Made by a program: the position numbers and the translations under genes. A stretch of DNA of 64,000 bases from Amoebidium appalachense. Its lineage: Eukaryota; Protista; Ichthyosporea. Where the stretch lies: positions 3,609,617-3,673,616 of the forward strand of contig CAVNZM010000012.1 of assembly GCA_963693365.1 (NCBI GenBank), in the 5' to 3' direction. The notes below the pieces were generated by a model, which saw nothing but the letters and a program-made list of their open reading frames with translations, was not told the origin of the DNA and did not search any database. Below are positions 1 through 64,000 of the stretch, piece after piece. Position 1 is the first letter of the stretch. Every line of letters starts with the position of its first letter.

Positions 1-1370
1 GTTGTCGTCGGATGCAGACTTGTCGTAGTGGAGGCCGAGGTTGGATGTGCCGATGAGGTACCGAACAACACGGAGCAGACATTCCCATGCAAGTTTGGTG
101 GGGTTGGCACTGAATCTGCCGAGGTAGCCGATGGCAAAGGAGATGTCGGGCCGGGAACAACGAGCAACCCACAAAAGACGGCCGAGGAGTTCACGGGATG
201 GAACCTTGATGGGTAGTGAGTCGTTCTCGTTGATGGTGATGACGGTGCCGACGGGAATGGAAGTGGCCTTGGGGTTGGCATCGTTGAGGTTGAAGTCTTT
301 GACGATGTCGTTGATGTAGGACTGTTGAAGCAGCTTGAGGTGACCGGGGGTGTGGTGAGCTGGGTGCCGAGGAAGATGTGGGGGAGGTCGACCTTGCAGA
401 GAGCTGACTTCATGATGTGGTCTACTAGGTCCTGGGTGTGGGAGGAGTTGGCCGTGCAGATGATGATGACGTCGTCCACATAGTTGCCAGTGAGGATGAT
501 GTCACCGTTGGGGAAGGACTTGATGTAGACACAGGGATCTGAACGGAGACGTTCGAGACCGTGAGCAAGGAGGACCTTGTCGAAGTACTCATACCAGGCC
601 AGTGATGCCTGTATGAGGCCGTAGAGTGCCTTCTTGAGTTTCCGGACCTTGTGCTCGTTGCCGGGGGTGATGAAGCCAGGTGGTTGCTCAATGTAGATGT
701 CTTCTTTGAGAGGACTGTTGAGGAAAGCCGTGGAGACGTCGAGTTGATGAATCTCATGGTTGCCGTCCACACCGATGGCAAGGAGGGCACGGACGGAGGA
801 GGACATCACTACGGGGGAAGAGGTGTCACCGTAGTCAACACCGTAGACTTGAGTGAAGCCCTTTGCAACACCACGAGCCTTGATCTTGGTGTCACCGGCT
901 GAGTTGAGGACTTTCTCAGTCACAATCCACTTGAACTTGATGATGTTGGCATCAGGGGGGGATCAACGACGTCGAATACATCCTTGGTGATGAAGGCTTG
1001 GTACTCGGAGGTGAGGGCAGCTATGACGGCATCACCATTGGGACCGTTGCAAAGCTTTTGTATGCCCTTGGGTAGTTGGTCAATGTTGATGGTCGGGGCT
1101 GTGATGCTGACCAGTGCCGTTGATGGCTTGGTGAGACGTGCAGACCGACGAAGGTTCGGCTTGGGGGGGTCCTTGAGGGGGGTGGAGGTCGGGGAGGTGT
1201 TGTAGGCCGGGACAGGAGCATGGAAGCCAGGAATGGGACCTGTGTTGAGGGGGGCATCGGTGTCCACAGGGCTGCTCGAGGCCGAGTGGAAGGTTGGGGA
1301 CCCAGGACGAACCGGGGTCATGTAGCCGGGTTGATGTACACCAAATGGGGGTGCCGGCAGCAAAGGTTGA
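1..1370 (-). pseudogene. Copia reverse transcriptase region, frameshifted
   Basis: RT motifs are spread over several frames: GNYVDDVII near 470-490, LKKALYGLIQ near 610-635, KARGVAKGF near 860-885. There is a frameshift in the G-run near 955-961. Confidence 0.9.
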
Positions 1371-1449
1371 TGTTGGAAGATGGTATCGTTATCCAGTCCG
1401 ATCGCATGAATCAGATCATGATCGGCTGGTGGCCTGCGAGATCTTAACC

Positions 1450-1522
1450 GATCTCGTAGCTCAGTTGGTAGAGCACTCGACCGGAGATAGAGGGGTCGCG
1501 GGTTCAAATCCCGTCGGGATCA
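1450..1522 (+). tRNA. tRNA-like gene in TRIM 5' LTR (anticodon position GGA, probably not a translating tRNA)
   Basis: 73-nt cloverleaf: acceptor GATCTCG/CGGGATC, D arm GCTC-AGTTGGTA-GAGC, T arm GCGGG-TTCAAAT-CCCGT. A and B boxes are intact and TTTTT follows. It has C33 and a G-A mismatch in the anticodon stem. Confidence 0.8.
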
Positions 1523-1819
1523 TCTTTTTCTCATCCTCTTCTCGCTGGGGTAAAAGCCAGCACGCCTTTACTGGCGTCATCACAACCATCGGCAGTGGTT
1601 AGGTTGTGATCTCAAGGCTAGCAAGATCGCTAGTCTCTGCACCAGGACAAAATCCAAAATGGTAGCATGAACAGAGGTTCAGTGGGGACTAAGGGGGCAG
1701 TCCACCCTAACCTGATTCTGCGATTCGTCCTGAGTGGGGATGTTGGAAGATGGTATCGTTATCCAGTCCGATCGCATGAATCAGATCATGATTGGCTGGT
1801 GGCCTGCGAGATCTTAACC

Positions 1820-1892
1820 GATCTCGTAGCTCAGTTGGTAGAGCACTCGACCGGAGATAGAGGGGTCGCGGGTTCAAATCCCGTCGGGATCA
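1820..1892 (+). tRNA. Identical tRNA-like gene in TRIM 3' LTR
   Basis: Same sequence as 1450-1522. Confidence 0.8.
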
Positions 1893-1960
1893 TCTTTTTC
1901 TCATCCTCTTCTCGCTGGGGTAAAAGCCAGCACGCCTTTACTGGCGTCATCACAACCATC

Positions 1961-2890
1961 TGTTGTAATACGTTATATTTACATATGGTAAGATCTTCTC
2001 AGTTTGTGTTATGTTTCAGTTCATATGCTTAGTGTAAATGCCACACTCCTATTATGTAAAGTGTAGCATCGATCTCCGATATGCTTGTATACTTGTAATC
2101 GTGTGGTATCGGCTTTAATCGTGTGTTGTAATATCGATTAGAATATTTATATGTGTGTACACGGATCCACCCACTCAGGGAGAGACGTGTACATGTTCGT
2201 GTGTACATAAATATCTCTGGTTATAGTTATGCTATTACTATCTTGTTTGTTGATCTGTGCTCTCTTTTCCTTTCTCTTTCTCCTTCCTTATTTTCTTTTC
2301 TTTCTCTCCTTGTCTTCATGATGTGTATAATCGTATTTCTTTTCTACTAATATATGTTAGGTAGATTTGTGTTACTTAATACGTGTTCATTGGACGGTAA
2401 CACACTTAGGCTACACTTAGAATAGCATGTGTGTTTAGACTTCATTAATTCACTTTAGTTTTCATGTGTTGCCGGGCTTTAACCAATCATCAAGGTTAAG
2501 TGTGATATGTCTGAGTCTTTGCAGTATGTCATAGGTTAGAACTTCCTTAATGATGACACGAGTTGATCTTAACTAGTGTCTGTGTCCTATCGTGTACGTC
2601 TCCGCGTACCGGATCTCTCTGAAAGCAATTGGTTCTTAGTGATTGGTTTCTATTAGAGATAGATCTGATTTCCGACTGGTCGGAAATCATGTATGGATTG
2701 GACTTAGAGGAATTTCAGGTATTTATTCGAAGATCAGAATAAATTCAGTTCAGTCGTGTCTAAACATTGATGTCTGTTGTGTACACTGCTCCGATCGTTC
2801 CGTGTTTTGTTGTTGTGTGTGTCTGTGGTGTTTTCACACTGCACCACTGTGTCTCTCTGCTTTCATCCCAAATACTTATACAATTTAACA
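1961..2890. mobile_element. Solo LTR (930 bp) inserted in the TRIM 3' LTR
   Basis: TGTTG...TAACA termini, perfect 5-bp TSD CCATC (1956-1960, 2891-2895), AT-rich and non-coding. Confidence 0.88.
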
Positions 2891-2964
2891 CCATCGGCAG
2901 TGGTTAGGTTGTGATCTCAAGGCTAGCAAGATCGCTAGTCTCTGCACCAGGACAAAATCCAAAA

Positions 2965-4246
2965 GTTGTTGGCCGGTGGGGGGTGGGCTCGGGGGAGGAA
3001 CTGGTTCGACTGGGGCTGGGTGCTTGTGCCAGGACGGTTGGGTGATGACCACCGACGGAATTTCATCGTCGTCGTCGGAGGGGGGGTCCATTGTCGGCAG
3101 ATCGGTTTTGGGGGGATCGGGGACCTGATTGGTGCTGCTCGTGAATTTTGACTCGTCAAAGATCACGTCACGGCAGATCTTGACTTGGTTGCTGGCATGG
3201 TCGAGGATCTTGTGTGCCTTCGAGTGCATATCCCAGCCGACGTAGGTGCCGACTCTGACGGTTGATGCAAGCTTGTTCCTCTTGGATCAGGGAACATGGA
3301 CATAGGCAGGGGAGCCGAACACGTGGAGCTGGGAGACGTCGGGTTTGAAGCCGTGGAAGGCCTCGAAGGGGGTGTTGCCGTTGGCAGCAGATGACGGTGT
3401 GACGTTGATGATGTAGCCAGCATGCTTGAGAGCAGCAACCCACAACTTGGGAGAGAGAGGTAACCGTTTGTCCTTGTCGGCATGGAGGAAGCAACGGACT
3501 GTCTCTTGGAGGTCTCTCATCTTCCGTTCAACGACACCGTTGTGCTGTGGTGTGTCGACGGGGGCAAACTCCATGATGATGCCTTTCTGCTTGCAGTAGG
3601 CTTCGGTGTCCCTTGATGTGAACTCGGAGCCGGAGTCAAACCGAAGATGGGTGACGATCTCAGGAGTCTGACGTTCGACTGTTTCAACGAGAGACTGGAT
3701 GTAGCTGAGGGTTTCAGCACGGTTGTAGAGGGGGAACACGGTGGTGTAACCGGTGGCATCACAAACACACACGAGAGCAACCTTGTAGCCGCCGTAGGAA
3801 GCACAGGGAGCTTCGAAGAAGTCCAGGTTCCACTTAGCGCCGGGGATGGTGAAACGGGAACGGGTGCCCGGAATCGGAGCCTTGGTGGTCTTGCCAGACA
3901 TGCAGCCGAAGCAGTCACTGTTGTCGGTTGACTTGAGGGAGGGGGGCATGCCGATGACAAGCTCATCCTTGGCCATTCTGGTGACGGTGGATAGGGCTCG
4001 GTGGCCAAGACGGTTGTGCCAAAGGGTAAGGTCGTCGTTCTGTTGAGTCCTTGCTGTGTAGGCTTGGACCCACGGATGTTGAGGAGTCTCAATCACGTAG
4101 TCAGTGATGTAGTAGAGCCCGTTGAGGGGGGTGAGGTCGGAAATAATGTCACCGTTACGGCTGTAGAGGAACGACGGATGGATGTCTGCATCGTCACAAT
4201 GACCAAGGAGGCCGGCAGTGGAGGCCATGGAGGCAGACACGAGGAA
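2965..4246 (-). pseudogene. Copia pre-integrase and integrase region
   Basis: ORF 3287-4267: HHCC (LWHNRLGH..CFGC), LDFF, FDSGSEF, NGVVER, TPFEAFHG, FGSPAYVHVP. It then hits a stop/frameshift before the CRDVIFDE motif. Confidence 0.93.
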
Positions 4247-4985
4247 TGTCATCTTCACTTGATTCACGGCAAGACTTAGAAGTTGAGTTTTGTATTTGTT
4301 TATTAGTTTGTTGTAGTTTGTTTCCTTTTCCTTTCTTCCTTTCTTTCTTTTCCTTCTGTTTCCGTGTACACCGATATCTTAGATCTGTGTACGTATCGAC
4401 ATACTTAGCTCGCGCACACGTATTGTCGTTTGTGTCAAAATCTATATATGTCATCCAATCAAATCTTGTTTGTATTTTCCCAAATATAGTAACTTACATT
4501 CCTTTCTCATTCCTTTCTCACGACGTAGCATTGTGCTATGTTCTCCAACTATTAGGAATAATTATATTTAGACGTGTTATGATAAGAACATGTATAAATG
4601 TATGTTGTGAACTAATAGTTACATAAGTGGTTTCATTTTGTTAAATGTTTCCGTGCTTTTATCAGAAGTTTCTTTCATTAGAGGATTGAGTTTTATATTC
4701 TATGTGTCGACAGACATTTCGATCGATATATTTTACACTCATAGTTTTCGTCTTTCTGATTGGAAAATAGAGTTTTCGTTCTTTTGATTGGTTTATCGTT
4801 TTCACATTCCCAAGTATAAAAGGGACTTCATCTTGGAATAAATATCAAGCAGTCGTATTCATTTCCTATGGTTCCAGAAATCGTTCCACCTCTCCGGTTG
4901 TGTTTCTCCCGTGTGTCTCTGTGTTGTGTATAACATAACACCCATCTGTGCTCTCTGCTTCCCCGTTTACCCACACAAAATAACA
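4247..4985 (+). mobile_element. Solo LTR related to the host copia LTR, inserted antisense at the protease end
   Basis: TGTCATCT...ATAACA, an inverted homolog of 5618-6413. TSD AGGAA (4242-4246, 4986-4990). Removal restores YVPESLSFLVSAS. Confidence 0.92.
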
Positions 4986-5572
4986 AGGAAGGACAGTGAC
5001 TCGGGTACGTAGAGGGCGTTGATGCTGCACTTGGTTGAGTTGCCGTTGTAGTGCAGGGTCATGTTGATGATGCCACGGTGTGTGGCATTGACGGTGCCCA
5101 GGCCTTGAATGGGGATGGGGGTACACGGGGTAAGGGTGGAGAAATACTCCTTGATGGGGCAGATGTGTGCATTGCAGGCGCTGTCCCAGACGGGGTCGTC
5201 ACGGTGTGGTGTGCCGGTGGAGGAGATGAGTGCAAATTGCACACTCTTGTTGCCTTTCTCCTGTTTGGCACGACGAGCAACAGCACAGCCAGGTTCTGGG
5301 CAAGATGTGATGTGGTGGGGTTCATGGCAATAGGAACACTCCACTCTCTTGTTGTTGTGCTGTCGGTTACGGTTTTCCCTGTTACCACGGGGGTAAGGGG
5401 AAGTTGAACGGGGGCCGGATGACTTGGAAGACTGACGATGATCACGGGAACGGGACGGGGAGCGGTGAGGTGTACTCTCACGGCGAGGGATACGGTTACG
5501 GAGGTCACCGGGCGGGAGCATCCTGCTCTGAAGTGCTCGAAGAGGACGGATGTACGACGGTTTGTCAGTCAT
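4986..5572 (-). CDS. Copia short gag (Arg/Ser-rich + Zn knuckle) and aspartic protease
   Basis: ATG at 5572 (MTDKPSY...), CSYCHEPHHITSC knuckle, WDSACNAHIC protease motif, NALYVPE. Confidence 0.85.
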
Positions 5573-5578
5573 GGTTGA

Positions 5579-5617
5579 AGCAGAGTTGCGCAGTGGAAGC
5601 GTGCTGGGCCCATAACC
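5579..5617 (-). promoter_or_regulatory. Primer-binding site complementary to the 5' 39 nt of initiator tRNA-Met
   Basis: The plus strand reads AGCAGAGTTGCGCAGTGGAAGCGTGCTGGGCCCATAACC, matching tRNA-iMet nt 1-39 and abutting the LTR end. Confidence 0.93.
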
Positions 5618-6413
5618 TGTTATTTTGTGTGGGTAAACGGAGAAGCAGAGAGCACAGATGGGTGTTATGTTATGCACAACACAGAGACACACGGGAGAAA
5701 CACAACCGGAGAGGTGGAACGATTTCTGGGACCATAGGAAATGAATTCAACTGCTTGATATTTATTTCAAGATGAAGTTCCTTTTATACTCAGGAATGTG
5801 AAATCGATAATAAATGCTAAGCCAATCAAAAGAACGAAAACTCTTTTATCCAATCAGAAAGACGAAAACTATGAGGGTAAAATAAATCGATCGAAATGCC
5901 TGTCGACACATAGAAGATAAAACGCAATCTTCTAATGAAAGTAATCTTCTAATGAAAGTACGGAAACATTTAACAAAATGAAACCACTTATGTATCTATT
6001 AGTTCACATCATATATTTATACATGTTCTTAACATAACACGTCTAAATATAAGTATTCCTAATAGTTGAGGAACATAGAACAATGCTACGTCGTGGGAAA
6101 AGAAGGAAAAGGAATGAGGATAGAAAGGAATGGAATGGGAAAGGAATCGAATAGAATTAATGAGGAATCTAGTTTACTATATTTGGGAAAATATAACGAG
6201 ATCTGATTGGACAACTTATTTAGACATTGACGCAAACAACAATACGTGTGCGCGGGCTAAATAGCTCGATGTGTACACAGATCTAAGATATCTGTGCACA
6301 CGGAAACAGAAAGGAAAGAAAGGAAAAGGGAAAAGGAAACGAACAACAACAAACTAATAAACAAATGTAAAACTCAACTTCTAAGTCTTGCCGTTAATCA
6401 TGGGTAGATGACA
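5618..6413 (-). repeat. 5' LTR of the copia element (796 bp)
   Basis: TGTCATCT...ATAACA on the minus strand, directly followed by the PBS, and homologous to 4247-4985. Confidence 0.92.
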
Positions 6414-6414
6414 G

Positions 6415-8352
6415 TATGTGCTCGATTTGAAAACAAACACGTGGGGGGTGGTTGGGGAAGGTTCTGGAACCGGTCCGGCGGCGCGGTGGGGGGCAGCAAT
6501 GGCGGTGGCGGCTACAGGCACGATTGCCTTATATGGCGGTGTGTCCGGAAATGGGCGAGTGTTGGATGATTGGTGGGTGTTTGTGCGGCCGTTGGAGATG
6601 TGGGTGAAAATGGACTTAGACACGTCCAACAGTGCACCTGTTCCCCCCCCACTTCACGGTGCATCGTTGGGGTGGTTGGGGGGGAAATATTTCGTTCTAG
6701 TGGGTGGATTTGCCCCGGCCGGCGCCACACACACGACATGCCAGGTGGAGTTGGATACCCCAAATTCCATCGTACGTTGTACCGTACCTCGCCTGCGCGG
6801 CGACGGGCCAACACAGAGGGGATATGCGGCGCTGTGTGTCTGGGATCATGGCACGTTTTCGGTGCACGGCGGCATGACTCCATCGCTGATCGGGCCGGAA
6901 TATCGTTCGGATTGCTTCGTTTTTACGACCACAAGCACCCCACGGCCCCCACGCCAACGGCCGCTCGATTGCAAAAGGGGGGATCCAGGACACCCACAGA
7001 GGTATTGGGATGAGACGGCAACCAATCAAACGTGGGTTTATACCGCCGATTGTCTTCCGTGCCCCCCTGCGTTAACTTCCAGCAACGACTTCACCATCAT
7101 GCAGTCGTTTGTCGCACGTGTGGCCTCCGATGTAACCAATCATAAGGAGGTGCGGATCACACCGGAAGAAATGTTAAAGGTGGGGAGGCGGCACATTTTG
7201 GGAAGTCTAATGACACAGGCGAAAGGCATTCTGGATTCTCTGCGCAAGTACCAAGGTCCCATAGTGCTTGAAAGTGCCCCACCCGCGGAAGTGGCAATGT
7301 TGGCTGCGATGACAGGAGGAGGCTTTGGGGGGATGCGCGATGTGATTTTTCGTAAGTTTCTTCTCAAGGAATATGAACCTGACGACATCCCGGATTTACG
7401 CCGACGCGTCTGTGCTGACGCCTACTCGACCATTCTGGCTCCCACTTTATTCGACCAACTCTCTGGAAAGGGAAAGAAGAAAGACAGGGATTTTTTACGC
7501 ACACGAGTGGATTGGGAGCGGGAGTTGTCGAGCGCTGTCGTATTCGGAAACAACGCAGCACGAGTGGTGCTAAAAGAAAGCGACGAGAGCGAACGATCGG
7601 CAAAGTTGCGTGTGTGGGCGGAGGGTTTTGCAGAGCACTTTGCGGAAGCACCAAACATGGACATTCTCGTGGAGGGTGAAGGGTTGCCCTATGACCGTCT
7701 TATTATGCGCATGGTGGTGTTCGAGAATGTAATCGAAGTTGTAGTTTCGAATGCTGTAAATCCTATTCCCAGCCGGTCCGAACTCCTCGGTTTCCTCACC
7801 GGCCCACCTGACCAATCACCTTACCGTGTTCGCCTTGGGGGCACGTTAACCTTGCACGAAACCGGAGACATAAACAGCATCATCAATGCCAGAGGTAATT
7901 CTGGTGGCACGACAAACACAACGGAAACTGCCGTGCGAATCGGAGAGGGCCAAGGAAAATCGAATTCGAGAGAAAAGACGGAAATAGACCTGAATGATTC
8001 GATACCGGAAAATCAGTGTTGGGGGTGCACGAAGGAGGGCAAGTTATTTTTTTGCCGCGGGTGCATGACGGCTAAGTATTGCGGAAGGGAGTGCCAGAAG
8101 AAGAGTTGGGCAGGACACAAGAAGATGTCTCGGTCGTTGGGTGACAGGAGAGACTTATCGGACAGGACGATTATGATGAAGGGACAAAAGGAGGTCACAA
8201 TAAGGAGGAAGGGGAATGGGACAGATGAGAGTGATTACAATTATCTCGAAGCTATTTTTTTTTTTTTCCCTGGGCTTCTTCGCATTCTTGAGGTTTATTA
8301 TTTTGTTTGTTGTGATCTTTCACCTTCTCTCAAGACTCCGTTTCGGGCCTAA
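6415..8352 (+). CDS. Kelch-repeat + MYND zinc-finger protein, 5'-interrupted by the copia LTR (possible pseudogene)
   Basis: Kelch GG/W repeats (ALYGG..LDDWW, VLVGG, SVHGG..SDCF) and MYND CWGC..CRGC..YCGRECQKKSW..H. The frame begins mid-repeat at the LTR edge, and the last MYND Cys reads Ser. Confidence 0.8.
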   Translation, partial: YVLDLKTNTWGVVGEGSGTGPAARWGAAMAVAATGTIALYGGVSGNGRVLDDWWVFVRPLEMWVKMDLDTSNSAPVPPPLHGASLGWLGGKYFVLVGGFAPAGATHTTCQVELDTPNSIVRCTVPRLRGDGPTQRGYAALCVWDHGTFSVHGGMTPSLIGPEYRSDCFVFTTTSTPRPPRQRPLDCKRGDPGHPQRYWDETATNQTWVYTADCLPCPPALTSSNDFTIMQSFVARVASDVTNHKEVRITPEEMLKVGRRHILGSLMTQAKGILDSLRKYQGPIVLESAPPAEVAMLAAMTGGGFGGMRDVIFRKFLLKEYEPDDIPDLRRRVCADAYSTILAPTLFDQLSGKGKKKDRDFLRTRVDWERELSSAVVFGNNAARVVLKESDESERSAKLRVWAEGFAEHFAEAPNMDILVEGEGLPYDRLIMRMVVFENVIEVVVSNAVNPIPSRSELLGFLTGPPDQSPYRVRLGGTLTLHETGDINSIINARGNSGGTTNTTETAVRIGEGQGKSNSREKTEIDLNDSIPENQCWGCTKEGKLFFCRGCMTAKYCGRECQKKSWAGHKKMSRSLGDRRDLSDRTIMMKGQKEVTIRRKGNGTDESDYNYLEAIFFFFPGLLRILEVYYFVCCDLSPSLKTPFRA

Positions 8353-8489
8353 CAGTGTCTCGGCCATCTTCTCTTCACAATGCATGCAAGGTTGCATGCC
8401 CCCAGCTATTCCATATTCATATGAGCCACACTAGGCCTTAGGCACGCACAAACAACGTACGTACCTAGAATACTTCACGGCATAAGCTC

Positions 8490-8933
<444 letters not shown>

Positions 8934-9211
8934 ATGGTCGGGGCACGGCTGTTTGAGTGATTGAGGAGCTCGAGGGGTTTGTGGCACTAATATAGTAGGG
9001 TCGTATACGGCACCAAAATTGTAAGGATGATGATCTGTTTTTCCCTTTTCTCTTTCTTTCTTAGTGTGTGTTGATTAAATTAAGATTTGTTTTTTAGTGT
9101 TTCTTGGTCCACTTTCTTTAAATTCGCTTTTTTTTTTTTCTTGTTCCCCCTAGGGCTGACTCAATCCTGAGCTTTTTCCGGATTCTTTCAGTCGTTTCTT
9201 CCTTTCCTCGG

Positions 9212-9243
<32 letters not shown>

Positions 9244-9538
9244 TTGGGGGGGGGGGGGGGGGGGGGGGGAGGGGGGGGATGCTCGGTCACACACCTCTGC
9301 CATTATAATTACGTATACACATTGGGGTTGGATGTACATAATATTATTGGATATCTTCTACACAAGGTGGCCATATACCTTTTTATAAAACCTTAAAAAA
9401 AAAGTAGGAATATCAAGGGTTATGTATGCTAAATTTACATTGATAAATTATTGATCGGAAGGGCTTGCATTTGCATGCTGAGTTCCCTCAGGCTAGGGTA
9501 GAAAGGGGAAGGGGTTACGGCTGTAACCAGGGAATAAC

Positions 9539-11138
9539 ATATGTTGGCTTTATTGATTGGAAAACTGCTTACGATTCTGTCTCCCCTGGTCTCCTATGGG
9601 AAAAGCTTGCTGCACGGGGTGTACCACACTGCATTGGTGTTCTGTTAGAAGCACTCTTGTCTCAAACCTATGGTAGAGCTGTGGTTAAGGGGCATCTTTC
9701 ATATGGTTTTGCTCGTACTAGAGGTCTCTTGCAGGGTTCATTGCTTAGCCCCTTTTTGTTTAACCTATTTATAGATGATTTGGCTGTCAAGATTTACGCC
9801 GAAAACGATGACCCTATTAATAACTTTCCGCCTGCACTTCTCTATGCTGATGATCTGTCCCTCCTTGCCCGTACCCCTAGACGCCTGCAAAGATTGTTCG
9901 ATGTAGTGTCAGAGTGGTGCAAGGCAAACCTTATGACCCTTAACATAGACAAATGTGGTGTTCTTGTACCTGATATAGCTAACAATTTACACACATTTAC
10001 ATTATCATCTAAACCTGTACCTATAGTTCCAGAATACAAATATCTTGGTGTTCCGGTTGATTCTGTTGGTGTTATGTTTCCCCATATGGTCGAAAAGAGG
10101 GTAGAGTTGGCTCGTAAGCGGTTAGCTTTCTTCTCGGCTAATATTTTTAAAGACACACCCCTCCATCCTTCTATTAGACTTACATTTATTCGCACTTTTG
10201 TCTTCCCGGCATGTGAATATGGTTTACCCCTTCTCGCCGCTTGGATCAAGAAAGAGAGAACTAGAGCGCTTAAACCCCTGGCAAATTTCCTTGAAGCAGA
10301 AGTTGCCTCCTTTCTGTCTAACAACTGTTGTAAACCTGGGCCTGTAACGCTCTCGATATATGGTCTGGTCCCAATAGCTGCTAGAGTATCCTATCTCGCG
10401 CTGAAATTCAATAAGCACATAAGCCGCTTAAAGAAGTATTTGCCCTCCCACCCTCTCTTCTCTATCCGACCTGTCCCCTCCTCACCTCTCCCCTCTTTCC
10501 TCCCCTCTCTCTCCCCTTCTCCCCTGGGCACAAATACAAATAAACCCCGCAATAGTGTGTGTGTGACTTTGGACTGCCACTTACTTATTAAACATGTACA
10601 CAATCACAAGATAATCACGCAATATAACAAATGGAAAAAGATACCACACGACACTAGACCCGATGAAAGCATACACCTTGAAAAACTAAGCCTTATGTCT
10701 CGTTTTATATATACTGACCGCCTCAACCATATTGCCAAATATGGCACTCGCAAGTGTATAACACCTAAATACATATTACCTTCCTGTAGAACTGGTCTTT
10801 CTCTAGCTGATGGTATTATTGATCAATTACCACGCTTTTACTGTACACGTGCTATACAGTGGAGATCTAATAAGTATAAGGTGGCATCATTTGCATGCCC
10901 AAACAACACACACACACACCAGTTTAACCGGTCATGTATCGCCAAATGTAGTTTGATAGACCACATAATACCGCAACACACACACGTCACATTCACAACA
11001 GACACCCAGAAAGATAGCCTACCTGTAAATTACAACATCCTTGATTTTATACTAAACACGCGTAACTACGACCTGTTTATTAGATGTATTGATTGGCTTG
11101 AGAAACACATCACTACAAAATTATAGCGCACACACACA

Positions 11139-11207
<69 letters not shown>

Positions 11208-11467
11208 CCAGCTGATACCGAGTGTCCCGAGGGGAGCCCCTTTACAAAAAAAAAAAAAAAAAAAAAAAAAAAAACGGGGAACCCCAACTAATTGATTTCT
11301 CCTTGTAGTTTTTATGGTGTCTCGTAGAGAAAGTAAACCCTGATATATAGTCACCACCCGACATCTATGTACGTGATCATGATATACCGCTGAGGGGATA
11401 TTCCGAGCAAAACCCCCCCCATACCTGAGACTGGTTCTCTTTGCCTCGAGTAAACAGCGTAAACCCC
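9539..11467 (+). mobile_element. 5'-truncated non-LTR retrotransposon (LINE), copy 1
   Basis: RT motifs FIDWKTAYDSV, QGSLLSP, YADD, YKYLGV. Near-identical to 40596-42540 including the 3' UTR. Confidence 0.95.
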
Positions 11468-11593
11468 AGGATGACATCTGTGCATGGTCACGTGATTCAT
11501 GGTCGTGTGGTTGTTGTGTGTGTGTGTGTGTGTGTACACGTGTGTGTGTGTGCGCGCGCGCGTGCGTGTGTGGTGTGTGTGTGTGTGTGTGTG

Positions 11594-11630
<37 letters not shown>

Positions 11631-11869
11631 GGTATTGATTATGACAGTGCAAATGTTAGGCAAAGAATTCTGAATTTATTTCGTTCTCCAGATCTTGAAG
11701 TCAAGAGAGCCAAACAGTTACATGATCGGGCAAGGTTTTCAAAGCGGTTATATAAGAGGATTTAAGATCAAAGAGGCAAACTGCATGTTGGCATCCACTT
11801 TCATTCCGTTAAACCCTGCGTCAATTCTTAATGCGCACAGTCGGAGGGAAGAACATTTTTCACACTTCG

Positions 11870-11995
11870 AAAAACAAAACAAAACAAAAAAAACAAACAA
11901 ACAAACAAACAAACAAACAAACAAACAAACAAACAAACAAACAAACAAACAAACAAACAAACAAACAAACAAACAAAAAAAAACAAAAAAAAAAC
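11870..11995. repeat. (AAAC)n microsatellite
   Basis: Seen directly. Confidence 0.95.
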
Positions 11996-12551
11996 ATCAT
12001 ATATCCAGGAGGCCAAAATTCAAGTACCAGTCTTTCAATACGTTGCAAAATGCTACAAGGATATGCCAGAACTTTCCACATGGGTTGCCAGACTAGCCAA
12101 TATTGATTTCGACTGCATGCATGAAGAGATCGGATCCATCCTAAACATGCGATCGCAAAATGGTACAGTCTGAAATCTAAATTACAAATTCCAGACATCA
12201 TTAACTAACCTGCAGCCCCAAACTTCTTACCAACACCAACAAGGTGCTAATACTGGGAGAGAAAAAAAAGAAAAAGAAAGAAAAGAAGGAAAGGGAAAAA
12301 ACATGTCTATTGAGGAATTGTGAAACAGGACTTACGACTTTTCATCTATTGGCAACCAATAGCGCGCATCGAGAAACCACAAAACTCCAACCCACCCACC
12401 CACCCACCTATTAAATAAAACACCAAAATTTGAACCATTATACACCACTACAAATCATGCTCACACGATACAAAACCCTGTCGACATCACATCATCCTAC
12501 CCAACTACCTAACCCACCTGCCGTACCTCTCCACCCTAATACCTCCTATTG

Positions 12552-13094
12552 TCATAACCACCCCTCCCCCTCCCACCCCCATTCCCACCCCCTCCCACCA
12601 CCCCCATACCCTCCTCTCTGGTTGTTGTTATTGTTGTAACGGTTACCCCCGTGTTGTTGGTTTCCTCCGTATTGGTTTCCATAATTTCCGTATGATCCTT
12701 GTTGGTTCCCTTGGTAGCCGGGCCGAGGGGGGGCCCCATACCCACCACCGTATTGGTTGTAGCCGCCTTGGGGGGGATAGCCACCCATGGGTGGGGGTGC
12801 GCCTGTACGTGTACGTGTGTGTGTGTGTGTACGTGTGTGTGTGTGTGTGTGTGTGTTATTGGGGGGAAGGTGTGTTTGTGTGTGTGTGTGGGGGGGGGGG
12901 GGGGGGGGGGGGGAGGGGGGTTCGAAAGGTCAGTTATGTGTTCATTTATACGGTATTTTTTGGTTGGGGATTTTGAAATGGTTAGTTGTTGGCGTGGGTT
13001 TTATCGGTTAAGACAAAAGTTGGCAACTGCTCCTGGTTCATGGTGACTACATAGCAGGGGGGGGGGGGGGGATGGGGCGGAAGGAGGGGGGAAT

Positions 13095-13155
<61 letters not shown>

Positions 13156-13264
13156 GCGTGTGCACGTGCGCATGTGTGCGTGTACCTTCAAGTGCTCGTG
13201 TGTCTGGGCATGGGCGTCTGCACAAACACCTGTGTGTTTGTTGGAGAGAGAGGGAGAGGCAGAA

Positions 13265-13298
<34 letters not shown>

Positions 13299-14710
13299 TG
13301 GAAGGAGGGAAGAACAAAAGAAAAAAAAAAAAGGGGGGGGGGGGGGGGGTTGGGTTTGAATGCGTCAAAAAGTACGAAGTACACAAGAACAAACGGATAA
13401 CACGATGCAGAATACAAGCCATACATAAAGAGTATGCATAATAAGCAGAGCCCATCCTCAGGGGGGGCCCACGTCATCCACAGTACCCGAGTTTCGACCT
13501 ATTCACCTCGTTAACGAAGCCCAATTCAGATACTGTTTCACTTGAACATGGGTAGGTCACCCGTCTTGATCAGAGACGAGCAGGGTTGCTTATGCAGGCA
13601 AGGGCAGTGGGAAAGGCCGGGGGTTAAAGTTGCAGCAGTAAGCAGAAGCAAGAAAAATATAGATAGGAACTCAGGAGACGGGGCTTCTAGGAAGCTCCCC
13701 CGTCGCTACCTAAGTCGATACTTCCCTGGCGAACATACTACACCAGCTGAAAAGAATTAAGTCCCAAAGGCCGCAGAATTCGCAATCAGAGGGGAAAATA
13801 TGAGATTTGACCCGGATGGTTTTGAGGATACTAACCATAACCGCCAGGAGGCATAGGGACCTGGCCCATTAGTGGGACAGCAGGCCTAGCCATGGCCGGG
13901 TTGATGGGGGGGATGACGGTCATAGGCTGCAGCATGGGGGGCATGCCTCCCATGTAACCTCCACGCCCAGTCATGCCCGGTGGGCCACGGGGCATCATGC
14001 CCATCTGAAGTGAATTCCTGTGGTTGGAGGGAACACGGTGGGGTTGGGTTGGGGGGGGGGGGGGGGGGGGGGGGGAGGAAGGGGAGGGTGAGAGAGAGAG
14101 GGAGGGAGGGAGGAGCGAGAGAGGGAGGGGGAGGGAGGGGGAGGGAGAAAGAAAGACTGAGGGAGGGAGGGAGGGAGCAAGTGTGAGAGAAAATGGAGGG
14201 AGAAGGGGGCGGGAGTGGGTAAGTTAGATGTGGTAGACGGAGCTCGGCATGTACAATACTGAATCAGACAACGAAGAACACGAAGAACACCGAGGTACAC
14301 AAGAATACGTATAAGTTTGTGCACAAGGAGGGTGGGGGTGGGGAGAACAGCTAAGAGGAAAAGCAAAAACGTCTTGATGAATAATAGGACTCGAGCGACG
14401 AGGTCTTTCGCGCCCCCCCTCCCCCCCCCCCCCCCCCCCCTCCCCCGCGCAAACTGCAACCTTTCCTTCCCTCAATCCACGTCCATTTTTCCTTCCTTCA
14501 AGCTTTGCCCATTCCTCTCCATAGTGGCCCTCTTTCCCCAACCCCTCTTAGTCTCCCACCTCTCCATTATTCTGGTGTTTCACTCATGAAAGGAAAGAGG
14601 GGGAGGGGGGGGGGGGGGGGGGGGGGGAGGGAGTTAGAATGTGTCGGAGAGACTAAATTCACAGTCATGACAGAGGATGGGGTGGGTTGGGGTGGATGTG
14701 GGGCGGAGGT

Positions 14711-14781
<71 letters not shown>

Positions 14782-16514
14782 TTTGGTGGTGGTGGTGGGT
14801 GGGTGTTGGGGGGGGGGGGGGGGGGGGGGGGGGGAGGGGGGGGGTAGACTTACATGATGAAACGGTCTGCCGCATGGTGTCCTCCCCTGCCTCCCCTTCC
14901 TCTCCCTCTGCCCCTACGACCACCAGATTTGCTGTGCAAAAAAAGAAATTAAAAACATCGTCAGTTGTCTGCATTATCATCATTCCGTTTAATCACAGCA
15001 GGGAGAGAAAGTAAACGAGACAAAGTCTTCGTTAGTATGTGTATCTGGTGTTGTGTGTGTGTGTGTGTGTGCGTGTGTGCGTGTGTGTGTGAGTGTGTGT
15101 GTGTGTGTGTGTTCGTCTGTGCTGTGTGTGGGTGTTTGTGGAATGAAGTGCGCATGTGTGTGTGCATGTGTGTGTCTGTGCCTGGGCAGTTCCATCCGTG
15201 CACTACTCCTGTATGCCACTGTGTCTAATGTGTCTACTTGGGTGCTCGCCCTCGTCCATGCAACATGTAACCAACAATACACAAAACTCCAACAAACACC
15301 ACGAAGGTTATCAGATGAATCCGATTACCATATAAGGTTAACGAACACTCATTGGGGAGTAGTAGGATTCACGCACCATAGCTCCAGATCCTCTCTTGTG
15401 GTCACACGTGGCGGCATGATCACTCCGGGCAGGAGTTTAGCCTGGAACACAGTGCCCTCACTGTATTCGGGATTCTCGTACCCAACGCTGCAATCAAAAC
15501 ACGTAAGATATGGAACACGGTGCTCCCTTCGTTCAACATAAAAAACGTAAGATTACGGAACATGTCGCTCCAAACCTTCCACATAAAAAACGTAAGAACT
15601 GGAACATGGTGCTCCCAGCATTCCACAAAAAAAATATAAGATATGGAACATGGTGCTCTTACTAAAATCGGGGTGCTGGCAACTAACGCTGCAATCAAAA
15701 AATGCAAGCATGTGTGTGCCGTATCATATATCGAACATTAATAGTTAACCAACAAAACCAACAGCCCGTCAGGGCCTGGGCAAAAATTGAAACCGGCCTA
15801 CCATACATAGAACGAAATACACATTCACTACGGATTAAGTAATATTGAGGTGAAACAGATCAACGTGTACACGAGTATGAAACAGAGGGTGAGCCTATCC
15901 TCTGGGGGCTAAGTCGACGTGCCGGCAGACCGGGGAGGGGGGGAGGTGGGGGAGGTGGGGTGCAGCTTGACTTTGAGAAACAGAGAACCAGGCTAAGGCC
16001 GGACACATTGGAAACCCAATGGAGAAGGGAGCACATAAACCAATAAGATGGCACAACATCAGCCTTGTTATATCCCAGCCCTCCCCCCCCCCCCCCCCCC
16101 CTTATCTTTTCTCGTTCTCTCTATTGAGCTAACAAAAAAAAGTTGACTTTGGACCCCCCCCCCCCCCCCCCCCCTCCCTCGAACTCCCCCCCCCCTCCCC
16201 TCCCCCCCCCCCCCCCCCCCCTCCCCCCTCTTCATATGCCCGTATGCACCTACCTGATAACTTGGTTATCAGGTATGTCCGGTTGTCCTTCCTCTGACAA
16301 TGGCGAGTGATATGAACTGTATGTGTACGTGTGTTGGTTGGTTGGTTGAGGGAGAGAAAAGGAGGGGGTGGGGGAGGGGGGGTTAGGCACAGAAAGCATA
16401 AAGGTGTAGAGATTCAACAAGATAACTGAGCGACAAACATCAGCAACATCAGGCAGCCCGACCTCCCCCCCCCCCCCCCCCCCCCCCCCCAATCACACAC
16501 ACACGCACACACGC

Positions 16515-16553
<39 letters not shown>

Positions 16554-17086
16554 ACACACACACAACTCTGTCCCAAATATAGACAAGATCTAGCCACACC
16601 AAACACCAACCCACCCAACCATCAAAGAAACAACATGCATGATCACCGCAAACAGACCCAACACAACACAAACACACCACAACAGGCAAAAAAAAGCCCA
16701 CAATCCGCCACAACACAACACACCTAACCAACATCCCAACCACTACAGCTTCACAGGCTTGACATTAGGAAAAAAAAACCATTATTGCAACTACGTGGTA
16801 AGGGGGGAAAAACAGAAAAGAAACTAAAGAAAGACAGAAAGAAAGAAAGAAAGAAAGAAAAAAAGAAAGAAAGAACAAGGAAGAAAGAAAGAAAGAAAAA
16901 CTCTGCATTAGGCTGCAAGCACACACACCTGCCGGGGAGTACCACGTCATTATCCTGTGTGATCTTCCCCGTCATCCCCTGGGTGAGCTTCGTGTCGACA
17001 GGTATCCACACCCTCTGCAGAATAAATTAAAACTACAGTCAAAAAAAAAAAAAAAAAAAAAAAAACCAGCCCACAAAGAGGAGAAA

Positions 17087-17118
<32 letters not shown>

Positions 17119-17254
17119 CAGAGAGAGGAGGAAGTAGGAAAGGAGAGAGTGGGGGGACGGAGAAAGGGAAGGGAGGAGGATTGAGGGAGGGAGGGAGGAA
17201 CGAGAGATGGGTTGGGTGTTTTTTTTTTTTTTTTTTTTTTTTTTGTTTTTTTTT

Positions 17255-17295
<41 letters not shown>

Positions 17296-17422
17296 GTAGA
17301 ACATTAGATAATGGGAGGACGGAGAAAGGGAAGAGGGGAGGATAGAGGGAGGGAGGAACAAGAGAATGTTGGGGTGAGGATTTGGGGGGGAGCGGGGGAA
17401 AGAGTGTTTTTTTTTTTTTTTT

Positions 17423-17453
<31 letters not shown>

Positions 17454-17675
17454 GGGGATCTAAACCTCGTCGTCTGCTGGGCGGCTGATCTCATAGAGGG
17501 CACAGCACATGTTGAAGGCTGCATGGCGCTTGCCTACAAATAGAAAGTCCGTGCCCCGCTTGTTGCGCTAAGTAACGTATGTGTCAGAAAGGCATGTGTG
17601 TACGTGTACGTGCACATACACACACACACACACACGCACACACACACGCACACGGTCCGACACCTACGCTCACAT

Positions 17676-17710
<35 letters not shown>

Positions 17711-18063
17711 AAGAGAGACAAGGCCGGCACCAGACGCTTGCCATCCCCCCCCCCTCCCCTTCCGGAGCATGGCACCCAACACACCCACTCCTCATCCCCT
17801 GCAGTCTCTCCTACCCTTGATGCACGGCCAACGAGAAAAGAACATTCCCAAACTATTACTTTCAGCATGAAAAATATCTGCCTTGTCGGGTCAACCTAAT
17901 GCCCCTATAGACAGTATGACAATCTTTATCTTGATTGCCCGAGCGCAATTGTGTGAGTGAATTCTAGGGCAAACGAGTGCATTTGTGTGTGCTTGTGTGT
18001 TTGTGTGTATCTGTATCTCTATCTCTATCGTTCTCTTCTCCCCCCCCCCCCCCCCCCCCACAA

Positions 18064-18156
<93 letters not shown>

Positions 18157-18597
18157 AAACGAGCACATTTGTGTGTGCATCTCTATCTCCCCCCCCTCCC
18201 CCCTCCAACCCCCTACCCCCCCCCCCCCACCCCCACACCCCCAACCCCATTCCACCATCTTTGCGTGTGTACGTGTTTAGAACTCAGGACAGAGAAGGGG
18301 CCTACCTCTCTTTGAATCTCAGTCAGCTGGTCAGCCACTGTCTCGATTGCCTTAAATAGGCGCTCCTCGTCCATAAAAGGCAACAGCGCCACACCTGTAA
18401 GCCACCAACATCAGTGCCCGGCCGATAACAGGCATACAGTCATAATGAAAGATCCTATGTGTTCCCGTAAACCTCCGTCCCTGCCCTCCCCCCTTCCCCC
18501 CCCCCCGTCAAAAGAAAGAAAAGAAAGAAAAAGGAGGAGGCCAAGGGGAAAAGGGTGGGCAGGTGGGAACAAAAATGGATACACCAGAGTATGCAAA

Positions 18598-18677
<80 letters not shown>

Positions 18678-19534
18678 CTCCTTCTGCGCCTGTTCATGTG
18701 CATGAGTGGACACATGTGTGTCTGTCCGTGTTTGTGTGTGTGTGTGTGTCTCAGTGTTTGTTCTTGTAAGGTTGTGAAAGTGTTTTCACGTACCCATCCA
18801 AGCGAAGGGTTTGCCGTTGAGGTCGATCTTAAAGTCTGTCGGGTACATGTCCAGAATGGGTGACTTTGGGTCATACATCAACTTGCTCCATGCAGGGGGT
18901 AGGAAACGCTTGCCACTGGACGCTGTAGGGGGAATGGAGGGGGTAATAAGGGGTGAGAAGAGGTAAAAGAAGGGGGTAGGTGGGGGTAAGAAGGGGTAGT
19001 GGGGGTAAGAAGGGGTAGTGGGGGTAAGAAGGGGTAGTGGGGGTAAGAACGGGTAGTGGGGGTCAGAAGGGGTAGGTGGGGGTAAGAAGTGGGTAAGAAG
19101 GGGTGACAGAGGGGATGTAGAGGGGGTAAGAGGGGGTAAGAAGGGGTAGGTGGGGGCAAGATGAGGTAGGTGGGAGAAGGGGGGAAAAAAGGGTGATGAA
19201 GGAGGGGAGGGGAAGGGGGGGGAGGGGGGGGGGGGGGGGGGGGGTAAGAAGGTGTGATAAGAAGGGGTGGTAAGTGGGTGAGGAAGGGGTGATAGAGCAG
19301 GTAAAAAGGCGTCATAGAGCGGGAAAAAAAGCGTGATAAAAGGCGATCGAAGGGGGTGTTAAGGGGGGTACGAGGGGTAAGAAGGGGTGACTTGGTTATG
19401 GCGCAGACCGGTCGTGGTTGTGTTTGTGCTTGTGTTTATGTTTGTGTACGTGTGTGTGTGTGTGCTTCAGAGAGTGCGAGTCTGCTTGTGTGTGCATGTG
19501 TGTGTTTGAGTGTTTTTGTAGGTGTGATTCTGCT

Positions 19535-19570
<36 letters not shown>

Positions 19571-19581
19571 TGTACGTGTGA

Positions 19582-19666
<85 letters not shown>

Positions 19667-20376
19667 TGTGTGTGTGTGTGGTTCTGCTTGTATGTGTGTG
19701 TGTCTGTATGTACGTGTAGGGATGTGTGTGTGTGTGTCTTCGTGTGTGGATGTTCGTGTGCGCTTGTGCGCGCTTGCCTGCCCATGTTTGTGTGTGTGCA
19801 CGCATGTGTGTGTGCATGTGTGTGGCTTTGTGTCCGGTTCGCATGCATCACATCACACACCTGGCAAGACACCCATCAGCTGCTCCAACGGGTTGAATGC
19901 AGTCGTGCCCTGCTCGAAATTCACCTGCCACACATTCACGTCAGAACACATCCAAAAAAAGAAAGGAAAGAAAGAAAGAAAGAAAGAAAAAGAAACGAAA
20001 CCAAGTGGGCCGCTACAGTATGTCAAACTATCATCTTTGTAGCGTGTGTCCTCTGTAGGTCCTGACACAAATTTTAGAACTCAGAATAGCCGGTGTCATA
20101 TAGCAAAACAACAGTGCATGCTACCTCTCCAATTTGGTAGTTTGACGGAGCGGCTCTGTCCATCCTGGTTGATTCATTGAATCATGTATACGTGTACATC
20201 ATACTGAAAATACGGAATGTAGTCAGATGCATCAATAAGCTCATCCACATAGATAACTTCCAAGTCTGATTAAACTGGGTAAGTGGTGGGGAAAAAGACC
20301 GTAAAACTTCTACATAAACATTCACGCCATAACAACTTATCACACCAACCCCGGAGTCATACTAAGACTAGCTGAC

Positions 20377-20437
<61 letters not shown>

Positions 20438-21098
20438 CCCTCCCCCCTTCCCCTCCCCCACCACTACCACCACCAGACCCACACCCACACCCACACAGCC
20501 ACACAACGACAAGCACCACCACCACCACCACCACCACCACAAGCAGTCTTACGTAATACAACCCCACTGTATCCTACATACCATGTCACCCGCTCTCCAC
20601 ACAGGAACAATCTGGATTGAAAACAAATGAGTGACGGGGAGGAGAACAAGAGAGGGGGGGGGGGGGGGGGGGGGAGGGGGGGGGGGGGGGGGGACATTAC
20701 CGTTTCAGGGACTTCGCACTCAGCAATGTCCGAGGCAAAGGGGGAGTAGTGGTAGGGGTAGTACCACTTCCACGAGGCACAGCCCTGAACACACAGAGGG
20801 GAGTAAGTGGCTGATAGGCTGGTTGCATGTATGTGTACGGAGCATGGCACTATGTGTGTTACCCCCCCCCCCCCCCCCCCAAACACACACACACACACAC
20901 ACACACACGGCCACATCCACTACCCCCGACCCTAACCCCCCCCCCCCATCCTCATCCCCATCTACCCAACTCCTCAACCCCCCCCCCCCCCCCCCCCAAC
21001 ACACACACACACCCCACCCCATCCAATCCCCACCTACCCACACCCCCAAACTCCCCCCCATGCACCCACCCATGCACACAACCCCCCCCCCCCCTTCC

Positions 21099-21134
<36 letters not shown>

Positions 21135-21346
21135 AAGGAAAACACACACACACATACACACACACACACACACACACAGCCACGCACCTGGTAGTAGTAT
21201 GCCAGCACCCAGCACAATCCCTCCATGTACGACCTTACGACCTGTGTCCTGAACTCCATGTCCGTGACCTTCACCCCGAACTTGCTCTCGTAGTAGCGTG
21301 CCTTCCACCCATCCTCCCACAGTCTCACCTCGTCCGGTATCTCCGG

Positions 21347-21400
<54 letters not shown>

Positions 21401-21775
21401 GTGAGCACACGTTTTGCCTTCCATGTGTATATTGCAAAGAAAACACCGACTGAAAGCCGAATTCATCTCATGGAAACTTGTTAACGTGTCACAGTTATAT
21501 TTGCTGTTAGTATAACTGGCGCACGGTGGAGAGGCATCAATGAGAGGGGAAAAGAGCGTGGTCGAAGAAAAGGTCGTGGCTGGCAGCTTGCACGTATGCA
21601 TGGCTAACCAATCCCTTCTTTAACCCCCTCCCCATCCGCCTCCCCCTCCCCCCGCACGCGCATCCACACACACACACACGTCCCCCCCCGTCCCCCCCCC
21701 CCCCCCCCCCCCCCCAACCACACACACACAACACACACACACATCGCACCCCTTCCCCACCGCTACACACACACA

Positions 21776-21812
<37 letters not shown>

Positions 21813-22261
21813 ACCCCCCCCACCCACCCACACACACACACACGACACACACACAACGCACACACACACCTCCTCATCATCCATCGGGCGCTTGACCGGA
21901 CCCTTTGCATCTCCCTCCTCCCCGTTCTCCATCTTCGTGTCTCCGTCCTTCCCCATGAGGCTTTTGCGCAACTCTGCTGCCGCCTTTCGGTTGGCCTCCT
22001 CCTGTTTCTCCTTTTGGAACTGTTCAAGCCGCTGCTTGAAAATTGCCTGCAAAAACAAAAGAAGGGGGGACGGGGGAAGAGGGGGGGAGGGGGGGATGGG
22101 AAGGAGAAGGAGGAAGGGTACGCGAGTATGAGCAAGATTGCCTGTGTGCGGTAGGTGCAAGAAACACTACCCTCCCCCCCCGCCGCTGCGCACACTGCCT
22201 TAGACACACAGGCACACACACACAGGGCCATGCATAAATGGCCATGCATATCTGCGTGAAG

Positions 22262-22292
<31 letters not shown>

Positions 22293-22348
22293 ACACACAC
22301 ACACACACAACTCCCTTCCCCCTTCCCCCCCCCTCCCCCCTTCCCCCC

Positions 22349-22382
<34 letters not shown>

Positions 22383-22500
22383 GCACACACACACGTACAC
22401 ACCTGTGCCACGCCCTTGTTTGACTCCCCCTCCTGGCCCAGGGCTATGGGCTGATACTGCTTGATGTCCACCCACTTGGCCTGCGCCTCCTTGCGCGCCT

Positions 22501-22540
<40 letters not shown>

Positions 22541-22901
22541 ACGGTCGGCATGAGATTATGTTTTCTTACTAGGAAAAATAATAAGGAATATACACATCCA
22601 GGGAAATACTATAGAATCTAAAACGTGGTATGTGTAAGAAAAAAAGAAGAAGAAGAAGTAGAGAAGAAAAGGAGAGAAAGAATGGGTGTGTGTGTGGGGG
22701 GGGGGGGGGGGGGGGGGAGGGGGGGAGGGCAGTGTTCTAGAGGCACAACAAGAGAGAGAGAGAGTAGTGTGTGAGAGCCAGAGGGAGAAAGCTGAGGGAG
22801 AATGGAAAAGAGCTTTAGGGGAACGAGAAAAAGGGAGGGAGAGAGAGCAAGAACAAGAGGCAGATGGTCTCCCCTGCAAGGGGGGTGCGGGGAGAGATAG
22901 A

Positions 22902-22943
<42 letters not shown>

Positions 22944-23095
22944 GAGAGAGAGCAAGTGCACCTTCTCGTCGAGTTTTCTCCTCTTGCGTCTCTCCTTCAT
23001 CCTGTCGTCTTCGGTCTTGCGCTCTCTGAAGATCTCATCCTCCCTCTCCCCTAGCTCCTTAAAGATCACCTGCACACGCTTGCAGTTCACAGACC

Positions 23096-23127
<32 letters not shown>

Positions 23128-23191
23128 TCTTAGTATACCCTCCCCCCCCCCCCCCCAAAAAAAAAAAAAAAAAAAAAAAGCCACCCAAAAG

Positions 23192-23229
<38 letters not shown>

Positions 23230-24952
23230 GGGAGGGAAAAAAAAAAAAGAAAAACAAACCCCCAAACCCTCCCTTCCCCCAGTTCCCTTTGCGGCCATCT
23301 TTGTTCACCCACCCACCCACCCACCCCCTCCGTTATGCGCATACCATCGTGAATCAGCTACCCGTACAACTTGGACAATGAATTCTTTCAAATGGTCCCC
23401 CTCCACCCCCCCCCCCCCCCCCCCCCCCCCCCATCTCCCCGCCACACACACACACCGAAAATGCCCAAAAAACCCCCGGATTCCCCCTTCCCCCCTTCCC
23501 AACCATCTTTATTCACTCACCCACCCACCCACCCACCCACCGACCCCTTCATGCGCATACCATCGTGAGTCAGGTATCCGCCCAACTTGAGCAATGACTT
23601 TTTCCAAAAGGGTCCCCCCCCCCCCACCCCCACCCCCACCACCACCACCAAAAAAATGCCCCCTCTCCATCCCCTTTCCAATCATCTTCATTCACCCACA
23701 CCCACCCACGCCATTATGCACATACCATCATGAGTCAAGTATCCTCCCAACTTGGGCAGCGACTTCTTCCAAATGGTCACCAGGCGATCAATAGCGCCCT
23801 CCCTAATCTCCAGTGAGGGCATGTGGGGCAAAAAGTCGTTGCCCACAAAGAAGCAAAGGAACACCCAGTCGTCGATGGCTCTTTCGAGCTCAAAAGGGAA
23901 CGGGAGCGCTTCCTGTGGCGGATTGGAAATGAAGAGGAGGTGAGCAGGTGCTATTGCTTGTTGTTTCACCTTCCGATGATGTTTTTTCTTTGTTTTTCTT
24001 GCAGTAATCTCGGTACCAAAATGCCTAGGAAATCCATCCCTCTCCCCCCCTCCCCTCCCCTCCCCCCGCCGCCGCCCCTCCCTCCCTCTACTAAACACAC
24101 TCCCGTTGCAGAGTGGCAAGCGCGTACACCGATGTCAGCAGATCAAAGCACATCACCCATATCCACACCCACCGAAACACACGTGGACACTTTGCACACA
24201 TGTGCCAACGAGTAACCGCATTGCACGAGCACAAGAAAGGAGGGAGGGGAAGGGGGGGCGTGGGGGGGGGGGGGGGGGGGGGGGGGGGGAGGGAGGGGGA
24301 GGGGGACGAGCACATGAAAGTAGGGAGGGGAAGGGGCGGGTGGGCAGGGGGGTTTTGAATGCGTCAAAAAGTACGAAGTACACAAGAACAAACGGATAAC
24401 ACGATGCAGAATGCAAGCCATACATAAAGAGTATGCATAATAAGCAGAGCCCATCCTCAGGGGGGGGGCACGTCATCCACAGTACCCGAGTTTCGACCTA
24501 TTCACCTCGTTAACGAAACCCAACTCAGATACTGTTTCACTTGAACATGAGTAGGTCACCCGTCTTGATCAGAGACGAACAGGGTTGCTTATGCAGGCAA
24601 GGGCAGTGGGAAAGGCCGGGGGTTAAAGTTGCAGCAGTAAGCAGAAGCAAGAAAAATATAGATAGGAACTCAGGAGACGGGGCTTCTAGGAGAGGGGGGG
24701 GTAGAATGTAAGGGAAAGAGTGTGTATGAGCATATGTACATTTGTGTGGATACACGAACGTGAGTTGTTGTTGTGGTGGAGAGTTTCCTCCCAATTCTTT
24801 TCTCTTCTCCTTTTTCTATCTCTTTCGTTATTTGTTTGCTTCTTCTTATTCTTTTCTTTCCTTTTCCTTCTGGTTCTCCTTCATTTATATCACTATTCTT
24901 CTCTCTCTCTCTCATTCTCACTCTCTCCCCCCTGTCCCTCTCCTTCCCTCCC

Positions 24953-24991
<39 letters not shown>

Positions 24992-25448
24992 ACCACCACC
25001 ACCACCCCCCAACCCCCTTTTCCCAACCCCGTCTCCCTCTAGCCAGCTCTCTTTTTCCCTTTCACCCTTTCCCGTGTTTTTGCTTTGGGGGTACACTTAC
25101 GACATATAGCTCAGCCTCCAGATATTCTCTCAGCACGTTGATCTTGATCATCACAAACTCCTTGTCCATGTGGATAGGCCCCTTGGGCTCAGTCGCCTCC
25201 TTGGGCTTGCCCGTGCAGAACTCTTTCTGTGAATCCCAGGGCGCACAAATGTGAGTGTGTGTGTGCGCACGTGTATGTGTGTGAGTGTGAGAGTGTGAGA
25301 GTGTGTGAGTGTGTGTGCGAGTGTGAGAATGAGCAAGTGTGGGTGTGGGTGTTGTTGTGGGGGTGAGTGTGAGTGCGAGGCTGTGAGCGTGTGGAGTGTG
25401 TGAATGTGTGACTGGGTGTGTGTGTGTGTGTATAGGTGTGTGTGTGTG

Positions 25449-25495
<47 letters not shown>

Positions 25496-25627
25496 CGGTC
25501 TGTTGGTGTGCGGGTGTGCATGTAGGTGTTGGGTGCAAATGTGAGTGATTGTGAACGAATGTGAGTGTCGAACGCGAGCGTATGTACGTGGAAAGAATGT
25601 GCGTGTCCGTGCATTTGAGGCTCCGAT

Positions 25628-25658
<31 letters not shown>

Positions 25659-25715
25659 TATAAGAGAGAGTGTGCAAAGTGTGTGCAGGGCATGTGTATG
25701 TGTGTATTATTGTTA

Positions 25716-25780
<65 letters not shown>

Positions 25781-25884
25781 TGTATGTGTGTGTGTATGTG
25801 TGTGTGTGTGTGTGGTGTGTGTGTGTGTCTTCGTGTGTGTGTGTGTGTGTGTGTGTGCGTGTGTGTGCGTGTGTGTTACATGTG

Positions 25885-25935
<51 letters not shown>

Positions 25936-26526
25936 GTTTACGTGTGTGCGCGCTCGTCTGTGTGCGTAAGCGTGAGCGTGTCCACGTGCACGTGCGTGTG
26001 CTTCATGTGTGTGCATCAGGGTGGGTGCATGTGAGTGTTGGAGTGTGTGGTGTTGTGTGAATGTGTCTCGGTGCAAGATGCACACACATGCCTGTGTACT
26101 GGCATACTAGGAGGTGGGTGCTATGTGCATGCCGGCACGCACACGTGAAGTTGGGGAGGGGGGGGGAGGGGGAGGGGGGGGGGGGGGGGGGGGGGGGACC
26201 GTGCGGGTGTATGCTTTTGCAGCAAACTAACACGCACACAGATCTGTCTCTGCAGTGCAGGCAGGATGGGGGAAATCTGCCTGCGTGGGTGAGCCTATGT
26301 GCATGGGCTGGTGGGATACAAGCAATCAAACGACAGAGAGACAGGGTGATGGGTGGTGCGGGGTGAGCAGTGAGGAAGGTAACGTGTCTGCGTGAACGGG
26401 CGTGTTTGTGTGTGTGTTTGTTGTGGGAGGGGGGGGGGGGGGGGGGGGGGGGGCAAGTGTCTGTGTTCGCATGTGTGCGTGTGTGTGTGTGCGTGCGTGC
26501 GTGTGTGTGTTTGTGTGTGTGTGCGT

Positions 26527-26569
<43 letters not shown>

Positions 26570-26827
26570 CGTGCGTGCATGCATGAAGATAGGTGAGTGA
26601 GTGTGTGTGTGTGTGCTAATGTAGGCTCGAGTTTCTTACTGTTGTTTGGGGGTATGTGCCTTTGTCTGCGGCTGTGTGTGTGGTGGTGGTGGCCACGGTG
26701 GTGCTTAGCATATGTGCATGTATGCGTCACGGGGGGGGGGGGGGGGGGGGGGGGGGTTTGAATGCGGAACACGGTACGAAGTACGCATACACGAAGGACA
26801 CATGCAAAGGCAAACATTCAAGTATGT

Positions 26828-26871
<44 letters not shown>

Positions 26872-27323
26872 GTACGGTGTGGCCCATGTGACCGCACAGG
26901 TAGCACGGCTTGTCCCTAGCCGGCTTGACATCCTCACGAAGAACGTGGAAATGGGGCTCATGTGTGGCAAGCGCTGCACGCACACACACATAAACGATTA
27001 GAGCCCATGTTGCTAGTGTTTGCTAATATATTGGTTGGATAGGGGTGGAGTACACACGATAAATGCCATCAATAACACCAAGCAAGATTGAGGTAGGCTT
27101 ACAACAGTTGGGATTATGGAAAGTTGTGTGCGTGTGTCTGGGTGTGTGTTTGGGGACGGGGGAGGGGGGAGGGGGGGGGGGGCTCATGAATATGTGCTCA
27201 ACAGTTGGGATTATGGAAAGTTGTGCGTGTGTGTCTGGGTGTGTGTTTGGGGACGGGGGAGGGCGGAGGGGGGGGGGGGGGCTCATGAATATATGCTCAT
27301 GTGTGCGTGAGCGCGTGTGCACA

Positions 27324-27407
<84 letters not shown>

Positions 27408-29155
27408 TGTGTGTGTTTGTGTGGTGTGGCAAGGAGTATGCAACATAAAGGGTGGGGAAAGGAGGGGGGTGGGGGGGGAGGGGGGAGAGAAGGGAGTACC
27501 ACACGGAGGAAAATGTGTGTGTGTGTGTGTGGCGGGGGGGGGGGGGGGGGGGGGGGGGAGAAACGCACAGAGGAAAATGAGATCAGCGTCTGCACCGTAG
27601 AAGCAGTGCATGGTGTTTGGGTTGTGGGCTGGGTCTGCACGCTGCTTGCGGATAAAATCGATCACCTTGTGCTCACCCTCACCAGGCACAGTGGCATCAG
27701 ACATGATCACCTGTAGAGTTTTACAAGTAAATTAGTAAAACATAGTATTATATTAGTGTGCCAAGTAAATCAGTAAAACATAGCAAATCAGATAGTCCAA
27801 TCACCGTAAATGTTTTAACAACTAATAGTATTTAGCACCAAGCAGATTCAATACTAATCAGACTTGGCACCAAGCAGATTTGCAAGAACATGTACCCGGC
27901 AGCCGGCGCCAAATAAAACAACATTGGCCCACCAACCAATCAATCCCCTTGATCCGGAAAGGTAGGAGATGGAAAGAGCAATAAGCAAAAACCGTGTCAC
28001 GGGGAGGAGAGGGGGAGAGAGGGGAGAGAGAGGCACCTGATGGGCAGAAAGGGTAGACAAATCTCAGAAATTAGCAAACGAGATGTAGGGGCGGGGTCGG
28101 CTAGGGAGGGAGAGCGGGGAGGGGGGAGGAGGAGGGGGGGGGGGGGGGGTGCAAACAAGGCAGCGACAAATGGGGGAATTATGGATTTGGCATATGGAAT
28201 CCACCCACACCAGAATCCTCAGAGGAGCTCAAATGCATCAAACAAGTACATCACGCCGAGAACCATTCCTACCCCCCCCCCCCCCCCCCCACCACCACCA
28301 CCACCACACACACACACACACACCTCCCACACGCACACACCTTCACCCGTCCCTCTCTTCCCCTCTCCCCCCCCCCTCCTTCCCGCCTCACCCCTCCCTC
28401 CAAACCCCCCTCACCCCCCCGCCCCCTGTCTCCCCCTCCTTGCAACCCCCACCTCCCCCCCCCCCCCCCCACACACACACACACACGCCTCCCCCTCCCT
28501 CCTTTCCCCGCCCCCCTTCTCCCCCCCCCCTCTCCCCTTCCCCTCCCGCCCCCTCCCTTTGCCCAAACAACCACATACCTTAACGTTCCTCCAACCAGGG
28601 TCGGTGTTCAACCTCTCATGCACGTAATAGCGCAGGCACTCAGTGAGGTGAGCCATGAACTCTGTTCCTGGGGTGATACAGTTGCTGTCAAAGTGCTCGT
28701 GCTCATCCTTGGGCGGCGGCTGCAGACCATCTCTGATCATCTGCGCCCGTAACTCTTCCTGGTCTTGTTCCTTGTCGGCAGCTTCTTTCGCTGCACGGAA
28801 ACGACGCGAGCGCTGCTGGTTCATCTGTTGATGCAAAAAAAAAAAAAAAAAAAAAAAAAAGGGTAGTCATTAGCGCGACGCAAGGTAAGAAGGTGGTGCA
28901 GGGGGGAAAGGGTGGGGTAAGTATGTGGTTTACGCGAAGGGAGAATAACAAGGGCTAGGTGGAAGGGGTTAGGTGGGTGTGTGGGTGTGGGTGTGGGGGG
29001 GAGGGGGTATAATGAGTCATAGAGCACGACGTACACAAGGCAGACAACACAAGGCAGATGACAAACCACATAAAGAGCATGCATTAAGGCAGAGCACACC
29101 CTCGGGGGGGAACGGGAGGGGGGGGGGGGGAGGGGGGGAAGGGAGGGATGGGGGA

Positions 29156-29193
<38 letters not shown>

Positions 29194-30305
29194 GAACAAA
29201 AGGTTTTGGAGGGTGGTGGAGAGTGAAAGTGAGTGGGAAGGGGGAACGGCAGGAGAGGACAGGAGCGAGGTGAAGGGGAGAGGCATGAAGCAGGAAACAG
29301 GAAGGAGAGGGGCAGGCTAATTAGGGGGGGGGGGGGGGAGGGGGGGTTTTGAATGCGGAACACAGTACGAAGTACGCATACACGATGAGAAGCATGGTGC
29401 AGGACACATGCAAAGGCAAACATTCAAGTATGCAGCATCAGCCATGCGCACAGTATGCGTCATAAGCAGAGCCCATCCTCAGGGAGGGCCCAAGTCATCA
29501 ATTGCGTCTGAGTTTCGACCCCTTAGCCCGCGTATATACGACGCTCCAATTCAGACAGCAGCATCAACTGAACTTGGGTGGGTCAACCCGTCTTGATCAA
29601 AGACGAGCAGGGTTGCTTATGCAAGCAAGGTGAGCAAAACGGTGAAGATGTATGTGCAAACTAATGCAGTGCAGCGACAAACGCGTATGTGCTTACAGAT
29701 GCACGACACAGAGCAACCATGCCCGGTTGCATGGAAGTAAAGATGTCTCCACACAGTGGTCTGTCCTGAAAGGGGGGAATCTGTCGCAGAATAGGTAGTA
29801 CACAATCACAACGGACATGAAAATGCAAGATGGGGGGGGGGGGGGGGGGGAGGGGAAGAAGGGGGGGGGGGGGGGGGGAGGGAGGGAGGAAGGGCCGGGG
29901 AAGAGGTGTGAAGTGTGGAGGGATGGAGTGACGAGAAAGGGGGGGGGGGGGGGGGGGGGGGAGGGCTGGCAGAGAGCGGGGTGGGAGAGATGTGTGAGGG
30001 GGTTGGGAGATTGGCTGTTGGGGAGAGAGTGAGAGAATAAGAGGGGAGTGGGGGAGTTGGGTGGGGCGCAGGGGGAGGAGCGGGGGGTGGGATGTGGTGA
30101 AAGGGGGGGGGGGGGGGGGGGGGGGAGGAGTAAACGATGCAAAGGCAGTTGAGGCTGAACGTGCGCAGCTGTGCGGCCAGGAGTTGCTGCTAGGCAAGGG
30201 AACACGAACAATACGTGTCTTGCCAGGGAAGGACAAGAAAAGAAAAAAACAGGGGAGAGGCAGATGGAAGAAAGGGAAGAGAAAAGAAAAAAACGTGTGT
30301 GTGCA

Positions 30306-30338
<33 letters not shown>

Positions 30339-30408
30339 GCGCACGAGTGTGTGTGCACGTGTGTGTGTGTGTGTGTGTGTTCGGCCGGGGGGGTAGGGGA
30401 AGGGGGGA

Positions 30409-30441
<33 letters not shown>

Positions 30442-31249
30442 GGCAGATGGGTATCTTGCCTTGGCACGGGGAGCCACGCCGTCAACAGCCATATAAAGCA
30501 GTTGGCGAGGGCGCACAATGCTGAAAAATGCGATCAATGTACTGGAAAATGTGGACGATCATTTCATCCTCCGTAGCTGGGGCCGGGCTGCACGAAGACA
30601 GAGTGAGACTTACAAAGACATCCACTGTCACGTTCCTGGCAAAACCTACAACAAGCACTGCTGATAGATTTACAGGAAGCTGGAAAAGGAGGGTATATTA
30701 TAAGTACGTACCGGTCCTCTGGATGGCAGCAAGGATGGATGATGCCGTTCATATCCAGGTACAGATTATCGTACTCTATCCCATTGGGGTTCGGCTGGGA
30801 CGTATCCACAGGGACCATAACCCCATCCACTATGTTTAGTGGGTCCTGAAATGGCAAATTTTTGCGTTAGCAAAATACAGCTGTAAATGCCGAGAAGAGA
30901 CCATATTTAAGCAACGCGACGAACGACACCAGGAGGAGAGAAGCCTTGTGCTGTTTATTATGGACAAAAACAACTTGAGAACATTCTAAGCAACATGCAG
31001 TGCCTCATGGGCTTATCAAAGGGCTGAGGAGGCCTCATAGAAACTGCCCCACACGTCCTCACAGAACTTCCACACACGCATCTTTACTTGAAAAAGCCCC
31101 TTTATTATTACACTCTCTCGAGTCCTTGCAATCAAGAGTGTGCACAAACCAATATAAAAAAGAGGGAGAGGAGCACAAACCTCTGCGGCAGGAGAAACAA
31201 TTTTCTCGCACTTGTCGGAGAGCCAACGGTAGAACGCCGGAACCCCCAT
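12552..31249 (-). CDS. XRN2: 5'-3' exoribonuclease 2 (Rat1/Dhp1), ~22 exons
   Basis: Approximate exons: 31181-31249 [10 protein letters not shown]; 30712-30846 [13 protein letters not shown]; 30460-30587 [11 protein letters not shown]; 28580-28824 [17 protein letters not shown]; 27567-27710 PGEGEHK..DADLI; 26875-26974 with CYLCGHMGH knuckle; 25101-25227; 23725-23912 VGNDFLPH; 22962-23095; 22403-22499; 21870-22046; 21188-21346 WVLAYYYQ; 20700-20784 [11 protein letters not shown]; 19861-19923; 18794-18923; 18305-18394; 17465-17568; 16928-17014; 16254-16316; 15373-15488; 14854-14931; 13836-14004; 12552-12803 (G/Y/Q-rich tail; stop position uncertain). Confidence 0.96.
13355..13692 (-). mobile_element. 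Structured-RNA repeat, subfamily B, copy 1 (core 13441-13593)
   Basis: Near-identical to 24354-24691. The minus-strand 3' end CATTCAAA abuts a C-run. Confidence 0.85.
15484..15705. repeat. Degenerate ~45-bp tandem repeat bounded by a duplicated splice-acceptor segment
   Basis: AAAACGTAAGA..GGAACA.G..GCTC occurs four times, and AACGCTGCAATCAAAA occurs at both ends. Confidence 0.75.
18930..19320. repeat. G-rich ~18-bp minisatellite (GGGGTAAGAAGGGGTAGT)
   Basis: Seen directly, intronic. Confidence 0.8.
24354..24691 (-). mobile_element. Structured-RNA repeat, subfamily B, copy 2 (core 24440-24592)
   Basis: Homolog of 13355-13692, with G-runs on both flanks. Confidence 0.85.
26757..26826 (-). 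mobile_element. Structured-RNA repeat, subfamily A, 3'-end fragment
   Basis: Matches the terminal part of 29347-29759 with an internal deletion, and is embedded in poly-G. Confidence 0.8.
27103..27300. repeat. ~97-bp tandem duplication in an intron
   Basis: AACAGTTGGGATTATGGAAAGTTGTG...GCTCATGAATAT occurs twice. Confidence 0.8.
29347..29759 (-). mobile_element. Structured-RNA repeat, subfamily A (core 29461-29621)
   Basis: Highly similar to 49289-49683 and 50716-51127. Confidence 0.88.
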
Positions 31250-33012
31250 GATTAGTGTATGCCTACTGGCCTTTCAAGGCCTAACACGCTTATAAGTGCC
31301 CTACACTAGACTAAATGACCGAACTCTCTTCTTCTTCTTGGGCCTTCCCTCTTGCCAACTCAATGCTACCGTTGTGTGGGAGTGACTGTGATGACTTTGC
31401 CCATGTGCGAGTTTCCCGATTACTTTATTGCGATTGGATGCCACAGAAAATCCTTTTTACCCATCTCAGCTTCCCACCAATCAAAAGAGCGCCGGTTGGC
31501 TTTTTTTTTAGGCGCCATAAAAGGGGAAACTGATTGGCTCATAAATGCGTTACTGGTAATATATTAAGTTGAGAGCCTGGAGGAGGGTAAGGCTCACTTT
31601 TCTTGACTCCAACAGTAGCATCAAAACAGCCAAAAAAGAACATTGGTTTTACCCAACTTATTTCATATATTTTAACTATTATTTTCGGACTATATTTATT
31701 TGGTGGCTCTTATTAGGAGGAATTACATGCCCGTTCCTAACGGCATGTGCACCGTTTGTGACTTGATTCGTGCGATCGATCCTTGACTAATCGTGCGATC
31801 GGCACATGCAAAACAAAGCATGTTTTTGGAACTTCTTGGCCGCAGTCATATATTGTTGACTCGGATCTCATTATAAACACAAACAGGGTTTCTCCCCTTT
31901 TCTTGTTGCCCTCCTCCGGACCTTCAGCACCCACCACCATAACCCATCCCTTCTCTTTCCATAGGTTCTTTGGACAAAATATTTCAAAACACGTCGGCAT
32001 ATTGCGCGTGCATGCAAGTGGATCAATCATGATCATGATCTAGATCATATATACGGTACCACGCGTACACGTGCAAGTGGCACTGTGATACCAGCATAGT
32101 ACTAGTAATATCATAACAAAAATACCTCAAAATACGGTGAATGGACTGCACGACACAAATTAAGCCCATTGCCGGGGCCAGGCTAGTGGACACCTTCAAA
32201 CTTGAAGCTATAATTATATTAGCTAACAGGGATCCTGCATATTAGCTGATCTGATCACGTGCATGCACGCTTATCATTGAGTCTCCTGAGGACTGACTCG
32301 GCCGGCCTTGTTGGTCGTGCATTGCTATCTATTGCCACTACAAATCACACGGACATGTGCACTGTGGGTCCGGTGTACGGTATCTCTCACTGATGGTACT
32401 TTTGACCATGCATATATATGTAAGGGTGAGGCCAACCACATTGCTTGCATCAACTTGCTCGAGGATCCGATCGCGATCGCAAACAGAATATCGATGATCA
32501 TGCTAAAAGCCGGGGGGGCGGGTTGGTGCAATGGTAAGATTTGAAATTTCTTTTGACTCGGGGTTATTGATCCGTTGATGAAGGCAACGTGCAACCACAG
32601 GCTACATAACCACCAATAGAACTGAAAAAGCCAAAGCTACGAAATAAAAATAAAGCGACAAGTGACAAAGGACACCAGCGGGCAAAACAGTAAGTGTACG
32701 TGTATGCGTGAAACTAGTTTGCTCCAACTAGTCATTTGCATCGGTGTTGACCAGACCACACTCTGCAAGAAGACATCATTACTGCTCCTTCCCAACAGGC
32801 CCCCCTCAAAACCTATCGAGGCACAGCAAGCAAGTCAGCCTCTAAAAGAGCAATGCAGACCAAATCTGAGCTAAAAAACAATCCCAACGGGCCCGGCCCC
32901 TAGATAACCCGGAGAAACTGCATCTAGCTCTCTGATAAGGTGGCCTAGTTGTGGCAGGACACACAGAAAAACACAATTACAGAATGCATGCAAGCAAACC
33001 CATGGTAAGATC

Positions 33013-33035
33013 TTTTTTTTTTTTTTTTTTCTTTC
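33013..33035 (-). mobile_element. Minimal poly(A) retro-insertion
   Basis: GAAAG(A)18 on the minus strand between perfect 10-bp direct repeats TGGTAAGATC (33003-33012, 33036-33045). Confidence 0.65.
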
Positions 33036-33326
33036 TGGTAAGATCCTCTGCGTGTCAAGCTCAAAGTCGCAGGATCGATCCTGGTTACTTCCGATTTTTG
33101 TTCTCAAGGCGATGATCCACCGGTCTGGCCGCCCCCTAGAAGCCATCACCCCAGACCACGTCAAGCAGCACCACCAATTTGGGGTTTACACACCTTTGCC
33201 GGAGGCCCAGCCACATTCGATGGCCTACTGCGTTTTCCAGCGCAGCCAATCAAATGCAGCCAGTGACATATGTACATGCTAGGCAACAATGAGCGCCATC
33301 GTAGTATATGACACCCCTATTACATA

Positions 33327-33869
33327 TTATGGGTAAGCAGAGGCTAGCATCGGTAGCTCCGAAAGAAAGTTAAGGCACCGGATCACAATATCATACTGTG
33401 CAGCATTAATAAGGTGACCTAGGATAGTCATCTTAAAACGGATATCGAGGAAGAGAGGAAGAAAAGAGAATGAACCGCCAATAACCTCCGGTTCTAATAC
33501 GTTAGCTAACAGGTTGCACTTATTGATAGATATGCAGCCGCGAGTAAACCGCCCCCCACACATATTACACATACGAGCTGGAGACACCAGAAACCGATTA
33601 CACCGCCAATCCATAATCATCTTTGCGTTTTTACACCACACCACATTACGAATAAACGAATCTATGTATGAACGAGACTCTCTAACCGTATCCGCCATAT
33701 AGGCTACAAGTAGTTGGTGTTTTTGCGGTCCTAACACCGGAAGGGACTCAACACGTAGAGTAAAAAGATATCTATCAGCCATAGACTTGAAACTATTCAT
33801 ATTCACACTATGATCTAGCCGTACCTCCGGTGGGGTCGCCAGCCATTCCACATAACGCTCGGCAATGTG
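33327..33869 (-). mobile_element. 3' fragment of a diverged LINE ORF2 related to the 39593 family
   Basis: DWRCNRF..CNMCGGRFTRGCI..KCNLL..ILGHLINAAQYDIVIRCLNFL aligns with QWRSNKY..CP..HQFNRSCIAKCSLI..ILDFILNTRNYDLFIRCIDWL. Confidence 0.75.
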
Positions 33870-34124
33870 CACGGCAGCAGAATCGAATTGAAATTTGCAT
33901 TTAGCAGAATAAATCTGCTTTTAGCAGAATATTTTGGTTTTAGCCACAGAATATTTCTGCCGCAGTAGAATAATTCTGCTTTAGGCAAAATGATCTTTGC
34001 TTTTTGCAGAACTTCTGAATCATTGCTTTTGCAGAATATTTCAAGCGTTATAGGAGAATAATTCTGCTTTTTGCCGAATAATAATAATTCTGCTCAGACT
34101 GAGCAATTTGACTCTGCGGATGTG
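33870..34124. mobile_element. MITE-like element with reiterated palindromic GCAGAATnATTCTGC motifs
   Basis: Inverted ends GCAGAATCGAATTG / CAATTTGACTCTGC and many internal GCAGAAT/ATTCTGC motifs. No clear TSD. Confidence 0.6.
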
Positions 34125-34183
34125 GTAATGAAGACCTCATTTCGCCTTAACACTCCGCCGGTAACTAGCACATCCCACCCCGC

Positions 34184-34216
<33 letters not shown>

Positions 34217-34497
34217 CCCCCCGAGCCCCCAACCCCCGGGGCGCGCGGTAGCAGACTGTAGAAGATGATATCGTCAAAGTTTCGATGATAAATACCATAG
34301 TTGTGTCGTTTATAATTATGCTGCATGCCCGAACCAGACAGACACTGTGGCACGTACACACCAGTCATTCGTTTCAACTTTTGCAATATTGTGTGTGTAC
34401 TCGCATTACTCAAGTGCATACTATCCAGTGAGGTGTTCTATCAGCGAATTGTACGCACGCACGCACACACACAGACACCGTGACACACACACACACG

Positions 34498-34547
<50 letters not shown>

Positions 34548-34634
34548 GTAACACACGTGTACAGATACACTGAGTCACAGACAGATCTAGACCAGTGCCC
34601 TCTGCTGCCTTAACCCCTCTCTCTCTCGCCCCCC

Positions 34635-34676
<42 letters not shown>

Positions 34677-36362
34677 ACACACACACACATTACATTGTTT
34701 CACCGATGATCCACAAAAACACATTATGCAAAAGTTCCGCAGCAACACACCGTGGTCCGGACACAATTTAGTGAAGGCAATATTGGTGTCCACCTCCTGC
34801 AGGCGTCATAATGCCGGGGTTCCGATGATGATTAAAAAAAAATATATATAAAAATATAAATAAAAAAAAACTGAAAAAAAACGGGGGGGGGGGGGGAGGG
34901 GGGGGGGGGGGGGGGAGGGGGAGATCTGGGGGGGAGGGGGGTGGGATGGGAGAGAGCTAAGACCGGCCCCAAGTTAAAAAATTGTGTTTGGCTCAGTAAC
35001 ATTCCTACTTTTTTTTGTAGTACAAGCAAGCAACCGGAGATCTAATAAGTTGACCATGCATGATGATAAGTAGGTAGCACTAATCTGTATAGTCAATTGG
35101 ATGCAAGATGTGTTGAGCAATGCAGTTCATACCGCTCATATATACCAGATAACACCCAACTTGAAGACTGTTGACCACACACTTGAACCCCAGAACCAGA
35201 TCGTATTAAGTATCCCCCCCCCCCCCCCCCCCCTCTCCCCCCCCCCCCCCCCCCCCCCCCCCCTTCTAGTCTACTACCGCCCACTCCCCCTCTTCCCACC
35301 TCCCGAGGGCGGGGAAAAAAAAAAAAAAGAAAAAAAAAGAAAAAAAAAGAGAACTTCAGGGAAAAGAAAACGAATTACACGCACCTTCCGCACCACCAAC
35401 AAAACAACCACAAATTCGGCAGGGCCTTTCTTTGCTGGCACACCCTCAGCAATTTGTGCATACATATAATATTTATACTAGTATAAATAAAATTATAATG
35501 TGCATGATATTGTCACGGTGCGCGCGCTGCAGTGGCCACATGTACAGTGTATGGTTGTGGATGACATTCCATGTGCACTGGTAGGCCTTTGTTATATTAC
35601 ATATATGTATGCGGAGTCAACACTGTGCCCCCGTTAGCCGTTGCAATTAGAATAGAACGAATGCATTATCACGATACCCTTTGTATGACTATGATTGGTA
35701 TATACGAATTCGTGTGCAGGTCCCGGTGAGTTTCACACTGCTAATCTTAAGTGCACGAGCACGTGAACACTCGAACTTCTTTAAATTTGCATCATATGGT
35801 ACACCTTTTACTCATGTGTTGTGGCAGTAATGTAATGTAATGAGCACCATTCTACACCTGGCATTAAATCCTTAGAAAACAAGCTTAAGCCGGAGTGGTT
35901 TACCTTTAAGATTTTCAATCGAAGGCAATGACAACGCAAGGCTCATGGCACCGTTTACTCGATTTATCGATGCATCGCAGACATGTACAGTGTATTCCGC
36001 GATGATCCGTGCCAATCCACGACTGACCTTTAATCCAAAAGAAAATTTTGATGCAGGCATACATATACGGTTCACTTTAAGAATTAAAACAACATGACGA
36101 CAACGAGAAAATGTCTTACCCAAGGAGCCCCTTTAAACACCTGATTTGAGACGATCGGAATATGTGCCGTAGTACAACAGTCTAAGACTATAATTGAAGT
36201 ATCATTCATCGATTCATCATCCTGGAAAGCCTGAAGGAGTACATGCTCTATACAACTTGTGGGAAAAAGTCATGCAACTAAACTACATGATACGAACACT
36301 GATACAAGAACACGTGCATGATTTATATATATTTATGTTGAGCATATATAAATTTAAATCCT

Positions 36363-38138
36363 TCATTCGCTAACTGTTTCGCTACCACTGTCTTCCTCCT
36401 CTTGTATCACACGATCACCACCCCCCGCAACCGAGCGAACTGGTTCCTGCCACACCACAGTCTCTCCCCGCTCATAATCGGCACCAGTATCCACATCTAC
36501 GGCAACTGTACGCGCGTATGACGGCTGCAAGACAGTAGAAGTCTCATGCGGTGTGATCTGTGTCGCAACATCGTGGCTTTCCTGTACGTTCATTGGCCCA
36601 AGCTGCCCTGATTGTTGCCCCGCCATCTGTTTCTCCTGCTCCTCCCTTTCATCCAATTTCAACTGGTGCTCTACCGAATCCAACAACATTTGAAACGCCA
36701 AATTCCGGCCGGGCGCCGTGGGCGGCGGCGGAACCGACGTTTCCTGTGGCCATTGGATGTATGTATATTGCGCCTGCAGCTGCGGATCCCCGGACGGGTA
36801 CGATGCATAGTGATGTGGAGACGGAACGTGTAACGCAGGTGGCTCGCTCGGGTGTGGGCTGTATGGGTGTGCGGTGGTTGCTGGCGCGGTTGTTGGGCTC
36901 TGGTACCATGGTGTTTGTGTTTGATAACCCTGGGGTCTGGGCTCTGAAATCGAGCCGGCACCACTATCAACAACAGCCGGTGCACTGAGATCGTATGTGG
37001 TGTGGGTGGATGTAGCGTAGGCGTAAGGTGGCGGAGTTGCGAGGGCATGAGGCTCATTCTGATAGTTTTCATGATACGGTGCCGGTGAAGCCATATGATG
37101 GGGCCTAGAAGAGGGGGATGGTGCATCGGGGTATTGCACATGCTCATACCCACCCTGCATCATGCCCATGTGTGGGCTTGGATACTCGTATCGTTCCTGC
37201 TCTGAAATTGCCCGCATGCGGGGGGTTTCAGGTTGAGGCGAAGCGGGGGTCTTAAGGGGTGAGGTGCCTCGCTTGGGCCACGGTTTCCCACCAGCGCCTG
37301 TTATCATCTGCTCTTTTCTACCGTCCTTATAAGGGTGTGACCGCGGGGACATCATTGCTCTATTTTTGGTCGCATCTCCCTTTGCCTCAGGTGGTTGGTA
37401 CTGATGAAAAACAGTCGCCGTTTTCGTGCGTATCATTCTACCACCGGTAGGTACAGCTGCACCAGACTCAACACCTGACCCGATATTTGCATCCCGGCCA
37501 CCCGGTGGAGGTGCTCTGGTTGGTCCAGGTTCCGTCCCCGGGCCGGGCTGCGTGTGAACCGGTGCGGGACCAATCAAAACCTGCGTCCCGTCAACTGACG
37601 GGCTGCTTGGCGGGCCGCCTGACCCAACCCTCCTCGCCTGCACCGGTGGTGGGGGATAGGTAGGCCCGCGCATCCTTGGTGAGCTGGACTGCTTGCCATC
37701 GAGTTTCCAATGGTGCACGAAACTTTGAAGCGGAACATTGGGCGCCGAATGCCGTCGCTGATGCCTCTGCCCGCGTGCTCGAGGTGTGGCTTGCATAACT
37801 GGCGAACTTGTCGCTTTGGTTTCAGATAGATAACCGCCCTGCTCTGGGGGGTAGAACCCCGTGACGGGCCGCTGTTGCGGTGAGTAGTAACCCGCCGGGG
37901 CGGCATCTTGCCAATGCTCACTCCAGGTTTCACTCCCGCGTGGCGCCGGTGGGGCGACTCTCGCGATCGGTGCTGGTGGTTGGGGGGGATGTTGATGCTC
38001 CGATTGTGCAACGGGCGCGGGAACCTGGTTGCTCGCTGGAGGGGTGGGGGCATTGCGTGGTTGTGGTTGGTGCGCCTTAAACTTCCAGTGTTGAATGACA
38101 GGCTTGTGGGGGTTGCCGGCTCCACTGCCTCTCTTCAT
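36363..38138 (-). CDS. Intronless Pro/Gln/Ser-rich, probably disordered protein (591 aa)
   Basis: 1.8-kb ATG-initiated ORF free of microsatellites. No recognised globular domain. Confidence 0.75.
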   Translation of the reverse strand: MKRGSGAGNPHKPVIQHWKFKAHQPQPRNAPTPPASNQVPAPVAQSEHQHPPQPPAPIARVAPPAPRGSETWSEHWQDAAPAGYYSPQQRPVTGFYPPEQGGYLSETKATSSPVMQATPRARGQRHQRRHSAPNVPLQSFVHHWKLDGKQSSSPRMRGPTYPPPPVQARRVGSGGPPSSPSVDGTQVLIGPAPVHTQPGPGTEPGPTRAPPPGGRDANIGSGVESGAAVPTGGRMIRTKTATVFHQYQPPEAKGDATKNRAMMSPRSHPYKDGRKEQMITGAGGKPWPKRGTSPLKTPASPQPETPRMRAISEQERYEYPSPHMGMMQGGYEHVQYPDAPSPSSRPHHMASPAPYHENYQNEPHALATPPPYAYATSTHTTYDLSAPAVVDSGAGSISEPRPQGYQTQTPWYQSPTTAPATTAHPYSPHPSEPPALHVPSPHHYASYPSGDPQLQAQYTYIQWPQETSVPPPPTAPGRNLAFQMLLDSVEHQLKLDEREEQEKQMAGQQSGQLGPMNVQESHDVATQITPHETSTVLQPSYARTVAVDVDTGADYERGETVVWQEPVRSVAGGGDRVIQEEEDSGSETVSE

Positions 38139-38430
38139 CGTGCGCCAAGGCCCGGCACCACAACCAAAAACTGTTGGACAGAGAGTGAATACAGTTTCCG
38201 GACCATTTCAACCCTTACGGTACCATGATCATCAACACCCGAGCAAAAAAACGAAACGAGGGAACAACCAAAAACTAAATCGGGACAGGGGGTCTCTGGG
38301 AGCACAAAAAAGTTGCATCAAACAGTGGACCTGCGCATTACCCAAATTGGGACTGAACTCGAGGCTAAAAAAGTTTTAAGCAACAAACGAGCTGGTTCCA
38401 GTCGCAAGGCACTTTCCAACGCACCACCAT

Positions 38431-38473
<43 letters not shown>

Positions 38474-39592
38474 GGGGGGGGGGAGACCGTTGTTTTGCTT
38501 TACTTACCAAGAAGCTGTGACAGTTACGTCGTTTGGCATCCTGACCGGCGAATTGCAACCGGGTACAGAAACGACTCAACGGAGCGCTGCAACCTCAACG
38601 AGGCACAGATTTTGCATTAAAGTGAGCAAAAAAAAAGAGATGTTAAATATATATATCCTATTGCTATGGTAGTTTGCAAGGTTCAGAGTGAAAAAACTCA
38701 AGCTTGGTATGTATCTAAATGTATCTACAGATGTATGTGCATATGACGAACGAGCACGCGAAGGAAGATCCGATTTCAAAGCTACATAACGTGCGATGTG
38801 GACATTCCTGTCTGTGTGAAAAGGCTATTATTTGCCATTTCCTACGACCATTGTGTAAACGTTATCAGGTTTAGCGCTTACAACGGAGGCAGAGCGGCGG
38901 GGGAGGTGACCAAAATGGTTGCCGAACTAGCCGCCGTAGATCATCAACTTGAAGTTGAATGTGACTGGGAGCATGTGTGTGTCAACCTAGGCCGCAAATT
39001 ATATATGTTTTCGTACAGTTTGTGTGAACCTATTTGCCGGCTAGAACATGCAGCCAGCCGGGATATGAACAATATACAATATCCCTCCCATAAGACAAAA
39101 AACAAAAAAAAGTTTCTGGGCTGAAAATGTACTATGTACCTCCACATCCACATAGCAGTCAAGTCTACGGTAGGCTGACTGGAACGTGGCACTCGTGTCA
39201 ACATACGACTACCACCAGAGGTGGGCAAAAAGCATGAAGCCCCCACGCATACACTGGGGTTTTTATTGTGCACCTGACACGCTAATACTGGACCTGTGTG
39301 ATCAGCCCGCTGCCCGGGCCAGATGTCGATGGGCCCGGCGGCGCCTCCGCCCAGCCTGTCGGCAGGACAGATGCGTGAGCCACGGGCCGGTCAAGCTCGG
39401 CGACCCAGCCGGGCCTGTCACATTTTCGGGAACGTTTTTTCTATTTTCAGCTTTTCTTTTGTCTCAGTTTTTTCAGTTTTTTTCTCAGCATCTTTCGAAG
39501 TGGGCGAGAAATTAGTAGAAAATGTGGCCACCCTCAGAAGAAGAGCTTGTAAAGCTGTACAATCTGTTTATAACATCAGCTGCTCAATCATG

Positions 39593-42187
39593 ACCACTCT
39601 CCTATCCTTGACCACTCTCCTATCCTTTTCCTACCTAAGATCTCCCTTGATCTGCTCCCCCCTCCCCCTCCCACCTTTCGCCTCCGTCTATCCCAGCTTA
39701 AGTCACAGTGGGGTAGAGTTGATGTATGTGTATGCTATGCTACGAAACACCCTATATATATGCGCCTATTAGAATCTGCACAAGCCAGGCCAGATTCACA
39801 TCTCGTACTAGATACATGCACTAACTTTATTGTTGATGATTTGATAGATCTCGGTGATTATGCTGGCGGTGGTAGGAAGGAATACCCCGATGCTCTCTTG
39901 TTACCAAACACCACTCCCGCTAGACTAGGTGAACCCCTGTCTCAAAAGGAAAGCTTGCGCCGGCTTGCTAGTATGAATCGATTTGGCCCCCCTGCTCGTA
40001 TTATTGGTGATACCACTGGAGACCCCCTCATAGACTCTGATAAGTATTTCTCGGAACTGTTTAAAGATAGGACCCCCGCTCAGAAACCTATTGTGTGGCC
40101 TGTAGACCCATCTATCCCCATAGAATCGATCCTCCCCTTTTTCAGTCCCGATGCCATATGGTCTGTGATATCTAGTTATAGCTCTAGTAAGTCTTGTGGA
40201 CCTGATGGACTCCCTGCTGGGTTTCTTAAAATCCTTGTTCCCTCCTACCCACAAAAGGAAAGTGATCGTGCTATTAAACCTGATCTTACTATCATGTTAA
40301 GCTCTCTCTTTTCTTGGTGTGTTAAATGTGGACATGTCCCGTCATCTTGGTTAGATACCTTAGTGATCCCCATAGTTAAGAAGGACTCTGAGGGCCCCAT
40401 ATCATCCTTTCGCCCCATTACACTAACCCAGGTTGTTCGTAGATTCTTTGAAGCTTGCTTACTTAGGTTATTTGCACATCACCCTAGGTTTCAATCTATT
40501 CTTCACATACACCCATGCCAATCCGCTTTTCGTAAAAACAATTCATGTTATGTTCAAATAATGGCACTGCACGATTCTATGCAAGTTGGTGCACAATATG
40601 TTGGCTTTATTGATTGGAAAACTGCTTACGATTCTGTCTCCCCTGGTCTCCTATGGGAAAAGCTTGCTGCACGGGGTGTACCACACTGCATTGGTGTTCT
40701 GTTAGAAGCACTCTTGTCTCAAACCTATGGTAGAGCTGTGGTTAATGGGCATCTTTCATATGGTTTTGCTCGTACTAGAGGTCTCTTGCAGGGTTCATTG
40801 CTTAGCCCCTTTTTGTTTAACCTATTTATAGATGATTTGGCTGTCAAGATTTACGCCGAAAACGATGACCCTATTAATAACTTTCCGCCTGCACTTCTCT
40901 ATGCTGATGATCTGTCCCTCCTTGCCCGTACCCCTAGACGCCTGCAAAGATTGTTCGATGTAGTGTCAGAGTGGTGCAAGGCAAACCTTATGATCCTTAA
41001 CATAGACAAATGTGGTGTTCTTGTACCTGATATAGCTAACAATTTACACACATTTACATTATCATCTAAACCTGTACCTATAGTTCCAGAATACAAATAT
41101 CTTGGTGTTCCGGTTGATTCTGTTGGTGTTATGTTTCCCCATATGGTCGAAAAGAGGGTAGAGTTGGCTCGTAAGCGGTTAGCTTTCTTCTCGGCTAATA
41201 TTTTTAAAGACACACCCCTCCATCCTTCTATTAGACTTACATTTATTCGCACTTTTGTCTTCCCGGCATGTGAATATGGTTTACCCCTTCTCGCCGCTTG
41301 GATCAAGAAAGAGAGAACTAGAGCGCTTAAACCCCTGGCAAATTTCCTTGAAGCAGAAGTTGCCTCCTTTCTGTCTAACAACTGTTGTAAACCTGGGCCT
41401 GTAACGCTCTCGATATATGGTCTGGTCCCAATAGCTGCTAGAGTATCCTATCTCGCGCTGAAATTCAATAAGCACATAAGCCGCTTAAAGAAGTATTTGC
41501 CCTCCCACCCTCTCTTCTCTATCCGACCTGTCCCCTCCTCACCTCTCCCCTCTTTCCTCCCCTCTCTCTCCCCTTCTCCCCTGGGCACAAATACAAATAA
41601 ACCCCGCAATAGTGTGTGTGTGACTTTGGACTGCCACTTACTTATTAAACATGTACACAATCACAAGATAATCACGCAATATAACAAATGGAAAAAGATA
41701 CCACACGACACTAGACCCGATGAAAGCATACACCTTGAAAAACTAAGCCTTATGTCTCGTTTTATATATACTGACCGCCTCAACCATATTGCCAAATATG
41801 GCACTCGCAAGTGTATAACACCTAAATACATATTACCTTCCTGTAGAACTGGTCTTTCTCTAGCTGATGGTATTATTGATCAATTACCACGCTTTTACTG
41901 TACACGTGCTATACAGTGGAGATCTAATAAGTATAAGGTGGCATCATTTGCATGCCCAAACAACACACACACACACCAGTTTAACCGGTCATGTATCGCC
42001 AAATGTAGTTTGATAGACCACATAATACCGCAACACACACACGTCACATTCACAACAGACACCCAGAAAGATAGCCTACCTGTAAATTACAACATCCTTG
42101 ATTTTATACTAAACACGCGTAACTACGACCTGTTTATTAGATGTATTGATTGGCTTGAGAAACACATCACTACAAAATTATAGCGCA

Positions 42188-42256
<69 letters not shown>

Positions 42257-42288
42257 CCAGCTGATACCGAGTGTCCCGAGGGGAGCCC

Positions 42289-42345
<57 letters not shown>

Positions 42346-42540
42346 GGGGAACCCCAACTAATTGATTTCTCCTTGTAGTCTTTATGGTGTCTCGTAGAGA
42401 AAGTAAACCCTGATATATAGTCACCACCCGACATCTATGTACGTGATCATGATATACCGCTGAGGGGATATTCCGAGCAAACCCCCCCCCCCCATACCTG
42501 AGACTGGTTCTCTTTGCCTCGAGTAAACAGCGTAAACCCC
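39593..42540 (+). mobile_element. 5'-truncated LINE, copy 2, with 8-bp TSD CAATCATG
   Basis: TSD at 39585-39592 and 42541-42548. The open frame extends 5' of the ATG to LDHSPILF, which resembles the APE C-terminal SDH motif. Confidence 0.95.
39760..42183 (+). CDS. LINE ORF2: reverse transcriptase + Cys-rich C-terminus
   Basis: KSCGPDGL, FRPITL, QSAFRKNNS, DWKTAYDSV, QGSLLSP, YADD, YKYLGV. Confidence 0.95.
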   Translation: MRLLESAQARPDSHLVLDTCTNFIVDDLIDLGDYAGGGRKEYPDALLLPNTTPARLGEPLSQKESLRRLASMNRFGPPARIIGDTTGDPLIDSDKYFSELFKDRTPAQKPIVWPVDPSIPIESILPFFSPDAIWSVISSYSSSKSCGPDGLPAGFLKILVPSYPQKESDRAIKPDLTIMLSSLFSWCVKCGHVPSSWLDTLVIPIVKKDSEGPISSFRPITLTQVVRRFFEACLLRLFAHHPRFQSILHIHPCQSAFRKNNSCYVQIMALHDSMQVGAQYVGFIDWKTAYDSVSPGLLWEKLAARGVPHCIGVLLEALLSQTYGRAVVNGHLSYGFARTRGLLQGSLLSPFLFNLFIDDLAVKIYAENDDPINNFPPALLYADDLSLLARTPRRLQRLFDVVSEWCKANLMILNIDKCGVLVPDIANNLHTFTLSSKPVPIVPEYKYLGVPVDSVGVMFPHMVEKRVELARKRLAFFSANIFKDTPLHPSIRLTFIRTFVFPACEYGLPLLAAWIKKERTRALKPLANFLEAEVASFLSNNCCKPGPVTLSIYGLVPIAARVSYLALKFNKHISRLKKYLPSHPLFSIRPVPSSPLPSFLPSLSPSPLGTNTNKPRNSVCVTLDCHLLIKHVHNHKIITQYNKWKKIPHDTRPDESIHLEKLSLMSRFIYTDRLNHIAKYGTRKCITPKYILPSCRTGLSLADGIIDQLPRFYCTRAIQWRSNKYKVASFACPNNTHTHQFNRSCIAKCSLIDHIIPQHTHVTFTTDTQKDSLPVNYNILDFILNTRNYDLFIRCIDWLEKHITTKL

Positions 42541-44167
42541 CAATCATGTTTGCTGTTGTTGGAAGGGTTTGTTACGGCTCTGGTAAATGCCGGCTATAAC
42601 ATGGCTTTACAGAACTCTCAGGCCTTGGTTTCCATAGCTAGGGCCGCTTGGGTGTCTGAAGAGTTTGGTGGGACTGTGGTTTTTGACGGGTTTGAGGTTC
42701 CCACACGTTTTTTTAATAATGAGCGCAATGCAGGCAGAAATCACTTTCCATCCACTTTCCATCCATGCAAACTGACCTCAACCGCCAGCGTCGCTGCTTT
42801 ATGAAGGCTGCGTGAACTCTGCCGCCAAAAACAGCCAATCAATGTTAAGCGCGCCAAAACTTTTAGCCAATCAGCGTTAACTGGCGACGAGCCCTGACGG
42901 GATGGAAATCGACACCTCATTTTATGGCCGACAGGCTCGTCGGGGTGGCGATGGGCCCGGCCAGGTCTAATCACACAGATCGTTGAACTGATACGAGGAA
43001 TTTGACCGCATACCAACGGCCGACGAGCCCCCGGCGGCGAGCCGATCACACAGGTCCACTGACACGGGCCCTCACGCACATCAGATGTTGATTTCAGCAT
43101 TCTTCTTTTACAAATATAGAAAATAAGCACCACTTTGATAAAAAAATGTTCAAAAAAAGGGCGTTTAGCGTGCGTTAAAAACATATATTTTCAGTATATG
43201 CATCACATTCAAATTTGAACGCGTTCGACACGCATGATCCAACTTGCAGATCACAGCCAGCTTTTTTGCCGCGCTCCAAATGCCTTTTTGAGAAAAAGCT
43301 TTAAAAGGCAATTCTGCAACGTAAGCATAGCTATTTATGGCAATCATTTCAAAGCTGAAAAACGATTGGTTAGTAAGTCTTGAAATCGGGAGCAAATGAT
43401 TGGCTTACTCTTGTGATGCCCTGATGCCAAAAAAATGTAAACAACAAAACGGTGTTCACGAGATGCACACGTGGCACCTGCACGAAATTCCGAGCCAATA
43501 TTAGCGGTATTTTTACGGTCATTAATGGCTCATTATGCATCACGTCTTACATATAGGGCTCTGTTACAAAACATTTTATATTTGAAACTTTTTTATATAT
43601 ATTAGTATAAGTCTCTGTCCCGCCGTTTGAGGTATCATTTCTCCCTCCCTAGACCATCTCCGCCTCTCTCCCCTCTCACCCGGCAGTTTATTATTCTCCG
43701 CACCATGCAGCCATGCACAGATGCTATGGCCAGCCAAAAATGGAGATGTTCCTTTGCATCATGAAAGCTTCTAGTAGGGCGGTGCCACGTCACACCACTA
43801 TCGTTAAAACCAAACATGTTAGAAACAGCTTTCTCTATTTCTTGTCCAAAACTAGCTACAATAGCTGCCCCAAGAAGAATAACAATTCCTCACGGGACCA
43901 TAGTCCAAGCAACGGACTTCCAAAAAGAAGTTGGCCAAAGAAGAACGTCAAAAAAGAAAGCCAAAACGGAGAAAAATAAAGAAAAGGTGCGACAATGTCC
44001 ATAATCATATTATTGGCATGTAGTGTAATATTAATATGTGACACAGGTACATGTTTGTGGCAGTAACTGTTTTCGAATCCTCGTTGGTTTTAAACCTTCC
44101 CTATGTCGTATCAGAATCTGTTGCCCTTTTACCACGGTGAACACCACCACCATACTAAAATCCCTCT

Positions 44168-44239
<72 letters not shown>

Positions 44240-44435
44240 ACCCATTCTCCCGTGCTCGCCCAGGCAATTTTTGTGTATTTTCACCTCACAGCAATCCAAT
44301 TCCGTAAACTCATGGATGAACTTCGCAATGAATGACTCACAACGAATCACATGTAACTGACTGCATAGGTGAATAAATGAAAACAGAACGAAAATCCCCT
44401 AGCTAGAACCCAGCAGGAGCATATGCCGAGACACC

Positions 44436-45716
44436 CTATGAGTCCAGCAGGCGGTCGTCGTCCTCTTCAGCAATGAGGCTGTCTTGGCTACCCTCCGTGG
44501 CCAGGCCCCGATAGTGCACAGTTCCCTGCACACATGTGTAATATGCAACAGTCAGATATGATTCTAATATTATGTCAAATTATTATGTTGGACTACATAC
44601 TATAGAAGAGCTACATCATAGAACACTGTCAATTCCCCAGGATGTCGTTAAATGGCTATCGTGAATGACGGGAAACAAAAGGTACCTAACTAAATTGTGT
44701 GCAAGGTGCTTTCCGAGAGAAGGGGGGGGGGGGGGGGGGGGGGAGAGGGGGGAGGGAGGAACTGAGAGAGCGAGAAAGAGAGAGACTAACAGAGAGAGAA
44801 GGGGGGGGGGGGGGGGGGGGGGGGAGATAGGAGAGAGAGAGATAGAGAGAGATAGAGATAAGGAAACAGTGAGCGAGCGAAACTTTGGGGGGTGTGGGGG
44901 GGGGGGGGGGGGGGGGGGAGGGGGGGAGAGAGAGTGTGTGTGTGTGTGTGTGTGAGGGAGACAGAGCAAGAGAGAGAGAGAGAGAGAGAGGAGAAGAGAG
45001 AAAGGGGAACCCGTATATTACACAAGGAAAAAAAAAGGGGGGGGGGGGGGGGGGGGGGGAGGGCCTCTCATTTGTATAATGGTACCTCCCACAAAGCGGG
45101 ACCCCTTTAATATGAACTCGCGTGTGGTGTGTCTATGTGTATGTATCCTTACACACACTACAGAATGCCCGTGTGTCTGTGTTTCTGATGGGGACTCCCC
45201 CCTCCCCCCCCCCCTCCCCCCCCCCCCCCCCCCCCCCCAAACACATACACACACACACCGGCGCCCTGCTAACTTTCCTCGCCTTCTCTGAGTGTTTGTG
45301 TGTTAGCGTGCGGAAATTGCAAGGGTATGTGTGCGTGTGGGTCTGTGTGTGTGTTCGTGAGCGGGTGTGGTGCAAGGGAATGCGTTGCCATGGAGTGGGA
45401 GAGTGTGAGAGCAATAGCACCATTCTTTCATGGTGTTGTGCATGTGCATGAGTGAAGAGGATATGCTTGTGTGCACGTTTGCACATGTGTGTGTGTATGT
45501 GCCATGTGCATGTGTGTGTGTGCCTGTGTATGCCGGGAGGAGGGGGAGAGGGGGAGGGGGGGGAGGGAGAGATAGTGGACGTACCGGACGGCCCATGCCA
45601 GCACCCCCCCGCTTCAAGACCCTTGAGCATGCCCCCTGGCAGAAGGTCTGCAACAACCCCATGACTTGTCAGTCCCATTACAATGTCGTCCTCTTCCAAT
45701 AACACTGTCCAATATA

Positions 45717-45792
<76 letters not shown>

Positions 45793-45970
45793 AAAAGATA
45801 AAGAAAAAAGAAGGGAACAAAGAAACAAAAGGATGAGGAGGACGAAGAAAAAGAAAGAAAACAAGAAGGCAAAAAGAAAACAGACACACACACACACACA
45901 AAGGGGAAAAAAAAAAAAGAAAAAAAAAAAGAAAGAAAAAAAAAAACTTTGAAAAGGGACCGGCAACACC

Positions 45971-46036
<66 letters not shown>

Positions 46037-47884
46037 TCTCTCTCTCTCTCTCCCCCCGTATCAACACAATACTCTTTTCTTTTCTTCCTTTCTTTTTCTT
46101 TTCTTTTCTTGCCTTTTTTTTCCCTATTTTTTGAATAAGGGGGGGGGGGGGGGGGGGGGGGGGGAGGACAAGCACTCACCGTGACAGACTCGCACAGGTT
46201 GCTCCAGAGGTCGAAGTTGGGGAAGGCATCTGGCCACGACTTTTTCAAAACAAAAAATCGGTATGCCGTGCCGCCAAACACATAGCCAACAATGCTTAGG
46301 AAGAGCCTGCAAGTGGTGGTGTTTTGTGTTAGGAAACTAACCAACAAAAATTTTGATACGGGGCCGCACAGGAATGGGAGAATGGCCGGGTTGGGAATGG
46401 AAGCTAAACAGTGATGTAATCCGGGAGGTGTGTGCTTGTGTGAGTGTGTGAGTGTGGCGTATGCGGGCACGCAGACATGAGTGGGACGAGAGAGGGGGGG
46501 AGGGGAGGGAGGGAGGGAGGGAGGGAGGGAGGGGGGGGAGAGAGAGAGAGAGGGGGGGGGGGGGGGGAGAGGGAAAGAGAGCGAGAGAGGGCGAGGAGGG
46601 GGGAGGGGGGGAGGGAGAGAGAGAGCGCGCGAGAGAGATGGAGGCTCACTCAAACGCCCCACAGCGTGGAACACCAATGCACACCAAATACTTACCCCAT
46701 CTTGTGTGGGTGGGATGATGGATGAGGGTGGAAATGGTTTTTCTTTCTTTCTTTCTTTCTTTTATTTATTTATTTATTTTCTTTTTTTTTTTTTTTGGGG
46801 GGGGGGGGGGGCAGAGGCTGTGGATGGATGTGCGTGGGGTGGTGAGACGTGGTGGTGTGTGTGTGGTTGGTGGCGGTGGTGGTGGTGGGGGGGGGGGGGG
46901 GGGGGGGGGGGGGTTGAATGCGGAACACAATACGAAGTACGCATACACGATGAGAAGCATGGTGCAGGACACATGCAAAGGCAAACATTCAAGTATGCAA
47001 CATCAGCCATGTGCACAGTATGCGTCATAAGCAGAGCCCATCCTCAGGGGGGGGGGGGGGGGGGGGGGGATTACAGCAAGAAAAAGGTGCCGAAAAAGCC
47101 CATGCCGCTGTTACTAGCCTCTGTTACAGGGCATGCATATGGTGTCAGCCACTCGAAGGAATACGTGCAGTTGTCCTCATTGATCAGCGACGGGGGGTTA
47201 TCCTGTGTGCACGAAAACGTGAGAACAATTATTTAGTGGTAGAGTATGTTGAGTTTTGGGCTTCCCACTCTGTTTGTATTTGTTCTTTCAGCATATTCAT
47301 CCGTACTTTGCATCCATATTCCCTCCCTCCCTCCCTCCCTCCCCCCGCCCCTCCCTCCCTCCCCCCCCAAAAAAGAAAGAAAGAAAAGGGTGGGAAGGGG
47401 GGGGGGGGGGGGGGGGGGGAGGGGGGGGGGGGGGGGGGGAAGGAAGGGAAAAAAAGAAAGAAAGAGGAAAAAAAACCCCCCCACTCCCACCTCCACCACA
47501 CATGCACGTAAAAACATACACACAGACACAGGCATGTACACACTCACCTCCCCCTCCCCCCTCCCCCTCCCCGAATATAGCCCCTGCCCCCATGCGCTCC
47601 AAACACCCACAAACATGCACATCCTCCGCTCCGGCTCCCCTGATCATTTGATGATAGGTGGTCGGTGAGTAATATGTGTCTGTGTTGAATGCATATACAT
47701 GGGAACTACTAAACGTGTGTATGCCGTAATCAATCCTGGTATTGATTATTAAAGTGGCTCTCTACATGTTAATGTACATTAAGGTTGACCGGAATCCAAA
47801 ACGAGCTCTATCATAGCCCGGCTGTTTTCCTAATCTCAAATCTATTCCCTTGCCCTAACAACCAGTGTGTATGTAGGTCGCAGG

Positions 47885-47925
<41 letters not shown>

Positions 47926-48262
47926 CCCGCCCCGCCCGCCCAAAAAAAAAAAAAAAAAAAAAGGACGGAGGTTGGGGGGTGGGGGTGGGAGAATCATGCC
48001 ACAGTGCTACGTCTCCAAGAAAAAAAGGAGGGGAGCTGGAGGGGGCGGGGAACGGGAGTGGGGGAAATGCCACAGCCCTGTCACCCCCCAAAAAGTGCAA
48101 TGATCACCCCAAGAACGCATAAAGCCAAAGCCTGACACCTGACTTTAGTAGCCACTCCTATCAGGTCCCTGCAACCCTGTGCGCCTGTACAGACACCAGG
48201 GCCCAGCATAATGCCCGCATACGCTTGCGTGTGATGCATATACATATATCTACATATCTAAG

Positions 48263-48293
<31 letters not shown>

Positions 48294-48294
48294 G

Positions 48295-48325
<31 letters not shown>

Positions 48326-48556
48326 ACCCACACCCACACATACACACCCACCCACCCGCCCACACACACACATGTGTATATCGATCGATGGACTTACCGA
48401 GGGCATGGACTTCTTGCACACCAGGGAGATAATGGTGTTGCGATCTGTATCGGCACGGTGGCAGTGGCCCCCCTCCTTGTACGTCAGCCTGAGCGCACCG
48501 TCTGCGCCCCAATTCACGCAAAGTGAGAAATGGGATGGTGAGTGTAGAAACCAGAT

Positions 48557-48624
<68 letters not shown>

Positions 48625-48872
48625 CCCGGGGGAAAGGGGGGTGGGGGGTGGGGGTGGGGGGTCATAAATCGTGTGTTTAATTTTCTTCCTCATTCTTATT
48701 AGGCATTATTTCGTTTATTTTTTACTATTGTTCAGATTCATTCTTTTGTAACCCACGGTGCCGTGTGTCTTGTAATGGGTGTGCTGAAGCAGGTGCATGT
48801 TGTGCCATAATACACAAGGGGAACAGGGGAAGGTGACAAGGTGAGGGCAAAGGGGAGAGGCCAAGGGAGAGG

Positions 48873-48907
<35 letters not shown>

Positions 48908-50017
48908 GGGGGGGGGGGGGGGGTTAGAGGAGGTGGGGAAGGGGTCGACATTGGTCAGGACAGGCAGGGGTCTGACATTACCATAAAAAGGAGCAACAGT
49001 ACCGTATAGACCGATTAGAATGGCAAAAATGCAAAACGAGGTGGAGGGTGCATACAGGAATCATTCACAGCCCCCCCCCCCCCCCCCCCGGGGGGGGGGG
49101 GGGGGGGGGTAGAGTAGCAGCATACAGTCAAAGCGGATATTGTCCAAAACAACGGTAATGTAATATTACCCAAAAAAAAAAAAAAGAGGAAAGAAAAAAA
49201 AACCCTTAGTGTGCAACATCAAGTGACGAACTTCTCGGGCGAGAGAAGGGGAAGGGGAGGGAGGGGGGGGTTGGGGCGGGGGGGGGGGTTTGAATGCGGA
49301 ACACAGTACGAAGTACGCATACACGATGAGAAGCATGGTGCAGGACACATGCAAAGGCAAACATTCAAGTATGCAACATCATCCATGCGCACAGTATGCG
49401 TCATAAGCAGAGCCCAATCCTCAGGGAGGGCCCAAGTCATCAATTGCGTCTGAGTTTCGACCCCTTAGCCCGCGTATATACGACTCTCCAACTCAGACAG
49501 CAGCATCAATTGAACTTGGGAGGGTCAACCCGTCTTGATCAAAGACGAGCAGGGTTGCTTATGCAAGCAAGGTGAGCAAAACGGTGAAGATGTGTGTGCA
49601 AACTAAAGCAGTGCAGCGAAAAATGCGTACGTGCTTACAGATGCACGACACAGAGCAACCATGCCCGGTTGCATGAAAGTAAAGGGGGGGGGGGGGGGGG
49701 GGGGGATGTTTACCTTCCACCAAAGTAATCTTTGCCGTAGTGGCATCTCCGCACTCAAACACCTGATTTTCCTGTCCGACTTTAACCTGCCACACAGCAG
49801 CATGCTGCATGCAAGGTTGAGTTCATATCAGAATACTACTTGATAACCCCCCCCCCCCCCCCCCCCCCTCCCCCCCCCCCCTCCCCCCCCCCCCCCCCCC
49901 CCCCCCAAACTCCCCACCATTCCCTTTCATCCCCTTCCTTTACCCTCCCCCTCCCCCCCCCCCATCCCTCCCCCTCCCCCTGCCCCTCCTTAAAACCGCC
50001 CCCGCCACTTCCGGCTG

Positions 50018-50081
<64 letters not shown>

Positions 50082-50085
50082 AACC

Positions 50086-50117
<32 letters not shown>

Positions 50118-51677
50118 ACACACACACACAAACATCAACAGAATACTAAGCGCGCGCACCGATGTGTGTGTGCGGGGGGGGGGGGGGGGGGGAGAAGACA
50201 CTGTGAACATGAATGAAAAGGGCGCATGGAGTACTCTCTAACTCTCGCTCCCACTACAACCTTCCCGTCTCCCCTTCCTCTCCTCCCCCCCCCCCCCCCC
50301 CCCCCCCCTCTCTCTCCGTCCCTCGAACCACCCTCCAGACGCACCGACCCTCCTGCAAGAAATCTCGCCCACCCTTTCCTCCGTCTTCGATCTGCTTGGA
50401 TGATAATAGCTCATACACGATAATATACCAAACGATTATATATATATTATACGATAATAGATGATAACAATAGATGATGATAGATTCAGGGCCAGAACGA
50501 AGCATCAATGACGCCAGAAACAGAACACACAGAAATGGGTAACATCCACATTAGCTCTACAGCAACGCCATGAAATGTGCATGAGGAGGCGCACGTTTGT
50601 GTGTGTGTGTGTGTGTGTGTGCGTGCGCACCCGTATGTGTGCACCGCGTGCTGTGCTGGTGTTTGTAGCTGCACCCCTATCTAATAAAGGTAAAAGGAGG
50701 AGGAGGGGGGGGGGGTTTAAATGCAGAACACGGTACGAAGTACGCATACACGATGAGAAGCATGGTGCAGGACACATGCAAAGGCAAACATTCAAGTATG
50801 CAACATCAGCCATGCGCACAGTATGTGTCATAAGCAGAGCCCATCCTCAGGGAGGGCCCAAGTCATCAATTGCGTCTGAGTTTCGACCCCGTAGCCCGCG
50901 TATATACGACTCTTCAACTCAGACAGCAGCATCAACTGAACTTGGGAGGGTCAACCCGTCTTGATCAAAGACGAGCAGGGTTGCTTATGCAAGCAAGGTG
51001 AGCAAAACGGTGAAGATGTGTGTGCAAACTAAAGCAGTGCAGCGAAAAATGCGTATGCGCTTACAGATGCACGACACAGAGCAACCATGCCCGGTTGCAT
51101 GGAAATAAAGCGGTCTCCACACAGTGGGAGGGGGGGGGGGGGGGGGGGGGGGGGGCAAGGGGGGCCAAAGAAGAAAAGCCGGGTTAATAGGGCCGCAGCA
51201 AAAAAAAAAAGAAAAGGACGGCATGGAAAAATATTAGCATTGGTGTAAGCAGTGAGAAGTAGAAATGAAGGGGGCAGGGAGAAGATGAGGGGGGGAGGGG
51301 GGGGAGGGGTGGGTGGGTAGAACAGAGCCCATCCTCGGGGGGGGGGGGGGGGGGGGGGGGGGGGAGGGGGAGGCTACGTCATCCACAGTACCCAAGAGGG
51401 GATGGGGGGGGAGGGGAGAGAGGGGGGGGGGGGGTTGCCAAGTGTATAGGGAGGAACACATACCGTATTGCTGGCTTCGCTATTTGAGTATATGCGGTCA
51501 CACACGTTAATTGTATAGGTATATTCATTCTTCTCACTTATGTCTTTCGCCTTCCATTCTCTGTAGTGCAACAACCCCTGTCAGTTCGTGCTAGTCCCAT
51601 ATTCAGTCACGAGCCAGCCAGCCCCCCCCCCCCCCCCCCCCTCCCCCCGACATACACACACACACACACACACGCAT

Positions 51678-51740
<63 letters not shown>

Positions 51741-52761
51741 TGCACGGAGACCTGGCAAGAAACAATCAGAGCAAAACAAGGGTTTTCTGCTTAGCCATGG
51801 TTGTGTTGTTAGGGCAGACATGGTTGAAAGAGACAAAAGTTGCACTTCTTGCTGAATCGGGCACCAAGATAAAAGTGCAGTGTAGCCTCGCGGACAGGTA
51901 ACTGAAATTGCCAACACAAACCAACGGCACTTCATACTGCATGTAAGGGAACTATGTGTGCCTCTCTGTTACAGGAAGTGAGGATACTTGGAAACTGCCT
52001 CTACTCTACAGGGGTGGTGGTAGTAGTAAACATGAAGTGTGTGTGAGCGTGCGTGTAGACCCGGGGGTGTGGGGGGTTGGGGGGAGGGAGGGGAGGGGGG
52101 GGGGGGGGGGGGGGGGGTGATTGAGGACCTGGGTACTTGTAAATAAGAGGTAGAAGAGGGAAATGAGGGAGAAGACAAGCGACCATATCGCTGAGTGCAC
52201 CAACGAGTAGCCAAAAGGAAAGGTGAAATGAAGCAAGGGCAGCAAGAAAGAAAGCAAGGGCTACAGTGTAGCAGAGAGCAGGCGGTGGCGGTGGCGGTGA
52301 CAGACGCTGGGGACAGGAGTGGTTTCGGAAAAAGTGAAGATCGAAGAAGAGGGGAGAAGCTCGGAGGGAAAAGGAGGGAAAGAGGGGAGGAGGGGGAGGG
52401 GGGGGAGGGGGGAGAGAGAGAGAGAGAAAGAGAGAGAGAGACTGGGACAGGGGCACCCGGGGGGGCGGGGGGATGGTGGTGGTGGGGGGGGGGGGGGGGG
52501 GGGGGGGGGTAGGGAACCAAGGGAGATAGAGAAAAACAAATTGGCGTGGGAGAGAGAGACTCCCAACGAACCAAAGAGAGAGAAAAGTCAAGCAACATAC
52601 GCGTTTGGGGGCCGCCTTCTCAAAGGAGTAAGGTCATATCGTCTGCCCAGCGAGTCAAGAACCTCGTTGCCATTATCGTCTGTGGGCACACAGCGAATTT
52701 CGTCTCCAGAAACAGCCCCTAAGCTGGCTAGCAGCGCTAGGGCACACACGGCGAGCGCCAT
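44436..52761 (-). CDS. Mannose-6-phosphate receptor / ATG27-like type I membrane protein (MRH domain), multi-exon
   Basis: Signal peptide MALAVCALALLASLGAVSG + RYDLTPL (52600-52761); YTYTINVC (51464-51561); 49714-49785; LRLTYKEGGHC..RNTIISLVC (48396-48505); CTYSFEWLTPYAC (47073-47202); TM + FPNFDLW (46179-46306); tail YRGL and EEDDDRLLDS* (44436-44525), i.e. YxxL and DxxLL sorting signals. Small exons may be missed. Confidence 0.88.
46914..47047 (-). mobile_element. Structured-RNA repeat, subfamily A, 5'-truncated
   Basis: Same 3' end as the full copies. It stops at the internal C-run before CUGAGGA. Confidence 0.85.
49289..49683 (-). mobile_element. Structured-RNA repeat, subfamily A
   Basis: Homolog of 29347-29759, with poly-G on both flanks. 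Confidence 0.88.
50716..51127 (-). mobile_element. Structured-RNA repeat, subfamily A
   Basis: Homolog of 29347-29759, with poly-G on both flanks. Confidence 0.88.
51323..51393 (-). repeat. Internal fragment of subfamily B with an expanded G-run
   Basis: CAGAGCCCATCCTC(G)n..ACGTCATCCACAGTACCC. Confidence 0.65.
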
Positions 52762-53098
52762 AATGGAAAATTATACAATACAAAATAAACAAAAAAAAGT
52801 TTCAGCGAGAGTGACACACAACTGGCAACAAAACAAAATGGCTGACGTCACTTCGCCTTTATACTTGACGAGGAATATTGCCAAGGCAAGTTTCAGAAAG
52901 CCGAGTAACGGCTACACGGAGATCGTTATGTATGATACTGAGCCAATGAAGTTACGTGCGATGATTACTGCGATCGCAGCGATGTGCACGTGACCGCTGC
53001 ATGCAGCCGCATACAGCTGGCCCGTACAACCCCGGCGCACGCTCGCCCGAGTCCCGACCTCCGCCGACATCCCGGAGGCTCCCGCCCTCCCCTCCCCC

Positions 53099-53135
<37 letters not shown>

Positions 53136-55883
53136 ACACACACACACAACCCACCCCACGCTCCTCCTACAGTCCCAATCCGTGTCAAATAGAGGATGCT
53201 TGTGAACACAGACGTTGCCAAGCAGAGCAGCCATCATCCATGATGCCACTCTTGCATTAGCCTCAACTTGGCAGATTCTTGAATGGCAATCCGAGGAGAT
53301 CCGAGGAGCTATGGTGTTTGTTTTCATGAAGCGGCCTGAACTTCTTGACCACGACTCCTTGAGCCACACGGCAAAAATATACATGCTGTTTGCTTTGTCC
53401 CACACCATACCCGAGTTACTGTCACGGCTTCACACAAAACGAGCACAAACGCAGGCAAACAAGCTGCAATTGCGCGAAGTACAACACGATGCTGACACAG
53501 CTGTAGCCGCACCTTTTCCCCAGAACCTCATTCTCGGCTATGTAATTCAAACACAACGTAAATATTCAGGCAGCCTATTCGTTCAAGCCCATACATCTGC
53601 GAAGGCTTCTCATCATCACGAACGAGATTGTTTACGAGCACTGGCACACACAACTAAGTACACACGTGTAAGGGTCATAAATGTTCACATGCAGGCACAC
53701 CGTGGCTCACATAGGTAAGGGTACACACCAAGTACATACACACAGGCACAGCACACATATGCATCTAAAAACACTCACTGGTACTATAACACGCACAAAA
53801 ACGAACACATAAACATGCAAACAACGCACACACACACGTACAAACGAATGCAACACACATAAACAACAACAAACAGACAAAATCATTTGATTTTCAGCCC
53901 ATATTCCAGTGTAATAGCCCCAAAAGGTCTCCTTAGATCTGCGGCACACATACACTCGCACACACATTGGTGAACTACTCCCTCACCTCCCTTCCACCTC
54001 TGCCTCTATCTTGGAATTGTAGAGTGGGCTATTGCTTTCGCCCGAAGCATACACATAAAACCATTCCTATTTGATAGTGTTGAGGCGCATGCTGAAAATT
54101 CTTCTTTGATTAGAAGGCTGAGCAATCCGGATCAGCTAGGAGTTTGGCTTTCCTGTCCCATGAAGACACACCGTTTTAACAGGTACCGTTATGAGCGAAG
54201 CCCACCCAGCAGATCACATGGAATGAACCGTTGATGGTGACACATCCTCACGATTGCCTGTTCAGACTACATATGAATGATGCGATGTTATTTTATGTCC
54301 GTCGTAAAAATAGTTTGCTTGAGGCTAACAAGCGTCGCTAGTGGAGAAGACAACACTTGCAAACTGTACTGCAGCTAACAATTTAAAGCGCGCTACTTGT
54401 TTGTGGACAAACGCAGTTTGATAAGCAGCATCAGTTGCATTGATTGATTGAGGCCTACTAGCCGTTTATTATTTGCGCTCACGCATGCAAAAGAATCTAC
54501 CTGGAAAGAAAGCAAGTAGGCAGGCAGGCCCCCCAGCCGGCTCTGCATAAATGCAGCACACAGCAGGAAGGCACATGTACACCTATCAATTGGAAGGCCG
54601 TGCCCGAATCCACGAAAGATCTACATACTGCAAGCCTGCTGTGATGGGCGGCCATCCACATTCCCCTACGCTGATACAGTAGCTTGCTGCAGGAGGGGCC
54701 TGTAACCCTTCGTCTGCATGCTAATAGCTAACATCATTTACCCTTGCCTTACTTCCTCTAAAAAACAAAAGAAAGAGCAAGAATACTAATTGATCAACCA
54801 TCTCTTGCTGAGGCTCAAACATCAAAAGACACAATGCTGCACTTGTCTACTTGTGACTGTTGACTCCTCGTAAACACGTGGGCGTTCGGGACTGGGGAAC
54901 ACCATTGTTACACCGAACATACGCCGCTGCGGAATGTGGGTGGCATGTCGCTGTTTGCCATTGATTGGGCAAACATCATGGATGTATTTCACCGTTCCAA
55001 TCCAAGTTGCGTGATCATTTCCACTTGAAAAGTCGATCAACATTGATGACATTTTGGGGAACTACGGATAGAATCACCATCGCTAGACTCATATATTTTA
55101 AAAGAGATTGTAAAGAGCCGTGTTTTTATTCATAAACTATCTAATGGCAAACGCAAATTCGTTTACACTTGCTTTAGTCGAGCAGTGGCATGTCCTCGCT
55201 ACCCAGGTGTCCGTCTGGACACAAAGGGCGTAGGTATCCCCGCTCTAGCGCAGCCCCATTGGATTAAAGATTATAGAACGTCCATATGATTGGCTTCAGT
55301 ATTTCCCATCACGCTCATTGGATTATAGTCAGTAAGTGTATTTAGGTGCCACAACGGCTTCACCAGTTATAACGCACCTATGATTTGATTGGTCTAACGG
55401 ACAGGCTTCAGGTATTTGTACCGTGCCTGCATGTCCAAGAACGTGTTTCGTAACTTGAGCTTTCGCTTCAAGCACAGCTGTGAAAACGGTTAAACTGCCT
55501 TCAACTTTCTTGACAAGAGTAGTTTGGGTCCTGTCCAAAGTCTTCACTCCGTTTTGGGGGTAGCATTATTACACGAAACCCCATTTTTTCGCTTTCAACT
55601 CTCGCCTTGTTGAGCGGCAAGCGCAGGGATACACCTGACAAAGGCAGCAGTAACAAGAGCAATCCTCTCAGATCGTACTCGGTAGCCTACAAGGCAGAGC
55701 TCGTAGAAAAGGTTCATACACCGTCCTAGTTCACGGGGGTCGAGGTTGACAAGTGGTTCTTATAGAACATCAAGTATAACTTATAGCCAAACATTACGCG
55801 GCACCTCCCGGTGCCTCCACCTGTTTCCAATCTGCAAAACAATTGTTATGTTACACAGCTTTATGTGAGGACTACAGCGAAAA

Positions 55884-56387
55884 ATGGCCACCATTGCTCT
55901 TCAAACGTTCCAAGTTCACAGCCCGTTCGGAGGGGAAGCTGACACCCTGACCAAGGATTGGGATACGACTTCACGGAAGCCCAGCTTAGTCTACCACTAC
56001 AGGCAGAGTGCTAGTGATCTCCCGAAAACATGGAAATGCCGGATTGTTTCTGCCAAGCTGGTGCCCATGAACGACACCCGTGTCGTTCTATATGCAGTAA
56101 CCACCACACTACCAGATGGGACACAATACACTGTTTTGCGCAGATTTTCGCGCTTCCAGGAGTTTCTGGAGAGCGTCACCGAGTTTTACAAGGCAGAGCA
56201 CTGTCAGTTCGTGTCCAACTTGCCTCAATTGCCCCCGCGGGGCTGGCTGTGGGAGGACCACAACAGTTCGGCGTTTGTCCGTGAAAGACGGGACCAGCTC
56301 AGCTGTTTCCTGAACCGGTTGATGGGAATCCCACACATCACGGAGTGTCCAGCGGTCCGCTCTTTTCTTCTAGATGCTGGAAACTGA
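55884..56387 (+). CDS. PX (phox homology) domain protein, sorting-nexin-like
   Basis: VLYAV..YTVLRRFSRF..LPQLPPR..FVRERRDQLSCFLNRL..VRSFL. Confidence 0.9.
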   Translation: MATIALQTFQVHSPFGGEADTLTKDWDTTSRKPSLVYHYRQSASDLPKTWKCRIVSAKLVPMNDTRVVLYAVTTTLPDGTQYTVLRRFSRFQEFLESVTEFYKAEHCQFVSNLPQLPPRGWLWEDHNSSAFVRERRDQLSCFLNRLMGIPHITECPAVRSFLLDAGN

Positions 56388-57553
56388 AATTGGTTGCTCT
56401 CTTCCCATACCTAAGAATAGCCGAAGGGATACTGCCAGGGCCAGGGGATTACCGAATTTTTCTGAATGACTTTCCATCGCATAGAATACATAGCTACAGT
56501 AGACTTTTTAGAGGACTTTGTTCCTGTATGTCGGCATGGTTTTTCGAATGTTTTTTTACGCAGGCTTGTAGCAGTTTGGCAAGGAAATGGCTTTTGCTGG
56601 CCTGCTGCCTTGATGTGTGTTTTTTTCCTCTATGGTTCCGTCTGGTCGGTGTTGAATGATGAGCAACAAAAGAGCAGGGAGATGTATGTGGTCAAACGTT
56701 CAGGTGGCCTTTGTTGGTTGATGGCCGATAGTTTGTCAGTATTTTACCTCTTGACTACCGCACCTCCAACGATGTGATTCACAAAAGGTGATGAGTTTGT
56801 TTGCCCGTTGTTATTCCAAGTGTGTTGTTATATGACGGCACATGGCTGTAGCCTAAACTGTACTTGAAAGCGAAAAATAAAGACAATGATGCAGTAGGAG
56901 GTATGAGCCTTCCTGCAAAAGTGGTTAAGTTGCGAAAATTCCAATTCCCAATTTCCTAATTGTGATGTAAACGGTTGGCATTCTTTGTTTGGAAAAGGTA
57001 AAGTGTGACTAGCATGCATTTTTTGAGCACCGTGCTTGATAGCCTTGAACAGTCGTTAAATGAACTCCAACTGATCCAGAGCCTTCTTGAAACCTGTTTC
57101 ATAGAGTGACTGCTGGCGCCAGTGAAAAAAAGAAGAAACCCCCCTACAAACCAGCCAGATTTATTTGGGTTTTTTCATGCTGCTCAAAGAATGCCGGATC
57201 TTGTACATGTCCGGTCTCCAGTTTGACGTGGTACCGGTTACACATTATATGCGTGGACCACAACATAGGCCAGTAACACGAGATCTCCCTCTAGAGAAAG
57301 TGGATTTATTACGTGATTATGAGATAAACAAAGGACACACGTGCACACTCCACGGAATTTTGTATGGTAGGCCTAACTACCGTATTATTATACTATCATA
57401 GGCTGACTAGTATACATATGATAGGTTGTGAAAGGTAGCTCAATAAATATTTCACTTTGTGGCTTTCAGGGGCACCATACCGCTGTTCTCCTTCAACTTA
57501 CACACCTGAGCTTCTTTAGTCGGTACAATCCACGGCTTTCATGTCGTGGCATC

Positions 57554-58279
57554 ATGAACTTACCAAGCACCGATTCTCTAGAACTGCAAGAGAGAGAGGA
57601 TTGGACAGGCAATGGCAGGCAAGGAAGTAGGCACAACGGAAATACTAGCACCATGGTTGGCTTATATGAAGAAGAAAATTTCACACGGAACTTGTCTGAT
57701 GAAGAAGGTGACGAATTGATTAAGAGAGAGGGACAAAGGAGGAAAGCAAGCAAACATCACCAAGGTGGTGGATGCTGTAGCTGCTTTCTGGTCTTTGCTC
57801 TAGCCGGTGTGCTACTTTCTCTACTCTGTCTGTCAGCTATAAACACGTATTTCCTTTGGAAGGCAGGGCTTTTTCAGTTACCAGCATCTCTTGAAACTCT
57901 GCTGTCAAGCGTGAATCTGAAGGGTGGTGATGATGGAAGATTGCACTTGACAGTAGTAAGCCACTATGGTACCTGTGTGGATGTGCAGAGCAAAAAGGCA
58001 GATTCTTTAAGCGAGTTGTTAAAGGCGGCTGCGGAGGCAGTGGGTGTACCGGTGGAGTATGTGGTGCTGGAGAGGCCTGGGCAACACATCTATGGTACGT
58101 TTACAAACTCATGTTTAGAACCAAAGGAAAAGGAAGAGCTTGGCTGGGTAAACCATGGGGGATCTAGTGACTCAAAGTCGGAGGCCCAAGACGGGGGGGG
58201 GGCTGGTGGTGGTGGTGTGTTGGTGTGTGTGTGGGTGGATAACTGGATGGGTGGGTGTTTGTGTGTGTGTGTGTCCACG

Positions 58280-58318
<39 letters not shown>

Positions 58319-58331
58319 CGCCCGCGTGTGC

Positions 58332-58381
<50 letters not shown>

Positions 58382-59878
58382 GTCTCTGTGTGTGCGTGTG
58401 TGTGTGTGTGCGTGTACGTGTGTACGCGCGTGTGTATGTGTGCTGGCATGTGTGTGTGGGTGTGTGGGTGTGTGGGTGTGTGTGTGTGCGGGGGGGGGGG
58501 GGGAGGGGGAGGGGGGGGGAGAGATGTTGTTAGGGGAGGGGTGGAAGCGGGGGGGGAGGGAGGGGGCAGGGGTTGAGGGGGGAGGGAGGGGGTCAAGAGG
58601 GGGGAGGAGGGGGGGATGTTCTTTTGGCCCGGGATAAGTACATCATGACAACCTTGCCGGGCCAAGCACATCATAAACGCATCTTGAAACACACCCAAAC
58701 TTACGAATATACATATACACAAACACAACTTATGTTTGCAAGAGTGCACGCATGCATATGAAACACCAACGATCTTGCACCAACATAACCTGGATGTCCT
58801 TCTGCATAAGAATTCAAGTGTCAGATGCACACTTCTAGATTATCCCCAAGGCACCCGGTCACCCACTATTATTAATGTAATGGGCCCAATGTTTTCCCTC
58901 GCAGCCTTGTTCTCCCCCCCCCCCTCCTCCCCCAGCCTTGTCCCCCCCCCCCCCCCTCCCCCCTTCCCCAAAGGGAATAACAAGAGGGGAGAGAGTGGGG
59001 GAAGAGAGAGTTCATGCGCACTTGCAAAAATGCCAAGGACACTCTGGTACCTGTTTTTTTTCAACACATCCCTGTTTAGTATGCAATCAATGTTTGACTC
59101 TCTCAAACAAACTCGTGCACACACACACACATATGCAATTCCCCCTCCTCCCCCCCCCCCCCCCCTGCTCTCCCCCGTCCTCGCTCCCTCTTCCTTCCCT
59201 CCCTGCCTCACTCCCTGCCTCCCTCCCTCTCCCTATTCTTTTCTCTCTCCTCCTCCCCCCCCCTCCCCCCCCTCCCCCCACCATCACCACCCCCCCCTCC
59301 CCCCCCCTCTCTCTCCCTCCCCTTGCAGCCCTAGTGTCCCTCCACAGGTCACACACATCACTAACTCCCACCTCGTTACTTTTACACGTATCCAGCCTCT
59401 GGCACCGAGCTTTCACACGCACGAAGCCACTAACACCATATATACCTGTCCCGCTCCCCCTCCCCCCTCTCTCTCCCCCTCCTCTCACCCCAGCCCCCCC
59501 CCCCCTCTCCGCCCCCGCCTGTCCCTCCCCCCCCTCCCCCCATGAATTTGTCTCTCATCTCCCCCCCCCCCCCCCCCGCCAGGGGGCCGGCTTTCCCCCC
59601 CCCCCCCCCCCCCCCCCATTCGCCCTCCCGACTATACTCTCGCCTTCCTCCACCCAACCCCCTTCTCTTCCCCCTACACCCCATCCCCCCAGCACTCTCC
59701 CCTCTCTCGTTAAAGCACGTCCGTTTCTCTTCCTTACAGTATCCCGTGTTTCTCTTCCCTGTTTTGACTTACCTCGGCAGCTGTTGGACTGGCTGACTGT
59801 CAGTAATCACAAAAAGGTTTTTTTTTTTTGTTTTTTTTTTCCTGATGTCTATTGCACTGTTCTGTGAAAGGCTGGCTG

Positions 59879-59909
<31 letters not shown>

Positions 59910-61392
59910 ATCCCCTCTCTCCTCTCCTCCGTTCCCCCTGCCTCCGCTTCCTCCCTCCCCTTTTCTCCCCTCTGCCCCCAAGGCAGGTGTACACATTCAC
60001 TTATTCCTGGCCTCTGGTCCTTTTTCCGTGTATGTGATTTGCCGTTATGCATATCAGCACACTAATCCATAAACACACACCACATGAACACCACCTACAC
60101 ACAGTAATACTCAACATATTATCCCACTAACACACGTCAACACAAAACCTCCACAATATAAAACAATACACTTATCCACTGACACACATTCACTTCATTC
60201 CACCAGAAACCCCAAGAAATCAAAATGCCCTTAAAGGAGGGGGACCCATCCAGCATGCATCGCGCCGCCCAGACAAGCTCTACACCTATCGAAGCAAGGA
60301 GTCGAACGTTTCTTTATGCGAACTATCATTCTCAAACTCCGATATCTTTAACTTGCTCCTACGGCCATTAAGAGGAGACCACGTGCACTATGCGTTTTCT
60401 ATTTTCATCAACGGGAGGGCTTTGAAGCAGTTTTACGATCGGCCGGTGGACCAATGGATATATGAGGGGCGACACTTGCACCAGGTGCGTGCTGGGTGTT
60501 GCTGCACCTTTTTCTCTGTCCGTTTTTTTCTCTTTCTTTCTTTTTTTTCCTTTTTTCCCCCCCCCCCATTGTACATGTTTTTCTCTACCTATCGTTTCTT
60601 GGTGCTTTGCTTGGTTTATGGTGCCTTTCTATCTTTCTTTCTTTTCTTTTCCTTTTACCCCCCACTTACTTATGGTCGTTGCTGTGTCTGTACTTAACAT
60701 TGGAGTTTTGTTACCGAATTCCTTTTCTGTTATAAAACTCACGCCTGGGGATGCTTCGCTCCCCCCCTCCCCCCCCCCTTCCCCTGCCCCAGGATGGGCC
60801 GCGTTTCTTATGCATACTCTTTGCGTGTGCTTTGCACTGCATTGTGTTGCCCCGTTATGTGTTCTCCGTTATGGCTGTGTGCCTCGTATCCTATAACACT
60901 CTCTAGTCCCCCCCCTCCTCTCCCCCCCCCCCCCCCCCCCCCTCCTCCTCCTCTCCCCACCCCCTTCCCCCGGCACTCTCTCCTCCTCTTCCCTTAGCGC
61001 TTTTCGTTCCTTGTTTTCTCATGTCTTGACACATATACACGTGCATTAAAAGCCGTGTAAAACCTGGGCCAGATAAAATCTGATAAGAGTTTGAATTCAC
61101 GCGCAGGTTCGTCCCCACTGGGGCACATACACTCGTGCACTAAAACGTGCCCAACAAAAAATAAATCCGATTAAACCTGATAAGTGCTTAAAATCGCATG
61201 CAGGTTTATCCCCACTGGGGTCTACATAGTGGTCAGCCCGGGTACTTTGACGACAGTCTGATCCACGTCCACCCTGCAACGTCGTGGCAGTGGTTTCGTT
61301 TTTCGGAGGGATTTGGCGCGAATTTGGGCGCGTTTTTGGAGGCCGTGGGAGTGTGGGTGTGGGAGGATGAGTCTGTAAGGTGGGTGGGTACT

Positions 61393-61425
<33 letters not shown>

Positions 61426-61628
61426 ATGAGGGTGGGTGGGTGGGTGGGGGGGGGGGGGGGGGGGGGGGGGGGCTGAGGTGTGTGTGTGTATGCAGGTGAT
61501 GGAAAAACTGTGTGTGCAGGTGTCCGTGTTTGTGTGTGTGGCTGCATATGGGTGTGTGCGTGTCTGCCTGCCTGCCCGTGTGTGTTCTTGTGTGCGTGGG
61601 TATGTTTGGGTGATGTGTGTGTGTAGGT

Positions 61629-61667
<39 letters not shown>

Positions 61668-61874
61668 TTGTTTTATATTTGTTTTTCATGTGACGGTAGG
61701 GGATGGGGGAGGAGGGGAGGGGAAGGGTGGGAGAGAGAGGGGGTGGTATTTGCGCTTAGAGACCAGGGTAGCCATTTCTAACCCCAATCTGCGCCGCCTC
61801 CCCTTCCCTCAACACACACACACACACTCTCTCTCTCTCTCTCTCTCCCTCCCTCCCTCCCTCCCTCCCTCCCT

Positions 61875-61959
<85 letters not shown>

Positions 61960-62308
61960 CACCCCCCTTTATGCTGCAGGCACACAAACACACTAGTACC
62001 TCACAAACCTCTCAGCCTCAATCCAAATCCCTCTTAACTTTCCCTGTACCCCCCTACCCCCCCCCCCCCCCCCCCCCCCCCCAAACACACACACAAACAC
62101 ATACACAGGCACACACACACACACCCTCTCCTTTATGCTGCAGGCACACAAACACACTAGTACCTCACAAACCTCTCAGCCTCCATCCAATTACCTCTTA
62201 ATATTCCCTGTACAGCCCCCCCCCCCCCCCCCCCCCCCCTCCCCTCTCTCTCTCTCTCCCCCCCGCCCCTCCCCCCTCCCCCCAAACAATAAATCCCAAC
62301 TCTCAAAA

Positions 62309-62378
<70 letters not shown>

Positions 62379-63120
62379 ACACACGCACTCATTCACACAC
62401 CCCCACCTCCCCACCTTCGCCTCCGTACTTGCAGGCTTTATCGCCCCCAGTATCTTCACCTCCCTCCTCATCTTCTTGCCTGCCCCCGTCCATTTCCATC
62501 TCCTCTCTCGGTATCCTTTTGTCTCTAATCTCTCTCATATCCCAATCTCTCATATCTCTCATACTTCATACTTCATCTCTCATATCTCTAATGTATTGTA
62601 TCTCATATCTCTTGTATCTCTCATATCTCCCATATCTCGTATATCTCATATATCTACACTCATATCTCTCATATCTCTCATGTCTTGTTTCTCTTATATC
62701 TCTTATATCTCTTATATGTCTCATCTCTCATATCCCTTAGATATCTCATCTCTCATATCTCTTAGATATCGTATCTCTCATAAGTTCCTATCTCTCTCAT
62801 ATCTCCCATGCCTCTTATATCTCATGTATCTACACTCATATCTCTCATATCTCACACATCTCTTACATATCTGCAGGTACCCCAAGCACCGGCCCATCCC
62901 CTATCCAATCAACGCCACCCGCCCAGCTTACGAAGTTGTTTTGGATATGCCAAACGGCACAATCTACAACGACACGAAGGAACATGTAAATGCAAACTGT
63001 GAATGGCCCGAGGATGAATATGAAAAGGGGAGAATACTGGTGTGGCCCAGAGATGGACACAGGTGGAGGTTGTTCTACTGGCCGCATTATGCGGATGTAA
63101 AGGTGTGTGTGTGCGTGTGT

Positions 63121-63152
<32 letters not shown>

Positions 63153-63840
63153 GGGGGGGGGGGGGCGGGATGGGAGGAATTGGCGGGGGAGGGGTGAGGG
63201 GGGGAGGGGGGGGGGGGGGGGTCAGTTGGTTGGGTGGGTGGGTGGATGGATGTGTAGTTGGGTGGGTGGATGAGTGGGTGGATGGGTGTGGTTGTGGGTG
63301 TGGCGTGTGTGTGCGTGTATGTGTGGGTGTGTGGGTGTGTGGGTGTGTGGGTGTGTGGGTGTGTGGGTGTTGCCTTTGCCTTTATTGTTGGTGAAGGGGC
63401 CCAGAAGGACGGGGAGAGGGGGGGGGGGGGGGGGGGGGGGATTGCGGTTGGGTGGATGCCATTTCTTGGATACTGAAACACGAGCATACACATTCCTGCT
63501 TTTTTGTTTGTTTATAAATATGCACACAGCTTTACTCCAATCCATTCCTATTTTCCACACAAAACCCTGCCCTATTTAATTAGGGTATATCTTTCCCATG
63601 TTCCCAGCTCTTATCCCGAACCTTTATTCCCTACAGAACTACCACATACTCGATCGTGGGTTTGAGCGTGTGTGGCTGTACCAGAACCACGGGCGTATTG
63701 TTCTCTCGTACGACGATGGGAGCTTTGTGCCGCCCCCGCTGGCGCCAGAAATCGAACAGAAGATGTTGCATTATGGCATCAGCAATGGGTTTGATGGGTT
63801 GCCCTACCCATTCCCGAACAAACCATTGCCTTTGGAGTGA
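57554..63840 (+). CDS. Type II membrane protein with His-motif luminal domain, ~5 exons
   Basis: Approximate exons: 57554-58094 ([19 protein letters not shown]), 60207-60484 ([13 protein letters not shown]), 61204-61373 (HWGLHSG..LIHVHP..NLGAF), 62877-63102, 63637-63840. GT-AG boundaries. Confidence 0.75.
61968..62212. repeat. ~78-bp direct duplication in an intron
   Basis: TTTATGCTGCAGGCACACAAACACACTAGTACCTCACAAACCTCTCAGCCTC at ~61968 and ~62133. Confidence 0.8.
62520..62870. repeat. Degenerate (ATATCTCTC)n 9-bp repeat
   Basis: Seen directly. Confidence 0.85.
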
Positions 63841-64000
63841 ATGTGGTGTTGTAGTTGTGGATTAGTGGGGCTTTTCCTCCCTTCCCTTTTCTCTTTGCCT
63901 TTTTTTTTTCTCCTTTTTTTTTTCGTTCTTTCCCTCTCTCTTTTGTCTTTCTTTCTTTCTTCCTTTTTTTTTTTTTTTTTTTGATACCTAAAAGCCTGCG

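Follow-up and report, generated by a model that had tools for sequence, protein, structure and literature searches.

A candidate split-core hammerhead ribozyme on a short, likely non-autonomous Penelope-like repeat of Amoebidium appalachense

The window analyzed here, a 64,000-nt stretch of the Amoebidium appalachense genome (contig CAVNZM010000012.1), holds on its minus strand the host gene XRN2 together with copies of a short repeat that lacks an open reading frame and bears the core bases of the hammerhead ribozyme (Table 1). The focal copy lies in sense orientation inside the XRN2 intron between 30460 and 28827, the 24.5 kb copy and a fragment at 26.8 kb also lie in XRN2 introns in sense, and the 13.5 kb copy is probably in XRN2 too, beyond the mapped exons. 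All of the XRN2 copies and fragments are sense; the four copies or fragments at 46.9–51.4 kb are on the minus strand, like an exon-like stretch at 49790–49713, and the fragment at 60.8 kb is on the plus strand. Strand bias of the C-runs was considered as the cause of the sense orientation within XRN2 and discarded, the C-runs numbering 28 on the plus strand and 34 on the minus. One XRN2 exon is 59–66% identical to 11 animal-type matches and 62% to a plant match, those animals being 61–89% identical to one another; no close relative appeared in the protein search, and a PX-domain search returned nothing. Elsewhere in the window, Copia-like remains (integrase, Pol domains) occupy positions 1–5750, and two identical tRNA-like stretches (1450–1522 and 1820–1892) sit within a 222-bp direct repeat.

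Table 1. Coordinates of the host gene, the repeat copies and the elements of the focal motif within the window
Feature	Position	Strand	Basis
XRN2 host gene, mapped exons	17484..30851	-	Pfam XRN_N; tblastn exon map
Family 1 focal repeat copy between C-runs, almost a complete 453-nt monomer	29347..29773	-	self-BLAST, ends
Family 1 copy, every helix intact, one extra U after A9	49286..49684	-	
Family 1 copy, stem I A-C mismatch at 50914	50713..51127	-	
Family 2 copy, G-to-A at 16.2 (13525), 5' end approximate	13352..13730	-	
Family 2 copy in an XRN2 intron, with breaks in two P2 pairs (24467-24468)	24351..24691	-	
5'-truncated copy, begins at C-run just before CUGAnGA	46914..47053	-	
5'-truncated 3'-end fragment, XRN2 intron	26754..26826	-	
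Fixed 3' end, consisting of an A-run and a C7 run that belongs to the element and merges with the target C-run	29339..29350	-	ends
5' strand of the outer closing helix P0 (6-7 bp and a further 3 bp)	29610..29621	-	
P1 hairpin, 7 bp, loop with 6-nt palindrome	29587..29607	-	
Stem II 5' strand, displaced upstream of the core, G10.1 = 29584	29580..29584	-	
P2 5' strand, helix bridging stems I and II	29572..29578	-	
Block S: stem III strand, triplet (H17 = 29548), stem I strand; private G-to-A at 29550	29544..29557	-	
Linker with palindromic hairpin; family 2 palindrome unrelated	29522..29543	-	
Block G: stem II 3' strand, GAAA (G12 = 29516), stem III strand	29505..29521	-	
P2 3' strand, stem I strand, CUGAnGA (C3 = 29482, A9 = 29476)	29476..29495	-	
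One U, then P0 3' strands; also rival stem II strand	29461..29475	-	

An initial annotation of the window had placed five full copies of the motif on the minus strand, and all five were found there; from closing helix to closing helix they span 13593–13441, 24592–24440, 29620–29462, 49562–49403, and 50988–50830, giving a motif length of 153–160 nt. The copies at 29.5, 49.5, and 50.9 kb constitute family 1 (family A of that annotation); family 2 (its family B) comprises the 13.5 and 24.5 kb copies. The two families align only over the motif and the last ~34 bases, and identity between them is 94–97% in the outer scaffold, 71% in the inner part, and 57% in the 5' flank (shuffled mean 52%). Self-BLAST added partial copies at 26.8, 29.0, 46.9, 51.3, and 60.8 kb. 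The fragments at 29011–29110 and 60791–60848 belong to a third family with a different 3' flank, and similar flanks occur among the loose ends of the run contigs.

The core bases C3 U4 G5 A6 N7 G8 A9, G12 A13 A14 A15.1, U16.1, and H17 are kept in all five copies, H17 being U17 throughout, and the blocks run in the order cleavage site, GAAA, CUGAnGA, so that the earlier description of a hammerhead core in non-circular order applies to each copy. The novelty that had been attached to this order does not hold: NUH, GAAA, CUGAnGA is the published type SGC (Eckert 2023, PMC10085705), in which the core is treated as three blocks, S, G, and C, with six possible orders on the assumption that the blocks cannot be interrupted. 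By analogy with other hammerheads, cleavage would fall between 13523/13522, 24522/24521, 29548/29547, 49490/49489, and 50916/50915, the same positions as had been proposed before.

The helices proposed in the initial annotation all pair, with 97% of 208 cells paired compared to 27–49% in slid controls, and the compensatory changes it reported are present in 5 of 42 pairs, distributed over stems I, II, and III as well as the bridging helix. Because the two families represent few independent events, the covariation in the window is modest when taken alone. Stems I, II, and III adjoin the core and covary as in a hammerhead, stem I with only 3–4 bp, and the contact between stems I and II is supplied by P2, a helix of 7 bp with one pair changed on both sides. 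Private mismatches occur in the stems of three of the five copies. A structure descriptor built on this fold recovered four of the five, the 50.9 kb copy failing at stem I, and returned no further match in the window, none in 30 shuffled windows, and none in 175 fetched loci. Single-strand minimum-free-energy folds, a method blind to pseudoknots, recovered stem III and P2 in three of the five copies. As had been anticipated, standard models miss the motif: positions 29330–29780 gave no Rfam hammerhead match at E ≤ 10 and one chance match, and no hammerhead stood among the 150 of 170 whole-window matches listed, all of which except two tRNA hits scored below the gathering score. Neither the circular order CUGAnGA, GAAA, NUH nor the Rfam match of types I–III is thus found here.

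Where the 5' strand of stem II lies had been left as a question between a discontinuous stem and an alternative downstream pairing, and the comparison of the two favors the former. The upstream stem II pairs in 29 of 30 cells and has two of its six pairs changed on both sides, compared to 26 of 30 cells and no such pair for the downstream strand, three of whose pairs are G-U. Duplex energies range from −7.3 to −9.4 kcal/mol upstream and from −2.6 to −8.1 kcal/mol downstream, the upstream pairing being the better in all five copies and the margin narrowest in the 50.9 kb copy (−9.3 versus −8.1 kcal/mol). In run X4, both positions of pair 10.5-11.5 are variable, with matching depth (9427 at 24553 and 9411 at 24499, these being unphased per-site counts), and the loose-end consensus sequences of run X1, likewise unphased, carry the C-G form of this pair on both strands. 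By eye, the same pentamer as the upstream one stands immediately after CUGAnGA in 29 of the 55 viral loci, most of which are ordinary phage type II hammerheads. The published SGC-1 reads CUGAnGA, U, stem II strand, one base, and then the strand that pairs before stem I (PMC10085705), and the spacing of stem II strand, one base, and bridging strand in the window equals that of the SGC-1 oligonucleotides as compared by eye in the accessible part of that work.

These observations bear on a competing possibility, that the motif is an ordinary unsplit type SGC whose stem II is made with the strand that lies two bases after A9, leaving the upstream strand as a competing off-switch. The downstream pairing can indeed form, with 4 bp in family 2 and 6–7 bp in family 1, Eckert 2023 (PMC10085705) permits one or two extra bases after A9, and an off-switch would fit an element that needs at times to stay uncut. 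However, half of the downstream pairs are G-U and two are broken in family 2, the upstream strand follows every change, and the clear Naiad examples considered below, as judged by eye in the accessible consensus sequences, have no downstream option at all; we consider an unsplit SGC improbable. In the window, the hairpin P1 stands just before G10.1, and CUGAnGA is followed by a U and then by the 3' side of P0. Since the second half of block C thus lies upstream of block S, the motif corresponds to a circular permutation of SGC opened at A9/G10.1. We are fairly confident, from the pairing pattern, that the break in the core falls between A9 and G10.1 and that P0 and P1 close it, and for the discontinuity of stem II, which had been listed as a weak point, we found no earlier description.

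The individual copies are in uneven condition. Four of the five carry a helix-breaking change, which leaves the 49.5 kb copy as the single intact one. Damage in the focal copy consists of an AUU triplet that produces an A-C mismatch at 16.2/15.2. The triplet is AUU in two copies, as had been noted, and is private to them, the public runs carrying G: position 16.2 is G at all or nearly all of the depth in four runs, and the summed family 1 depth with A at 16.2 is 0 of 384,344 in run X1 and at most 66 of 247,157 in run X8. The two broken P2 pairs of the 24.5 kb copy similarly contradict 92–99% of the depth in run X4. The G-to-A change at 16.2 recurs, at 13525 in family 2 and at 29550 in family 1. 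Taken post hoc, this recurrence and the damage to four of the five copies may hint at selection against cleavage inside genes. Among family 1 sequences in four runs, no core position is listed as variant at 3%, and most flank positions are likewise unlisted; in run X4, C3 and U4 vary at 2.5–3.4%, with an adjoining 1-nt loss at 4.6% and a C-run next to the site.

The copies have the same 3' end, made up of an A-run and a C-run; their 5' ends are ragged, beginning at C-runs. The copies in the window are single, though run contigs show a tandem junction: in runs X14 and X8, two of four, position 29760 is followed by 31–32 other letters and then by 29339–29341, giving a head-to-tail monomer of 453 nt. 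A contig passes through the letters of the 3' end into the tandem linker with no difference, which places the C7 run within the monomer. Contigs on the element number 2615, 5881, and 8091 in three runs, contig depth not being equal to copy number. The 5' truncation, fixed 3' end, microsatellite (C)n targets, and head-to-tail copies are those of non-autonomous Naiad/Chlamys elements, the marks given for non-autonomous Chlamys being 5' truncation, tandem copies, and a preference for (C)n targets (Craig 2021, PMC8557442), and on this pattern the carrier is likely a non-autonomous Penelope-like element. No autonomous GIY-YIG/RT partner element was seen in the 64-kb window. The one reverse transcriptase reading frame scanned had a generic RVT_1 match only, and its copies end in poly(A). 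Its element is present at 9447–11467 and 39574–42540 as 98% identical poly(A)-tailed copies, one of them with an 869-codon open frame.

None of the copies in the window starts at the predicted cut site, and all five full copies run through it, from which it follows that the template was uncut, rejoined, or circular; the uninterrupted copies would fit circles, but equally a ribozyme that rarely cuts. In a second alternative, the fold derives from a hammerhead but has lost the ability to cut, and the repeat retains it as a protein-binding or stabilizing element. The absence of any genomic copy beginning at the cut site, the presence of sense copies inside introns of an essential gene, and the short stem I would agree with such a fold. 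Against it, all of the catalytic bases are retained, together with a legal triplet, by both families and, in the accessible consensus sequences, by distant Naiads, the family 1 core shows the constancy described above (shared by most of its flanks), and the intronic copies are the damaged ones, so that we regard a fold that has ceased to cut as unlikely.

We return to a self-cleaving split hammerhead with a predicted four-way junction, borne on a short and likely non-autonomous Penelope-like repeat, which is probably the correct reading of these sequences, the 3–4 bp of stem I and the GUU triplet being counted against the predicted cleavage. Because the C11.1–G12 strand would stay continuous, stem II would stack on the A9-G12 pair and P0 would stack on P1, a proposal that draws on what is generally known of hammerhead structures and four-way junctions. 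Cleavage of tandem transcripts after GUU would release monomers with their ends still clamped by stems II, III, P2, and P0, and, with the ends held in the same fold, the monomers would be suited to ligation into circles. A reverse transcriptase of the Naiad/Chlamys type could then prime on a nicked G-run paired with the C7 run of the RNA, which is the likely priming site and lies ~200 nt 3' of the cut site, and would copy through the rejoined site and drop off at other C-runs.

The same helices might instead form between two molecules, with palindromic loops joining copies into a ribozyme active only as a dimer. Small Penelope-associated hammerheads are active as dimers, and the palindromes have some capacity for self-pairing, the duplex of the P1 loop being worth about −5 kcal/mol and that of the internal palindrome about −18 kcal/mol in both families; by eye, the P1 loop is also palindromic in three of the seven Naiad designs inspected in the accessible consensus sequences. 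However, one chain can form all of the helices, the remaining four Naiad designs have no clear loop palindrome, and cleavage of the published SGC ribozymes takes place during transcription, the accessible part of PMC10085705 making no mention of a dimer. An obligate dimer therefore appears doubtful, and we retain the single-chain split hammerhead.

Counterparts of the motif were sought in Penelope-like elements and in metagenomes. Craig 2021 (PMC8557442) described Naiad and most Chlamys elements as lacking a canonical hammerhead, recorded 10 with a "core" and 8 with a "half core," and suggested that these ribozymes may be dispensable or parasitic. By eye, the split order is present in at least 11 of the 54 Naiad consensus sequences in the accessible part of File S5 of that study, with unrelated stem sequences; these comprise Bfor, Amil, Aacu, Anas, Obim, Ovul, Esco (with a weak stem II), and four more, and amount to about eight independent designs, in two of which P0 follows A9 without a spare base. 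In the clear cases, the bases after CUGAnGA pair with P0 and not with the strand before GAAA. At least six other Naiads in the same file fit type CSG by eye, three of them being Nbra-1, -2, and -3, and at least two more combine the order S, G, C with an ill-defined stem II and a hairpin that precedes GAAA. As far as the accessible sequences go, the 3' regions of Chlamys-1 and Chlamys-2_cRei, which target (C)n in Chlamydomonas, showed no split motif by eye, and 8-mer searches for Chlamys returned none among the matches listed, line breaks hiding some motifs.

A metagenome scan with a strict pattern gave no matches, and a loose pattern gave at least 120 loci, these from 50 of 64 parts, none of which passed the split descriptor. 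The 55 loci of a viral scan were rejected as ordinary type II hammerheads or chance, again with none passing. At three loci in metagenome contigs (L072, L088, L097), ~60-nt tandem repeats carry hammerhead core motifs in most units and have the look of satellite-type hammerheads. In the viral scan, four type II hammerheads (L013, L019, L038, L039) share a single 100-kb contig, every one of them preceding a ribosome-binding site.

We lean, by a modest degree, toward the broader proposal that the motif represents a seventh natural hammerhead wiring: in Naiad-type Penelope-like elements, from ctenophores to molluscs, it would be the ribozyme at work, and in the species studied here it would have the same role in a (C)n-targeting retrozyme. 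A split block C would be a wiring outside the six-order scheme of Eckert 2023 (PMC10085705), and would place non-circular hammerheads in chromosomes at high copy. If the proposal is true, CSG, SGC, and split forms occur together in one transposon clade as an extant series of non-circular permutations, and selection would favor loss of cleavage in those copies that lie in sense within XRN2 introns. Should the split and CSG forms cleave, the Naiads would have kept and rewired their ribozyme, in place of the dispensable or parasitic role suggested in Craig 2021 (PMC8557442). Genome-wide ribozyme counts built on types I–III would miss a large class, and engineers would gain a natural entry point in the core for extra helices.

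Among known hammerheads, type SGC (HRIMA-1 and its variants) is similar to the window motif in its S, G, C order, the U after A9, the helix bridging stems I and II, and the two core pseudoknots. SGC has been shown to cleave and is known from metatranscriptomes only, and none of the non-circular hammerheads had been found in known genomes save for one doubtful case (Eckert 2023, PMC10085705). The window motif differs in that block C is split, with the stem II and bridging strands moved 5' and two helices added, rather than uninterrupted with the stem II strand 1–2 nt after CUGAnGA; in its length of 153–160 nt, SGC being at most 104 nt; and in being chromosomal, high-copy, and eukaryotic. The published SGC descriptor, as read by eye in the accessible part of the source, allows linkers of up to 8 and 15 nt and specifies N7 = U, whereas the window motif has about 22 nt between its stem I and stem II strands and N7 = G. 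Judged by its strand arrangement, the motif is outside types I–III and outside SGC as defined. The natural core variants of Perreault 2011 (PMC3088659) share with it a core that tolerates local insertions, but the insertions described in its accessible passages are of one or two bases, in contrast to the strand break and the two helices that stand between A9 and G10.1 here. Within the openly available literature on permuted, Naiad, or extra-helix hammerheads, we found no description of a split core; the accessible parts of PMC13725137 and PMC10162972 describe none, the former mentioning hammerhead variants with additional helices. The split between A9 and G10.1 is accordingly the part that we could not find described and take to be new, the S, G, C order being already known.

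With Naiad and Chlamys elements, as far as the accessible sources describe them, the window repeat shares 5' truncation, a fixed 3' end, and head-to-tail copies, with Chlamys also the (C)n targets, and with Naiad 3' regions, by eye, the same split hammerhead order, and it differs from both in having no open reading frame. The accessible part of the report on non-LTR retrozymes (bioRxiv 10.64898/2026.07.22.740005) describes elements whose monomers are short, non-coding, and equipped with a single hammerhead, which show tandem junctions, and whose origin is likely Penelope, and in all of these respects they are similar to the window repeat; those retrozymes bear type I hammerheads, occur in animals, and avoid introns, whereas the repeat described here carries a non-circular wiring and is present in single intronic copies.
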